NCBI GenBank assembly: GCA_038087875.1
Contig: CM075982.1
Span: 70,122,001-70,186,000 of the forward strand
From: Malacoraja senta
Taxonomy: Eukaryota
DNA length: 64,000 bases
Reading direction: 5' to 3'
Part shown: positions 1-64,000 of the stretch, one piece after another
Layout of the letters: each line of letters starts with the position of its first letter
How positions within the stretch are numbered: position 1 is the stretch's first letter
The notes under the pieces: model-generated
Told to the model about the DNA's origin: nothing
Seen by the model: only the letters and a program-made list of their open reading frames with translations
Database searches by the model: none
Program-made: the position numbers and the translations under genes

Positions 1-1677
1 CTTCCTTACTACCGATTCAACTTGCCAATTGACAGTTAGGGAATTCCAGCACCACACCTGCAGCTTCCGAATCCTCTTCCCATTTAGAAAATAGTCTATG
101 CCTTGCAAGGTGAAATATAAAATTCCCTCATTCATCCAAGAAAACAAACTCCTGGTCCTGCCAAACACTACACATCTAACTTTACACATCTAACTTTATT
201 CTTCCCACATTTCCATCAACTATCCCAGATTCTATCAATCACTTACCTCAATGGCTAGAGGAAATTTACAGAAGTCAATTAAATGACCAGCACACACCTC
301 TTTGGGGGTGTGGGAAGAATGTGGAGACTCCACACAGACAGCTCAGGGGGTCAGGATTGGACCAGTGACAGGAGCTGCGAGGCAGCTGCTCCACTGTGCT
401 GTTTACTTTATCCACAATATCTTGCAAACTACTGCCCTGAGAGGCACAGAATATAATCCAGTGAACGATGTTTTTCAAACAGCACTCTTTATGAAACATT
501 TAATAGGATGCAAGTGGACATAAAGGTCAGGTTTATTTCCAATTGTTTTATAGAAAGATTATACAAACTCTATTCCAATAATAGTCAATAACAGCCAAGA
601 CCCATTCCCTTTTCATTATTAAAGTTTGAAATAAAAAGGAAATGATGTACTTTCAAATACGATATTATCTCCCCCAAAATTCTTGCTCATTCTCCAGACC
701 TGAAATTGGTCCAGTTGACAGTGTAATAGAGAATGATCCGTCATTACTATATTCCACTTTAAAGATACTTTGACACACTACTTTGTATCTATGAAGAAAT
801 CGACTACAATTGAACATTCACATTGTGAAATCAAGGTAGCTGCAAGTGATTAAAAAGCAGCAGAGACATTTGGCAAGTGCTGCATAACGTGTGGGCAGGG
901 CTTAGATTAGTAAGCGACATTTAGAGGAACACAAATATCTTTAAGATCCAAGCAGAGTCAGTAATCCATTAAGCTAGCAATTCTCATCTTGCTTGGATAA
1001 TATGTACCATGCCATTTCAAGGTTCTGAAAAAAGAAACTTACACAATTGAGGAAGCCAAGATTTCAGGAACAATGCAAGCCAATCGAGGTTAAAACAATA
1101 ACTACAAAATATCTCAGATTAGGGGAGGGATTTCAACGAGGCATAGGCTAAATTGCATTCTGCTTGAGATGAGAGCAGCATACAAATACTATCTGTTTAA
1201 AAGGTCCAAAACAAACTTGTAAAATCCATGCAAGTAGCTCTGGTCACGACCCATTAGTGTTATGGAACTTCATCAAGCCCAAAGGTTACAGGCTCACGTT
1301 TCAAGACTGGTGCTGCGAATGCAGGAGTACCTTCAATGGATTAAAACAGCTCATTGCCAATAAGCTTGTGAGACAGACCATTTTTTTTAGTTATATAAAT
1401 GAAGGCCAAGAGTTGGACTTCAACAGCCTACATATGATGCCGTGGCCAAGGGCAAACACCAATGCTTCTACTTCCTCAGAAAGCAGAGGAAATTCGGCAA
1501 ACCTACAAATGCACCAAAGAAAGAATCCTATCCAGATGCATCACACCTTGGTCTACCCAAGATCATAAGAAATTGCAAAGAGATGTGAACATAGCCCAGT
1601 CCATCACACAAGCCAGCCCTCCCTTCCATCTACACTTCACACTGCTTTGGTGAAACACAAGGATCATTCAAACTCTA

Positions 1678-1861
1678 AGGTACACAAAAATGCTGGAGAA
1701 ACTCAGCGGGTGCAGCAGCATCTATGGAGCGAAGGAAATAGGCAACATTTCGGCCCGAAACGTTGCATATTTCCTTCGCTCCATAGATGCTGCTGCACCC
1801 GCTGAGTTTCTCCAGCATTTTTGTGTACCTTCGATTTTCCAGCATCTGCAGTTCCTTCTTA
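1678..1861. repeat. Inverted (hairpin) Penelope-terminus insertion with 15-bp TSD
   Basis: Near-perfect palindrome at 1677-1831; ATCATTCAAACTCTA duplicated at 1663-1677 and 1862-1876. Confidence 0.85.
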
Positions 1862-3317
1862 ATCATTCAAACTCTAGTTATACCAACGTTTCCCTTCTTC
1901 CGTATTTCTGATGAAAGGTCATTGATCTGGAACGGTAACTGTCTCCACAAATGCTGCCTGACCTGTTGAGCTTTTCCAACATTTTTTGTTTTTATTTCAG
2001 TTTGTGTACAGACCAGCTCAGCAAGAGATTAGAATACAAGGATTGGTTTGGGGTTCTAAAAAGATGCAAGTTAAATGAACAAAGCAGATCAATTACACAG
2101 TGATTGCATGACCAGGCACCAGGCTCACCTGTACAAGTAAACTGTTCACTGATGGGACAACATGTAGGCTTATTCATTGGCAAAAATTGCAGTTTTGGCC
2201 CAGGAAAGAAATTAGACTATTTAGTCATATGATTCGATTCACTGGGTACACTAATATCAATGCAAAAGGAATACTCAGACAAGCTAGAACATGAGATTGG
2301 AAATCCTCAGATTGCGGATTGTCTTTACTGATCTTGTACAGCTCTATCCCGATCGACAGATCTGCAACCACCAGAATCTTCCCTTTGTAAAGACCATAAT
2401 ACTCTCCCAGACCCAATATATTTGGAAATAATCTGTTCTTCCAAAGTGCAAGAATAGAGAATAAACAATTTGCACCATATCCACTTGACTGAAATCCTTA
2501 TGACACTGAATTGTGATGTTTAATGTTACAGGTCAACTATCAACCCAGTAATTTCCCCATGGTTTTATAAACTACACTAACTTGGGCTCCATTAATCATT
2601 AGGAAAAAATATGTAAAGTGCTGGAGTAACTCAGTGGGTCAAGCAGCATATCTGGTGAACAGGGATAGGTGACGTTTCAGAGGTTGAAGGGTCCTGACCC
2701 AATATGGCACCTATCCATGTTCCACAGAGATGCTGCCTGACACACTGAGTTACTCCAGCACTTCCTTGTGTTCATTAATCATTAGTTTAAACATACAGCT
2801 CACCAGTCTACTGGGTTTACATGGTCTTTTTCAACCAATCATCATTCCATTATCACCCAACAGAAGACCACCCTGTGGCTCAGGAAGTTCACCCAGTGAT
2901 CAGCTGACCCACAGAAACCAGGAAGAGTCCTGCAATATGGTCCGTCAGCTGATCACAGCCAAAGTGTATACTGTGGTGAGGGCGGGAACAAATCCTGATC
3001 AGTATTTAATGCTTTTTGCTGGAAGTTCAATGACAGATCTTGCTTGGACTTTGAGGTTCACTCCCATCATTCAATTGACTGCTAAAACCCATTTTGGAAT
3101 TTCAAGCATGGGCAAAGTACTCAAGGGTGTCCAGCACCCGAGGGACTGAACTCTACGCAATCAGTGCCTTTGGGAAGGAAGTTGGCAAGAGAAAAAAATA
3201 GATATGAAAATTATAGTTCTGTGCACATTACTTTAAAAAAATTAAACCAGCCCAGACTTGCTTTATAAAAAAGCTAGAAGGGCATTCAATAAATTGTATG
3301 CCAATACCTACACTGTA

Positions 3318-3638
3318 CAGTGCCCTCCAAAATGTTTGGGACAAAGACCCATCATTTATTTATTTGCCTCTGTACTCCACAATTTGAGATTTGTAATAGA
3401 AAAAATCACATGTGGTTAAAGTGCTCATCTTTCCTCCAGTCTTTCCATCACCTTTGCAAACTTTTATTGCTGTTTATTAACATGGTGAAACCAAAAGTAT
3501 AAAAATGACCTTTATTAAAATCTGACAATGTGCACTTTAACCACATGTGATTTTTTCTATTACAAATCTCAAATTGTGGAGTACAGAGGCAAATAAATAA
3601 ATGATGGGACTTTGACCCAAACATTATGGAGGACACTG
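3318..3638. mobile_element. Tc1-derived MITE (internally deleted copy)
   Basis: TA|CAGTGCCCTCC...GGACACTG|TA with about 105-bp inverted arms matching the TIRs of the Tc1 at 62227-63560. Confidence 0.92.
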
Positions 3639-4258
3639 TATATATTATAAACTATGAGAATTTAATAAGCTGCACATGTACTGTTCAAGCAGATTCAAAT
3701 ACTCCAGGAGAAACAGATCATTCAAACTCTGCTAACTGCAACTTAGTTTTAACAAAGTCATGAAAATATTACTGTGAATGGAATATACCCATTTTAAACT
3801 CACTAGAGTTTCACACTGAAAGCTGTTCTGTTGGCCACTTGCATCTTAACATGAGCAGCAAGTTGCCAAATGACACACACTTGAAGTAGATGTTTAAAAT
3901 ATCAAATCAGAATGGGACATTAAAGAAAAATCCGATGTTAAACGTGCTCCTTCCTTTATACATTTAATCCAGGCAGTGCTGGCTCGTAGGCAGCTTTGAC
4001 TTGTATCCAGTGACAGAACATTTCTCACCCTCCCACAGGCATAACAGATGGGTTCAGAAGCCCAGAGGATAGTAATCAAAGACAAAAGGCAGCAGTCCAT
4101 GGTTAAAATAAAAGCATTTGCACCAATCACCAACCAGCTCTTGCACAATTCCCAGTGTGTGCTGTGAATAAACAGACCCCACAGCCTGAACGCCATGGTA
4201 TTGTGCCGAATCGTCAGATTGACAAAAGCATCAGTCCAGTTGGTCTAAAAGGCCTACA

Positions 4259-4396
4259 TTAGTCCTCACTGAAGTCTTTATCAACGCTCATGTAGGCTTT
4301 ATCAATGTAGCTAATGATTGCACATGGGGCAGTCTGGTCTGGATGGAGCAGCAGTGAAACAGTCTCTTTCCAGTAACTGAAATGAATGCAGGAGCT
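4259..4396 (-). CDS. TRPC4AP: TRPC4AP exon 19, last coding exon
   Basis: SSCIHFSYWKETVSLLLHPDQTAPCAIISYIDKAYMSVDKDFSED then TAA; acceptor ccacag. Confidence 0.95.
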   Translation of the reverse strand, partial: SSCIHFSYWKETVSLLLHPDQTAPCAIISYIDKAYMSVDKDFSED

Positions 4397-7300
4397 CTGT
4401 GGGGAAACAAGATGGAAATCAAAATTATAAATAAATCATTAATACACAGAAGATAGACACTGATAACTCCTCACTACTTTAGTCACTCCGTCCAAAGAGC
4501 AGCAATGGATACTGGAAGAGCCCAGGGTTCCAGAACCACAGGACACTGACCACATCCTGCAGTGTTGGGGAACCAGTGGCCACTGGCCAACAGAAGGCAG
4601 GCCAGCTCTTTGTAAAGCTTCTCGCCAGACCATCCCTAACTCGGTCCTCGCTGCCCTCTCTAAGCAATTCCCCTTTGAAAGTCTCAATTACCTCTTTTCC
4701 ATCAGGTTGAGATTCCTGACCTTGCCAGTCCCAGCACAAGAATGCCTCACTGCCCATGTTGTCCTTCATTTTGAATCTATGTCTCTGACGTTTGAATCCA
4801 CAATTTTGAGATTTAATCCACATACATCCAACTCTTGGTTCCTGCAGTGCTCAGAACAACGAGCAGTACAGCACAGGAGCAGGCCCTTCAGCCCACGATG
4901 TTGATGCTGAACGTGATGCCAAATGAAACTAATCCCCTTGCCTGCACATGATCAGTACCCCTCCACATCCACGTGCCCACCTAGAACCTCTTAAATTTGC
5001 TTTCACCACCAACCCTGGCAGTCTATTCCATCACCCAACTCCCTCTGTGTAAAATAATTTGCCTTGCACATCTATACATGTTGCCCCTCTCGTCTTAAAG
5101 CTATTCCCTCTAATCTTTGACATTTCCACTCTGGGAAAAAGGTTCCATCTGCTCTGTCTCCTGTTACGAATACGACTATCAAGTGGAGACAACAAGGATG
5201 TGTAATTTATGGATGTCACGGATGGACACGTTTTTTTGCAGTTCAATTGAGGAAAGACTGGGTCTGTCCTGCCTGGAGTGGTGGTGGTTAAGAGGGGACT
5301 AGATTAAGTATGTTATGAGGGGGGTAGGGTTAATTGCAGAAAGCCTTTCCTTTATCAGAGCTGAATAAAACTGGAAGACTCATGTTGAGGGGAAGGGGAA
5401 GAGATTTATGGAGGACTTTTCTTTCATCCTGAGAATGGTGGACACCTTTACTATTTAACAAGTCTTTAGATGAACACTGGATCATCCAGCCATAACATGC
5501 TTGAGTGGTGGAGATAGGATTCATGCCGATGGGTGCGTAATGGTCAGCATGGACATGGTGGGCCAAATGGCCTGTTTCCACACTGATGACATGACCATAG
5601 TGAGAAGCCACATGCTCAATCTCATGGCTGGAGAGGATCGTGGCATCAAATTCTGCAAAAGGAAACTACATAAAAGAAAATATTCCATCAGTAATTTTAC
5701 TCAAGTTAATTGATAAGGTAAGAGTTGCACGCCTCAGCTATGGCCTGACTTACATTTTCCAGACAGGTGCTGTCCTTGTCTTTGTTGAGGTAATGTTCTT
5801 GCCAAAAGCGGAGCAAGCGGTGGAAATTGTTGAGTAGGAACCCTGGATATTTCTCCGAAAGCTCTTTCCCCCGCAGGGCATTCAGGTAAAATGGCAGCTT
5901 GCCCTTGCGTCTTGCTAGCATCAGGATCACCAGGCTGGTGTTCAGACAGCTGACATTTTCCTGAGTAGAAGAAACACTCTGCATAAGATGCATTACTTAT
6001 CAACCTGCTTCCTCTGAATCACTTTTGAAGCAACCAAGAAACTCACATGTACGATCATCAGAGACAGTAATCAACATCAACAAATGAACATTGAAATGTG
6101 AACTTAGGAAGAATGATTATACAAAAGTGAACGTATTGTCACACATAGCAAGATACAGTGAAAAACTTTGCTTTGCGTGTTATCCAGGAAGATCCAACAT
6201 GCAAAAGCGAAAGAGGGCAGAATATAGAGCTACAGAGAAAGTGCAAGCGCTGCAATGAGATAGAATTTATGTGCAAGTGACGAATAAAACAGATTGATTG
6301 ATTGATAGAATGCAAGATTGGGATACATCCTTAGCATATGAGGGTTGATAACAACGAAGAACCTGTTCGTGAATCTGCTTTCAACCTTGGTAGCTACCGT
6401 CTACATGATGGGAAAGGGGAGGGGGAGGAATGACTGAGGTATGCTGGCTGCTTACATGTAGTGTGCAGTGTAGATGAGTTGATGCAGAGAGGCTGATTTG
6501 TAGGATGGTCTGAGCTGCTTCCACGAGTTTCTGCAGTCTTGAATAGACCCAACATTTGTGCGTGTAGATAGTGAGAAAAGTCTCAGGCTATAGCAAGATA
6601 TAGGTCAGTTGGAAAATTGTGTGGAACATTGGCAGATGGAATTTAATCACGTGTGAGGTGTTGCATTTTGGGAAGTCAAATAGGTGCAGGACAGGTACTG
6701 TGAATGGGGACACGAGAAATGCTGATGAGCACAGACGCCTTGGGGCGCCAAGTCCACAGTTCTCTCAAATTGACAACATGGGTTCATAGGATAGCAAAGA
6801 GCACACCCAATGCACGATTTCACACGTTAGTGCATTGAATATTTATGTTAGGATGTTAAGTTGCAATTTTATAAAACTCTGGTTAGGCTGCTCTTTGAGT
6901 ACAGTGTGCAGTTCTGGTCGCCACATGACAGGAAAGATGCGATTGCACTGCAGAGAGTGCAGAGGAGATGCTGTCTGGATTGGAGGACTTTAATTACAAG
7001 GAGAGATTGGAGATGCGGAGCTTGGTTCCCCACGGGGTGACTTGATCGAGATATGGTTTACGTATAATCTACTTAGCATTTACTTTTTACGTTTTGTCTG
7101 AGTATATGTGCCTGCGATGTTGATGCAATCAGGCTTTTCATTGTACCTGTTCCCAACCATACTGGTGTATACATTTATTTATTCGCCTCTGTACTCCAAA
7201 ATTTGAGATTAGTAATAGAAAAAAAAATCACATGTGGTTAAAGTGCTGTCAGATTTTAATAAAGGCCATTTTTATATATTTTGGTTTCACTATGTAGAAA

Positions 7301-10300
7301 TTACAGCTGTGTTTATACATAGTGCCCCCCCCCCCCCCCAATTTCAGGGCACCATAATGTTTGGGACACATGGCTTCACAGGTGTTTGTAATTGCTCAGG
7401 TGTGTTTAATTGCCTCCTTCATGCAGATATAAGAGAGCTCTCAGCACCTAGTCTTTCCATCACCTTTGGAAACTTTTATTGCTGTTTATCAACATGAGGA
7501 CCAAAGTTGTGCCAATGAAAATCAAAGAAGCCTTTATGAGTCTGAGAAACAAGATGTTAGAGACATCAGCCAAACCTTAGGCTTACCGAAATCAACTGTT
7601 TGGAACATCATTAAGAAGAAAGAGCACTGGTGAGCTTATTAATCGCAAAGGGACTGGCAGGCCAAGGAAGACCTCCGCAGCAGATGACAGAAGAATTCTC
7701 TCTATAATAAAGAAAAATCCCCAAACACTTGTCCGACAGATCAGAAACACTCTCCAGGAGTCAGGTGTGGATTTGTCAATGACCACTGTCCGCAGAAGAC
7801 TTCATGAACAGAAATACAGTGGCTACACTGCAAGATGTAAACCACTGGTTAGCCGCAAAAATAGGATGGCCAGGTTACAGTTTGCCAAGAAGTACTTAAA
7901 AGAGCAACCACAGTTCTAGAAAAAGGTCTTGTGGACAGATGATACAAAGATTAACATATCAGAGTGATGGCAAGAGCAAAGTATGGTGGAGAGAAGGAAC
8001 TGGCCAAGATCCAAATTATACCACCTCATCTGTGAAACACGGTGGTGGGGGTGTTATGGCCTGGGCATGTATGGCTGCTGAAGGTACTGGCTCACTTATC
8101 TTCATTGATAATACAACTGCTGATGGTAGTAGCTTTATGAATTATGAAGTATATAGACACATCCTATCTGCTCAAGTTCAAATAAAAGCCTCAAAAATCA
8201 TTGGCCCGCAGTTAATTCTACAGCAAGACAATTATCCCAAACATACTGCTAAAGCAACAAAGGAGTTTTTCCAAAGCTAAAAAATGGTAAATCTTGAGTG
8301 GCCAAGTCAATCACCTGATCTGAACCCAATTGAGCATGTCTTTTATATGCTGAAGAGAAAACTGAAGGGGACTAGCCCCCAAAACAAGCACAAGCTAAAG
8401 ATGGCTGCAATACAGGCCTGGCAGAGCATCACCAGAGAAAGCACCCAGCAACTGGTGATGTCCATGAATCGCAGACTTCAAGCAGTCATTGCATGCAAAG
8501 GATATGCAACAAAAACTAAACATGACTACTTTCATTTACATGACACTGCTATGTCCCAAACATTATGGTCAGAGCTGCCAAGTTTTGTCAGAGCATTTCA
8601 GTATTCTAGTACCTGAAAATCAGTATTTTGCTGAGGAAATCAGTATTTTTACGTATTGCCATCTTGCTGAATTTTTATTTTTATTTTTTATGTGCGGTCA
8701 TACCCATGTAAGAGTACAAGAATGTATAACTTTGCTACCAATTGACATGCCTTCTATGCACCTTACTTGACAGTGCATTCATTGCCATCTCTTTGTATAC
8801 TGCTGTTTGAACAGCGGCTTCCTGCTTTTAGCACCAGATAATGATGTAGACGCCATTTTGGAAGCCTCCCTCTCCCTTCTTCGCTCCCACTCTCCCTCCT
8901 TCCCCTCCCTCCCCTTTCCCTCCCACCCTCCCTCTTTCCTCCTTCCTTTTTTCTCCCTCCCTCTCTTATTCCCTCCCTCCCTCTCCATCCTCTCCCTCTC
9001 TCCACCCGTCCCTCTATCCCCCTTGAGCCCACCCATTGTTCTGTAAAATCAAGGCCAATCCCAATGTAACTGCAATCCCACTGGTAACCTTTCACCACTA
9101 GGCTTATCCAGAATTCTACCGCAGCCTGAAAAAAGAATCAGCTCAAAGGGAATTCCAAAGATTCATTGTTATATGAGAATCTTCCTGAACAGTCTCTGAC
9201 CCATAGCGCTATGTGTAAAGCCCATAGCGCTCCAGCCGGTAGCACTATATTTAGAACCCACACCGTGCAGCCGACAGCTCTTTGTTTAAATTCTCACGCG
9301 TTAAACTCTCAGCACTCTGTTTAAACCTGGAGCGGGACAGGCAGCAACTCCAGAGAGAAGGAATGGGTGACGTTTCTGGTCGAGACCCTTTTTCAGACTG
9401 AACTGAACTCCGTATTTAAAATCCGTATTAAACAACACCAAATCGTACATCAGTACTCTTAACGCATTTCCGTACAAAATACGGAAAATCCGTACTACTT
9501 GGCAGCTCTGTATGGTGCCCAGAAATGGGGGGGGGGGACAATGTATAAACACTGCTGTAATTTCTACATGGTGAAACCAAAATGTATAAAAATGGCCTTT
9601 ATTAAAATCGGACAATGTGCACGTTAACCACATGTGATTTTTTTTCTATCACAAATCTCAAATTGTGGAGTACAGAGGCAAATAAATAAATGATGGATTT
9701 TTGTCCCAAACATTACGGAGGGCACTGTATAGCAATGAATTGGACTCGATTCAGGGGCACAGGTAGTCAGAATCTTTCACCCACTGTACGGACAGTAAAA
9801 TCAGGATGACATTCGGCATGCGAGACAGAGTTTTAAAGGGACTCTATGATGGCTAAATTTTCATCCCCTATACAGAAAGTGTTTGCTTTCTGGAACACTG
9901 CCAGAAACGGTAGTGGAATCAGATAATCACTAACTTTGAGGTATTTAGACATTTAAATAGGAAAGTCACAAAATCCTTGTAGCAGGTGGTGTGCCACAGG
10001 GATCAGTGTTGACCCACTGATCGTTAGTTATATTACCAATTTGGATACAAATGTAGGTGGCATGGTAAGCAATTTTGTGGATGACACTGAAATTAGTGGT
10101 ATAGTGGACAATCAAGGTGGATATCTATGATTACAACAATCTTGATCAAATGGGTCAATGGGCCGAGGAATGGCATATAGAATTTTATTCAGATAATGCA
10201 TTTTGGTCAGACAAGGGCAGGACATAGTTCCATAAAAGTGACATTGCAGGTAGACAGGGTGGTGAATGTGGTTTTTTGCATGCTTGTTGTGGGATGGCAT

Positions 10301-13300
10301 ATTACAGCTGTCCAAGCTGTTGCGAAGGCCACATTTTATGTATCGTGTACAGTTATGGTCATTCTGCTATAGGAAGGAGGTCATTAAACTGGAAAGGATG
10401 CATGAAGATTGAGGATTTTACCAGGCCTGGAAGACTGAAGTTAGAAGAAGAGGCTGGATGGACTATTTCCCTTGGAGCACAGGAGACTGAGAGGGTGACC
10501 ATAGAGTGGGTAATAAAATCACAAGGTGCACTGATGACAGAAATAGGCCCAGTGTTTCCCCAGGTAGGGGAGTCTAAAAGTAGAGAGCACAGATTTAAGG
10601 TAAGAATGAAACGATTGCGAAGAGGGGCGCCTTTTCCCCTCCAAAACATGTTGGTGTATGGAACAAGTTGACAGAGGAAACTGCAGAGGCAGGTACAATT
10701 ATGACATTTAAAAATACATTGTGGACAGGCACATGAATGGGAAAGGTTCAGAGAGATGGACAGGATGCAGATAAGTGAAACTAGCTCAGGCAACTTGGTT
10801 GGCATGGATGGGTTGGGCTGAACCTGCACAGTTGTAGGACTCTGGATATCTCCCTAATGCAAACGGGTTTGGTTAACATATTTACGTGATGGAAGACAAA
10901 GCTTTTCTTCACGTCACCCTCTGCTTCTCTGCTAATCACATTCAATCTTTGTCCTCTTGACCTAGTACTGTTGAAAATGTTCATTATAGGGAAAAACAGG
11001 GACCCAGTGAACCCAGAGGAAGTTCAGGAGATCGGCAAGACAGATGCTGAATCAGCTGGAATGGGAAAGCGGGGTATCAGAGTATTTCTGTATTAGGGGA
11101 ATTCATGGAAATGTGGACAAAGGAACGGGACAAAAGATGCTGGAGGAAATCAGCGGGTCAGGTAGTATCTGTGGAGGGAAATGGATAGACGACGTTTCAG
11201 GTTGGGATCCTTCCTCAAACTGGAGAGCTATCACGATGACTACATCTGTGGCCACAGCTGAAACAAAACATTTAAATTTAACAATGTAAATAGGTAATTA
11301 AAACATTCCATTTACCTGCGTGAGGGTCTGTACTTGAATAATGTTAATTAGACGGAAAAGGAACGAGAGCCGGTTTTCCACATGGGACATGTAGGACAGT
11401 AGACAGCACTGGGAAATTACTTCTGCAACTGAACACAGGCACAGTAGTTCAGGTCAATTAGAGCACATTCCCATCCTTTTCTCACATGGAATGAAGGGGA
11501 AATTACACAAACCTCAACCATCTCATCATCGTGATGTAAACAGTTAAAATGGGCTTTGTACACATCAGGAATGTGTCGCAGCTTTCAATATCCAACTTTA
11601 TCATCAGGATTTAACATCACATGAAATAAAAAAATACCAGTAAACTCAGCAGATAAGGGAACATAGATAGACACAAAAAGCTACAGTAGCTCAGCAGGAC
11701 AGGTAGCATCTCTGGAGATAAGGAATGGGTGATGTTTTGAGTCGAGACCCTTCTTCATCTGCGCCCAAGATGAGGTGTTCCATACTAATATAACCGAGAT
11801 GTCTTCATTCTTTATTGAATGGGGGTTCATAGATGAGGCCCTCACCAGTGTCTCCTCGGTATCCCGCAGCTCCGCCTTTGTTCCCCCTCCTCTAGTCGCA
11901 ACAAAGACAGAGTTCTCCTAGTCCTTACCTTCCACCCCATCAGCCGTCGCATACAACACAATCATCCGCAATTTCCACTGCCTCCAACGGTATCCCAGCA
12001 CTAGCCACATTTTCTCATCTCCTTTCCTCCTTCCGCAGAGACCATTCCCTCCGTAACTCCCTGATTAACTCGTCCCTTCCCACCCAAACGACCCCCTCCC
12101 CAGGTACTTTCCCCTGCAACCGCAGAAGATGCAACACTTGTCGCTATATCTCCTCCCTCAACTCTGTCCAGTGACCCCGACAGTCCTTTCTGGTGAGGCA
12201 GAGGTTCACTTGCACCTCCTCCAACCTCATCTTCTGTATCTGCACTTTGCCCGTGGTGGAGAGCTTCTGACATGAAATGTGAACTGTTTCTCTTTGCGCA
12301 GATGCTGCCTGAAGCTACCAAGGCTTTTAGATTTTCAATGATCACCAAGCAACTTGGACTGGTCACATGATAAAGCCAAGCCATGCAGCAGCCGGTTCTT
12401 ACCGTGCCCAAAGGCTGATTGAAAGTTCACCATTGTGGCACCATCTATGACATTGATGTGGTTGTAGGAGTTAGAAAAAGGATGAGCTGCAATAAGGTGC
12501 AGGAAACAGCCAGCTAGCCAGTGCTACTACACTGAGGCACGAGAGATACCTCCCTGGTTCAGTCCAAAACCTGGACTTCACATCAATCTGCAGGAGGCCA
12601 ATACAAGCGCTTCGTTACTGGATATGCTGCAAGCAAATCCAAGGTCCGCAAGATTGTTGCTCTTAAGGCTCTGTCTTACCTGTTTGCGGTCATCGGCGGT
12701 GAAACGCGGCGTCGCCGGTAGCGGGGACCGCGCGGCAACGGCGAGAGCGTCGAGCCTATCCACCGGAGCGCCGCACGGATGCTGCGCGGGGGCCGAGTTA
12801 ATTCAAACACGGCGGGTCCCACGTGCTTGCGGTAAGCAAAAAAAAGGGCGGGCCAACTGCGATGACGTCGGCCCGCCGCACGTGACTCACGAGCGGCGGA
12901 TGCCATCCTGATCGCGGCGCTGTAGCGGTGGCTGTGCCTGCGGCCGTGCAGCACACGTGCCTCACTGGCGGCGGCACGTGCCTCACTGGCGGAGGCTGTG
13001 GCAGTGGAGGTTTGACGCACGGCGCTCGAGCCACACTGGCGGCGGCCCGTGCGGGCGGCCGTGCCGCACTCGTGCATCACTGGTGGAGGTTGTGCGGTGA
13101 GTATATAGTTTTCGACATTGTCGATTTTATTTTAGCACCGTGCGGTGTTGGGAACACCGCCGCACGGCCCCGGAATTGTACGCTCTCACGAGTGCGCGGT
13201 CTATGGCGGCAGATTCTTCCCGTTTCGCCGCCAATGACCGCAGACTCGTGAGACAGGCCTTTAAATATTTCGACGGCAGCGACATCAGTGGTGAAGCTGC

Positions 13301-16300
13301 AGAAGACATGTGACACAATGCCATGTCTAAGTCCCAGCACAAACACTGGACAAACACAGCAGAGGCAGTGGCACTAAAGAACAAGACCCCATCAAATACA
13401 ATGGCATTGCATGAAACAAAGGCAAGGAAATCACCCGCTTGTTACCTCTTACTGTCTGCCCTCGGCTAACCGTCAGCAGCAAGGCCACATTTATTCTGAT
13501 CTGGTGTTGCGATGTCCACCCACACGATCGGCACAACAACGGACTGTCACTGGGTTATGCCAATAGAAAAAGCTCATTCGGTCTACCATGGCCATGCCAA
13601 CCTTATTGCCCAGCTACACTATTCTCATTTGACCACTGGTCCATCAATGCGATGTCATGCCTAAATGTCTCAAACATACTGATTGCACTCAACTCCACCA
13701 GTCTCTCCAGCAGTTCCAGATATTGACCACTCTCGATGTGGTCACTTCCCTCAAAACTCCTTCCTCCCATCTTAAACCCGTGCTCTGTTGTGTTGATAAC
13801 TCTGCCATGGTACAAAACCTGAACCTCTCTAGTCTCAAACCCTTTAGCCCGAATAACATCCGTGGGAATCCTTTCTGCACCTGCTCCAGCCTAATGATAT
13901 CCTTCTGCTAGTTATGTGGCCAGAACGGCACACTATACTCAAGGTGCAGACTCACCAACATTTTGTACAATTGTAACATGACATCGCAACTTTTGAATTA
14001 TTGTTTCATATTCATAATATTTAACATACCTTTTACGACATCTGTCTGGCTCTCAAATCGATCCAAGGACAATACTATGCAGCGAACCAACATATTGGAA
14101 TCCACTAAAGAATTGTTGATCTGATTCAAAAATATCTGAAACTAAACAAGACAGTAAACAGATAATTTGTTGCATAACAGTGGGTAACATAGAAAACACA
14201 TTAGTTGGGCGTAACAAAGTGTAATGATAAGGACAGTGTAGTAGATGTGGCTCAGATGGAGTGAGACTTTTGACAAGGTAACAAATGGAAGAGTCATCCA
14301 TAGGATTCAGGGCAAGTTGGCAACCTGGATCCAAAATTGACTTGGCAATAGGAAACGGGTGTTATTCAACATGGACGAGCACTTATCCATCAGCTGAGAG
14401 AAAACGTAGGCATTAATCAGATGAAGAGTTCCTTGCCCATGTTTAACCTAATGCATGAACAGCTGAACAGGTACATTTAGAGCAAGAATAGGCTACTCAA
14501 GCCTGAGATAAGAAGATTTTGGCAAATGATGATTATAACCTCAACTTCCAATTCTTTTCCTACCACATTAATTTTTTAATCCCTTTATTTAAAATCCACC
14601 TCCTTCTGCCTTAAAAAATATTCATAGACTCTGCTACTTCCACCCTTTGAAGAATACGATTCTGAAGACACAAGACCCACTGAGAGAACTTTTGCCTCAT
14701 CTCGATAAATTGGTGATCCTTTCTATTTCAAAACTGATCCCCTAGATCTAAGTTCTGCCACAATAGGCATCATCCTTTCTACATGCACCCGATCGAGACT
14801 CCTATGGATCTTGAATGTTCTAACTAAATCTGTCACTATTCTAAACTCCAGCAGATACAAGCCACTGGACTTGTGTGAGCTCCACCTTCCATCCTCTTGT
14901 CTTTATCTCCACCCTTCCTGGCCCCATCTGCTCATCAACTCCATCTTTAACTAATTCCACCTATTGCCTGCCAGTTCCTGTCTGATCCAGCCCAATTTGC
15001 TCATCTCTTTCAATGGCTATTCTTCCTCTCCACTTGTATGATACAGGGTTTCAACCCCAAACCTCAACTATCCCTCTGCCTCCACAACTGCTGTCCAACC
15101 CGCCGAGTTCCTCCCCCTACTTTTTGGTTCCAAATTCTAGCATTTAGTCTCATCTCCCCACTGTGCCTGCTACAAATTGTACGACAGTTACTCACCTAGG
15201 TGAGCCCAACAACACACTGCAGGCTTAACCACCAACCACACATCATCTTAAAATGCAAACACATTATGGGAATACCTTTTCACCACCACCTTTTGAAGGG
15301 CAATTAGGGATGACAAACACTGGTCTTGCCAGCAGTGTTTATGTCCCATAATACCAACCTAAAAAAGGTACTGAGCCTTTTAAAGAGGTGGACTGGTTGT
15401 CAATTCGGAGAGCAAGAGTGAAGTGCTATGATATGAAAATTCAAACTGAAAGGCCAGGTTTCATTTTCCAACAAGGAAATTAGGGAACTAATTGGATTTT
15501 TAGGGGAAAATAATCAGAACTTCATGGGCACCATTACTGACAGTTGCAATACAAGGAATGTACAATATTCTTAAAAATCCAGTTTATTTTCTCAACGAGT
15601 AATTATCACATCTCACTCACCTTCTCCTCTGTGTTTACATACTTATTAAACCTCCTGAAGGCATCAATGTTGAATTTCATCAGCTCGCCCAAGAGGTCAA
15701 AGTAACTCTGCAACACATCTCTCGACTTGCATTCACTGTCGATAATGCAGAACAAAATGTGCTGCAAAGGTAAAATACAGGAGTAAACTTCTTGTGGAGG
15801 CATGGTCCAGATAACCTTGCTGTTCAAATTCTCTTTGCCTCTTGCATGTAGAAAAACTTTGGATCTATTGAACTCATCGTAGAATGGAATCAAATAGTAA
15901 TTGCTGCCCAAGAGGTCACAGAACAGCTCAGTACAGAAGATTAGTCAACACTCATCTGTTGAACCGTGCCAATAAATCTTTGCTCCACATATTCTAGGGG
16001 CTGCACATCTTCACAACGTTGTGACCCACTTGGATGCAATGTTGTCTCAATGTTTTATAAAGGTTTGACGTGTGAAGACTCCCTCATTCTCTCTTGTACT
16101 CTTTTATTTGTAAAACAAAGCAAATGGTGGGTTCTTAAGTGCTCTCTCAATATGCCCTGCTATTGATGTAGAAAAAACCCTATTTTTTTGCCCATCTTAT
16201 AGAACACTGTGCAGAGTTATTTCCCATTCTTTGCCACGTTGCATCAATCCCTAACTGTATTGGTTCACCTGTAATTTGCTTGCCCAGCTGGCAGATGACC

Positions 16301-19300
16301 TCTTCTTGTACCTCATTGTTATATACCTCAGTTTTCCACACTTCCAATCTTCGTCCCATTTGCAAATTTTACCCTGCACAACCGATTCATGCAATTATTA
16401 TAAAAACAATCCTCTGGTCTTAACATCTCATGGGACTCCTGCCATCAGACAATTTAAAAACAATATAAAAACTGTATTTCAGTCAATTCTTTACCAAGCT
16501 ATCACTTATACCTGGGCCTCCAAATTCCTTTAAAGTTGAATTTCAGCTAACCTTCCTGAAAACCCATATACACAATTCAACCCACACCAAAAATAAATTA
16601 ATATCAGGTTAGAAAATGCCACGCCTGTAGAAAATCTATTTTGTCTCCTTTATTTATAAGAACTGTTGTAGAATCTATTAATGCTTTCCCCAATTACTGT
16701 TTCAGAAGAATATAAGAAATGAACATAGTGACAGGCCATTCAGCCACTCTTACACTTCCTTGGGCAATTTTCCCCACACTATTCGATTCCCATAATATTC
16801 AACAATCTCAGTAACACACACGAGTATACTCAATGACTGAGTCTCTTTCACCCGAGTAGAGAAATTAAAGGACTCGCTATTCTCTGGATGAACAAATTAA
16901 TCGTTATTCACCCTGAACAGCCAGCAACTCTGACCTCCAGCTCCAAACCTGCATCAATCCTACAAAGCCCAAGGATTTTTTTTCCCCCAATCAGATCAAT
17001 ACTCATCTTCTCATCGAGAGTATAGGCCTAGTCTGCTTAACCTGACTAATAGCCATGCTGTAGCTGTTACAACTTTAGTGAGGCCACATTAGAGTCTTGC
17101 GTGCAGTTCTGGCTGCCACACTGCAGTACGGGCGTGGACACTTTAGATGGATGCAGCAAAAGTTAATCAGGATACTATCTAGAATAAAGGGTATTAACTA
17201 AATGTATATACAGTTATGAGAGGCATAGATAAGGCAAATAATGTATTTTTCCCCAAGTAGAAATTCCAATATCAAGGAGGAAAAGAGTTTTAAGGAAATT
17301 TGCAATGCAAGTTTTTTTCCTCCTGGAGAACATCATGCTGCAAGGAAAAGTGGTAGAAGCAGATATGATAGCAACATTTAGGATGCATTCAGACACTCGC
17401 ATAAATAAGCAGGGAATGAAGCGATACAGTCCATGTGCTGGCACATTGGATTAGTTTCAATTGGCTTCAAGATTAGCATGCATTCCCTGCTATGTTCTAT
17501 GTGTAGATTTTAGAAAGTCATTTTTATCAATTACAATGAAGCTGCTGGGTTTATTTACAAAATGGTTTTGAGCTCACCTCCAGCAAACCACGTTTCAAAA
17601 GGAACATCTGATCAGCATAAGACGTCACTCCTCGCAGAAAGCTCTCAACTGCTCTTGCCTGCCAGAATCTACAAAGAAGAGTAAGGCATCAATAATGAGG
17701 TTTTCATCCAAGTTGGCCGTCGTCTCAGTTTTTAATTATGAATTAAACATGGATTCAATGGCTATTAGCAGTACTAGCAATATAGGACGTTTTATTTAGA
17801 ATGTGCTTTAACATATAGTTAATTGTGCATCACCAGTCCTGCACCTAATCCACGTTTTGTTTTTTTAAACACAAAACTGTTCCAACAGCTACAATACAAA
17901 CTCAGCAAGATGGCAATTAAACCAATGATTACATGGTCTGCAACAAAATAATGATCTGGATTTCACTTCCTCAAATGTGTTCTTGATTACACACCCGACA
18001 GATTTAACAGACTGGAAAATAGAAGAGACAGCAATGTGCATTGTGGCCATTTTTGCTGGAATGTGACGGAAACTCACCTGAAGGAGGATTCAACAGGTTC
18101 CTTTTTCATAACCTGTAATAACCTTGATAGAAGTCCTTTCTTCCCATCACAGATCAGACTTCTGGAAAAACAACAAAATATGTTCATGGAAATACAAAAC
18201 TGATGTGATGAAGGAAATTTTAGACAGAAATACCCATTTCAGTGTTCTATTATTCTGATTCATATTCAGTTTTCAAGTACAAGTTTGATAGTTTTGTAAA
18301 TTGTTTACGATAAATAAAATGTTACAGAAACATTACAGAAAATAATAATAAAGTTAATAATTGTTTAGGAAGGAAAGATAAAATACTGGAGTAATTCAGT
18401 GAGTCAGGCAGCATCTGTGGAGAACATGGGTAGGTGACGTTTCGGGTCAGGACCCCTCATCAATGATCATTAACCTTTATATCTAATGGACTGCAAAACA
18501 AGTTATGCTATTCGATATTACATACATGTGGACAAAAATGTACGTTATCTGATTAGTAAGTTTGCAGATGACAAAAATAGCAATGTTTAAAACACATTTA
18601 GACAAATTGGCAAGGGCTGCTTTCAAAGTATACAGCAGTATATGGCATGTAGGTTAATTGGCTTGGTGTATCTGTAAATTGCCCCGAGTGTATGCAGGAC
18701 AGTGTTAATGTGCGGGGATCGCTGCTCGGTGCAGACTCAGTGGGCCGAAGGGCCTGTTTTCGTGCTGTATTTCTAAACTAATGTATATAGATCAGTAGGA
18801 AATTTGGGTACACGTGACAGCAAGAAACCAAAAGGTAATGACAATCTACATAGATGTAATTTGCTATTTTAAACATTTATAATAGTCAATGTCTATAATA
18901 GTCAAGCAAAAATTTTATTGTCCTATCTGGGACACATGACAATAAACTCTGACTTGACTTGTCCATAACCCTTTCATAACAAATCAATAATGTGTGTACC
19001 TGTCAGTGTTGACAACTGCTTCAACCTCTGGTATATTGGCTCTGAGTGAGATGACACTAAGTTCATTCAGCTCCTGGCTGTTCAATAAGAGGTACTTATT
19101 CCTGAAAATCCAAAGACAATATTGTCAATCAATTGTTGCACATTCATATTGCTCATGCTCTTTTCTAAAACCTGACAAGTGCCAGTCGACTAGATGCAAA
19201 AGGCTGGAAATATTTAGCTGCTTTACAATCTGACACATGTTCAACTCAAAAATGTGTTTTAATTTGCAGTCAGGACACAAAATTAGTTACTGGTAAAACT

Positions 19301-22300
19301 ATTAGTATGAGTGGCCTCTTGAGAATTGGGGAGAGGACGATAATAAAATACAATAAAAGATGAGCTCTTATTTTGCAGTTTTGATCTCTTTATCTGAGGC
19401 ACAAGGAACTGCAGGTGCTGGTTTGCAAAAAAAAAAAAGTGGAATAACCCAGGAGAAAAGGCAGCATCTCTGGAGAACGGATAGGTGACGTTTCAGGTCA
19501 GGACCTTTTTCAGTTTTAGCCTTTTTTATACTAGGAAGTAGTTCAAAGAATTTACCAGGTTTATTTGTGGAATCAGAGACCTGTCCTATTGAGCAGCTTA
19601 AGAAATTAAATCTGCATTCTTTGGAATTTTGGGTCAGCATGAATTGAGTTGAGCCAATTGTGTTGTATGACTCTGAGGGATGATCAAAAACTTGGTCAAA
19701 AGGGCTGATTGGAAAGTGTTTGATTTGAGTTTTAGCAAAACGCCACAGAGCAGAATAGAGTCAGTGATATGGAAACAGTTTATGACAGTCAACAGATGAT
19801 ACAATGGCGGACTGCATGGGGATGAGAAAATTGTGTGGTGATTGGAGGAACTTATTGATTATCTGCCTGGAAAAAATCATGGAACAAGGTGAATGTGATT
19901 ACACAGTGGGTTGGCAAGCTGGAAAATGGCGAGGTTGCCTTGAAGACCACAGGGAGGCTGAGAAGTAAAGAAAAGCCTCCCCTTGTCACAATTGCCAATT
20001 GTTATTAGCAACACAAAAATCATTTCAATACCACGGCAGAAACCAAAAACATATTACAACATGAATATTAAACTAAATTTAAAACATCTTTATACTGTTG
20101 AAGTCTTGCAAAACAATCTTAATACCAATGAAACCACAACCAATTGTAAAAGGTCAACTTCTTTAGTGCACTTTACAACAAATTTGAATCAATTGGGCGA
20201 TTAGAGAATACAGATTTAGGGTCAGAGCAGCTATTTGTCTCTGTACTCTCATGCATGACCTGAAGCAGACCGATTTTCAAAATAAATGATTCAAGTTTAG
20301 ACACTGGGTGACTATCTCCAGGGCCCTCACTTAACTTTTTTTTTCTGTTTCCAGCCGGGCAACCTAGGCAGCTTTTTAGGTTGCCAAATGACAGTTTAGG
20401 CGGTCATTTATGACATGACGCATGCGATAATGTGCTCGGACGAAGTGCGTAATTACCAGTCGGAATTATGCTCAATGATGCATTCACATATTATTCTGTT
20501 TCAAATAAAGTCACAAACTAAACATATTCACCAATCAAGACATGATATATATCACAATGACATGCAGCAAAATTATAATACAGTATATACAGTACCTCAA
20601 CTCTTTTTACATGTTTGCAATGAATGCAATTTCTATTATTTCTTTTCACTTCCAAACAAAAATGTGGTTGGATTATACAGCGGATGATCAACCTCGGTGA
20701 GACCAAGCACAGGCTTGGCGATCGCTTCGCACACCACCTCCACTCAGTTCGCAATAACCAACCTGATCTCCCGATGGCTCAGCACTTCAACTCCCCCTCC
20801 CATTCCGAATCCGACCTTTCTGTCCTGGGCCTCCTCCATGGCCAGAGTGAGGCCCACTGCAAATTGGAGGAACAGCACCTCATATTTCGCTTGGTTAGTT
20901 TACACCCCAGTGATATGAACATTGGCTTCTCCAATTTCAGGTAGTCCTTGCTTTCTCCCTCCTTCCCCTCCCATTCCCAGCTCTCCCACAGCCTACTGTC
21001 TCCGCCTCTTCCTTTCTTTTTCCCGCCCCCACCCCCCCCGATCTCAGTCTGAAGGGTCTTGACCCGAAACGTCACCTATTTCCTTCGCTCCATAGATGCT
21101 ACCTCACCCAATGAGTTTTTTCCAGTATTTTTGTCTGCCCATTCACGCAAGTTCTGTTATCCCACTTTCCTCACCCACTCCCTGCACATTAGGGGCAATT
21201 TTAGAGAGACAAGTTAACCTACAAAGCCAATGCGTCTTTGGGAAGTGGGAGGAAACCAACATGCTTGCAGGGAGAATGTGCAAATTCAACAGACAGTGCC
21301 CGAGGACAGGATCGAACACAGATCTCTGGTGTGCGAGGCAGCAAGTCCATCAGCTGTGCCACTATATTTTGTTTTCCAATACACAAAAAAATTATACGTT
21401 GATAATTTTGGTTACTAAAAAAAAGAAACTATCCATTTTCAATCATAAATCTCTAAGTGACGCTTTACAGCTACTGTATGTTTAAATTCAGTTCAAGACT
21501 ATGGGGCAGTACATTGGCCATAAAGTTGCTGCCTAAAAGTGCCAGAGACCCGGAATCGATCCTGAATATGGGTGCTGTTTGTATGGAGTTTGCTCCTTTT
21601 CCCTTTGATCGCATGGGTTTTCTTCGGGTGCTCTTGTTTCCTCCCACATTCCAAAGGTGTGCAGGAACCTTTTTCAGACGCAGCCCAAAACGTAATATTT
21701 TCCTTTTGTCCAGAGATCCTGTCTGACCTGTTGAGTCATGAAGTGGCGGCGCCTAACGGCAGCGGCTCGACTGCAGTCCGTCTGTCTTTTTTTAATTTTT
21801 GTCTAGTTAAATGTAGTTGTTTGTGTTTTTTTAATATTGTTTTTAAACTCTGTATATGTGGGGGGGGGGGGGGGGGGGGAAGGGGGGAACTTAAAAAAAA
21901 TCTCTTCCCTGTCTGGAGGACCCGCCCTTTCTCTGTCGGGTCTCCGTTGTCATTGGGGCCTAGCACCGTGGATAGGCCTCCAACCGGAACGACCTGGGGC
22001 TCCAGTCGCGGAGCCTGCGGACTACTCACCATCGTGGAGCTGGCCGAGTTCGGAGCGTGGAGAGCTGCGTTGGCGCGCGGTTGTGACCCGACCCCGGAGA
22101 TTCGGAGGCTCCAGCCGCGGGTCTGGTGGACGGTAACACCAGGAGCTCGCGGGTCCCTGGTGGGAGACCGCTTTTTGGGTCTTCCGCAACGGCAACTTCT
22201 CCCGCCCGAGTTGCGGGGTTGAAGATGACCTGGAGTTGGGTCTAACATCGCCCGGCGCGGCTTTAATGGCCGCGGGACTTGCTAGTGCTACCGGGGGCTC

Positions 22301-25300
22301 CAACATCCAGACCCAGAGGGCGGCCTTGCATCGCCCGGCGCGGCTTTAATGGCCGCGGGTACTTATTTTCCATCGCCCGCCGGGGACTCTGAACTGACAT
22401 CGGGAGAAGAATGGGGAGTGCAGGGAGAGATAAGACTTTGCCTTCCATCACAGCGAGGAGGAGATTCGCTGTGATGGATGTTTGTGTAAATTGTGTTGTG
22501 TCTTGGTTCTTTTTACTTGTTTGTATGACTGCAGAAACCAAATTTCGTTTTGAACCTCATTTGAGGTTCAAATGACAATAAATTGTATTGTATTGTATTG
22601 TATTGAGTTACTCCAGCTTTTTGTGTCTATCTTCAGTTTAAACCAGCATCTGCAATTCCTTCCTACACACACGATACTATACGATAGAAACTTTATTAAT
22701 CCCAGGATGGAAAGTGTGTGTGTGTATATATTATACACTATACACACACACTCATATATAAATATACACTGTTTTGTTTTCTCGTTTATAACATTGTTTA
22801 CAGAGTACTGTGTTTACATATTCTGTTGTGCTGCTGCAAGTTAGGATTTCATTGTTCTAACTGGGACATGAGAGAATAAAACACTCTTGACTCTTGTCGC
22901 TAATGTGTGGGATAGAACAAGTGTACGGGTGATCGGTGGTTGGCGTGGACTCGGTGGGCCCGTTTCCACGCTGTATCTTTAAATTAAACTAAAAACACTA
23001 AAACCAGAGGAAATCTAAAGAAGGGTCTCCACCCGAAAAGTCACCCCAATTTCTTCTATCCAGAGATGCTGGCTGCTCCATGGAGTTTCACCGCACAATT
23101 AAAGTATGGAATAGTCTTCACCCTACCATAGTTACCCAACCAGATGCAACTAAATTAAGGTAGCTCTTTTTTCCCCTCAAGAACCCTTTTTTGCTTAAGT
23201 CCAAGTCAAGAGTCGAGAGTTTTATTGTCATGTGTCCCAGATAGGGCAATGAAATTCTTACTTGCTGCAGCACAACGGAATATGTAAACATAATACAAAC
23301 AGGAGATTAAAGTTCAGTGTGTCTATATACCATAGACCATATATATACACAATAAATAAACAGATAAAGTGCAATAGGCTGTTATTTTTCAGAGTTTGGA
23401 GTTTGGTGGTGGAGGGTCCACTCCAGTTTAAATTCCATTTGGAATATTTTTGGAGGACCAGGAAACCATGAAGCAAGAGTTACTCCAGGGAGTTACTCCA
23501 GCTCCAGGGAGTGATTCTGCGTTGGTTTTCAGCGGTCTCGGCAAGGCTGCGCATTGCGCACAACCACGGGCCGATGATGTGCTGGCCGTGGTTGTGCGCA
23601 TGTGCAGGGGGAGGATGCGCAGGCCGTGGCAGTGTGCATGTGTAAGGCGACCGGCTGTGCCGGCGGATGAGGAGCGGGCGGAGAGCAGAGAACCGGCGGG
23701 TGGAGACAGAGAGAGAGAGAGAGAGATAGAGAGGGGGCCTCGCTCAGAGTTGAACGATAGGTGTTCTGGGTGCTTGCCAAGCCGGGCAAAATGGCACGGC
23801 TTTTAGGTTGCCCGGCGGGACTTTAGGTCGCAATTGGCACCCGGGCAACCATTAATTTCAAGCCTGTACCTCCAAATAATTGCGAGTGCTACGATATAGA
23901 ACAATGCTGTATGTTTTTGTATACTCACTCATGATGATCACTGAAGCTCTGAAGCAATCTTAGGAATTGGATTTTCAGGGAAATCTCCTGTGGAGGAAGG
24001 CAAACAAGAACATAAGAATGGATGATCAATGGTTGGTATTAACTTGGTGGGATGAATGGGCTGTTTCCATACTATATCTTCCAATTAATAAGAAATAAGA
24101 GCGCCACAAGGCCACACAAACCTTACATATTCCTTAATTTCTAATATTCAGAAATCAATCAACTCTGTTTTGAACGAACTTAAAGACTCTGCCTCCCTGC
24201 CCTCCAAGGTATAAAAATCCAAAGGCTCACCACAAAAAGGGAATTTTCTTTAACCCCAATCCTAAATGACATACTTATTCTCAAATTCTGCTCCTTGCTG
24301 CTGGATTCTGATCAGGAGATATATGCTCCTGTATCCAGCCCGCTAAGCACTAACAATTTTGCAAGTTTCATAAGATCACAAGTGATAGGAGCAGAATTAG
24401 GCCATTCGACCCATCAAGTCTACACCATTCAATCATCGCTGATCTCTCACTCCCTCCTAACCCATTCTCCTGTCTTCTCCCCATAACCCGACACCTGTAC
24501 TAATCAAGAATCTATCTATCTGCCGTAAAAATATCCACTGATGTGGCCTCCAAAGAATTCCAGATTCACCACCCTCTGACTAAAGAAATTCCTCCTCATC
24601 TCCTTCCTAAAGGAACAACCTTAATTCTGAGGCTATGACCTCTGGTCCTAGACTCTCCCACTAGTGAAAACATCCTCTCCACATCCACTCTAAGCCTTTC
24701 ACTATTCTGTACGTTTCAAACGAGGTTCCCCCTATTCTTCTAAACTCCAGTGAGTACAGACCCAGTGCCTTCAAACATTCATCATAGGTTAACCTACTCA
24801 TTCCTGGGATCATTTGTGTAAAGCTCCTCTGGACGTTCCTCAGATATGGTGTTTTTGTATACAAGCCCTCTCAAAATAAATGCTAGCATTGCGTGGGGGA
24901 TCAGCATTCGGGCAGGCAGGTTTGCCACTGCTACACGGGTGGTTTTAAACTGAATAAGGGGGGAGGGGCTGTCAAATGGGATAGTCGAGGATGGAGTTAA
25001 AGGGAAAGAGAGTAAAGGGATGGTTAATGACCCCCAGAATTAACGGAAAAGGAAGCTCACAAAGGGATAGGAGAGTATGGCCAAGTGTAATAGGGATCGA
25101 TGTGAAAGGTGAGATGCGTAAGGAATTAAAAGTATTGTATATGAATGCGCGAAGTATAATAAGTAAGTAGATGAGCTTGAGGCTCAGTTAGAGGTTGGTA
25201 GATATGACATTGTTGGGATTACTGAGACGTGGCTGCAGGAGGATCGGGCCTGGGAACTTAATATTCAGGGTTATACATCCTATAGAAAGGACAGGCATGT

Positions 25301-28300
25301 GGGAAGAGGAGGGGGGGTAGCTGCTGGTGAGGGATGGAATTCAGTCCCTTGCAAGGGAAGACATAGGGGCTGACGAGGTAGAGTCACTGTGGATTGAGTA
25401 AAGGCAAGAAGACACTAATTGGTGTTATTTAAAGACCCCCAAATAGTACCCTGGATGTAGGATGTAGGGTGTAAGTTGCAGCAGGAGTTAAAACTGGCAT
25501 GTAACAAAGGTAATGCCACTGTGGTGATAGGGGATTACAATATGCAGGTAGACTGGGAAAATCAGGTTGGTTCAGGACCCAAGAAAGAGAGTTTGTAGAA
25601 TGCCTCCGAGATGGATTCTTAGAGCAGCTTGTAATGGAGCCGACCAGAGAAAAGGAAATTCTGGATTTAGTGTTGTCCAATGAACCAGATATAATAAGAC
25701 AACTCGAGGTAAAGGTATAATAAGACAACTTGGAGGTAGTGATCATAATATGATTCGTTTTAATCTGCAATTTGAGAAGGAGAACGTTTAAATCGGAAGT
25801 GGCAGTGATGCAGTTGAACAAAGGGGGACTATGAAGGCATGAGAGGGGAGCTGGGAGCTGGCCAAAGTAGACTGGAAAGGGATCCTAGCAGGAATGACGG
25901 TGGAACAGCAATGGCAGGAATTTCTGGGCATAATCCGGGAGACGCAGGATCATTTTATTCCAAAAAGGAAGAAAGATTCTAAGGGGAGTAGGAGGCAACC
26001 GTGGCTGACAAGAGAAGTTAGGGATAGAATAAAACTAAAAGAAAAGATGTATAACACAGCAAAGAGTAGCCGGAAGCCAGAGGATTGGGAAACTTTCATA
26101 GAACAACAGAAGGAAACAAAACGGGCAATACGGGCTGAAAAGATGAAGTACGAGGGGAAGCTGGCCAGGAATATAGAGGACAGTAAAAGCTTCTTTAGAT
26201 ATGTTAAGGGAAAAAGTGTAGCAAAGTCAAATGTGGGTCCCTTGAAGGCAGACAGGGGTGAAATTATTATGGGCAACAAGGAAATGGTACTTCGGATCTG
26301 TCTTCACTAAGGAAGACACAAACAATCTCCCAGATGTACTGGAGGACAGAGGATCTAAGGGGGTATAGGAACTGAAAGAATTTTTTATTAGGCGAGAAAT
26401 AGTATTGGGTAGGCTAATGGGACTGAAGGATGATAAATCCCCTGGGCCTGACGGTCTGCATCCCAGGATCTGCAGGGAGGTGGCTCTAGAAATAGTGGAC
26501 GCATTGGTATTCATTTTCCAATGTTCAATAGATTCATGATCCATAATTCCTGTGGATTGAAGGATAGCTAATGCTATCCCACTTTTCAAGAAAGGAGCGA
26601 GAGAGAAAACGGGGAATTATAGACCAGTTAGCCTGACTTCGGTGGTGGGAAAGATGCTGGAGTCAATTATTAAAGATGTAATAATGGGGCATTTGGATAG
26701 TAGCAAAAGGATTAGTCCAAGTCAACATGGATTTATGAAAGGAAAATCATGCTTGACTAATCTTTTGGAATTTTTTGAGGATGTGACAAGTAAAATGGAT
26801 GAAGGGGTGCCAGTGGATGTAGTGTATCTAGACTTTCAGAAAGCCTTTGTTAAGGTCCCGCACGGGAGACAGGTGACTAAAATTAGAGCACATGGTATTG
26901 GGGGTAGGGTGTTGACATGGATAGAAAATTGGTTGGCAGACCGGAAGCAAAGAGTAAGAGTGAACGGGTCCTTTTCAGAATGGCAGGCAGTGGCGAGTGG
27001 AGTGCCGCAAGGCTCGGTGTTGGGGCCGCTACTGTTTACCATATATATTAACGATTTGGAAGAGGGAATTAGGAGCAACACTAGCAAGGTTGCGGATGAC
27101 ACAAAGCTGGGTGGCAGTGTGAACTGTGAAGAGGATGTTAGGAGGTTGCAGGGTGACCTGAACAGGTTGAGTGAGTGGGCAGATGCGTGGCAGATATGCA
27201 GTATAATATAGATAAATGTGAGGTTATCTACTTTGGCGGCAAAAACAAGGGGGCAGATTATTATCTCAATGGGGTTAAGTTAGGTAAGGGGGAGGTGCAG
27301 CGAGACCTGGGTGTCCTTGTACACCGGTCACTGAAAGTTGCCGTGCAGGTACAGCAGGCAGTGAAGAAACCTAATGGAATGTTGGCCTTCATAACAAGAG
27401 GATTTCAGTATAGGAGTAAAGAGGTTCTTCTGCAGTTGTATAGGGCTCTGGTGAGACCACATCTGGAGTATTGTGTACAGTTTTGGTCTCCTAATTTGAG
27501 GATGGACAACCTTGTGATTGAGGCAGTGCAGCGTAGGTTCACGAGATTGATCCCTGAGATGGCGGGACTGTCATACGAGGAAAGATTGAAAAGACTAGGC
27601 TTGTATTCACTGGAGTTTAGAAGGATGAGGGGGGATCTTATAGAAACATATAAAATTATAAAAGGACTGGACAAGCTAGATGCAGGAAATTTTTTCCCAA
27701 TGTTGGGCGAGTCCAGAACCAGGGGCCAGTCTTAGAATAAAGGGGAGGTCATTTAAGACTGAGGTGAGAAAAAACTTTTTCACCCAGAGTTGTGAATTTG
27801 TGAAATTCCCTGCCACAGAGAGCAGTGGAGGCCAAATCACTGGATGGATTTAAGAGAGTTAGATAGAGCTCTAGGGGCTAGTGGAGTCAAGGGATATGTG
27901 GAGAAGGCAGGCACGGGTTATTGATAGGGGATGATCAGCCATGATCACAATGAATGGCAGTGCTGGCTCGTAGGGCCGAATGGCCTCCTCCTGCACCAAT
28001 TTTCTATGTTTCTATGCTTTCTTTACTTGTGATTCGACTTGCAGATAAACCCTTTAGGAATCCTGCACCAGCACTCCCAAATCCCTTTGCACCTCAGATT
28101 TCTGGATTCTATCCCCATTTAGAAAATAGTCTACGCCTTTATTCCTACTATCAAAATGCATGACTCCACACTTTGCTGCACCATATTCCATCTGCCACTT
28201 CTCTGCCCACTCTCCTAACCAGTCCTTCCGTAGTGTCCTTGCTTTCTCCATGTATAACGATATAGTAAACACTCTATATGTAGGCAGTAAGCCCTACTGC

Positions 28301-31300
28301 AAGCATAAAAATAAGACATATAACATCAGGCCTGGCTGGAATCAGTATGTAGCTGAGTATCATGCTGAAGCCACTAAATCATGGGCTATAGCAGGTAGAC
28401 GCAGACAGGGGCCTGTGTTTGAGTACAAGAAGCTCATTAATGCAAGGTATAAGTATGCCATTCGCGTCATCTGTAAAAATAAGCAAGCTATGAGGGCAGG
28501 TTCCATGGCTAAAAAGCTGCTACACTGCTACTTATTTTTGGAAAGACGTGAGAGCTCTTAACAGTTGCAAAACATCTCTACCATACACTGTAGATGGAAT
28601 CTCCGGAACAGCGAATATCACGGAGTTATGGCGACAACATTATGGTACTTTATTCAACTGTGTCCAAGGTGACTTGTATAGGATGGACAATATTGAGAGT
28701 AATGACTCAATGATGATTATGTCACATGAGGTGTCTCATGCCATGAACAAGCTGTCCAACAACAAAGCAAGTGGCTTGGATCATATTTCTGCAGAACATC
28801 TTAAGTATGCGAGTACGAGGATAGCTCCTCTCCTTGCTATTTGTTTTACTGGCTTTATGATTCATGGCTTGTTACCAGACTCAATGTTGTCTGCTCTGTT
28901 AGTGCCAGTCATTAAGGACAAAGCTGGTAAAGTAGGTAGCCTAAATAATTACAGGCCCATAGCTTTAGTCAGCATATTGTCAAAAGTTTTAGAAAGAGTT
29001 CTGCTGGATAGAATAAATGAGTTTGTTAACTCCACAGATAACCAGTTTGGTTTTAAACTAAACATGGCACTGACATGCATATATGCCCTAAAGGAGATTG
29101 TAAACAAATATAGAGGCAAAAACTCTTCAATCCGTATGTGCTTTATTGATGCTTCCAAAGCCTTTGATCGTGTTAATCACAGAAAGCTGTTTGTTAAAAT
29201 GAGTCAAAGAGGGGTGCCTAAATACATTGTGAGAATTCTGGCCTACTGGTATGCCCACCAGACTATGCAAATAAAATGGGGCAATAGGGTCTCAGCCCCA
29301 TTTGGGGTTAGCAATGGTGTTGGACAAGGGAGAATTTTGTCCCCAGTCCTTTTTAATCTTTATATTGATGATCTGTCCAAACAATTGAAAGACTGTAATA
29401 CTGGGTGCATGATTGGTAATATTTTAGTGAACCATATTATGTATGCAGATGATCTTGTGGTCTTTAGTCCATCGAGCGCTGGTCTACAGCAGCTCCTTAC
29501 TATATGTTCTGTGTATGGTGTGGAACATGATATTAAATATAACGCTTGTAAGAGTGCTGTTATGATCTGTAGAACCAAAGAGGATAAATGTCTAAAATTT
29601 CCTGATTTTAAATTGTCTGACAATAATCATAGTGTCTGTAATAAGGTAAAATATCTTGGACATTTTATTACAGAACAAATGACAGATGATGAGGATATTT
29701 ATAGGCAACGACACATGCTGTATGTACAGGTGAATATTCTCTTGCTTAAGTTTGGTGCGTGTGCAGATGTGGTGAATATGTCGCTGTTTAGAGCATATTT
29801 CACACCACTCTATACCTGTGGTCAAACTATCGAAAGACATGTTTGCAGAGACTAAAGGTGTCATATAATGATGCCATGAGAACACTGCTAAGGAAACCTA
29901 GATGGTGTAGTGCTAGTAACATGTTTGTGGCTGCAGGAAATCGGTACTTTAGAAGCTATCACTAAGAAATCATATGTATAAATTAATCTGCAGGATAAAT
30001 GACTCTAAAAATGTAATTATTGTGGCCTTGTCAAACATAAGGTTTAGCACTACACGCGACGAATCCCAGTTGTGGAGACACTGGTATCGTTGTCTCGTTG
30101 TAGGACATTGATCATTCTTTTATTCTGGATTTTAATTCATGTATTGTGTTTTTTTTTAAATATATAATTTCTGATGCTTTTATAAGTGATATACTAAGAT
30201 TTTATATGTACTTTATGTTTTTTAATATGCAATGTATTTTTATGTAATGTTGTCCCTTGTCTGGTCCTTGAGTCCGAAATAAAGTTTATTATTATTAATA
30301 CTATTATTATCTACACTACTTGCCCCGCCACCTATTATCGTATCATCAGCAAACTTGGCCACAAAGCTTTCAATCCCCTCTTCCAAATTATTAATATACA
30401 ACGCGAAGAGTAACGGCCCCTAGCCCTGCTGAACTTGCTAGTCACTGGCAGCCCCTCTTTGCCTTCTGCCATCCAGCCGACCTCCTATTCCATGCTAGTA
30501 TCTGCTCTTTCATACCATGGGCTCTGATCTTCCTTAGCAGCCTCTCGTGTAGCACTTTATCAAAGACTTTCTGAAAACCTAAGTAAACGAATCTTTCCTT
30601 TTCTGTGTTGCTATTTACTTCTTCAAAGAATTCCAGCAAATTTGTCAGACAAGACCTCCCCTTTACAAAACCATGCTGACTTTCGCCTATTTTATCGTGA
30701 ACTTCTAAGTACTCGTAACCTCATCCTTTATAATGGACTCTAAAATCGTACCAACCACCAAAATCAAACTAGCTGGCCTATAATTCCCACTATTCTGCTT
30801 TGCTCCCTTCTTGTGCAGCGGGGTAATATTGGCAATTTTCCAATCATCTGGGACCACTCCTGACTCTCGTGATTCCTTAAAATATGACTATACAATGCCT
30901 TCAATCTCTAAAGCAACCTCTTTCAGAATCTGGTGTGGTGGATGTTTATGTTAACTTCATGTAGTGTGTGTGTCTTATTGCTTTTTTTTTTAGTATGGCT
31001 GTATTTCGCATATCACTATACCTAATTGGTACAGGTGACAATAAAAGATCTTTGAAATCTTTAAGCTTTGTATGAATAAATTCATCTATCTTTGTTACTG
31101 ACAGCTCTGCCAAAAGAAAATAGGTCAAGAAGTAGAATCTTACAGCATGTAAAATGGGCCTTTCAGCCCAGCATATCCATGCTGACCATTTTGCCCCATC
31201 AACACAAATTTCATTTCCCTGCAATGTGACTGGACCTATTTAGATGTCTAAGTTGACACCCACATCCGACTCCTATTCATTGTTCGCAACATCATAGCTC

Positions 31301-34300
31301 AACCAAACACATCTCCAAGCTCCTTGATCGAGGACAGAGCAGTCAGCTCTTCATCTGGATACTCAACACCCTGCAACATCGACCATGATCAGCAAAGATA
31401 GGCAACAACAAAAATGCTCCATAATAATTCTCAATACAATGCAAGAATGCAGTCGCAACCCTTTACTACACTCTCTATACACTCATGACTGAGCGGCCAG
31501 ACTCCGCTCGAACGCCATTTACAAGTTTGCAGATGACACCATTGAAGTGGGCCAGATCGTAAGCAGAGGCGAGACAGGAAGGAGATAAAGTGCTTGGTAC
31601 AATGGTGTCAGCAAAATTAAAGAGTTAGTCACCGACCTCAGGAACCAGGGTGGCATACATGCTCCAGTCACCATCAATGGTGTTGAAGCAGAGATCGTTG
31701 ATAGCTACATGTCCTTCAGCAGAAATATCACCAACCACATTGATGCAATAACCAACAAAGCACATGCCATTGCCTCTACTTTAGACAAAGGAAATTCTCT
31801 AATGATTCTTACCAATTTCTTTAGATATACCATAGAAAGCATCCTATCAGGATGTATCACGGCTTGGTTTGGAAACTGCTCTGCCCAAGGCCTCTTCCCT
31901 ATCAGTATCAGACTATTGAACAGGTCTCTCATAGGCCCGGGGTGTAGTCCCTATCTACCCTGCTGCGACACTTGCACTTTGTTGCCGAAACATTATATTC
32001 TATTGCCCTTGTGCATAGTTTGATTGTACTCATGAATGGTAGGATTTCCAACTAATCACCACCCAGCCATCACATACACCGATGCTGCTTGATTTGCTGA
32101 GGCCCTTCGGCAGGTTGCCTGTTGTTCTAAAATGAATTTGTTATCCTGAGCATCTACAACGTTGCAAAGTAAATCAGTCGGAATGAGAAAGGCAGTTTCC
32201 AAGTTGTGACAAGCCAATGCCCCGAAGCAGCTTCATACTTACTGGACTACAGTCACAGATTTGGTTCTGCCCATGCAGGACATGATTAGTAGAATGCTTC
32301 CTCCAAATCAGTTTATCAAACAGATTATTAAGTCCAGGAATAAGGCAAAATTCTGCCAGCATCTTGTGCACCTGAAAGAACCAGAGAAATGAGTGCTCAG
32401 CTGTTCTGTGGACCAATGAGCTCTTCTATGTTGCAGCATTCAGACCAAGCAGGAGAATCTCAGCACTAGTTTCCACTGGCTACCAGTCCAAATGTAAATT
32501 CCCAATTTTTGCTAAAAGACCGGTCACACAAATACAAAAGCAAATCAACTCAGCTTTAAAAAAACAAACCCAAATGAAACAAAGAGTGACAGTAGCTAAA
32601 AATGCAATTGTCGAGGCATCATCAACTACGAAATAAGGAAACTAACAAGGGTTTCCACACGACTCATTCAGTTATGGACACTGAAAAATACCTGAATGGA
32701 TTTTTCTCCCTGAAGACCAAACTCAATCGGGGCGATTATACTAAAGATCAGAGAGATACTCATCGTCTAACTGTATTGTCTAATATCAAGGGCCAGTAGT
32801 ACCCCTGGATTTGGGCTTTCATCAATGAGTTGTAAAATAAATTTTGGAAAATTAGAGAGACCTGCAGGAGTGTTTACCTTGGAAAAACAATACAAATATA
32901 TTGAACCTCAGGCTTCCACTGGGTGCTGCAAGAACCATTCTGGTTGTCTTGTTTCCCCAACCCGACCCTCGTTCATCTTCCTTTCTAATGTTGACCCAAT
33001 ACCACGATTGTAAATTTTAGTTCTGATTTTCTCACTTACCTGATTTCGTTGCCTTCCCATCAGCAGCACACATAACACATACAACACTTCCACTTTATAC
33101 ATGATCTCGTGCATGATCTTCATGGACTGTGGAAGCCGACTTCTTAGCTGGCTGGCAGCCAATACACTCTCATCTGCGGACTCTGAATGTAGAGAGTGAT
33201 AGTTACAAAAGGCCTAGGTGTGCAACCAACAAATTGCTTTGAGGGTTTGCGGAATATATTGTTGAAGTTGTTAGCTTTAAGTTCTAGATTTACTGTGATG
33301 TATGGTGTGCCTCAGGGTTCGGTGCTGGGCTCGTTACTGTGTCACCTATATCAATTATTTGGATGAGAATACACATGGCAAGATTAGCAAGTTTGGAGAT
33401 GATATAAAAGTGGGTGGTATTGCAGATGGTGAAGATGGTTGTTAAAAATTGCAGCAGGATCTTGATCGGTTGGCCATGTGGGCTGAGGAATAGTTGATGG
33501 CATTTAATAGAGAAAGGTAAGGTGTTGCATTTTGGGACGTCTAACCTGGGCCCTTGGATGAATGGAAGGCTCTGGGAAGTGCTATAGAGCATTGGGATCT
33601 AGGAGCGCAGGTACATAGTTTCTTGAAGGTGGAGTCGCAGGTGGAGAGTGTGGTCAAAAAGGCTTTTGGCACATTGGCCTTCATCAGTCAGTGTATTGAG
33701 TATAGAAGTTAGGAGGTCATGTTGCACTTACACAAGATGGTGAGGCAGCATTTAGAGTATTGTGTAGGAAGGAACTGCAGACAAAATGCTTGAGTAACTC
33801 AGCGGGACAGGCAGCATCTCGGGAGAAAGATTGGGTGACGTTTCGGGTCGAGACCCTTCTTCATACTCATGGGAAAGGGAAACGCAAGCTATAGACGATG
33901 ATGTAGAGATATAAAACAAATGAATGAAAGATATGCAAAAAAGTAACAATGATAAAGGAAACATAGTTAGCTGTTTGCTAGGTAAAAAAAAGCTGGTGTG
34001 ACTTGTGTGGGGGAGGGATGGAGAGACAGAGAATACAGGGGTACTTGAAGTTAGAGAAATCAAAATTCATACCCCTGGGTTGTAAGCTGCCCAAGCAAAA
34101 TACGAGATGCTGTTCATCCAATTTGCTTTTGGCCTCACTCTGACAATGGAGGAGGCCTAGGGCAGAAAGGTCAGTGTGGAAATGGGAAGGGGAATTAAAG
34201 TGTTTAGCAACCGGGAGATCAGGTAGGTCCATGCGGACTGAGCGAAGATATTGTGTTCAGTTCTGGGCACCATGTTATAGGAAAGATGTTGTCAAGCTGG

Positions 34301-37300
34301 AAAGGGTACAAAAAAGATTTACGAGAATGTTGCCAGGACTCATGGGTCTGTGCTATTGGGAGAGGTTGAGTAGGATGGGACTCTATTCCTTGGAGCACAG
34401 GAGGATGAGGGGTGATCTTATAAGAGGTGTACAAAATCATGGGAGGAATACATCTGCTGGAGTCTCTTGCCCAGAGTAAGGGAAATCGAGGACCAGAGGA
34501 CATAGGTTTAAGGTGAAGGGGAAAAGGTTTAATAGGAATCTGAGGAGTAACTTTTTCACACAAAGGGTGGTGGGTGTATGGAACGAGTTGCCAGAGGAGG
34601 TAGTTGAGGCAGGGACTATTCCATAATTGGACAGGTTTGGAGGGATATAGGACAAAGGCTGGCAGGTGGGACTAGCGTAGCTGGGACATGTTGGCCGGTG
34701 TGGGCAAGTTGGGCTGAAGGGCCCGCTTCCACGCTGTATGACTAAATCTTGATGCCCCATAAACATTCCTACACATTGCCAAACACTTCCCGCAGAGAGA
34801 AACAGGGATAATGTGTCTGATGGCTTTACATCAGAAATGGGAAATGCTTGAAATTAAAGTTTCAATGAAAAGTTTCAAAGAATGTTGAAAAGAACAAGTG
34901 AGAAGTCTTTACTGAGTTTGCACGTTCTCCCTGTGACCACAAGCGTTTTCTCCAGGTGCTCTGGTTTCCTCCCAGATTCCAAAGACGTGCAGGTTTGTAG
35001 GTTAATTGGCTTATGTAAATTGCCCCTAGAGTGTATGGCGCACTCGGTGGGCCGGAGGGCCTGTTTCCACACTGCATCTCTAAACTAAAATGTTTGCAGC
35101 AAGTGGCACAACTTAAGGGAAAATTTGATATTTAACAAAAAATGTAAGGATATACCGATATGATGTAATGAAGGGAAGAGACTGGAGGCTTGTGTGAAGT
35201 ATAATCATCACATGCATCAATGACATGTTACAGTTCTGCACATTCCAACAGTTATTATCAGAAACAGGGTATATGGTCAAAGAAACAGGCGCACCTGTGC
35301 TACTGCTTTGGTCAGTCTCTTCAGTGGCCATGTGTATTAAAGCATCGAGAACTAGTGCATTGTCTAGCCAGGTATACCATTCCTCGAGTTCCTGCAAGAA
35401 GTTTGAAGTGCCTGCTGTCTCAGAGACCTTCCGCGTTGCCAGTTTACATAATCGCTCGATGAAACCAGGAATATTCAAGAGGGTGACTAAATTGGGATCA
35501 AAATAAATCATACTTCAATGACAGAGGTACATTCTCCTGGTTATAGAATGGATTACATGTGCAAGAATAAAATAAGCAATGGTGAAAAATGAGCCTACCA
35601 ATCTAATGTTCCCAGGATATAATCCTGATAAAAAGAATCACTCCAATCAACAATTTTTAGGTAAATTACTAATGCAAATTTATCATTATTAGAGAGGGGA
35701 TCCAGTTTCTCACACAACATTGAACATCCTAAATTCTCCCAGAAGGATCTATGGTAGGTGACTGGAGTCATTAGGAAAAGAGTGAAAAGAAAATGAAGTC
35801 AATCTGCTATTGGCTCACGCAAAATGCTGCATCCCAACACTAAACCTGCGGCTGCAGAAATGAATCACTCTACCTTGGTTGATTTCTGCTCGTGATGGTC
35901 CTGCAGCTTTCTTCTGCTGTGCATTTTTGGCAAGCAGCGTGTGTTTGTCATCATTTCCCGTGTCCAGCTCAGAGATAGTCACCGAAAGAATCCGACAGAA
36001 ATTAGCGAGTTGCTGCTGGTCAAAACTAGCCACCAGATTTGTAAGGTTTGGAATATCCTCCAATTGGATCATCTCCTTGAAATTAAACAAGTCAATGCAA
36101 GGTAAGACTAATTCTAAACTATTTTCAAGTTTCTGATAATAAAAAAACCTAATCAATACAGAAATTCTAAATACTAAGGCACTAGAAAGTAACCCATGAC
36201 ATCAAGTAAACTAAAAATGCTTACTCGTATTTGCTTTTTTATCCAAATTAATGGGGCCAGGCAACCTAAGCCACCGGTGGCTGTCATTCCAACAACTCTG
36301 CACATCAATGCCCCAAAAGTTAGACTCAGGAGTCCAGGGTGGAGCAGGTCAGAGAAATTGAAGAAATATTCAGTGACTGTTTTTTACAACAGACACAGGA
36401 GGACTTCCTGAAATAGTGTACGATTGAAGGTCAGAAGTAAATGAGGTAATAGAATTGAACAAATTAGCATTACAAAATTAGTATTGGAGAAATTATTGGA
36501 ATGGAAAGTTATTAAATACACGACCTAATGACATGCATGAGGGGATCTTATAGAAACTTACAAAATTCTTAAGGGGTTGGACAGGCTAGATGCAGGAAGA
36601 TTGCTCCCGATGTTGGGGAAGTCCAGGACAAGGGGTCACAGCTGAAGGATAAGGGGGAAATCCTTTAAAACCGAGATGAGAAGAACTTTTTTCACACAGA
36701 GAGTGGTGAATCTCTGGAACTCTCTGCCACAGAGGGTAGTCGAGGCCAGTTCATTGGCTATATTTAAGAGGGAGTTAGATGTGGCCCTTGTGGCTAAAGG
36801 GATCAGAGGGTATGGAGAGAAGGCAGGTACGGGATACTGAGTTGGATGATCAGCCATGATCATATTGAATGGCGGTGCAGGCTCGAAGGGCCGAATGGCC
36901 TACTCCTGCACCTAATTTCTATGTTTCTATGTTTCTATGCATCCTTGGGTTTCAAAGTAGATAATAGGTGAAGAAGGGTCTGAAGAAGGGTTTCGGCCCA
37001 AAACGTTGCCTATTTCCTTCGCTCCATAGATGCTGCTGCACCCGCTGAGTTTCTCCAGCATTTTTGTGTACCTTAGATAATAGGTGAACTGGATGTCCAA
37101 TCCCAAATTGCTGAGTGTAAAATGGTTCTCACAGATGACCGAAAATACAACCCATTTTTAAAAAACAAGGAGAGAAAATCTTTAGAACACGGAACTTCAG
37201 ACAGTTGACTGACATAGAAGAAGCAGTCAGGTAGCAAGAGAACTCAGTACTGGCAAAAAACTATGAAAGAAATTCTCGGTCAAAAGAGGGCGTTGACATG

Positions 37301-40300
37301 GAGCTGATTGATCCGTCACTCTTGAATGGACGTCTCACGAGCTAAGGAAGTACTCCCAACCTTCAAACTACCTAATTGCAGACCGTGCACTTTTACAAAT
37401 CTGGATTTTCCCTGCAGCTGTAACACTATATTCTGCACTTTAAAAAAAACACCCACTTCCTGATGTACTCGTGGATAGTACAATTTACCTGGATTACCTG
37501 CAAAACGATTGTCTCGGTGTGTCAGAACATGTCACAATAATAACCAGTCACACTTTCCCTGAATGTGGCAATATAAATAGATAGGGTGGTACTTACTGGT
37601 GGTGTACGGCATGCTTGCCTTCATCAGTCAGGGTGTTGAATATACAAGTCGGTAAGTCACATTGCAGTCTTATAAATCTTTTGTTAGACCATATTGTGTG
37701 GAGTTTTGATCAGCTCAATTCAGAGAAGATGTGGAGTCTTTGGCGAGGGTGCAGAAGTGCTCACATGGGCTAGAGTGTATTAGCTCTCACGAGACGTTGG
37801 ACAAACTTGCATTGTTTTACCTGGAATGTTGGAAGCTGACGAGTGATTGGATAGATGTATATAAAATCCATGCAAGATGCAGAGATAGGGCAGATAGTTA
37901 AAGTCATGTAACCAATCAACTAATAAGTCTTTGGGATGTGAGGGGAAAGTGCAGCACCCAGAGAGAAGCTATGTAGTCATGGGAAGAACACGGTAATGGT
38001 CTTGGACAGCCCCTAAAGTCAGATGTAATCAGGTCTCCAGAGCTATGAGGCAGTGGTGCCAAGCACTTGGAAGAAGTATCTTTTTGATGAAGACGACCTG
38101 GAATTGAAAACGCAAGGCACTGATGTTCCAAATTTTGAGATTCTGGAGTTAGAGGGAGGCGGTGACAACATGCATCCAGATTAATCTCTAAACCATGGGC
38201 TAGAAAGGAGTAAAGATATCAGAAGATCATCATTGTTCTAAAACACAATATTTGTGAGTAACATACAGACCTTTTTAACTCCCAAGATATCCTCTATTAG
38301 TGTAGCTGTTTGCAAAAAGGTCTTCTTGTTTGTCATGAGTGTGAAGAGGAACAGTACAAAGTCATTCCTTTCTGAGAGGCGCTTCGTTACTCCATCAGTC
38401 TAAAAATAAGAGGACGCTGCATCATCTGCCTTGCAAGGATTTATAAAAAATTGGCATGTGGGAAGAGAGAGGAAGTAGGGATGACTCTTCAAAAAGGTTA
38501 CCATAGGCTTGATGACCCCAAAGGCATGCTGGAGCTTCCAGTTGTTAGCCATTTAACTTCCCTTTGCAGTCCCAAACCAATCTCGCTGTCGTTGGCCTCC
38601 TCTATTGCCAGAGTGACAACACACTCAACTGGGGGAACAGCACCTCATTTTGTACTTGGGCAGCTTACAACCCCTCTAACCTCCCCCCCCCCCCCGCCCC
38701 TTCCCTGAACCCTCCCTAACCCAACCATGCACACATATTTATCTCACCATCCTAGTCACCCCATTCCTTTCCTTTGTCACTCATCTCCCATCACTGAGGC
38801 CCAGATTTCCATTTTATTCCCTTTCTTTCCCCCTCCCTGTTCCCTTCCAGCCATATCCCCTCTCTAACTTTACATTGCACTCCTTCTCTTCCTTCCTTAT
38901 CTGACACCCTTTTGTCTTGTTTTCATCTCCAGCCTTTATCACTTACTCCACCCATTTTCTAATTAACCCCCTCACCTACATTTACCAATCACTTGCCAGG
39001 CTTTGCCCCCAAACCAGCTCTTTTCCAGTTTGCTCTTTCCACTCCATTAATCTAATGGATCCCAACTTGAAGCATCATCTGTTCAATCCTTCCACAGATG
39101 CTGCAGGACCCAAAGAGTTTCTCCAGTACTTTTTTGCTCAAGATTCTAGCATCTGCAGTTTCCAAAATGCAGAGTCTGTTCACTTGCACAATTAAATTAA
39201 AAAGAGGACCTTTTAAAGATAAATCTGCAATGTATATTTGTATGTATATTTACATCTTATCAACTTCAGTTTGGACCTCACATTACTCGAAGTGTGGAAA
39301 TTTACTGAGTATGACCACAAAATACATCAAATCTCACTTACGCAGATACAAGTGTTGTATAATATACTTAGGCAATCTTTTATCAAGTCTTCACTCACTG
39401 CAACATAAACAAAACAAAACAAAATGTAAGATTTGGCAAAGCTACCATTTAAACTTTAACATTTCACCATTTCTAAAAGCTTCCTTAACATAACAGTAAA
39501 AACAAGTGATCCAGATAGACAGGATCTGCAAAGTACAATTGAGCAATCTCCGTTCAATTTCAGTCCTATTGACATTAATGCCAATATTCCACCAGGTTCT
39601 TTTGAAAATTTTCGATAAAAATCTAGGGCCAGTTAGAGATTTATGCCCCTGAATCCAGAGTTCTTCCAGTTCATTTATTCTTTTTGGTTGTGAACACTAC
39701 ATTCGACTCCATTTGCTGCATTTCTGCCACTCACTTAATCTGCTTATGGTATTTTGTAACTTCCGTTAACTTATTGTGCCTAATGCGATTTACAGTTGTA
39801 GATATTTCTATGTCAGTTACCAGCGAAATGTTGATACATATTTGTAAATCCAGGCCAAAATAGAGCTAAATAGAGCCAAAATAAAGCAGAGGATTCATGC
39901 ACTCACTTGGCCCTTTGGTCAATTCTGTATAAGAAGCCACAGGCTGCTAGCTGGTGCCGGGAAGTCTAGGTCCCAGATCAGAACCTCAGATAGGGGAAGT
40001 CTAGGTATCTTTGTAATTGTTAGTATGTATGAGAATCTTGCAGAGGACCTCCAAAGTATTGTAAATGCATAAGTTTGATTGGATTTCTGCAAAGGGATTG
40101 TAAATAATGTTGCAAGACAGTTACCCTGCTGTTTGTTGATTGGCCAAATTGTTAAGCCCTAGCAGAATTGTTTTGTGTTCCAGGGTAAATGTTGCATTAT
40201 TCAGTTAACCAGACTTCCTTCCAGAAGCTTCTGTAAGAAACAGTGTTTAAGACTCTGTAATTGGATTGGGAAACTGTCAATAATGTATTGATGTAATTGA

Positions 40301-43300
40301 TATGTTTGATTGGATTATAAGGGGACCACCCCTATGTAGTTTGGCCCCTCAAGGTTCGTGGACCTATAAAAGGTAGCCCCTTTTGGATCGGTGTCGATCT
40401 TCTGGAAGGGCGCTTTGGATTGCATGACCTTTTGGGCAGTGTCTGCTTGCATGAGTCTGAAGGGCTTGGCCAGGTAGTGACAAGGATCGAACCTGCGGTG
40501 GTTTAGGTATCGTTTCGGGGAATTTGCTGTTCATTCTAAAAATAAAGATTAGTTGGTCCAGTGCTTGATTCAGTGTTTTTTACTGAACTAGACTAAGGGG
40601 GGGAGGGGGTAAGCTTTAGGAGTGTATTTACATATTCCTCTACATACCTTTGAGTGTTTACCTAATTCCACCAATTAAGATATCACCTATTGCCCAAAGT
40701 TCAATCCATTTGCTAGTTACAGCCAATTGTATGCACTCACAATTTTGCTGAACGATAGCCAGAATGACCCACACGCTCACATACATCGATCACCATCTGT
40801 TTCAAGAACTTTATTTTCCAAAATCAGATTCAATTCAAATTTTGATGCCCCTGCTATACCTTCCCTTTAGTTACATTTTCAGATCTACATTGTGGGTGAA
40901 AGGATAAATGAGCAATATGCCCTAGTGTTGCTGATGTGCAGAGCGAGAAGGCTCACAAATTTGTTTTGCTTTTCCTGTCCCCAAGGCAGCATTTCACTGC
41001 ATATTGGCAAAGAAAGGGCATAAAATGCCAGCCTTGCCAGCAAACTCCATAATCACACATACCTATAAAATTAAACATTCAGCAATGCATTATTGGTGGA
41101 TGATGCTGTGATTAAGCCAGAGGTTAAAATTTATTTAGCATGAACGTTTAATAACACAGTACTTACTTTTCTGCTTCTTTTTCTGTGGTGCAAGTGTTGG
41201 CCGCATGAGGATTTCAACTAAAAGCTGTAAAAGAAAGCAGCATGGAACATTATTGAAACAATGGCTCCAAGAGCTACCACAAACAGAGAATAAAAAGATC
41301 TTCTGTTTATTAATAACAGCTCTCCAAGGGCTAAAGGAGACAAAAAATGGACCTGAAGGATTATAAATGATTTAAGGGCATCAACGTGAAATGTTATCCA
41401 TCTCCACTGATGCCGCTCGACAGGCTAAGTATTTCCTGTCGAGCGGCATCAGTTTAGAGATGCAGCATGGAAATATGCTCTTCAGCCCACCAAATCCATA
41501 CCAACCATTTAATTTTCATCCTGCACTCAAACAATTTTCCATCCCGCACTCAAATTCACTTGGACCAATTTCCATCCTGACACGGTCGTGCAGCGGTAGA
41601 GTTGCTGCCTTACAGCGAATGCAGCGCCGGAGACCCGGTTTCGATCCCGATTACGGGTGCTGTCTGTACAGAGTTTGTACGTTCTCCCCGTGACATGCGT
41701 GGGTTTTTTCCGAGATCTTCTGTTTCGAAAGACGTACAGGTTTGTAGATTAATTGGCTTGGTAAATGTAAAAATTGTCCCTAGTGGGTGTAGGATGGTGT
41801 TAATGTGCGGGGATAGTTGGTCGGCGTGGATCCGGTGGGCCGAAGGCCCTGTTTCCGTGCTGTATCTCTAAACTAAACTCGAATTCACTTGGACCATCTC
41901 CGATACCACCCTCCCCTTTCGTGATCTCACCGTCTCCATCACAAGAGATAGAATATCGACTGATGTCGATTATAGACCTACTGACTCCCGCAGCTATCTA
42001 GACTACACTTCCCATCCTGCCTCCCCCCCCAATTGCAACAGGGCAGAGTCCCCCTAGACCTCACCTTTCACCCTCTCAGCCGTCATAACCGTCACCCATA
42101 CAGCACATAACCCTCCGAACTTTTCGCCGCCTCCAACAGGATCTACCACATCTTCCCATTTCCACAGAGACTGTTCCCTCCCAACTCCCTGGTTAATTCG
42201 TCCCTTCCCACCAAACCACCCCCTCCCCAGGCACCTTCCCCTGCAACCGCAGGAGATGCAACACCTGTCCCTACACACCTCTCAACTCTGTCCAGGCAGG
42301 TGAGGCAGAGGTTCACTTGCACCTCCTCCAACCTCATCTACTATGTCAGCTGCTCCAGGTATGGACTCTTACATAACGGCAAGACCCAGCGCAGACTCGG
42401 CGGTCGTTTTGCTGAACATCTTCGCTCTGTCATCCTCTGCCTATTTGACCAAAAAAAATTAACTCCCTATTCCCACACTGACCTTCCTTCTACATTGTCA
42501 GTGAGACCAAACGTAAATTGGAGGAATTGCATCTCATATTTCACTTGGGCAGCTTACAACCCAGCATTATGAATGTTGATTTCTCTAACTTCACGTAATG
42601 CTTGCATCCTCTCTCTCTCCGTCCCTCCCCCAGCCAGTTGTCGCCACTTTCAAGTCAAGTTACTTTTATTTTTATAGCATATTTAAAAAACAACTCTCGT
42701 TGACTAATTTACATTGGTGGAGGTACTAACGTTATACAACATTGGTTCAAAGTCGTACTAGTTTTACTGTCGTCCTGTTGAGTTCCTGTCGGTATACTCA
42801 TTATCGCCCAAGATAGACATAAATACTGGAGTAACTCAGCGGGATAGGCAGCATGTCTGGATAGAAGGAATAGGTGACATTTCAGGCTGAGTCCATTCTT
42901 CAGACTTCACCCATTCCTTCTATCCAGAGATGTTGTCTGTTCCACTGTGTTAGTCCAGCATTTTGTGTCTATGTTCGGTATAAACGAGCATCTGCAGTTC
43001 CTTCCTACTACACATTATCACCTATCGCACAGCCAACAATAGCTTATTGTGTGCCCCACATTTCCTTGATATCGTTGCTTTTTGCATATCTTCCATTCAT
43101 TTCCCCTAGGTACTGTCTATATCTCTCGCTCCCCTTTCCCCTGACTCTCAGTCTGAAGAAGGGTCTCAACCCAAAACATCTATTCCTTTTCTCCAGAGAT
43201 GCTGCCAGACCCGCTGACTTACTCCAACCTTTTGTGTCTGTCTTTGGTTTAAACCAGCATCTGCAGTTCCTCCCTACACAACTAACCATCAACCACCTCA

Positions 43301-46300
43301 GCAGCTCAGGCAGCACCTGTGTAAAGAAAAACATTACATTTCAGATTAAAGACCCTTCATCAGAACTGATGAGGTGCGATAGTATTTGTTGCCATTTTTT
43401 GTTTTTATTTCAGATTTTCAGTATCTGCAGTCCTTTTGATTTTTGTTCAGTTACTACAGCAATCAGTTGCAGTGTCTCTGAAGTTCAGAGATGAAAGAAC
43501 CTAGAATTCCCACTGGGATAGGAGAGGATTCACGAAACGATCTTCATTGACAGGACAGCGGTGGAGAGAGTCAACAGGTTCAAGTTCCTGAGCGCACAGA
43601 ACTCTGAAGATATGTCCTAGGCCCAGCACATTGATACAGTCTAAGAAAGCTTACCAATGCCTCTACTTCCTCAGATGATTAAGGAGATTCAGCATGTTGC
43701 AAAAAACTCCTACAGGTATACAGTAGAGAAAATGCTACATCACAGCCTCATTTGGCTTCTCGAAAACACAAGAACGAATGATGCCACAGAAAATAGTGGA
43801 CATTTCCGGTCCATTACGGCTATTGACCTCCTCACTGTCAAAGGGATCTGCAGGAAATGCTGCCTCGGAAAGTCAGTCAATATCAAAGATCCACACCACC
43901 TTGGCCAGACTCTCATCTCACTGCTACCATCAGAAAACAAAAAGCTTTTCACTGTACCTCGGTAAACGTGACAATAAACTACATTGAGAAAGGTGGTGCA
44001 GGAGCCCGAGAACCGTGACCTCCAGGTTCAAGAACAACTTTCTATAACTAACATCCTAATCTCAGAGGCGGAGTTTTCAACAACGGGAGCAGCGAGAATA
44101 TGGAGCAAGCTGGCACAGGAAGTGGTAGAGGCCTGTACAATTATAATGTTTTAAAAATCAGTTGGACAGATTCAGGGATCAAAAACATAGAAAATGGGTG
44201 CAGGAATAGGCCATTCGGCCCTTCGAGCAAGTACCGCCATTCAATATGATAATGGCTGATCATCCAAAATCAGTACTCCGGATAGGAGGGTTTAAGAGGG
44301 ATGTAGACCAAATGCAGCTCAGAAAGACAACTTGGTCAGCATGGACAAGTTGGGCCAAAGAGGTTATTTCTGTGCTATGTGACTATTATTCTACATCTTG
44401 GATGTTATAGCTTCAATCAATATTTCATGTTACAAAACCATTACCCAGCAGTAATTTAATACCAGTTTCCCAGACTCTCCAACTGCTCCAACAGAATATG
44501 GCAGGAAAATCATTTGATGGAATCATTTGGTGTTCTCAATCTTCACAAATGAAGCTGTGTTGACTGCAAAGATGCAAAATAGCAGCTTACATTCACTATT
44601 ACAAGACGGCTACCTTGTGCAAAAACAAACCCAAAGAAAGACTTCACAAAATGAAACATCATTTCATGTGTATAAAATCATGAGGAATAGATTGGGCAGA
44701 TGCACAAAGTCTCTTGCCCCGAGAAGATGAATCGAGGACCAGAGGACATAGGTTTAAGGTGAAGGGAAAATATTTAATAGTAATCTGACGGGTAACTTTT
44801 TCACACAAAGGGTGGTGGGTGTATGGAACAAGCTGCCAGAGGAGGTAGTTGAGACAGGGACAATCTCAACATTTAAGAAACAGTTAGACAGGTACATGGA
44901 TAGGGCAGGTTTGGAGGGATATGGACCAAAAGTGGATAAACCTCACGTGGATAAATGAGAAGTTATTCACTTTGGTGGCAAGAACAAGGCAGATTGTTAT
45001 CTGAATGGTGGGTAAGAAAGAACTGCAGATGCTGTTTTAAATCGAAGGTAGACACAAAATGCTGGAGTAACTCAACGGGACAGGCAGCATCTCTGGAGAG
45101 AAGGAATGGGTGACGTTTCAGGTCGAGACTCTTCAGACTGATATGAATGGTGTCAGATTAGGAAAAGGGGAGGTGCAACGAGACCTGGGCGTCCTTGTAC
45201 ATCAGTCACTGAAAGTAAGCATGCAGGTACAGCAGGCAGTGCAGAAAGTAAATGGCATGTTGGCCTTCATAGCGAGAGGATTTGAGTATAGGAGCAAGGA
45301 GGTCCTACTGCAGTTGTACTGGGCCCTGGCGATATCACACCTGGAGTATTGTGTGCCGTTTTGGTCTCCTAATTTGAGAAAGGACTTTCTTGCCATTGAG
45401 GGAGTGCAGTGGAGGTTCACCAGGTTAATTCCCGGGATGAACGAGAGAAGGCAGGGTTATTGATTGGGGACGATCAGTCATGATCACAATGAATGGCGGT
45501 GCTGGCTCGAAGGGCCGAATGGCCCCCTCCTGCACCTATTTTCTATGTTTCTATGCCAGGATTGACATATGATGAAAGAATGGATTGACTGGGCTTATAA
45601 TCACTGGAACTCAGAAGGATGAGAGGGTATCTTATAGAAACATAAATTAAGGGATTGGACAGGCTAGATGCAGGAAAAATGTTCCCCTTGTTGGGGGATT
45701 CCAGAACCAGGGGTCACAGTTTAAGAATAAGGGGTAGGCCATTTAGGACTGAGATGAGGCAAAACGTTTTCACCCAGAGAGTTGTGAATCTGTGGAATTC
45801 TGTGCCACAGAAGGCAGTTGAGACCGATTCACTGGATGTTTCCAAGAGAGAGTTAGATTTAGTTCTTACGGCTAACGGTATCAAGGGATATGGGGAGAAA
45901 ATGGGAACAGGGTATTGATTTTGGATGATCAGCCATGATCATATTGAATGGCAGTGCTAACTCTTAGGGCTGAATGGCCTACTCCTGCACCTATTTTCTA
46001 TGTTTCTGCACACAGGCCGGTGGGACGAGTGTAGCTGGGATATGTTGGCCGGTGTGTGCAAGTTGGGCCGAAGGCATGTTTCCACTGTATCACTCTATGA
46101 CTATCCGTGATCGTACTCTGTCCTACAGGCAATGAAAAGCTGAGCAGGCCAATATCTAGTGTTTACAATGCTAATTATGCTTCTAAACTCAATATACAAT
46201 ACAATTTACAATTTATACAGTACAAACACGCATTAGCTGGATACTGGTCAGTATTCAACAGGCAAAGAAAGGAATAATATCTTGAGGAAAAAAACCTAAT

Positions 46301-49300
46301 GATAAAAGTTATCCCTCTGTTCTCACTATTCAAGATTTTAAACTTTCAGCAAGATAAATGATTTTGCTTGTCGAATGGTACTTCATAGCAGCTCATTGTT
46401 CCAAAGTGTTTGATAAAATATGTTATTCATATTCTAAAATACCTTCAGTGTATTACTCACAAGCTATGTATATTACTTGTTGCAATACTTACATCTACTC
46501 CACCAAAAAGATCGAAAACGTGCGTGTTGGGGAATTTGGATTCTTGGGCACCTTTCCCATCCTCTGTCACAAATGCCATTGCTTCCATCGAGAGGAGTGG
46601 AGCAATTTCCTACACACACAAGGGCAAAGAATGAAACATTAAACCCCAGCCAACCAAACCTAAGCAGCCAAATCTATTCATTCTAGCCCACCCTGATGAA
46701 ACGTTTCTTCTTGGGCTGGGTGTGGAACTACAATGTACACAATTCTAGACCAAGACAGATTATTGACCAAAATGTGTCCTCCTTTCAGAACTTAACTTAC
46801 TTATATTATCCATCATCTTCAATTTGTTTCAAGAGTTTCAAAATCATTATTTTCTGTATTCCTAACATTCCCATATTGTAAAATTGCCAAACAACAGTAC
46901 TCAGGCATGAGGGGGAAAAATGAAAAAAGAGGAATAGAGATGTGTGTCCAGAATTTTTTTGATAATCGTACCTTGAAATGACAGTTTTCTTGCCAATTTA
47001 CCCTTCATTTATACTGTCATTTATTTTATTGTACCTTAAAATAACTCATTTTACTTGCTTGTTACTTCTTAATTTACACAGAACATTTGTGATAATCATT
47101 CCTTAAAATGACACCCTCCTTGCTTGTTTACACTTAAGTCATATCGAAAATATTTTATATTACACCTATACCTACTTGTAACATGATACCTGTTCCTTGC
47201 TTGTTTACCTTAATTAGAGAGAAGTATCCTTTACCAATATATTTAAACGCTAAATGAATTTCAAATCTAACTCTTAACAGTTAGGATGAAAATGAAGATC
47301 CAACTACTTCAAAGATGATCATATTGTGCTACATACGTACTCAATCAAATTAAGTACAGTGGACAAAATATTAAAATCTCAACCTGGAATTTAAGACATT
47401 ATTTGAAAATAAGTTCCCAAAATTTAAAATTAAAGATGCCATTTTTAAAAATCTATTGTCAAATTATTTAGAAAAAGAAAAATAAGCGAATAATGTTTTA
47501 TCTTCTTTGGATTGCTGGACATTTTCTGATCGCCAGAATTTGTAAAGTCAGTGACTATTAAGGAATACTATTTGCTAACTCATTGGCGAGTCCAAGCTGG
47601 AAATGTAACGATACATTGTATTGCGCGGCCAGAGGGCATCCCGACGGGCCGCGGCCGTGGACTGGGAACGCGGCCAGAGGCCTTTATCGAAGGCGCCGTG
47701 GTCTCGATGCCTGCCGGATCGCCGCGTAGAACCCCGAAAGTGTGTTGCACCATAACTTACCTTTAAGATTCCTTGGCACAGCAAGAGATCATCATTGTTG
47801 GGTTGGCTGTTTTCATATAATTTCTGCACCAGATGAGGGATGCCATTCCATTTTGCAATCTTATCCCTCTCTCGGAGCAAGGAATCTGGAATCTGCAAAC
47901 AGAAGAAATCAGCTGTATATCGGAGGAGCTCCTAATAGCCTATTACGTGCTCCAACCTAAGGCTGTGATGAGGAAATTCAGACATGGAAAATGGATATTG
48001 TTGGAGTCCTACAGCGTAAAAATAGGTTATTTCGGCCACATTTATTTCAGCCATCAACCATCCAACCATCAACTGATTCCATTTACCTGCAAGTTATGTT
48101 GCCTAATAGGCATTGACTATTCAATGTTGGGAGAGAAACTGCTTCCACCACCTTCTCAGGCAGTGTCACATCACTAACCATGTCACATACATTCACATCC
48201 AAATCATTAATACAAATAGCAAAGGGTGGACACAGCAAAGGTCCGTGAGAACCACTTGTTACACGCTCCAGTCTGATCAGGCCCGCAGGAATTTACCTAC
48301 CTTAATGTGCTTGAAGGCCTCCAGCACCTCCTTTTCAGCAAATGAGGATTCTGCAAACATTATTATTAAGCACCAATCTGACAATCACTCCATACTAGGT
48401 TATGTTATTTTTTTGTAAAAAGCACAGGCACAGACCAGATAAATTTATAGTGCACTGAGAAAAAGTGGAGAAAGATCATCAATGCGTCATTTGGGTTTGG
48501 GGACAAATTCAAGGGACATGGATAGTTACTGATGAGCTGACTCAACTTTAATCTTCCACCACATCAATTCTGGCTGAACATTAGTGAAGCACAGATGTTT
48601 AAAAAAAAAAAATCCTGGCCATCATTACCGACAACTAGTCGACATTTTGAATTTCCAGCTTGTATTGCCATGGATTATTACTCCAGTACTTTAAACAATG
48701 CACTGCCACTATGTAATGCAGTTTAAAGATGGGTTCCGACCACATACGTCACCTATTCCTTTTCTCCAGAGATGCTGCCCAACCCGTTGAGTTACTCCAG
48801 CATTTTGTGTCTATCTGCACTGCCTCCAAATCCTGATAAATATTTCAGCATTCAATTTTAGTTAAGACTAGACCAAGTGGGGACCCTCAACGCAATATTC
48901 CACCACTCACCCATAGCCCCCAATTGCGCAGGTGCGGCTGACGGGTTCCCGTTGCGACGCCAGAGATTCCCGTTGTGCCGCGAGTCACGGCAACCCTCCC
49001 CCAACTGCACAGGGACGGCCGGCAAGTGGGAGCGCAGCTACGACATTTTAAAAGTTTAAAATGGCAATAACGTAAAATATAAGATCAATGTAAACACATC
49101 TCACTCTCCCTCTTCAGTCCCCTATTCCTCTCCTCCATTATCCTCTCCCCACCCTCCACCAACCCTCCTCCTCCGCTCACCACCTCCCTCCCCTTCTCTC
49201 TCTTCCCCTTCCCCTTCTCTCTCTTCTCCCTCCCCTCCTTCATTACCTCGCTTACTCCCTCTCCTTCCTCGCTCTTCTTTACCCTCCTCCCCTCCACCAC

Positions 49301-52184
49301 TACTCCCTCTCCTTTCCCCTACCCTGTGATACCATAACCTCTCTCCTCTCCCCCTCCTATCCCCACCCCCCCACTCTCCCTCCTTACCTTCCCCACTACC
49401 CTCCATCCCCACTACCCTCCATCCCCACTCCCGCCCTCCTCTCCCTCCCCTTCTCCCCTACTCTCCCTCCCCCACTTTCCCCTCCCTCTCTCCCTACCTC
49501 CTCTCCCTCAATCCACCCACTCTCTCTCCTCACCTCCCCAGGATCACGATGTAAACCATCGCCAGCCACGTTTTCTCCACAACGTCGGCGATGAAGTTGT
49601 ACTTGAGGCAGGGGCTGTCGGGGGGGGGGGGGGGATGCGTGCCGAGGGGCCTGGAGCCAGGGGAGGGAGAGGCCGAGGCCTGGTCCATGCCCTGGGTCCC
49701 GCTCCTCTCCCTCCCCGCGGGCCCGGAGCAGAAGCGCCGCCGCCCCCAGACCTAGCCGTAGTCTCAGCGCCGCGGTCATTTCAAAACCTGTACTTGAGGC
49801 GGGGGCTGTTGGTTAGTTTTAAAAAACCTAAACACAATGTTAGCTACTAATGAAAATGGAAGAATTTGATTAAAACTGAGGGTTTTTTTTTAGAAGCGTT
49901 TAAAAAAAATGTAAATGAGATTCGGGATACCATTGTGACGTCAAACGCGGCTGACGGGCAGGGCAAGTGGAAAATTGTTTTTGTAAAGTAAAAAATGTCA
50001 ATTACTTGCAAAATATACCATCAATCTGAACAAAACTTGGCCAATGTACACCCCATGACAATGGTGAGTAAAGTGGGGCAAAAATTGTAGCACTATCCTG
50101 TACCGTTTTGGCGGAGTTTCTAGGACTCACTCATACGCAAACAAACAAACAAGATGAGAGTTTTAGTAATATAATAATGTAGAAGATAATACTACTGGGT
50201 ACGAAGCTAATAAGATATGTGCAGTCTGCTGCCCGACCCACTGAGTTACTCCAGCATTTTGTGTCTATCTGTACTGCCTCCAAATCCTGGTAAATGTTTC
50301 AGCATTAGTTTTTAGTTAAGATAATACTACTGGGTACGAGGCTAATATATGTGCAGACTGTAAATTCTGCAAATGTTACACTCTCGGTCACACAAATAGA
50401 GATGGGAATCTATTGTATGTCTTAATCACGAAGATCCAAGATACCACTAGGGGGCACCGACGATGGCAGGCTAGCCAACAGTCTGTCTTTTCTTTTTGTT
50501 GTTGTTATTTTTAGTGTGTTTTAAAAGTATGCGTTAATGTTCTGTGGTTTGTTTTATGTGAGGGGTGGGGGGTGGGGGAGGAGGTCAGGGGAAACTTTTT
50601 TATTTTCAATCTCTTACCTTGCCGTAGATGCGATTGTTTTCTGGATCGTATCTCCGGTCGCTCTGCGACCTAACATCATGGAGCTGGTGCCTTGCTCAGG
50701 AATGACTTTGAGCCCCACTGCGGGGACGTGGACTTACCATCGGAGCCGATCCTTTGCCTGGGATCAACACTCCAACCGCGGCCTGCAGATTTCACCATCA
50801 AGGAGCTCGCAGTCTCGGGTGGAGACCGATGTCGGGAAGCTCCAAACGACGCAGAAGGTTTCGACCAGCCCCAACCCGGGGTCAGATCGCCCGGCGCGGG
50901 GGAGCTGACATTCCTCCCCCCCCCCCCCACCCCCGGATGCAGGAGCTCGATCGCCTCGACGCGGAGGGCTTGACCGCCGGCCACGGAAGCCAACGGAAGG
51001 CTCGAGGCCCCTGACCGCACGGGAGAACAAAGAAGGGAAGAGATTGAACTTTTTTTCCACTTTCCATCAGTGAGGAATGTGGAGGAGTACTGTGGTGGAT
51101 GTTCATGTTAAAATGTATTATGTGTGTTCTGTTGCTTTTTATTGGTATGACTATGGCAAATGAAATTCCTTGTATGTTGCAAAACATACTTGGCTAATAA
51201 AGTATGATTATGATTAATATGAAATGTTCTGCTAATTGGGAGGTGGCAGAAATAGGGTACGCAGAAAGATAATCACAACCGTGTTGAATGGAGCAGGCCT
51301 AGTTTTAAACTGCTTTTACCCAATTCATTTTCCTGTGCTTCTATCACCAAGGCTGGGGATGTATTTCTCAAAGTTCTTGGGTTTGCATAATCCTATAGAA
51401 CCTACTTGACAATGCAAAACCTCATGCTTTACCTATTATGATGAGACAAATAAGATGGGTCGATTGGCAGAAAAGAAAAAAATGTTTCAACAAAATTAGT
51501 AATAGTGCAGTCAAAATGTAGTAACATGGGTGATCATGGAACTGCAAATGCTGTTTGGACAGAAACAATGACAGCAAGTTGACAGCTTATTGTTCCAGTA
51601 GAGATCAAAGTCCCCATTTTTACGCTTAAATTTGCTCCTGGTGATATGCATCTAGCCTGAATTTACTTTGTAAATACAATCGATTTTATTTTTTATTTTA
51701 CGCCAAACATTTCGACTATAATTCAAAATTAACCTTCCGTTATCCAAGATTTATTTGCACGAATGATACGCCCACGAATGAAGCTAATACTATTAGTCAT
51801 TCGCCTCAAAATATCCATCCCCTGCCGCCGCCGTAACACTTGGTGCCAAGTTGTTACCCTGCACCCCGTTGAGGTGGACAATCACCCCCGAAATAATGCG
51901 CAGCCAACACTTGCCTTCCACCGAAACCTGACCAACAGCGGCAACATCCACCCCCTCCCGCATCCAAATCACAATCATCGCTTTGGCCGCTGCAAAATCG
52001 AGTACCCGGCTTTACAGGGCCCTTCCGACAAGTTAAGTTATCTCATCCCCTGGCCTACCTGCGAGACTCTGGTGGGCCCATGCCCCGTGTAGCGACCCTG
52101 TTGAAGGCGAGGGACGATATTGTGGTGGCGAACACAACGAGATACGGCGCTAGAGAGCTCCGGAGGCCCAGCCGCCGCCGCCAT
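4259..52184 (-). CDS. TRPC4AP: TRPC4-associated protein (TRUSS; DDB1-CUL4 substrate receptor), complete 19-exon CDS span, 2331 nt, 776 aa plus stop
   Basis: Nineteen exons translated by hand. They join in frame across GT-AG introns and match recalled human TRPC4AP peptides (e.g. LQELEEWYTWLDNALVLDAL, FWQARAVESFLRG, ENVSCLNTSLVILMLARRK). Confidence 0.97.
5754..5960 (-). CDS. TRPC4AP: TRPC4AP exon 18
   Basis: ENVSCLNTSLVILMLARRKGKLPFYLNALRGKELSEKYPGFLLNNFHRLLRFWQEHYLNKDKDSTCLEN; ctcag/gtaag. Confidence 0.96.
7172..9727 (+). mobile_element. Degenerate Tc1/mariner (DD34E) transposon, left end truncated, interrupted by a nested element
   Basis: Frameshifted transposase fragments (VKHGGGGVMAW, LQQDN, WPSQSPDLNPIE); the right TIR ends GGGCACTG|TA. 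Confidence 0.92.
8570..9510. mobile_element. Non-autonomous DNA transposon (hAT-like) nested in the Tc1 right TIR
   Basis: Perfect 14-bp TIR CAGAGCTGCCAAGT/ACTTGGCAGCTCTG; 6-bp TSD TATGGT at 8564-8569 and 9511-9516. Confidence 0.85.
11316..11428 (-). CDS. TRPC4AP: TRPC4AP exon 17
   Basis: (V)AEVISQCCLLSYMSHVENRLSFLFRLINIIQVQTLTQ; gttcag/gtaaa. Confidence 0.94.
12666..13260. mobile_element. GC-rich PIF/Harbinger-type MITE
   Basis: Imperfect TIRs of about 40 bp (AGGCTCTGTCTTACCTGTTTGCGGTCATCGGCGGTGAAACG versus reverse-complemented AGGCCTGTCTCACGAGTCTGCGGTCATTGGCGGCGAAACG); 3-bp TTA TSD on both sides. Confidence 0.8.
14030..14141 (-). CDS. TRPC4AP: TRPC4AP exon 16
   Basis: FQIFLNQINNSLVDSNMLVRCIVLSLDRFESQTDVVK; gtttag/gtatg. 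Confidence 0.94.
15621..15761 (-). CDS. TRPC4AP: TRPC4AP exon 15
   Basis: HILFCIIDSECKSRDVLQSYFDLLGELMKFNIDAFRRFNKYVNTEEK; ttgcag/gtgag. Confidence 0.96.
17578..17668 (-). CDS. TRPC4AP: TRPC4AP exon 14
   Basis: FWQARAVESFLRGVTSYADQMFLLKRGLLE; ttgtag/gtgag. Confidence 0.96.
18078..18161 (-). CDS. TRPC4AP: TRPC4AP exon 13
   Basis: SLICDGKKGLLSRLLQVMKKEPVESSF(R); ttccag/gtgag. Confidence 0.95.
19000..19101 (-). CDS. TRPC4AP: TRPC4AP exon 12
   Basis: NKYLLLNSQELNELSVISLRANIPEVEAVVNTD(R); ttcag/gtacac. Confidence 0.94.
20319..23866 (+). mobile_element. Composite non-autonomous DNA transposon (hAT-like), copy 1
   Basis: CAGGGC...GCCTG termini; near-TSD TATCTC/TACCTC; subterminal ccgggcaacc motifs; internal Penelope and SINE cargo. 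Confidence 0.75.
21737..22600 (+). mobile_element. Non-autonomous retroelement with (ATTGT)n tail
   Basis: AATAAA followed by an (attgt)n tail; duplicated TTGAGT at the flanks; absent from copy 2 of the composite; same family as 63561-64000. Confidence 0.7.
23929..23987 (-). CDS. TRPC4AP: TRPC4AP exon 11
   Basis: EISLKIQFLRLLQSFSDHH(E); ccacag/gtgag. Confidence 0.94.
24880..28017 (+). mobile_element. CR1-clade LINE, near full-length ORF2 (APE and RT), frameshifted
   Basis: APE motifs (MNARSI, VGITETWL); RT motifs (QHGFMKGKSCLTNL, YLDFQKAF, GVPQGSVLGP, ADDTKL); CR1 C-terminus (LVRPHLEYCVQFWSP); (TTCTATGT)n tail. Confidence 0.95.
28249..30309 (+). mobile_element. 5'-truncated non-CR1 LINE (RT ORF 28548-29855) inserted into an antisense CR1
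   Basis: RT motifs NYRPIAL, QFGFK, CFIDASKAFDRV, LSPVLFNLYIDDL, YADDL, KYLG; AATAAA and (ATT)n tail. CR1 sequence resumes on both sides. Confidence 0.9.
32243..32371 (-). CDS. TRPC4AP: TRPC4AP exon 10
   Basis: VHKMLAEFCLIPGLNNLFDKLIWRKHSTNHVLHGQNQICDCSP; tttcag/gtaag. Confidence 0.95.
33040..33182 (-). CDS. TRPC4AP: TRPC4AP exon 9
   Basis: SADESVLAASQLRSRLPQSMKIMHEIMYKVEVLYVLCVLLMGRQRNQ; attcag/gtaag. Confidence 0.92.
35295..35486 (-). CDS. TRPC4AP: TRPC4AP exon 8
   Basis: TLLNIPGFIERLCKLATRKVSETAGTSNFLQELEEWYTWLDNALVLDALIHMATEETDQSSST; tttag/gtgcgc. Confidence 0.93.
35874..36075 (-). CDS. TRPC4AP: TRPC4AP exon 7
   Basis: EMIQLEDIPNLTNLVASFDQQQLANFCRILSVTISELDTGNDDKHTLLAKNAQQKKAAGPSRAEINQ; within ORF 35815..36156. 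Confidence 0.95.
36541..36939 (+). mobile_element. CR1 LINE 3' fragment
   Basis: RGDLIETYKI...RTRGHS segment, CR1 3' UTR and (TTCTATGT)n tail. Confidence 0.9.
38271..38399 (-). CDS. TRPC4AP: TRPC4AP exon 6
   Basis: TDGVTKRLSERNDFVLFLFTLMTNKKTFLQTATLIEDILGVKK; ttttag/gtctgt. Confidence 0.95.
39342..39397 (-). CDS. TRPC4AP: TRPC4AP exon 5
   Basis: (M)SEDLIKDCLSILYNTCIC; ttgcag/gtaag. Confidence 0.94.
39926..40644 (+). mobile_element. Putative solo LTR
   Basis: TG...CA ends, TATAAAA at 40365, AATAAA at 40541, no ORF. No TSD was found and the 5' boundary is uncertain. Confidence 0.45.
41167..41224 (-). CDS. TRPC4AP: TRPC4AP exon 4
   Basis: LLVEILMRPTLAPQKKKQK plus 1 nt; ttacag/gtaagt. Confidence 0.93.
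41579..41879 (+). mobile_element. tRNA-derived SINE (HE1/V-SINE-like)
   Basis: tRNA-like head (gcagcggtagag...ggtttcgatccc), V-domain-like ggtgctgtctgtacagagtttgtacgttctcccc, CR1-like 3' tail with (ctaaa)n. Related copies at about 34910-35090, 21500-21660 and 58995-59225. Confidence 0.8.
41883..42600 (+). mobile_element. Penelope-like element fragment (degenerate GIY-YIG region)
   Basis: RQRFTCTSSNLIYYVSCSRYGLLHNGKTQRRLGGRFAEHL. Confidence 0.75.
44935..46006 (+). mobile_element. CR1 LINE fragments with nested short insertions
   Basis: DLGVLVHQSLK, HLEYCV, RTRGHSL motifs and CR1 3' UTR. Confidence 0.85.
46493..46609 (-). CDS. TRPC4AP: TRPC4AP exon 3
   Basis: EIAPLLSMEAMAFVTEDGKGAQESKFPNTHVFDLFGGVD; AG/GTAAG boundaries. 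Confidence 0.95.
47761..47892 (-). CDS. TRPC4AP: TRPC4AP exon 2
   Basis: IPDSLLRERDKIAKWNGIPHLVQKLYENSQPNNDDLLLCQGILK; acceptor tttgcag, donor gtaag; phase 0/0. Confidence 0.92.
48868..50186 (-). mobile_element. Non-autonomous Helitron carrying a captured gene fragment
   Basis: On the minus strand it starts TC...ATTACTAAAA and ends ...CTAG, inserted between A and T with no TSD. The empty site is preserved in the adjacent duplicate (gttaaga|taatactactgg, about 50315-50333). Its ends match the Helitron at 55766-56753. Confidence 0.85.
49534..49779 (-). pseudogene. Captured HTRA2-like (HtrA serine protease) exon fragment inside the Helitron
   Basis: LGLGAAALLL...ASPPPP, then after a 1-nt shift in a 15-C run [28 protein letters not shown](R), followed by the donor GTGAG. 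Recalled human HTRA2 reads [33 protein letters not shown]. Confidence 0.8.
50447..51216 (+). mobile_element. Retroelement related to the 21737-22600 family, with AATAAA and an (ATGATT)n tail
   Basis: Similar layout (T-rich head, G-run, GC-rich body, ttccatca...gtggatgtt 3' block) and a short tandem tail. Confidence 0.55.
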
Positions 52185-52380
52185 TTCCTTCACGACAGAA
52201 AGCTGCTGCCTCAGCCCATCCGCTCTCGCCCATTGGCCTGGCGGCGGCCGCCTTGGCTCCATCCGTCATTCCCATTGGTGGACCCTCCGCGGCCAGGGTC
52301 AAGGGGCACGGGGTGCTCCCGCCATCTGTCCGCGCCTCGCCCGGTCTGTGGTCGCCGCTGCCTCGCTGCTGCTTCTACTG
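51800..52380. promoter_or_regulatory. CpG island at the TRPC4AP 5' end; candidate bidirectional promoter shared with TUBD1
   Basis: GC- and CpG-rich stretch around exon 1, with ATTGG (reverse CCAAT) at about 52232 and 52274. A divergent gene lies on the plus strand. Confidence 0.6.
52059..52184 (-). CDS. TRPC4AP: TRPC4AP exon 1, coding part
   Basis: MAAAAGPPELSSAVSRCVRHHNIVPRLQQGRYTGHGPTRVSQ resembles human ...NILLQLRQGQLTGRGLVRAVQ. ATG context is gaaATGG, donor is GTAGG, and it lies in a CpG island. Confidence 0.88.
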
Positions 52381-52432
52381 CTACACGGTGAAGCTATACA
52401 ACACCAGCAGCAACAGCAGCAATAGCAACAAT

Positions 52433-52466
<34 letters not shown>

Positions 52467-52839
52467 GAGGTGCAAGGGGCGGGTGGTCACCGCTGCCTCT
52501 GCAATACGGTGAAGCTATACAACACCAGCAGCAACAACAACAACAACAACAGAGGTGCAAGGGGCGGGTGGTCGCCGCTGCCTCGCTGCTGCTGCTGTTA
52601 CACGGTGAAGCTATACAACACCAGCAGCAATAACAACAACAACAGAGGTGCAAGGTGCGGGTGGTCACCGCTGCCTCGCTGCTGCTGCTGCAATACGGTG
52701 AAGCTATACAACACCAGCAGCAACAGCAACAACAACAACAACAGCAACAACAACAACAACAACAACAACAGAGGTGCAAGGGGAGGGTGGTCGCTGCTGC
52801 ACGGTGAAGCAATACAACACCAGCAGCAATAGCAACAAT

Positions 52840-52870
<31 letters not shown>

Positions 52871-53303
52871 GAGGTGCAAGGGGCGGGTGGTCACCGCTGC
52901 CTCTGCAATACGGTGAAGCTATACAACACCAGCAGCAACAACAACAGAGGTGCAAGGGGCGGGTGGTCGCCGCTGCCTCGCTGCTGCTGCTGTTACACGG
53001 TGAAGCTATACAACACCAGCAGCAATAACAACAACAACAGAGGTGCAAGGTGCGGGTGGTCACCGCTGCCTCGCTGCTGCTGCTGCAATACGGTGAAGCT
53101 ATACAACACCAGCAGCAACAGCAACAACAACAACAACAGCAACAACAACAACAACAACAACAACAGAGGTGCAAGGGGAGGGTGGTCGCTGCTGCACGGT
53201 GAAGCAATACAACACCAGCAGCAATAGCAACAACAACAACAACAGCAACAACAGAGGTGCAAGGGGCGGGTGGTCGCTGCTGCACGGTGAAGCAATACAA
53301 CAC

Positions 53304-53337
<34 letters not shown>

Positions 53338-53557
53338 AACAACAACAACAGCAGCAGCAGCAACAACACCAGCAACAACAGCAGCAACAGCACCAGCAAC
53401 AACTGGAGATGCAAGGGACGGGTGGTCGCCGCGGCGTCCCTGCTGCAAGGTGAATCAATACAACACCAGCAACAACAGCAGCAGCAGCAACAACAGCAGC
53501 AACAACAACAACAGAGGTGCAAGGGCGGGTGGTCGCCGCGCCATCGCTGCACGGTGA
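52348..53557. repeat. Compound minisatellite of about 11 units (roughly 85-160 bp), each with an internal (CAA/CAG)n tract
   Basis: Repeated unit cggtgaagc(t/a)atacaacaccagc-(caa)n-gaggtgcaagggg(c/a)gggtggtc...gctgc. It explains the polyQ/N/C/L ORFs in the ORF track. Confidence 0.95.
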
Positions 53558-53558
53558 A

Positions 53559-54025
53559 TTAATTCCCGGGATGGAGGGACTGTCATATGCTGAGAGAATG
53601 GAGCAGCTGGGCTTGTACACTATGGAGTTTAGAAGGATGTGCGGGGATCTCATTGAAACATATAAGATTGTTAAGGGCTTGGACATGCTAGAGGCAGGAA
53701 ACAGGTTCCTGATGTTGGGGGAGTCCAGAACCAGGGGCCACAGTTTAAGAATAAGGAGTATCCATTTAGAACGGAGACGAGGAAACACTTTTTCTCACAG
53801 AGAGTGGTGAGTCTGTGGAATTCTCTGCCTCAGAGGGCGGCGGAGGCAGGTTCTCTGGATGCTTTCAAGAGAGAGCTAGATAGGGCTCTTAAAAATAGCA
53901 GTCAGGAGATATGGGGAGAGGGCAGGAACGGGGTACTGATTGGGGATGATCAGCCATGATCACATTGAATGGCGGTGCTGGCTCGAAGGGCCGAATGGCC
54001 TACTCCTGCACCTATTGTCTATTGT
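53559..54025 (+). mobile_element. CR1 LINE 3' fragment
   Basis: LIPGMEGLSYAERMEQLGLY...GDLIETYKIV followed by CR1 3' UTR. Confidence 0.9.
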
Positions 54026-54211
54026 GCACACTGGGTTGATTGCATGCGTTGAAACAGGGCGGACCACGTCAAGATTGCAATCTTCACCCGCAGGGAACAT
54101 TGCGCAATGGGAAAGAGTTAATTAACAATTAATTAAGAGTCTTTAGGGAAGAGACAACATTTATATTAGGACTGAAACTGATTTAGTTCAATCTGAAACC
54201 AGTGTCATGAA

Positions 54212-54875
54212 TAGACAATAGGTGCAGGAGTAGGCCATTTGGCCCTTCGATTAACAATCTTATAGGTTTCAATGAGATTCCCTCACATCCTTTTAAACTC
54301 CAGAGTGTACAAGCCCAGCTGCTCCATTCTCTCAGCATATGACAGTCCCTCCATCCCGTCAATTAACCTTGTAAACCTACGCTGCACTCCCTCAATAGCA
54401 AGAATGTCCTTCCTCAAATTAGGGGACCAAAACTGCACACAATACTCCAGGTGTGGTCTCACTAGGGCTCTGTACAACTGCAGAAGGACCTCTTTGCTCC
54501 TATATTCGATTCCTCTTGTTATAAAGGTCAACATGCTTACTATAAAGTACCTGCATGCTTACTTTCATAGACAGATGTACAAGGACCCCCAGTTCCCATT
54601 GTACTTCCCCTTTTCCCACCTTGAAGCCATTTAGATAGTAATCTGCCTTCCTGTTTTTGCTACAAAGTGGATAACCTCACATTTATCCGCATTAAACTTC
54701 ATCTGCCATGCATCTGCTCACTCCCCAACCTGTCCAAGTCACCCTGCATTATCATAGCATCCTCCTCAAAATTCACACTGCCACCCAGCTTTGTGTCATC
54801 TGCAAATTTGCTAATGTTACTTTGAATCCCTTCATCCAAATCATTGATGTATATTGTGAATAGCTGCAGTCCCAG
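54212..54875 (-). mobile_element. CR1 LINE RT fragment, antisense
   Basis: ORFs containing FADDTKLGG and LVRPHLEYCVQFWSP. Confidence 0.88.
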
Positions 54876-55765
54876 AGGCATGCAATCTAAGAGGCATTTA
54901 GATAGAACTGGCAGGGAATAGAGAGATGCAGACCATGTTATACATTAGACTGAATTGGCATTATGGTTAGCACAGGCATGATTGGCTGAAAGGCCTTTTT
55001 TTTGTGTTTTATATTATGTGATCCTTTTTATCAGAACTGGGAAAACAAGCTTTATTGGTTGGCATTGTATAGTATTGGTTTATGCATGTCACGTGTACTG
55101 AGATAGAGCAGGGCTAGAAATTAACAGTTGCCCGGGTGCCAATGGCGACCTAAAGTCCCGCCAGGCAACCTAAAACTGTGCCATTTTGCCCGGCTTGGCA
55201 AGCACCCAGGGCACCTATCGTTCAACTCTGAGCGGGCCCCCCTCTCTATCACTCTCTCTCTGTTACTCTCCGTCTCCGCCCGCCATCTGTGTCTGGGCCG
55301 CCAGACTCCGCTCTCCACTCTCTGCCCGCTCCTCATCTGCCGGCATGGCCGGCCGCCTTGCACATGCTTACTGCCACGGCCTGCACATCCTCCACTGCAC
55401 ATACTCACAACCACGGCCAACACATCATCGGCTGTGGTTGTGCGCATGTGCCACCCTGCACATGCGAACTGCCACGGCAACTGGTCGGCGCTGGGCACTT
55501 TCTCCCTCTCTTTGCATTGTGAGAGATCTGGCCGCCATTGCTGTCCGGTCGCCGCCTCGCCGCGACCGCTGAAAACCAACGCTGAATCACTTCCTGGAGC
55601 TGGAGTAACTCCCTGGAGTAACTCTTGCTTCTTGGTATCCTGGTCCTTCAAAAATATTCCAAATGGAGTTTAAACTGGAGAGGACCCTCCACCACCAAAC
55701 TCTGAAAAATAACAGCCTATTGCACTTTATCTGTTTATTTATTGTATATATATATATATGGTCTA

Positions 55766-56753
55766 CTAGACTAAGTGGGACCCGTTGGGTCCCAGCATTA
55801 CATGGGAGAGCTGGTCACCAACGCAATATTCCACCTCTCCACCAATTCCAATATTGCTCGCCAGTGTGGGGGGGGGGGGGGGGGGCTTTCTGTTGCGCTG
55901 GTATGGGTGTTGCGGGTGGAAGGTACTGGTTTCCAGATGGCTAGTATAGACATTGTGGGCCGAATGGATTCTTGGGCTGGCAGCAACGATTTAAAAAGCC
56001 AAGCCAAGGCAAATAATTTGGCTGCAGCCACTCGACAACCAAAATCCATTTTGTGAACACAAACTTTTTAAAAGGCGAGGCAAACAATTGGGCTGCAGCC
56101 ACCTGACAACCAAAATTCATTTTGTGAACACAAACTTTTTAAAAGGCGAGGCAAACAATTGGGCTGCAGCCACCTGACAACCAAAATTCATTTTGTGAAC
56201 ACAAACTTTTTAAAAAGGCGAGGCAACAATTGGGCAGCAGCCATCTGACAACCAAAATTCATTTTGTGAACACAAACTTTTTAAAAAGCGAGGCAAACAA
56301 TTGGGCAGCAGCCACCTGACAACCAAAATTCATTTTGTGAACACAAACATTTAAAAAAGGCAAGGCAAACAATTGGGCAGCAGCCACTTTACAGCCGCAT
56401 CGAGGGGACTCACCGTGGAGTAGACGTGCGTTCAGTGTTATTCGCAGCTCAGAGAGCCGTGACCCTCGCGCTTCCTGGGTCTGGCAGAGACTGAGTGAGG
56501 GACTACACTTCTGGGTTTTATAGTCCCTCCCCCCTGCCGCCAGCGGGGGCAACAGAGAGAATGGGGAATGTTTTAAAAACATTAATATCACTATGATTTT
56601 TCATCGATGGGAAAAAATCCTCCGGTCACGGAAGGCGGAGGGGGGCTCTGAGCAAGGTGGCCAATAAATGACGGCCGTAGGTGGTGGCATTCTCTCGGAA
56701 ATCGCAGCACAGTGGGCCAAAAGCGGTCAAGATCAGATTTTTAGTAATGTAGA
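55766..56753 (-). mobile_element. Non-autonomous Helitron
   Basis: Minus strand reads A|TCTACATTACTAAAA ... hairpin TGGGACCC-aac-GGGTCCCA (55776-55794) ... CTTAGTCTAG|T; no TSD. Confidence 0.88.
56005..56388. repeat. Tandem repeat of about 71 bp, roughly 5.5 copies, inside the Helitron
   Basis: Unit ggcgaggcaaacaattgggctgcagccacctgacaaccaaaattcattttgtgaacacaaactttttaaaa recurs at about 56074, 56145, 56217 and 56288. Confidence 0.93.
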
Positions 56754-57504
56754 TGTGTGTGTGTATAATATATATACCCACACACACAATTTCCCTCCTG
56801 GGATTAATAAAGTTCTTATCGTATAGTATCGTGTGTGTAGGAAGGAACTGCAGATGCTGGTTTATATTGAAGATAGACACAAAAAGCTGGAGTAACTCAA
56901 TAGGTCAGACAGGATCTCTGGACAACGGAAAATATTATGTTTTGGGTTGGGTCTGAAAAAGGTTCCTGCACACCTTTGGAATGTGGAAAGAAACAAGAGC
57001 ACCCGGAGAAAACCCATGCGATCGAAGGGAAAAGGAGCAAACTCCATACAGACAGCACCCATATATTCAGGATCAATTCCGGGTCTCTGGCACTTTTAGA
57101 CAGCAACTTTATGACCAATGTACTGCCCCATAGTCTTGAACTGAATTAAAACATACAGTAGCTGTAAAGGGGGACTTAGAGATTTAAGACTGAAAATGGA
57201 TAGTTTCTTTTTTTTTTTTTTAGTAACCAAAGTTATCAACGTATAATTTTTTGTGTGTTGGAAAATAAAATATAGTGCCATAGCTGGTGGACTTGCTGCC
57301 TTGCACGCCAGAGATCTGTGTTTGATCCTGTCCTCGGGCACTGTCTGTGTTGAATTTGCACATTCTCCCTGCAAGCATGTGGGTTTCCTCCCACATCCCA
57401 AAGACGCATTGACTTTATAGGCTAACTTGTTTCTGTAAAATTGCCCCTAATGTGTAGGGAGTGGGTGAGGAAAGTGGGATAACAGAACTTGTGTGAATGG
57501 GTAG

Positions 57505-58660
57505 ACAAAAATGCTGGAGAAACTCATCGGGTGAGGCAGCATCAATGAAGCGAACGAAATAGGCGACGTTTCGGGTCGAGATCCTTCTTCAGACTAAAGT
57601 GAGGGTGGGGAGGGCGGGAAGAAGAAATGAAGAGGTGAAGAGTGGGCTGAGGGAGAGTTGGGGAGGAGAAAGCAGGGACTACCTGATATTGGAGAAGCCA
57701 ATGTTCATACTGCTGGGGTGTAAACTGGCCAAGCGAAATATGAGGTGCTGCTCCTCCAATTTACGGTGGGCGTCACTCTGGCTATGGAGGAGGCCCAGGA
57801 CAGAAAGGTCTGATTCGGAATGGGAGGGGGAGCTGAAGTGCTGAGCCACCGGGAGATCAGGTTGGTTATTGCGAACCGAGCGGAGGTGTTGGGCGAAGCG
57901 ATTGCCAAGCCTACGCTTGGTCCCACCGATGTAGAGCAGCTGACACCTAGAGCAGCGGATGCAATAGATGAGGTTGGAGGAGGTGCAGGTGAATCTCTGC
58001 CGCACCTGGAAAGACTGCTTGGGTCCTTGAATGGAGTCAAGGGGGGAGGTAAAGCGACAAGTGTAGCATTTCCTGTAGTTGCAAGGGAAAGTGTCAGGAT
58101 AGGGGGTGGTTTGGGTGGGAAGGGACGAATTGACCCGGGAGTTACGGAGGGAGCGGTCTCTGCGGATAGCCGACAGGGGAGGAGATGGGAAGTTGTGGCC
58201 AGTGGTGGGATCCCGTTGGTGGACAAAAAAGCTGGAGAAAATCAGCAGGTGAGGCAGCATCTATGGAGCGAAGTAATAGGCGACGTTTTGGATCGAGACC
58301 ATTCTTCAGACTGATGTCGGAGGGGGGGTGGGAAAAAGAAAGGAAGAGGCGGGGACAGTATGCTGTGCGAGAGCTGGGAATGGGAGGGGAAGGAGGGAGA
58401 AAGCAAGGACTACCTGAAATTGGAGAAGCCAATGTTCATACCGCTGGGGTGTAAACTATCTAAGCAAAATATGAGGTGCTGTTCCTCCAATTTGCGGTGG
58501 GCCTCACCCTGGCCATGGAGAAGGCCCAGGACAGAAAGGTCAGATTCGGAATGGGAGGGGGAGTTGAAGTGCTGAGCCACCGGGAGATCAGGTTGGCTAT
58601 TGTGACCTGAGTGGAGGTGTTGTGCGAAGCGATCGCCAAGCCTGCGCTTTGTCTCACCGG
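57505..58660 (-). mobile_element. Penelope-like element 3' region (GIY-YIG endonuclease), partial tandem
   Basis: ORF 57679..58260 reads CNYRKCYTC...FTCTSSNLIYCIRCSRCQLLYIGGTKRRLGNRFAQHL...PVAQHF...EQHLIFRL...MN. Two tandem 3' ends are present, each with a hammerhead-like motif. Confidence 0.85.
57561..57595 (-). ncRNA. Minimal hammerhead-ribozyme-like motif (Penelope-associated)
   Basis: RNA reads AGU-CUGAAGA-A-GGAUC-UC-GACCC-GAAAC-GUC-GCCU: conserved CUGANGA and GAAA core, stem II, palindromic ACGU stem III and a GUC cleavage triplet. Stem I is weak. Confidence 0.6.
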
Positions 58661-59845
58661 GGTTGATCATATGCTGAATAATCCAACCACATTTTTGTTT
58701 GGAAGTGGAAAGAAATAATAGAAATTGCATTCATTGCAAAGTGTAAAAAGAGTTGAGATACTGCATATACTGTATTATAATTTTGCTGCATGTCATTCTT
58801 CCGAGCACATTATCGCATGCGTCATGCAAGCCGTCTTAAATGCCCCCCTCAACTGTCATTTGGCAACCTAAAAAGCTGCCTAGGTTGCCCGGCTGGCAAC
58901 AGAGAAAAAATGTTAAGTTAGAGTGAAAACTTTATTTTGAGCACTATCTAGACAAACCATACATCAGGTAGTGCAAAAGAGAATTAATTTTTTATTTTAG
59001 AGATACAGCGCGGAATCAGGCTCTTTGGCCCATCGAGTCCGCACCGACCAGCGATCCCCGCACGTTAACATTAGGGACAATTTACACCTACACCCTGCCA
59101 ACTAACCTACATACCTGTACGTCTTTGGGGTGTGGGAGGAAACCGAAGATCTCGGAGAAAACCCACGCAGTCACGGGGAGAACATACAAACTCTGTACAG
59201 ACAGCACGCGTAGTCAGGATCGAACCCTGCTGTGCCACCATGGCCGCAGTTTACAAAATAAACAGAGTGCAGCAAAGAGTGTTACAGCTACAGAGAAAGT
59301 GCAGGTTAAAGGTGTTTGGGAAGGTGAAGTTGATGTCAATGAAAGTGGGAAGAGGCAGGAATGATTAAATGACAACAATTATGATAAGCAGTTTGAAAGT
59401 TGGCAGTAAAGTCTATTGAATAACAAAAGGTGCATTTGCAAAAGGTTTGATTAGAAGACAAATTAGCTGAAATTATCAGCAGAGATAAGCATATCTGAGA
59501 TAAAATGCGTGAAATTCTTGTCTATGTGGAACCGTTGAATTAAAAGGTGAATCGAGGACCTTATTCCATGGACCGGAGGAGCAGTAATCTTATAGAGGTG
59601 TATAAAATCAGAAGAAGCATAAATGAGGGCGAGAGGAGAGTGAATCCTCAGATTGTTATTTCATGGTAATCAGGACTTGGCATCTTGTGACTGCTTTCTA
59701 CTGCTCGGCATATTGCACCTGAGGCTGCTGATGGTGTGGGAAACAGCCTTGGTTCCTTGCTGTGGGAATTGAGCTCTTGTTGTGGTGGGCAACAGGATAT
59801 TATGTTTATTCTATGTTTATTATGTGAACAGGGTCCAAGGCTGTC

Positions 59846-59993
59846 ATGTCACTGGTGGTGGTGCAAATTGGCCAGTGTGGGAACCAGATTGGGCAACAAC
59901 TATTTGATGTGGTGAGCATGGATGGCCAGAGTGGCCGGAATGAGAGTTACTGGAACAGTTCACAGGAGCGATTCTTCAGCAGCAGCAGTGATG
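59846..59993 (+). CDS. TUBD1: Tubulin delta chain, first coding exon
   Basis: MSLVVVQIGQCGNQIGQQLFDVVSMDGQSGRNESYWNSSQERFFSSSSD(G) contains the tubulin GQCGNQIG motif; donor gtgagg. An acceptor-like acag at 59828-59831 implies an upstream non-coding exon. Confidence 0.92.
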
Positions 59994-60731
59994 GTGAGGC
60001 CTCTTGTTGTCCATAGCTTCCCTTAACGTCTGTGCACAGTCATTTCAACAAGACCAGGGCAAACGTCTTTCCATTGAATCAAACCAATCGGGTACAAAGT
60101 GGGTCATTCAGATGATTTGCTTAATAACAGTCTAAAATGGATTTTGAATTAATTCCATTTCGTCGAAGTTGGTCCTCAGCCTTTTAGTTGGAACAGAACA
60201 GAAACAAACCCTTTGTCCCACTATGGACATTCTGTTCATTGCTACCTATCAACACTAATCCCATCTATCTGATTAGGCCCTTACCCTTCTATGCCTTAGT
60301 GATTTGAGGACCTATCTGAATGCTTCTTGAATATTGTTGATGTTCAAACAGCCACTGCAGATTCCAACCACTCTCCGTATGGAAAACGTTATCTGATATC
60401 CCATCTAAATCTTCCTCTTACTTTAAATCTATACCCATTTGTTTTAGATAGCTCCACCATTTTGAAAAGGTTTTTACTATCTATCCTACCTACCCCCCTC
60501 ATAATTGTATATACCTCCAGCAGTTCATCTCTCGGCCTCCTTCACCTTGGGTAAAACAAACCCAGCCTGTTAAATATTTCCTTCCTCTTTCCTGCTGTGA
60601 TCCACCATTCTTCACTGGGGTTACTAAACTAAAATAATCCTGACGCAGGCTCTGAGGCAAAGTCTCCTCTGCTATGTTTCATTACCTGCAACCTGATTTT
60701 TGTTAGAGACAAGTAGTTGTGTGATTTGCAG

Positions 60732-60882
60732 GAGTACCAGTCGCTCGGGCTGTTCTGGTCGACATGGAGCCAAAGGTCATCAGCCACACGGTGTCTAAAG
60801 CTGCAAGCTCAGGGCGCTGGAGATACGGAGCTCAGTCAGCCTTCTGTCAGAAACAAGGATCTGGAAATAATTGGGCAAATGG
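60732..60882 (+). CDS. TUBD1: Tubulin delta chain, second coding exon
   Basis: [49 protein letters not shown](G) matches delta-type [12 protein letters not shown] and [10 protein letters not shown]; ttgcag/gtaag. Confidence 0.94.
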
Positions 60883-61872
60883 GTAAGAATGAATCTAACC
60901 ATCATAAAAAACATTTGCTGCTATTCCATCTTTCCTCTTTCACAGAAATCAAACCTGCTTGCAACAATGTTTGGAAGAAGGGTCTCGACACGTAATGTCA
61001 CCCATTCCTTCTCTCCAGAGATGCTGCCTGTCCCGCTGAGTTACTCCAGCATTTTGTGTCTACCTTCAGCTTGCAACAATATTCACTGAAGTACTGTGTC
61101 TATGAATTGGGGAAAGGGGTTATGTGCCCTGACTGACGTGTCTGCCACATTATTTGAGTGGTGTGTGCATTGTTGAGCCGCAGTTCTTCCTCTTTTACTA
61201 AACGCCTGTCTCCAGTTATGTTGATATGGTTCTACTACTGATCAGAGTTCAGTAGTTCAGATCTGTAATCACGTAACTCGAGTGAGAATTAAACCAGACC
61301 AAGCTGATATAAGTGTGTAGGAAGGAACTGCAGATGCTGGTTTAAACCGAAGATAGACACAAAAAGCTGACGTAACTCAGCGGGACAGGCAGCATCTCTG
61401 GAGAGAAGGAATGGGTGACGGTTCGGGTCGAGACCCTTCTTATAAGTATTGTCTCAAAATCATTCATTTAGATATTTGAAATATTCGAATATATTTTTAA
61501 CATGCTCATTATAACTCAGTAATGAATAGAACATTATACTCAAGTTATTGGCTCAGGTCGTTATCAAAACACATGATTCTAGTTGTTATGGTGTTGCAGC
61601 TTTGGGATCTTGCTATGTTCAGTTTGAAGCTTCATATAATGCATTGTGACAATGAGGAGACTTTGGTGAAGTATCTTATTGGCATTAAAAGGCTTTTGGA
61701 TATACTGAGGATGTGAAAGATATTAATGAAATGCAAGTTATTTTTTATTTTCTATTTTCCCTCATCTCGGCCTCGGTGAAATTCTAATTTCAATGATAGA
61801 TCAAACATGATTGAATGGGAGAGTAGATTTGATGAGCCGAACTTATGAACTTCTGTGTGTTTTGATGCTCAG

Positions 61873-62089
61873 GTTCTGTGTTCATGGTCCTCGGCACGAA
61901 GAAGCTGTGATGGACCTGGTCCAACAGGAGGCTGAGAAATGTGAGCGGCTCAGTGGCTTTGTGACAATGATGAGTCTGGCTGGAGGGACCGGCTCTGGGT
62001 TGGGTACATTTGTCACTCAGTGCTTGCGGGATAGGTACCCACACTCATTGATACTGAATCAACTCACGTGGCCATATGGAACTGGAGAG
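61873..62089 (+). CDS. TUBD1: Tubulin delta chain, third coding exon; gene continues beyond the window
   Basis: [72 protein letters not shown] contains the GGTGSG signature and the delta-type WPYGTGE; ctcag/gtagg. Confidence 0.94.
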
Positions 62090-62226
62090 GTAGGCTAGAT
62101 CTCTGCGTTGTCATGAGGTTTGTAGTGTCACATTTTGTGCTCCAGTGGTTGCAGAATGATCGAACATAAATAAAATTGAGAGTAGGAAATAAATCGTCAG
62201 CTAATCAGTAATCTTTGTAAAATATA

Positions 62227-63560
62227 CAGTGCACTCCATAATGTTTGGGACAATTTATTTATTTGCCTCTGTACTCTACAATTTGGGATTTGTAATAGAA
62301 AAAATCACATGTAGTTAAAGTACACATTGTCAGATTTAATAGAGGGTATTTTTAAACATTTTGGTTTCACCATGTAGAATTTACAGCTGTGTTTATATAT
62401 AGTCCCCTCCATTTCAGGGCACCATAATGTTTGGGACACATGGCTTCACAGGTGTTTGTAATTGCTCAGGTGTGTTTATGCAGGTATACGAGAGCTCTCT
62501 CAGCCTCCTTCATGCAGGTATAAGAGAGTTCTCAGCACCTAGTCATTCCTCCCGTCTTTCCATCACCTTTGGAAACTTTTACTGCTGTTAATCAACTTGA
62601 GGATCAAAGTTGTGCCAATGGAAGTCAAAGAAGCCATTATGAGTGAGAAACAAGAATAAAACTGTTAGAGACCTCAGCCAAACTTTAGGCTTACCCAAAT
62701 CAACCATTTGGAACATCATTAAGAAGAAAGAGAGCACTGGTGAGCTTACTAATCGCAAAGGGACTGGCAGGCCAAGGAAGACCTCCACAGCTGATGACAG
62801 AAAAATTCTCTCTATAATAAAGCAAAATCCCCAAACACCTGTCCGACAGATCAGAAACACTCTTCAGGAGTCAGGTGTGGATTTGTCAATGACCACTTTC
62901 CGCAGAAGACTTCATGAACAGAAATACAGAGGCTACACTGCACGATGCAAACCACTGGTTAGCTGGAAAAATAGGATGGCCAGGTTACAGTTTGCCAAGA
63001 AGCACTTAAAAGAGAAACCACAGTTGTGGAAAAAGGTCTTGTGGACAGATGAGACCAAGATTAACTTATATCAGAGTGATGGCAAGAGCAAAGTATGGAG
63101 GAGAGAAGAAACTGCCCAAGATCCAAAGCATACCACCTCATCTGTGAAACACGGTGGTGGGGGTGTTATGGCCTGGGCATGTATGGCTGCTGAAGGTACT
63201 GGCTCACTTATCTTCATTGATGATACAACTGCTGATGGTAGTAGCATAATGAATTCTGAAGTGTATAAACACATCCTATCTGCTCAAGTTCAAACAAATG
63301 CCTCAAAACTCATTGGCCCATGGTTCATTCTACAGCAAGACAATGATCCCAAACTTACTGCTAAAGCAACAAAGGAGTTTTTCAAAGCTAAAAAATGGTA
63401 AATTCTTGAGTGGCCAAGTCAATCACCCCGATCTGAACCCAATTGAGCATGTCTTTTATATGCTGAAGAGAAAACTGTAAGGGACTAGCCACCAAAACAG
63501 GAGTACGGAGGCAAATAAATAAATGATGGGTCTTTGTCCGAAACATTATGGAGGGCACTG
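62227..63560 (+). mobile_element. Tc1/mariner transposon, IR/DR type, defective transposase (ORF 62643-63401)
   Basis: TA|CAGTG...CACTG|TA; HTH region GRPRKTS; catalytic WTDETK, QQDNDPK and frameshifted DLNPIE; 3' internal deletion. Confidence 0.95.
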
Positions 63561-64000
63561 TACAATACAATACAATACCATTTATTGTCATTTGAACCTC
63601 AAATGAAGTTCAAACGAAATTTGGTTTCTGCAGTCATACAAACAAGTAAAAAGAACCAAGACACAACACAATTTACACAAACATCCATCACAGCGAATCT
63701 CCTCCTCGCTGTGATGGAAGGCAAAGTCTTATCTCTCCCCTGCACTCCCCATTCTCCTCCCGATGTCAGATTCAGAGCCCCCGGCGGGCGATGGAAAATA
63801 AGTCCCACGGCCATTAAAGCCGCACCGGGCGATGCAAGGCCGCCCTCCGGGTCTGGATGTTGGAGCCACCGGTAGCGCTAGCAAGTCCCGTGGCCATTAA
63901 AGCCGCGCCGGGCGATGTTAGACCCAGCTCCAGGTCATCTTCAACCCCGCAACTCGGGCGGGAGAAGTTGCCGTTGCGGGAGCCCCGAAAAGCAGTCTCC
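63561..64000 (-). mobile_element. Second copy of the (ATTGT)n-tailed retroelement, partial
   Basis: Reverse complement of about 22160-22600, with the tail abutting the Tc1 right end. Confidence 0.75.

What the first reader, a model, noticed from the sequence alone, without database searches (positions are those of the whole stretch)
49396..49810. Helitron in TRPC4AP intron 1 has captured an HTRA2-like exon end with its splice donor
Seen in sequence: inside a TC...CTAG Helitron, the minus strand encodes a hydrophobic LGLGAAALLL stretch and ASPPPP. After a one-base shift in a 15-C run it reads [28 protein letters not shown], then GTGAG and GA-rich intron-like sequence. A 22-nt duplicate at about 49789-49810 preserves SPRLKY. 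Established knowledge: [10 protein letters not shown] begins the HtrA protease domain. The transmembrane segment, Pro run and [12 protein letters not shown] pattern ending at a donor fit HTRA2/Omi exon 1 better than HTRA1/3/4. Helitrons are known to capture host DNA. Inference: this is genomic (not retroposed) capture of host HTRA2 by a chondrichthyan Helitron family, which may have spread the fragment to many loci.
Basis: partly seen in the sequence, partly recalled or inferred. Interest (0 to 1): 0.85.

Follow-up and report, generated by a model that had tools for sequence, protein, structure and literature searches.

The report
Helitron copy carrying captured HTRA2 exon
This is one decayed copy of a rolling-circle transposon (Helitron) family that picked up the end of exon 1, the splice donor and the start of intron 1 of the host mitochondrial protease gene HTRA2. 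The family spread that fragment to roughly hundreds of places in skate genomes, which is a known kind of event seen here in a lineage where I found no published description.

Summary

**Cargo.** The minus strand at 49631-49534 reads [32 protein letters not shown], followed by a GTGAGGAG donor.
- Its best solved-structure hit is human HTRA2 (E 2e-7, against 0.009 for HTRA1).
- It is 82% identical to a Leucoraja erinacea HTRA2-like protein.
- In that gene, exon 1 ends at the identical GGGGAG|GTGAGGAG. Its intron 1 opens with the same extreme GA-rich, C-poor DNA as the window.

**Element.** The fragment lies in a 1.3-kb insertion (48868-50186, minus strand).
- A neighbouring paralogous empty site shows that it sits between host A and T, with 5'-TC and CTAG-3' ends and no inverted repeats.
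- The 3' hairpin is not convincing, and a 3-4-nt target duplication cannot be excluded.

**Family.**
- Contigs from six coded organisms show that the fragment and the element ends are highly repeated.
- The family 5' end is A|TCTATATATT.
- Head-to-tail CTAG-TA-TC junctions occur.
- At 12 of 13 places where the family majority differs from this copy, the majority letter equals the skate HTRA2 letter. Two of those places are in the intron.

**This copy.** It is frameshifted in a 15-C run and mutated. No function has been shown.

The scan had already noted HTRA2-carrying Helitrons at eight or more other loci of this genome. I class this as a new member of a known kind.

The parts
48868..50186 (-). 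The whole insertion: a non-autonomous Helitron-like element of 1319 bp, running 5'-TCTTCTACATT ... GGTCTAG-3' on the minus strand.
   Evidence: With the element removed, the flanks align without a gap to the neighbouring paralogous repeat unit (TTAGTTAAGA|TAATACTAC at 50312-50335), at about 91% over 138 nt. It is the only copy in the window.
50174..50186 (-). The 5' terminus of this copy (TCTTCTACATTAT). It is a variant of the family end TCTA, and is preceded by host A.
   Evidence: In four organisms, other copies stop matching at 50173. They continue, on the + strand, as TAGA|TA.. and then with low-agreement AT-rich flank. On the minus strand this is A|TCTATATATTACT (table 7).
49813..50173 (-). 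The 5' backbone of the element. It contains a TGACGTCA motif at about 49935.
   Evidence: Summed contig depth is 3,000-95,000 against about 30 for unique flank. It shows no similarity to the HTRA2 locus.
49789..49812 (-). A 24-nt duplicated piece of the HTRA2 exon (..NSPRLKY), at the 5' edge of the cargo.
   Evidence: 92% identical to 49598-49621 (D9). 21 nt are 100% identical to L001 10290-10310. Contigs of other copies reach 49804-49809 (table 8).
49534..49779 (-). The captured 3' part of HTRA2 exon 1: membrane-segment region, Pro-rich linker and the start of the protease domain. It is frameshifted and carries missense changes.
   Evidence: The DNA alignment runs from L001 10090/10107 to 10374. 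The core is 89% identical to skate and 83% to whale shark. The family majority letter equals the parental letter at 12 of 13 places.
49620..49634 (-). The 15-C run where this copy's reading frame shifts by one base.
   Evidence: Read directly from the sequence and from the two ORFs in different frames. The parental gene has a GC-rich, non-homopolymer stretch here.
49532..49533 (-). The captured splice donor GT, in the context GGGGAG|GTGAGGAG.
   Evidence: The context is identical to the exon 1/intron 1 junction of the L. erinacea gene. The whale shark has AG|GTAAAT at the same place.
49101..49531 (-). A GA-rich tract derived from the start of HTRA2 intron 1. Its 3' limit is uncertain, somewhere in 49101-49260.
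   Evidence: Composition is A .30, C .02, G .59, T .10, against A .26, C .02, G .61, T .11 for the first 1.2 kb of the skate intron 1. Family-majority letters at 49525 and 49515 equal the intron letters of L001. A positional alignment of the tract alone is not better than shuffles.
48868..49100 (-). The 3' backbone, ending in CTAG and followed by host T. It contains a super-abundant module at 48888-48939.
   Evidence: Depth reaches 1.25 million in 48898-42 with loose ends on both sides, which indicates a minisatellite-like module. One contig shows a head-to-tail junction with CTAGACCAAGT between two copies (table 5c).
48773..48867 (.). Left flank: the end of a SINE-like repeat unit into which the element inserted.
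   Evidence: 91% identical to 50227-50321 (D4). Depth is in the millions.
50187..50360 (.). Right flank, plus the next unit of a roughly 135-bp local duplication. This unit provides the paralogous empty site at 50312-50335.
   Evidence: See (D4, D6, D13). Contigs of organisms B and C span 50149-50497, so the insertion is present at the orthologous site in related species (records 24 and 32).
47761..47892 (-). A host exon downstream on the same strand (cag|ATT...AAG|gtaagt), read as TRPC4AP exon 2.
   Evidence: The translation IPDSLLRERDKIAKWNGIPHLVQKLY... resembles the human TRPC4AP N-terminus as I recall it. No tool hit was obtained.

Best explanation
Window 48868-50186 (minus strand) is one old, decayed copy of a non-autonomous Helitron, a rolling-circle DNA transposon. 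Its cargo is a piece of host genomic DNA copied from the batoid HTRA2/Omi gene: roughly the last 250-280 nt of exon 1, the exon 1 splice donor, and several hundred nt of the GA-rich start of intron 1.

**Shown**
- The cargo is HTRA2 DNA that crosses a conserved exon/intron junction.
- The insertion sits at an A|T site with TC...CTAG ends and no inverted repeats.
- The cargo and the ends belong to a family with on the order of 10^2 or more cargo-bearing copies, and many more copies of the ends, in at least six related organisms.
- This copy is inherited at the orthologous site in two related species.
- It has diverged from a master that was closer to the gene.

**Inferred**
- A Rep/helicase transposase supplied in trans mobilised the element by rolling-circle 'peel and paste'.
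- The cargo entered a master copy either by read-through of a 3' end or by template switching or repair. The 24-nt extra HTRA2 piece at the cargo edge favours a template-switch or partial-duplication step.
- The composite was then amplified.

This copy most likely does nothing. Its HTRA2 frame is broken by a 15-C run and by missense changes, and no HTRA2 promoter or start codon is detectable. It lies in sense orientation in an intron, apparently intron 1 of TRPC4AP. Its intact donor could in principle be used in chimeric transcripts, but there is no RNA evidence.
For: **Cargo identity**
- PDB phmmer gives HTRA2 at E 2e-7, better than HTRA1 at 0.009 and HTRA3 at 0.03.
- 23 of 28 residues are identical to L. 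erinacea HTRA2-like XP_055487789.1.
- The DNA alignment of 49775-49480 to L001 10090-10439 runs across the donor.
- The upstream exon part is significant, z 8.7.

**Genomic, not retroposed**
- Exon 1 of the skate gene ends at the identical GGGGAG|GTGAGGAG, and exon 2 lies 3.4 kb downstream.
- The same extreme G/A composition follows the donor in both.
- The family majority letter equals the parental letter at 12 of 13 places, including two intron places. The chance of that is about 2e-5.

**Helitron features**
- The paralogous empty site gives host A | TC...CTAG | T.
- No inverted repeats at the ends.
- The family 5' end A|TCTATATATT appears in 32-115 contigs in each of four organisms.
- A contig carries 3'-CTAG, then TA, then 5'-TC head to tail, and 'goes back about 1290' joints occur in all eight runs.
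- These hallmarks match those described for Helraiser/Helibat (PMC4778049).

**Amplification**
- Unique flank depth is about 30, against 3,000-40,000 over the cargo and up to 10^5-10^6 over the ends.
- 40-80 or more distinct contigs cover single cargo positions.
- Other contigs link the cargo to the 5' backbone (joint 49756 to 50010) and the 3' backbone to the GA tract.

**Independent leads, unchecked**
- Eight or more first-reader notes describe HTRA2-carrying Helitrons elsewhere in this genome.
- Related elements are noted with ALG13 and SAC3D1 exons.
Against: - **Hairpin.** The 3' subterminal hairpin expected of Helitrons is only an imperfect 8-bp stem. It folds no better than shuffles, here (z -0.13; z 0.36 for the 3' 193 nt) and in the related end in L001 (z -0.49).
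- **Target duplication.** 3-4 nt (TCT/TCTT) occur on both sides of the insertion, so a short target-site duplication cannot be excluded. This copy's 5' end differs from the family consensus.
- **3' backbone.** Its most abundant part (48888-48939) also belongs to a minisatellite-like repeat. The high depth there is therefore not all Helitron ends.
- **Short contigs.** No single other copy was seen whole with cargo and both termini.
- **No autonomous partner.** No Rep/Hel element with these termini was examined.
- **Intron alignment.** The GA tract aligned on its own to the skate intron is not better than dinucleotide shuffles.
Confidence: 0.8

Rival explanations
1. The HTRA2 fragment is carried by a repeated element of another kind, not a rolling-circle transposon. 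Candidates are a Pack-type cut-and-paste element making a 3-4-bp target duplication, or a unit of a roughly 1.3-kb tandem or satellite-like repeat that disperses by recombination.
For: - TCT(T) is present on both sides of the insertion.
- No convincing 3' hairpin.
- Head-to-tail joints and a minisatellite module in the 3' part.
- One unchecked first-reader note reads another HTRA2 copy as TIR-bounded (s1-203292).
Against: - No terminal inverted repeats in this copy.
- The ends are TC and CTAG with A and T flanks.
- The family-level 5' end is A|TC, followed by unrelated flanks in about 100 contigs per run, which indicates dispersed insertions.
- The tandem junction reads CTAG-TA-TC, as expected for Helitron ends.
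Confidence: 0.12
2. The copy is functionally exapted. Its captured donor splices to TRPC4AP exon 2 and provides an alternative first or cassette exon, giving a chimeric TRPC4AP isoform.
For: - It is in sense orientation relative to the downstream exon at 47761-47892.
- The donor context is intact.
- ATG 49779 to exon end 49534 is 246 nt, or 82 codons. That frame leaves the exon in phase 0, as a phase-0 exon 2 requires.
- Bat HelibatN3 elements with a captured NUBPL donor do drive chimeric transcripts (PMC4778049).
- The insertion is retained at the orthologous site in two related species.
Against: - No RNA run holding the stretch was available.
- No HTRA2 promoter or 5' UTR similarity was detected in the element.
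- The frame match has a one-in-three chance.
- The copy is decaying like neutral DNA, away from the family majority.
- Orthologous retention is expected for any old intronic insertion.
Confidence: 0.05
3. The HtrA-like reading is either a chance resemblance in GC-rich, low-complexity DNA or a processed (mRNA-derived) HTRA2 retrocopy.
For: The N-terminal part is low-complexity and not significant at protein level. The intron-tract alignment alone is not significant.
Against: - E 1e-12 against skate HTRA2.
- z 8.7 for the upstream exon DNA.
- The similarity stops being coding exactly at the conserved exon 1 end and continues with the parental donor and intron-type DNA, not with exon 2.
- No poly-A tail.
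Confidence: 0.02

Closest known systems
HelibatN3 of vesper bats: a Helitron that captured the NUBPL promoter, six codons and a splice donor (Pritham and Feschotte 2007; Grabundzija et al. 2016, PMC4778049).
   Same: Both are non-autonomous vertebrate Helitrons with 5'-TC/CTAG-3' ends at A|T sites. Each carries the end of a host first exon with its splice donor, and each was amplified to many copies, many of them in introns (for the bat case).
   Different: - The host lineage here is a cartilaginous fish (skate), and the source gene is HTRA2.
- The capture begins inside exon 1, and no promoter or start codon is detectably included.
- Several hundred nt of intron are carried.
- No convincing 3' hairpin and no transcript evidence.
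Gene-fragment-carrying Helitrons of maize and other plants (for example PMC2575219, PMC4528327).
   Same: Genomic (intron-containing) host gene fragments sit between conserved Helitron ends, and subfamilies share ends but differ in cargo. The scan's notes on ALG13 and SAC3D1 cargo in this genome suggest the same pattern (unchecked).
   Different: Plant elements often carry pieces of several genes. Here a single gene's exon-intron junction is seen, in an animal genome.
Pack-MULE or Pack-TIR elements (cut-and-paste transposons carrying host gene fragments).
   Same: A host gene fragment with intron sequence is mobilised and amplified by a DNA transposon.
   Different: Those elements have terminal inverted repeats and fixed-length target duplications. 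This copy has no inverted repeats and has TC...CTAG ends.
The genuine HTRA2/Omi gene, exon 1 (L. erinacea XP_055487789.1; the whale shark locus next to an HSPA12B-like gene).
   Same: The same sequence from the membrane segment through the Pro-rich linker to [19 protein letters not shown], with the same phase-2 donor.
   Different: The window copy lacks the first 30-36 codons or so and all later exons. It is frameshifted, lies in another gene's intron inside a repeat, and is one of many copies.

Membership tests
Helitron (rolling-circle DNA transposon), non-autonomous | 5' end begins with TC | tested here: met
   This copy begins TCTTCTAC at 50186. The family consensus TCTATATATT comes from loose ends at 50173 in four organisms.
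Helitron (rolling-circle DNA transposon), non-autonomous | 3' end is CTRR (here CTAG) | tested here: met
   GGTCTAG ends at 48868, directly abutting the flank as defined by the paralogous empty site. A head-to-tail contig carries CTAGACCAAGT at the junction (table 5c).
Helitron (rolling-circle DNA transposon), non-autonomous | Host A before the 5' end and host T after the 3' end | tested here: met
   On the minus strand the host reads ..GTATTA | element | TCTTAAC... The family-level flank letter next to TC is A (+ strand TAGA|T).
Helitron (rolling-circle DNA transposon), non-autonomous | No target-site duplication | tested here: inconclusive
   TCT(T) occurs at both junctions. It is either the element's own 5' TC(TT) or a 3-4-bp duplication.
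Helitron (rolling-circle DNA transposon), non-autonomous | Palindrome or hairpin about 10-20 nt before the 3' end | tested here: inconclusive
   Only an imperfect 8-bp stem, 8 nt from the end. The fold is no better than shuffles, here or in the related L001 end.
Helitron (rolling-circle DNA transposon), non-autonomous | No terminal inverted repeats | tested here: met
   No inverted pair joins 48868-48900 with 50150-50186.
Helitron (rolling-circle DNA transposon), non-autonomous | A dispersed multi-copy family sharing the termini | tested here: met
   Depth and contig counts in six coded organisms, with flanks beyond the 5' end showing low agreement, which indicates different loci. The 3' end is less clear because of an abundant internal module.
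Helitron (rolling-circle DNA transposon), non-autonomous | An autonomous partner encoding Rep/helicase with the same ends in the genome | not tested
   Other parts of the genome cannot be read with these tools. The only lead is the unchecked note s1-203309, a Rep/Helicase ORF.
HTRA2/Omi exon 1 as the source of the cargo | Best similarity to HTRA2 rather than HTRA1, HTRA3 or HTRA4 | tested here: met
   E 2e-7 (HTRA2), 0.009 (HTRA1) and 0.03 (HTRA3). All ten library hits are HTRA2 exon 1 sequences.
HTRA2/Omi exon 1 as the source of the cargo | Similarity ends at the conserved exon 1 donor and continues into parental intron DNA | tested here: met
   Identical GGGGAG|GTGAGGAG. Matching G/A-rich, C-poor composition. 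Family-majority letters match the intron at two places. The positional alignment of the tract alone is not significant.
Functional HTRA2 gene or paralogue | An intact reading frame with the protease and PDZ exons | tested here: not met
   There is a frameshift in the 15-C run, and W/M/V replace conserved residues. No later exons follow: the GA tract is followed by the element's 3' backbone.
Processed retrocopy | Exons joined without introns, and a poly-A tail | tested here: not met
   The donor and intron-type DNA follow exon 1. There is no exon 2 sequence and no poly-A.

The most novel reading that the evidence does not exclude
Skates may harbour a Helitron family that repeatedly captures the 5' exons of host genes together with their splice donors (HTRA2 here; ALG13 and SAC3D1 according to other notes). 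The route would be insertion next to promoters followed by read-through of the element's weak 3' end.

One trace of this may survive. A relative of this element's 3' end, ending ...TAGTCTAG|T, lies 62 nt upstream of the HTRA2 start codon on the same strand in L. erinacea. The hundreds of donor-bearing copies in introns would then be a standing source of chimeric first exons in a slowly evolving vertebrate lineage.
Probability: 0.2. Interest if true: 0.7.

Novelty: new member of a known kind. Interest (0 to 1): 0.5.

Why it matters
Amplification of host exons by Helitrons is well documented in maize and, among vertebrates, mainly in vesper bats. There, captured promoters and donors create new transcripts.

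This finding shows the same process in skates: a genomic HTRA2 exon-intron junction copied to roughly hundreds of loci and shared by several species. That extends rolling-circle exon shuffling to cartilaginous fishes. In the paper library I searched, no paper mentions Helitron together with HTRA2, and only two mention Helitron and skate, both in passing.

There is also a practical consequence. These copies are a source of false 'HTRA2-like' exons in gene prediction and in homology searches of batoid genomes.

This single copy is ordinary and probably inert.

Tried and rejected
- **Word-indexed protein searches.** Searches with the 52-aa and 127-aa ORFs found nothing. The search with the skate exon 1 piece found only genuine HTRA2 exon 1 ORFs of other vertebrates. 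No other Helitron copy could therefore be fetched as sequence.
- **Other copies nearby.** There is no second copy of the element or of its ends in the window. No 5' backbone is present in the 20-kb skate HTRA2 locus.
- **Captured 5' UTR or promoter.** My by-eye match of the pre-cargo DNA to the HTRA2 5' UTR (AAATGACC..) is no better than shuffles, score 19 against 21 +/- 3.6. I dropped the idea that the 5' UTR, promoter or true start codon was captured.
- **3' hairpin.** Folding was not significant.
- **Whale shark protein.** The HSPA12B-like protein ending in HTRA2 exon 1 looked like a dispersed shark copy. It is the genuine HTRA2 exon 1 fused to the neighbouring gene model.
- **Intron tract.** Its alignment alone is not significant.
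- **Short exons.** Pfam, the protein atlas and PDB gave nothing for the short TRPC4AP-like exons or for the 33-aa HtrA piece in Pfam.
- **RNA genes.** No tRNA or Rfam family lies in 48500-50500.
- **RNA runs.** None were on offer, so expression and splicing were not tested.

Full report
**1. Observation**

On the minus strand, an ORF from ATG 49779 reads MTAALRLRLGLGAAALLL...HASPPPP. A run of 15 C (49620-49634) follows. One base out of frame, the sequence then reads [29 protein letters not shown] and ends at 49534.

After that come GTGAGGAG and about 430 nt of G/A-rich DNA (G 59%, A 30%, C 2%). A 24-nt piece at 49789-49812 repeats 49598-49621 at 92%.

**2. The coding piece is HTRA2**

- phmmer of the 33 residues against all PDB chains gives human HTRA2 at E 2e-7, HTRA1 at 0.009 and HTRA3 at 0.03.
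- An exhaustive search of 1.84 billion representative proteins returned ten hits, all HTRA2 exon 1 sequences.
- One hit is XP_055487789.1, 'serine protease HTRA2, mitochondrial-like' of the little skate Leucoraja erinacea. It is 23/28 identical to the core, E 1e-12.
- The low-complexity upstream part is not significant at protein level. At DNA level it matches skate exon 1 well beyond dinucleotide shuffles: score 51 against 22.9 +/- 3.2.
- The core is 89% identical to the skate exon and 83% to the whale shark exon. The source was therefore a batoid-lineage HTRA2.

**3. The capture was of genomic DNA across a real exon/intron junction**

I fetched the skate gene locus as L001.
- Exon 1 is 10001-10374 and ends GGGGAG|GTGAGGAG.
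- Exon 2 begins at 13788 with cag|G CAC CCG, completing the Arg codon and continuing HPLSGREV. Intron 1 is about 3.4 kb.
- The window fragment aligns from about L001 10090 through the identical donor and into the intron.
- The first 1.2 kb of the skate intron has A .26, C .02, G .61, T .11. The window tract has A .30, C .02, G .59, T .10.
- The whale shark gene has its donor at the same place but with GTAAAT. After that its record reads N, which I left alone.
- Aligned on its own, the GA tract is no better than shuffles. The intron evidence therefore rests on the junction, the composition, and the result in section 5.
- Homology starts near codon 30-36 of the skate gene. I found no significant match to its 5' UTR or promoter.

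**4. The carrier**

The flanks belong to a local duplication of about 135 bp of a SINE-like repeat (D4, D6, D13). With 48868-50186 removed, the joined flanks align without a gap to the next unit, which reads TTAGTTAAGA|TAATACTAC uninterrupted at 50312-50335.

On the minus strand the insertion is host ..GTATTA | TCTTCTACATT ... GGTCTAG | TCTTAAC... This gives 5'-TC, CTAG-3', host A before and host T after, and no terminal inverted repeats. These are the Helitron hallmarks described for Helraiser/Helibat (PMC4778049).

There are two weaknesses:
- TCT(T) occurs on both sides, so a 3-4-bp duplication cannot be excluded.
- The only 3' hairpin is an imperfect 8-bp stem that folds no better than shuffles.

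**5. Family level**

No other copy lies in the window, so I laid public contigs on the stretch at 80% or more likeness.

*Abundance.* In run X1, which matches the unique flank perfectly, single-copy depth is about 30. Summed depth is 3,000-40,000 over the HTRA2 part and 10^5-10^6 over the element ends. Between 40 and 80 or more distinct contigs cover single cargo positions. The tool warns that summed depth is not a copy number. I read it only as an order of magnitude: about 10^2 or more cargo copies, and many more copies of the ends.

*Distribution.* The same pattern holds in six coded organisms (A, B, C, D, F, I).

*Age of this copy.* Contigs of B and C, whose unique flanks differ by about 5%, span 50149-50497. 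The insertion is therefore present at the orthologous site in related species and is old.

*5' end.* In four organisms, 32-115 contigs stop matching at 50173 and continue as TAGA|TA... followed by unrelated AT-rich sequence. This gives a family 5' end of A|TCTATATATTACT on the minus strand. This copy has a variant 5' tip.

*Tandem copies.* Joints that 'go back about 1290' occur in all eight runs. One contig has GATA-CTAGACCAAGT.. between the two sides, which is 3'-CTAG, then TA, then 5'-TC head to tail. Tandem Helitron copies would look like this.

*Cargo linked to backbone.* A joint from 49756 to 50010 links the cargo to the 5' backbone in other copies. Several contigs bridge the 3' backbone to the GA tract.

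*Caveat on the 3' backbone.* Its most abundant part (48888-48939) has loose ends on both sides and short 'goes back 33-35' joints. It is therefore also a minisatellite-like module, and the top loose ends did not show the 3' tip itself.

*Family majority against the parent gene.* Thirteen displayed positions have a family majority letter that differs from this copy. At 12 of them the majority letter equals the letter of the L. erinacea gene. Two of those (49525 and 49515) lie 9 and 19 nt past the last exon base, 49534. By chance one third would match. This shows three things:
- The family descends from the HTRA2 gene.
- The homology extends into the intron.
- This copy is a decayed descendant of a master that was closer to the gene. 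The majority reads [14 protein letters not shown], against [14 protein letters not shown] here and [14 protein letters not shown] in the gene.

**6. The 24-nt duplicate**

21 of its letters are 100% identical to L001 10290-10310, closer to the gene than the in-place copy. Contigs of other copies reach 49804-49809, so the duplicate was probably already present in the master. I read it as a mark of template switching or partial duplication during or soon after capture. That is an inference.

**7. Host context**

Downstream on the same strand, cag|ATT...AAG|gtaagt (47892-47761) encodes IPDSLLRERDKIAKWNGIPHLVQKLY... Upstream, an ORF at about 52080-52185 encodes MAAAAGPPEL..RLQQGRYTGHGPTRVSQ.

Both resemble the human TRPC4AP N-terminus as I recall it, but no tool confirmed this. 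So 'TRPC4AP intron 1' is plausible but not tested.

From ATG 49779 to 49534 is 246 nt. The shifted frame of this copy therefore leaves the exon in phase 0, which is compatible with that downstream exon. No RNA runs were available, so I treat exonisation as a low-probability rival.

**8. Leads and by-products**

- In L001, a relative of the element's 3' end (score 52 against 19.7 +/- 3.5 in shuffles) ends ...ACTTAGTCTAG|T only 62 nt upstream of the HTRA2 ATG, on the same strand.
  - This fits the read-through model of Helitron capture (PMC4778049).
  - However, the module is extremely abundant, and the present cargo lacks that spacer and the first 100 nt of the exon. It is a lead only.
- The whale shark 'HSPA12B-like' protein that ends in HTRA2 exon 1 is an annotation fusion with the genuine neighbouring HTRA2 gene, not a dispersed copy.

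**9. Comparison and novelty**

The closest known case is HelibatN3 of bats, which carries the NUBPL promoter, six codons and a donor.

The mechanism and the kind of event are known. The lineage and the source gene are new as far as the searched library shows: no paper holds both Helitron and HTRA2, and two hold Helitron and skate, both in passing.

The scan itself had already noted HTRA2-carrying Helitrons at eight or more other loci of this genome, along with relatives carrying ALG13 and SAC3D1 exons. Those notes are unchecked. My contig data independently show that the fragment is multi-copy.

**10. Verdict**

This is a new member of a known kind. This particular copy is probably inert.

Noticed in passing
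L001:9830-9938 (L. erinacea HTRA2-like locus): A relative of this element's 3' end, ending ...ACTTAGTCTAG|T, lies 62 nt upstream of the HTRA2 start codon on the same strand. It may be a trace of read-through capture, or a coincidence given how abundant the module is.
   Followed up: partly
L002:39423-39779 and 41802-45782 (whale shark NC_063332.1): The whale shark gene model XP_048456612.1 ('HSPA12B-like') ends in the genuine HTRA2 exon 1. The next model holds the Trypsin/PDZ exons. This is an annotation fusion of two neighbouring genes.
   Followed up: yes
window 48888-48939: A roughly 50-nt module inside the element's 3' backbone is far more abundant than the rest (summed depth about 1.25 million against 30 for single copy). 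Elsewhere it occurs in short tandem arrays ('goes back 33-35' joints), so it behaves as a minisatellite-like repeat shared with, or seeded by, Helitron 3' ends.
   Followed up: partly
window 48701-48867 and 50183-50360: A very abundant SINE-like repeat (depth in the millions in all runs) sits within a local duplication of about 135 bp. The duplication conveniently preserves an uninterrupted copy of the insertion site.
   Followed up: yes
window 49534-49779 with 47761-47892: In this copy's shifted frame, the captured exon (246 nt from ATG 49779) ends in phase 0 and would be in frame with the downstream TRPC4AP-like exon. This is arithmetic only, with no RNA data, and relates to note s1-206984.
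   Followed up: partly
window 52300-53550: Long imperfect triplet arrays (CAA/CAG type on the + strand, giving poly-Q/N/C/L ORFs in all frames) are organised in repeats of about 400 bp. They lie next to the GC-rich candidate first exon of the TRPC4AP-like gene.
   Followed up: no
window 53517-53810 (+) and 54283-54534 (-): Two ORFs carry the ...GLSYAERMEQLGLYT(L/M)EF(K/R)RM... motif. They look like C-terminal remnants of a LINE reverse transcriptase, in opposite orientations.
   Followed up: no
window 8870-9007: This is the only other C/T-rich (G/A-rich on the other strand) low-complexity tract in the window that resembles the captured intron tract (72% over about 150 nt). It is probably an unrelated microsatellite-like sequence.
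   Followed up: no
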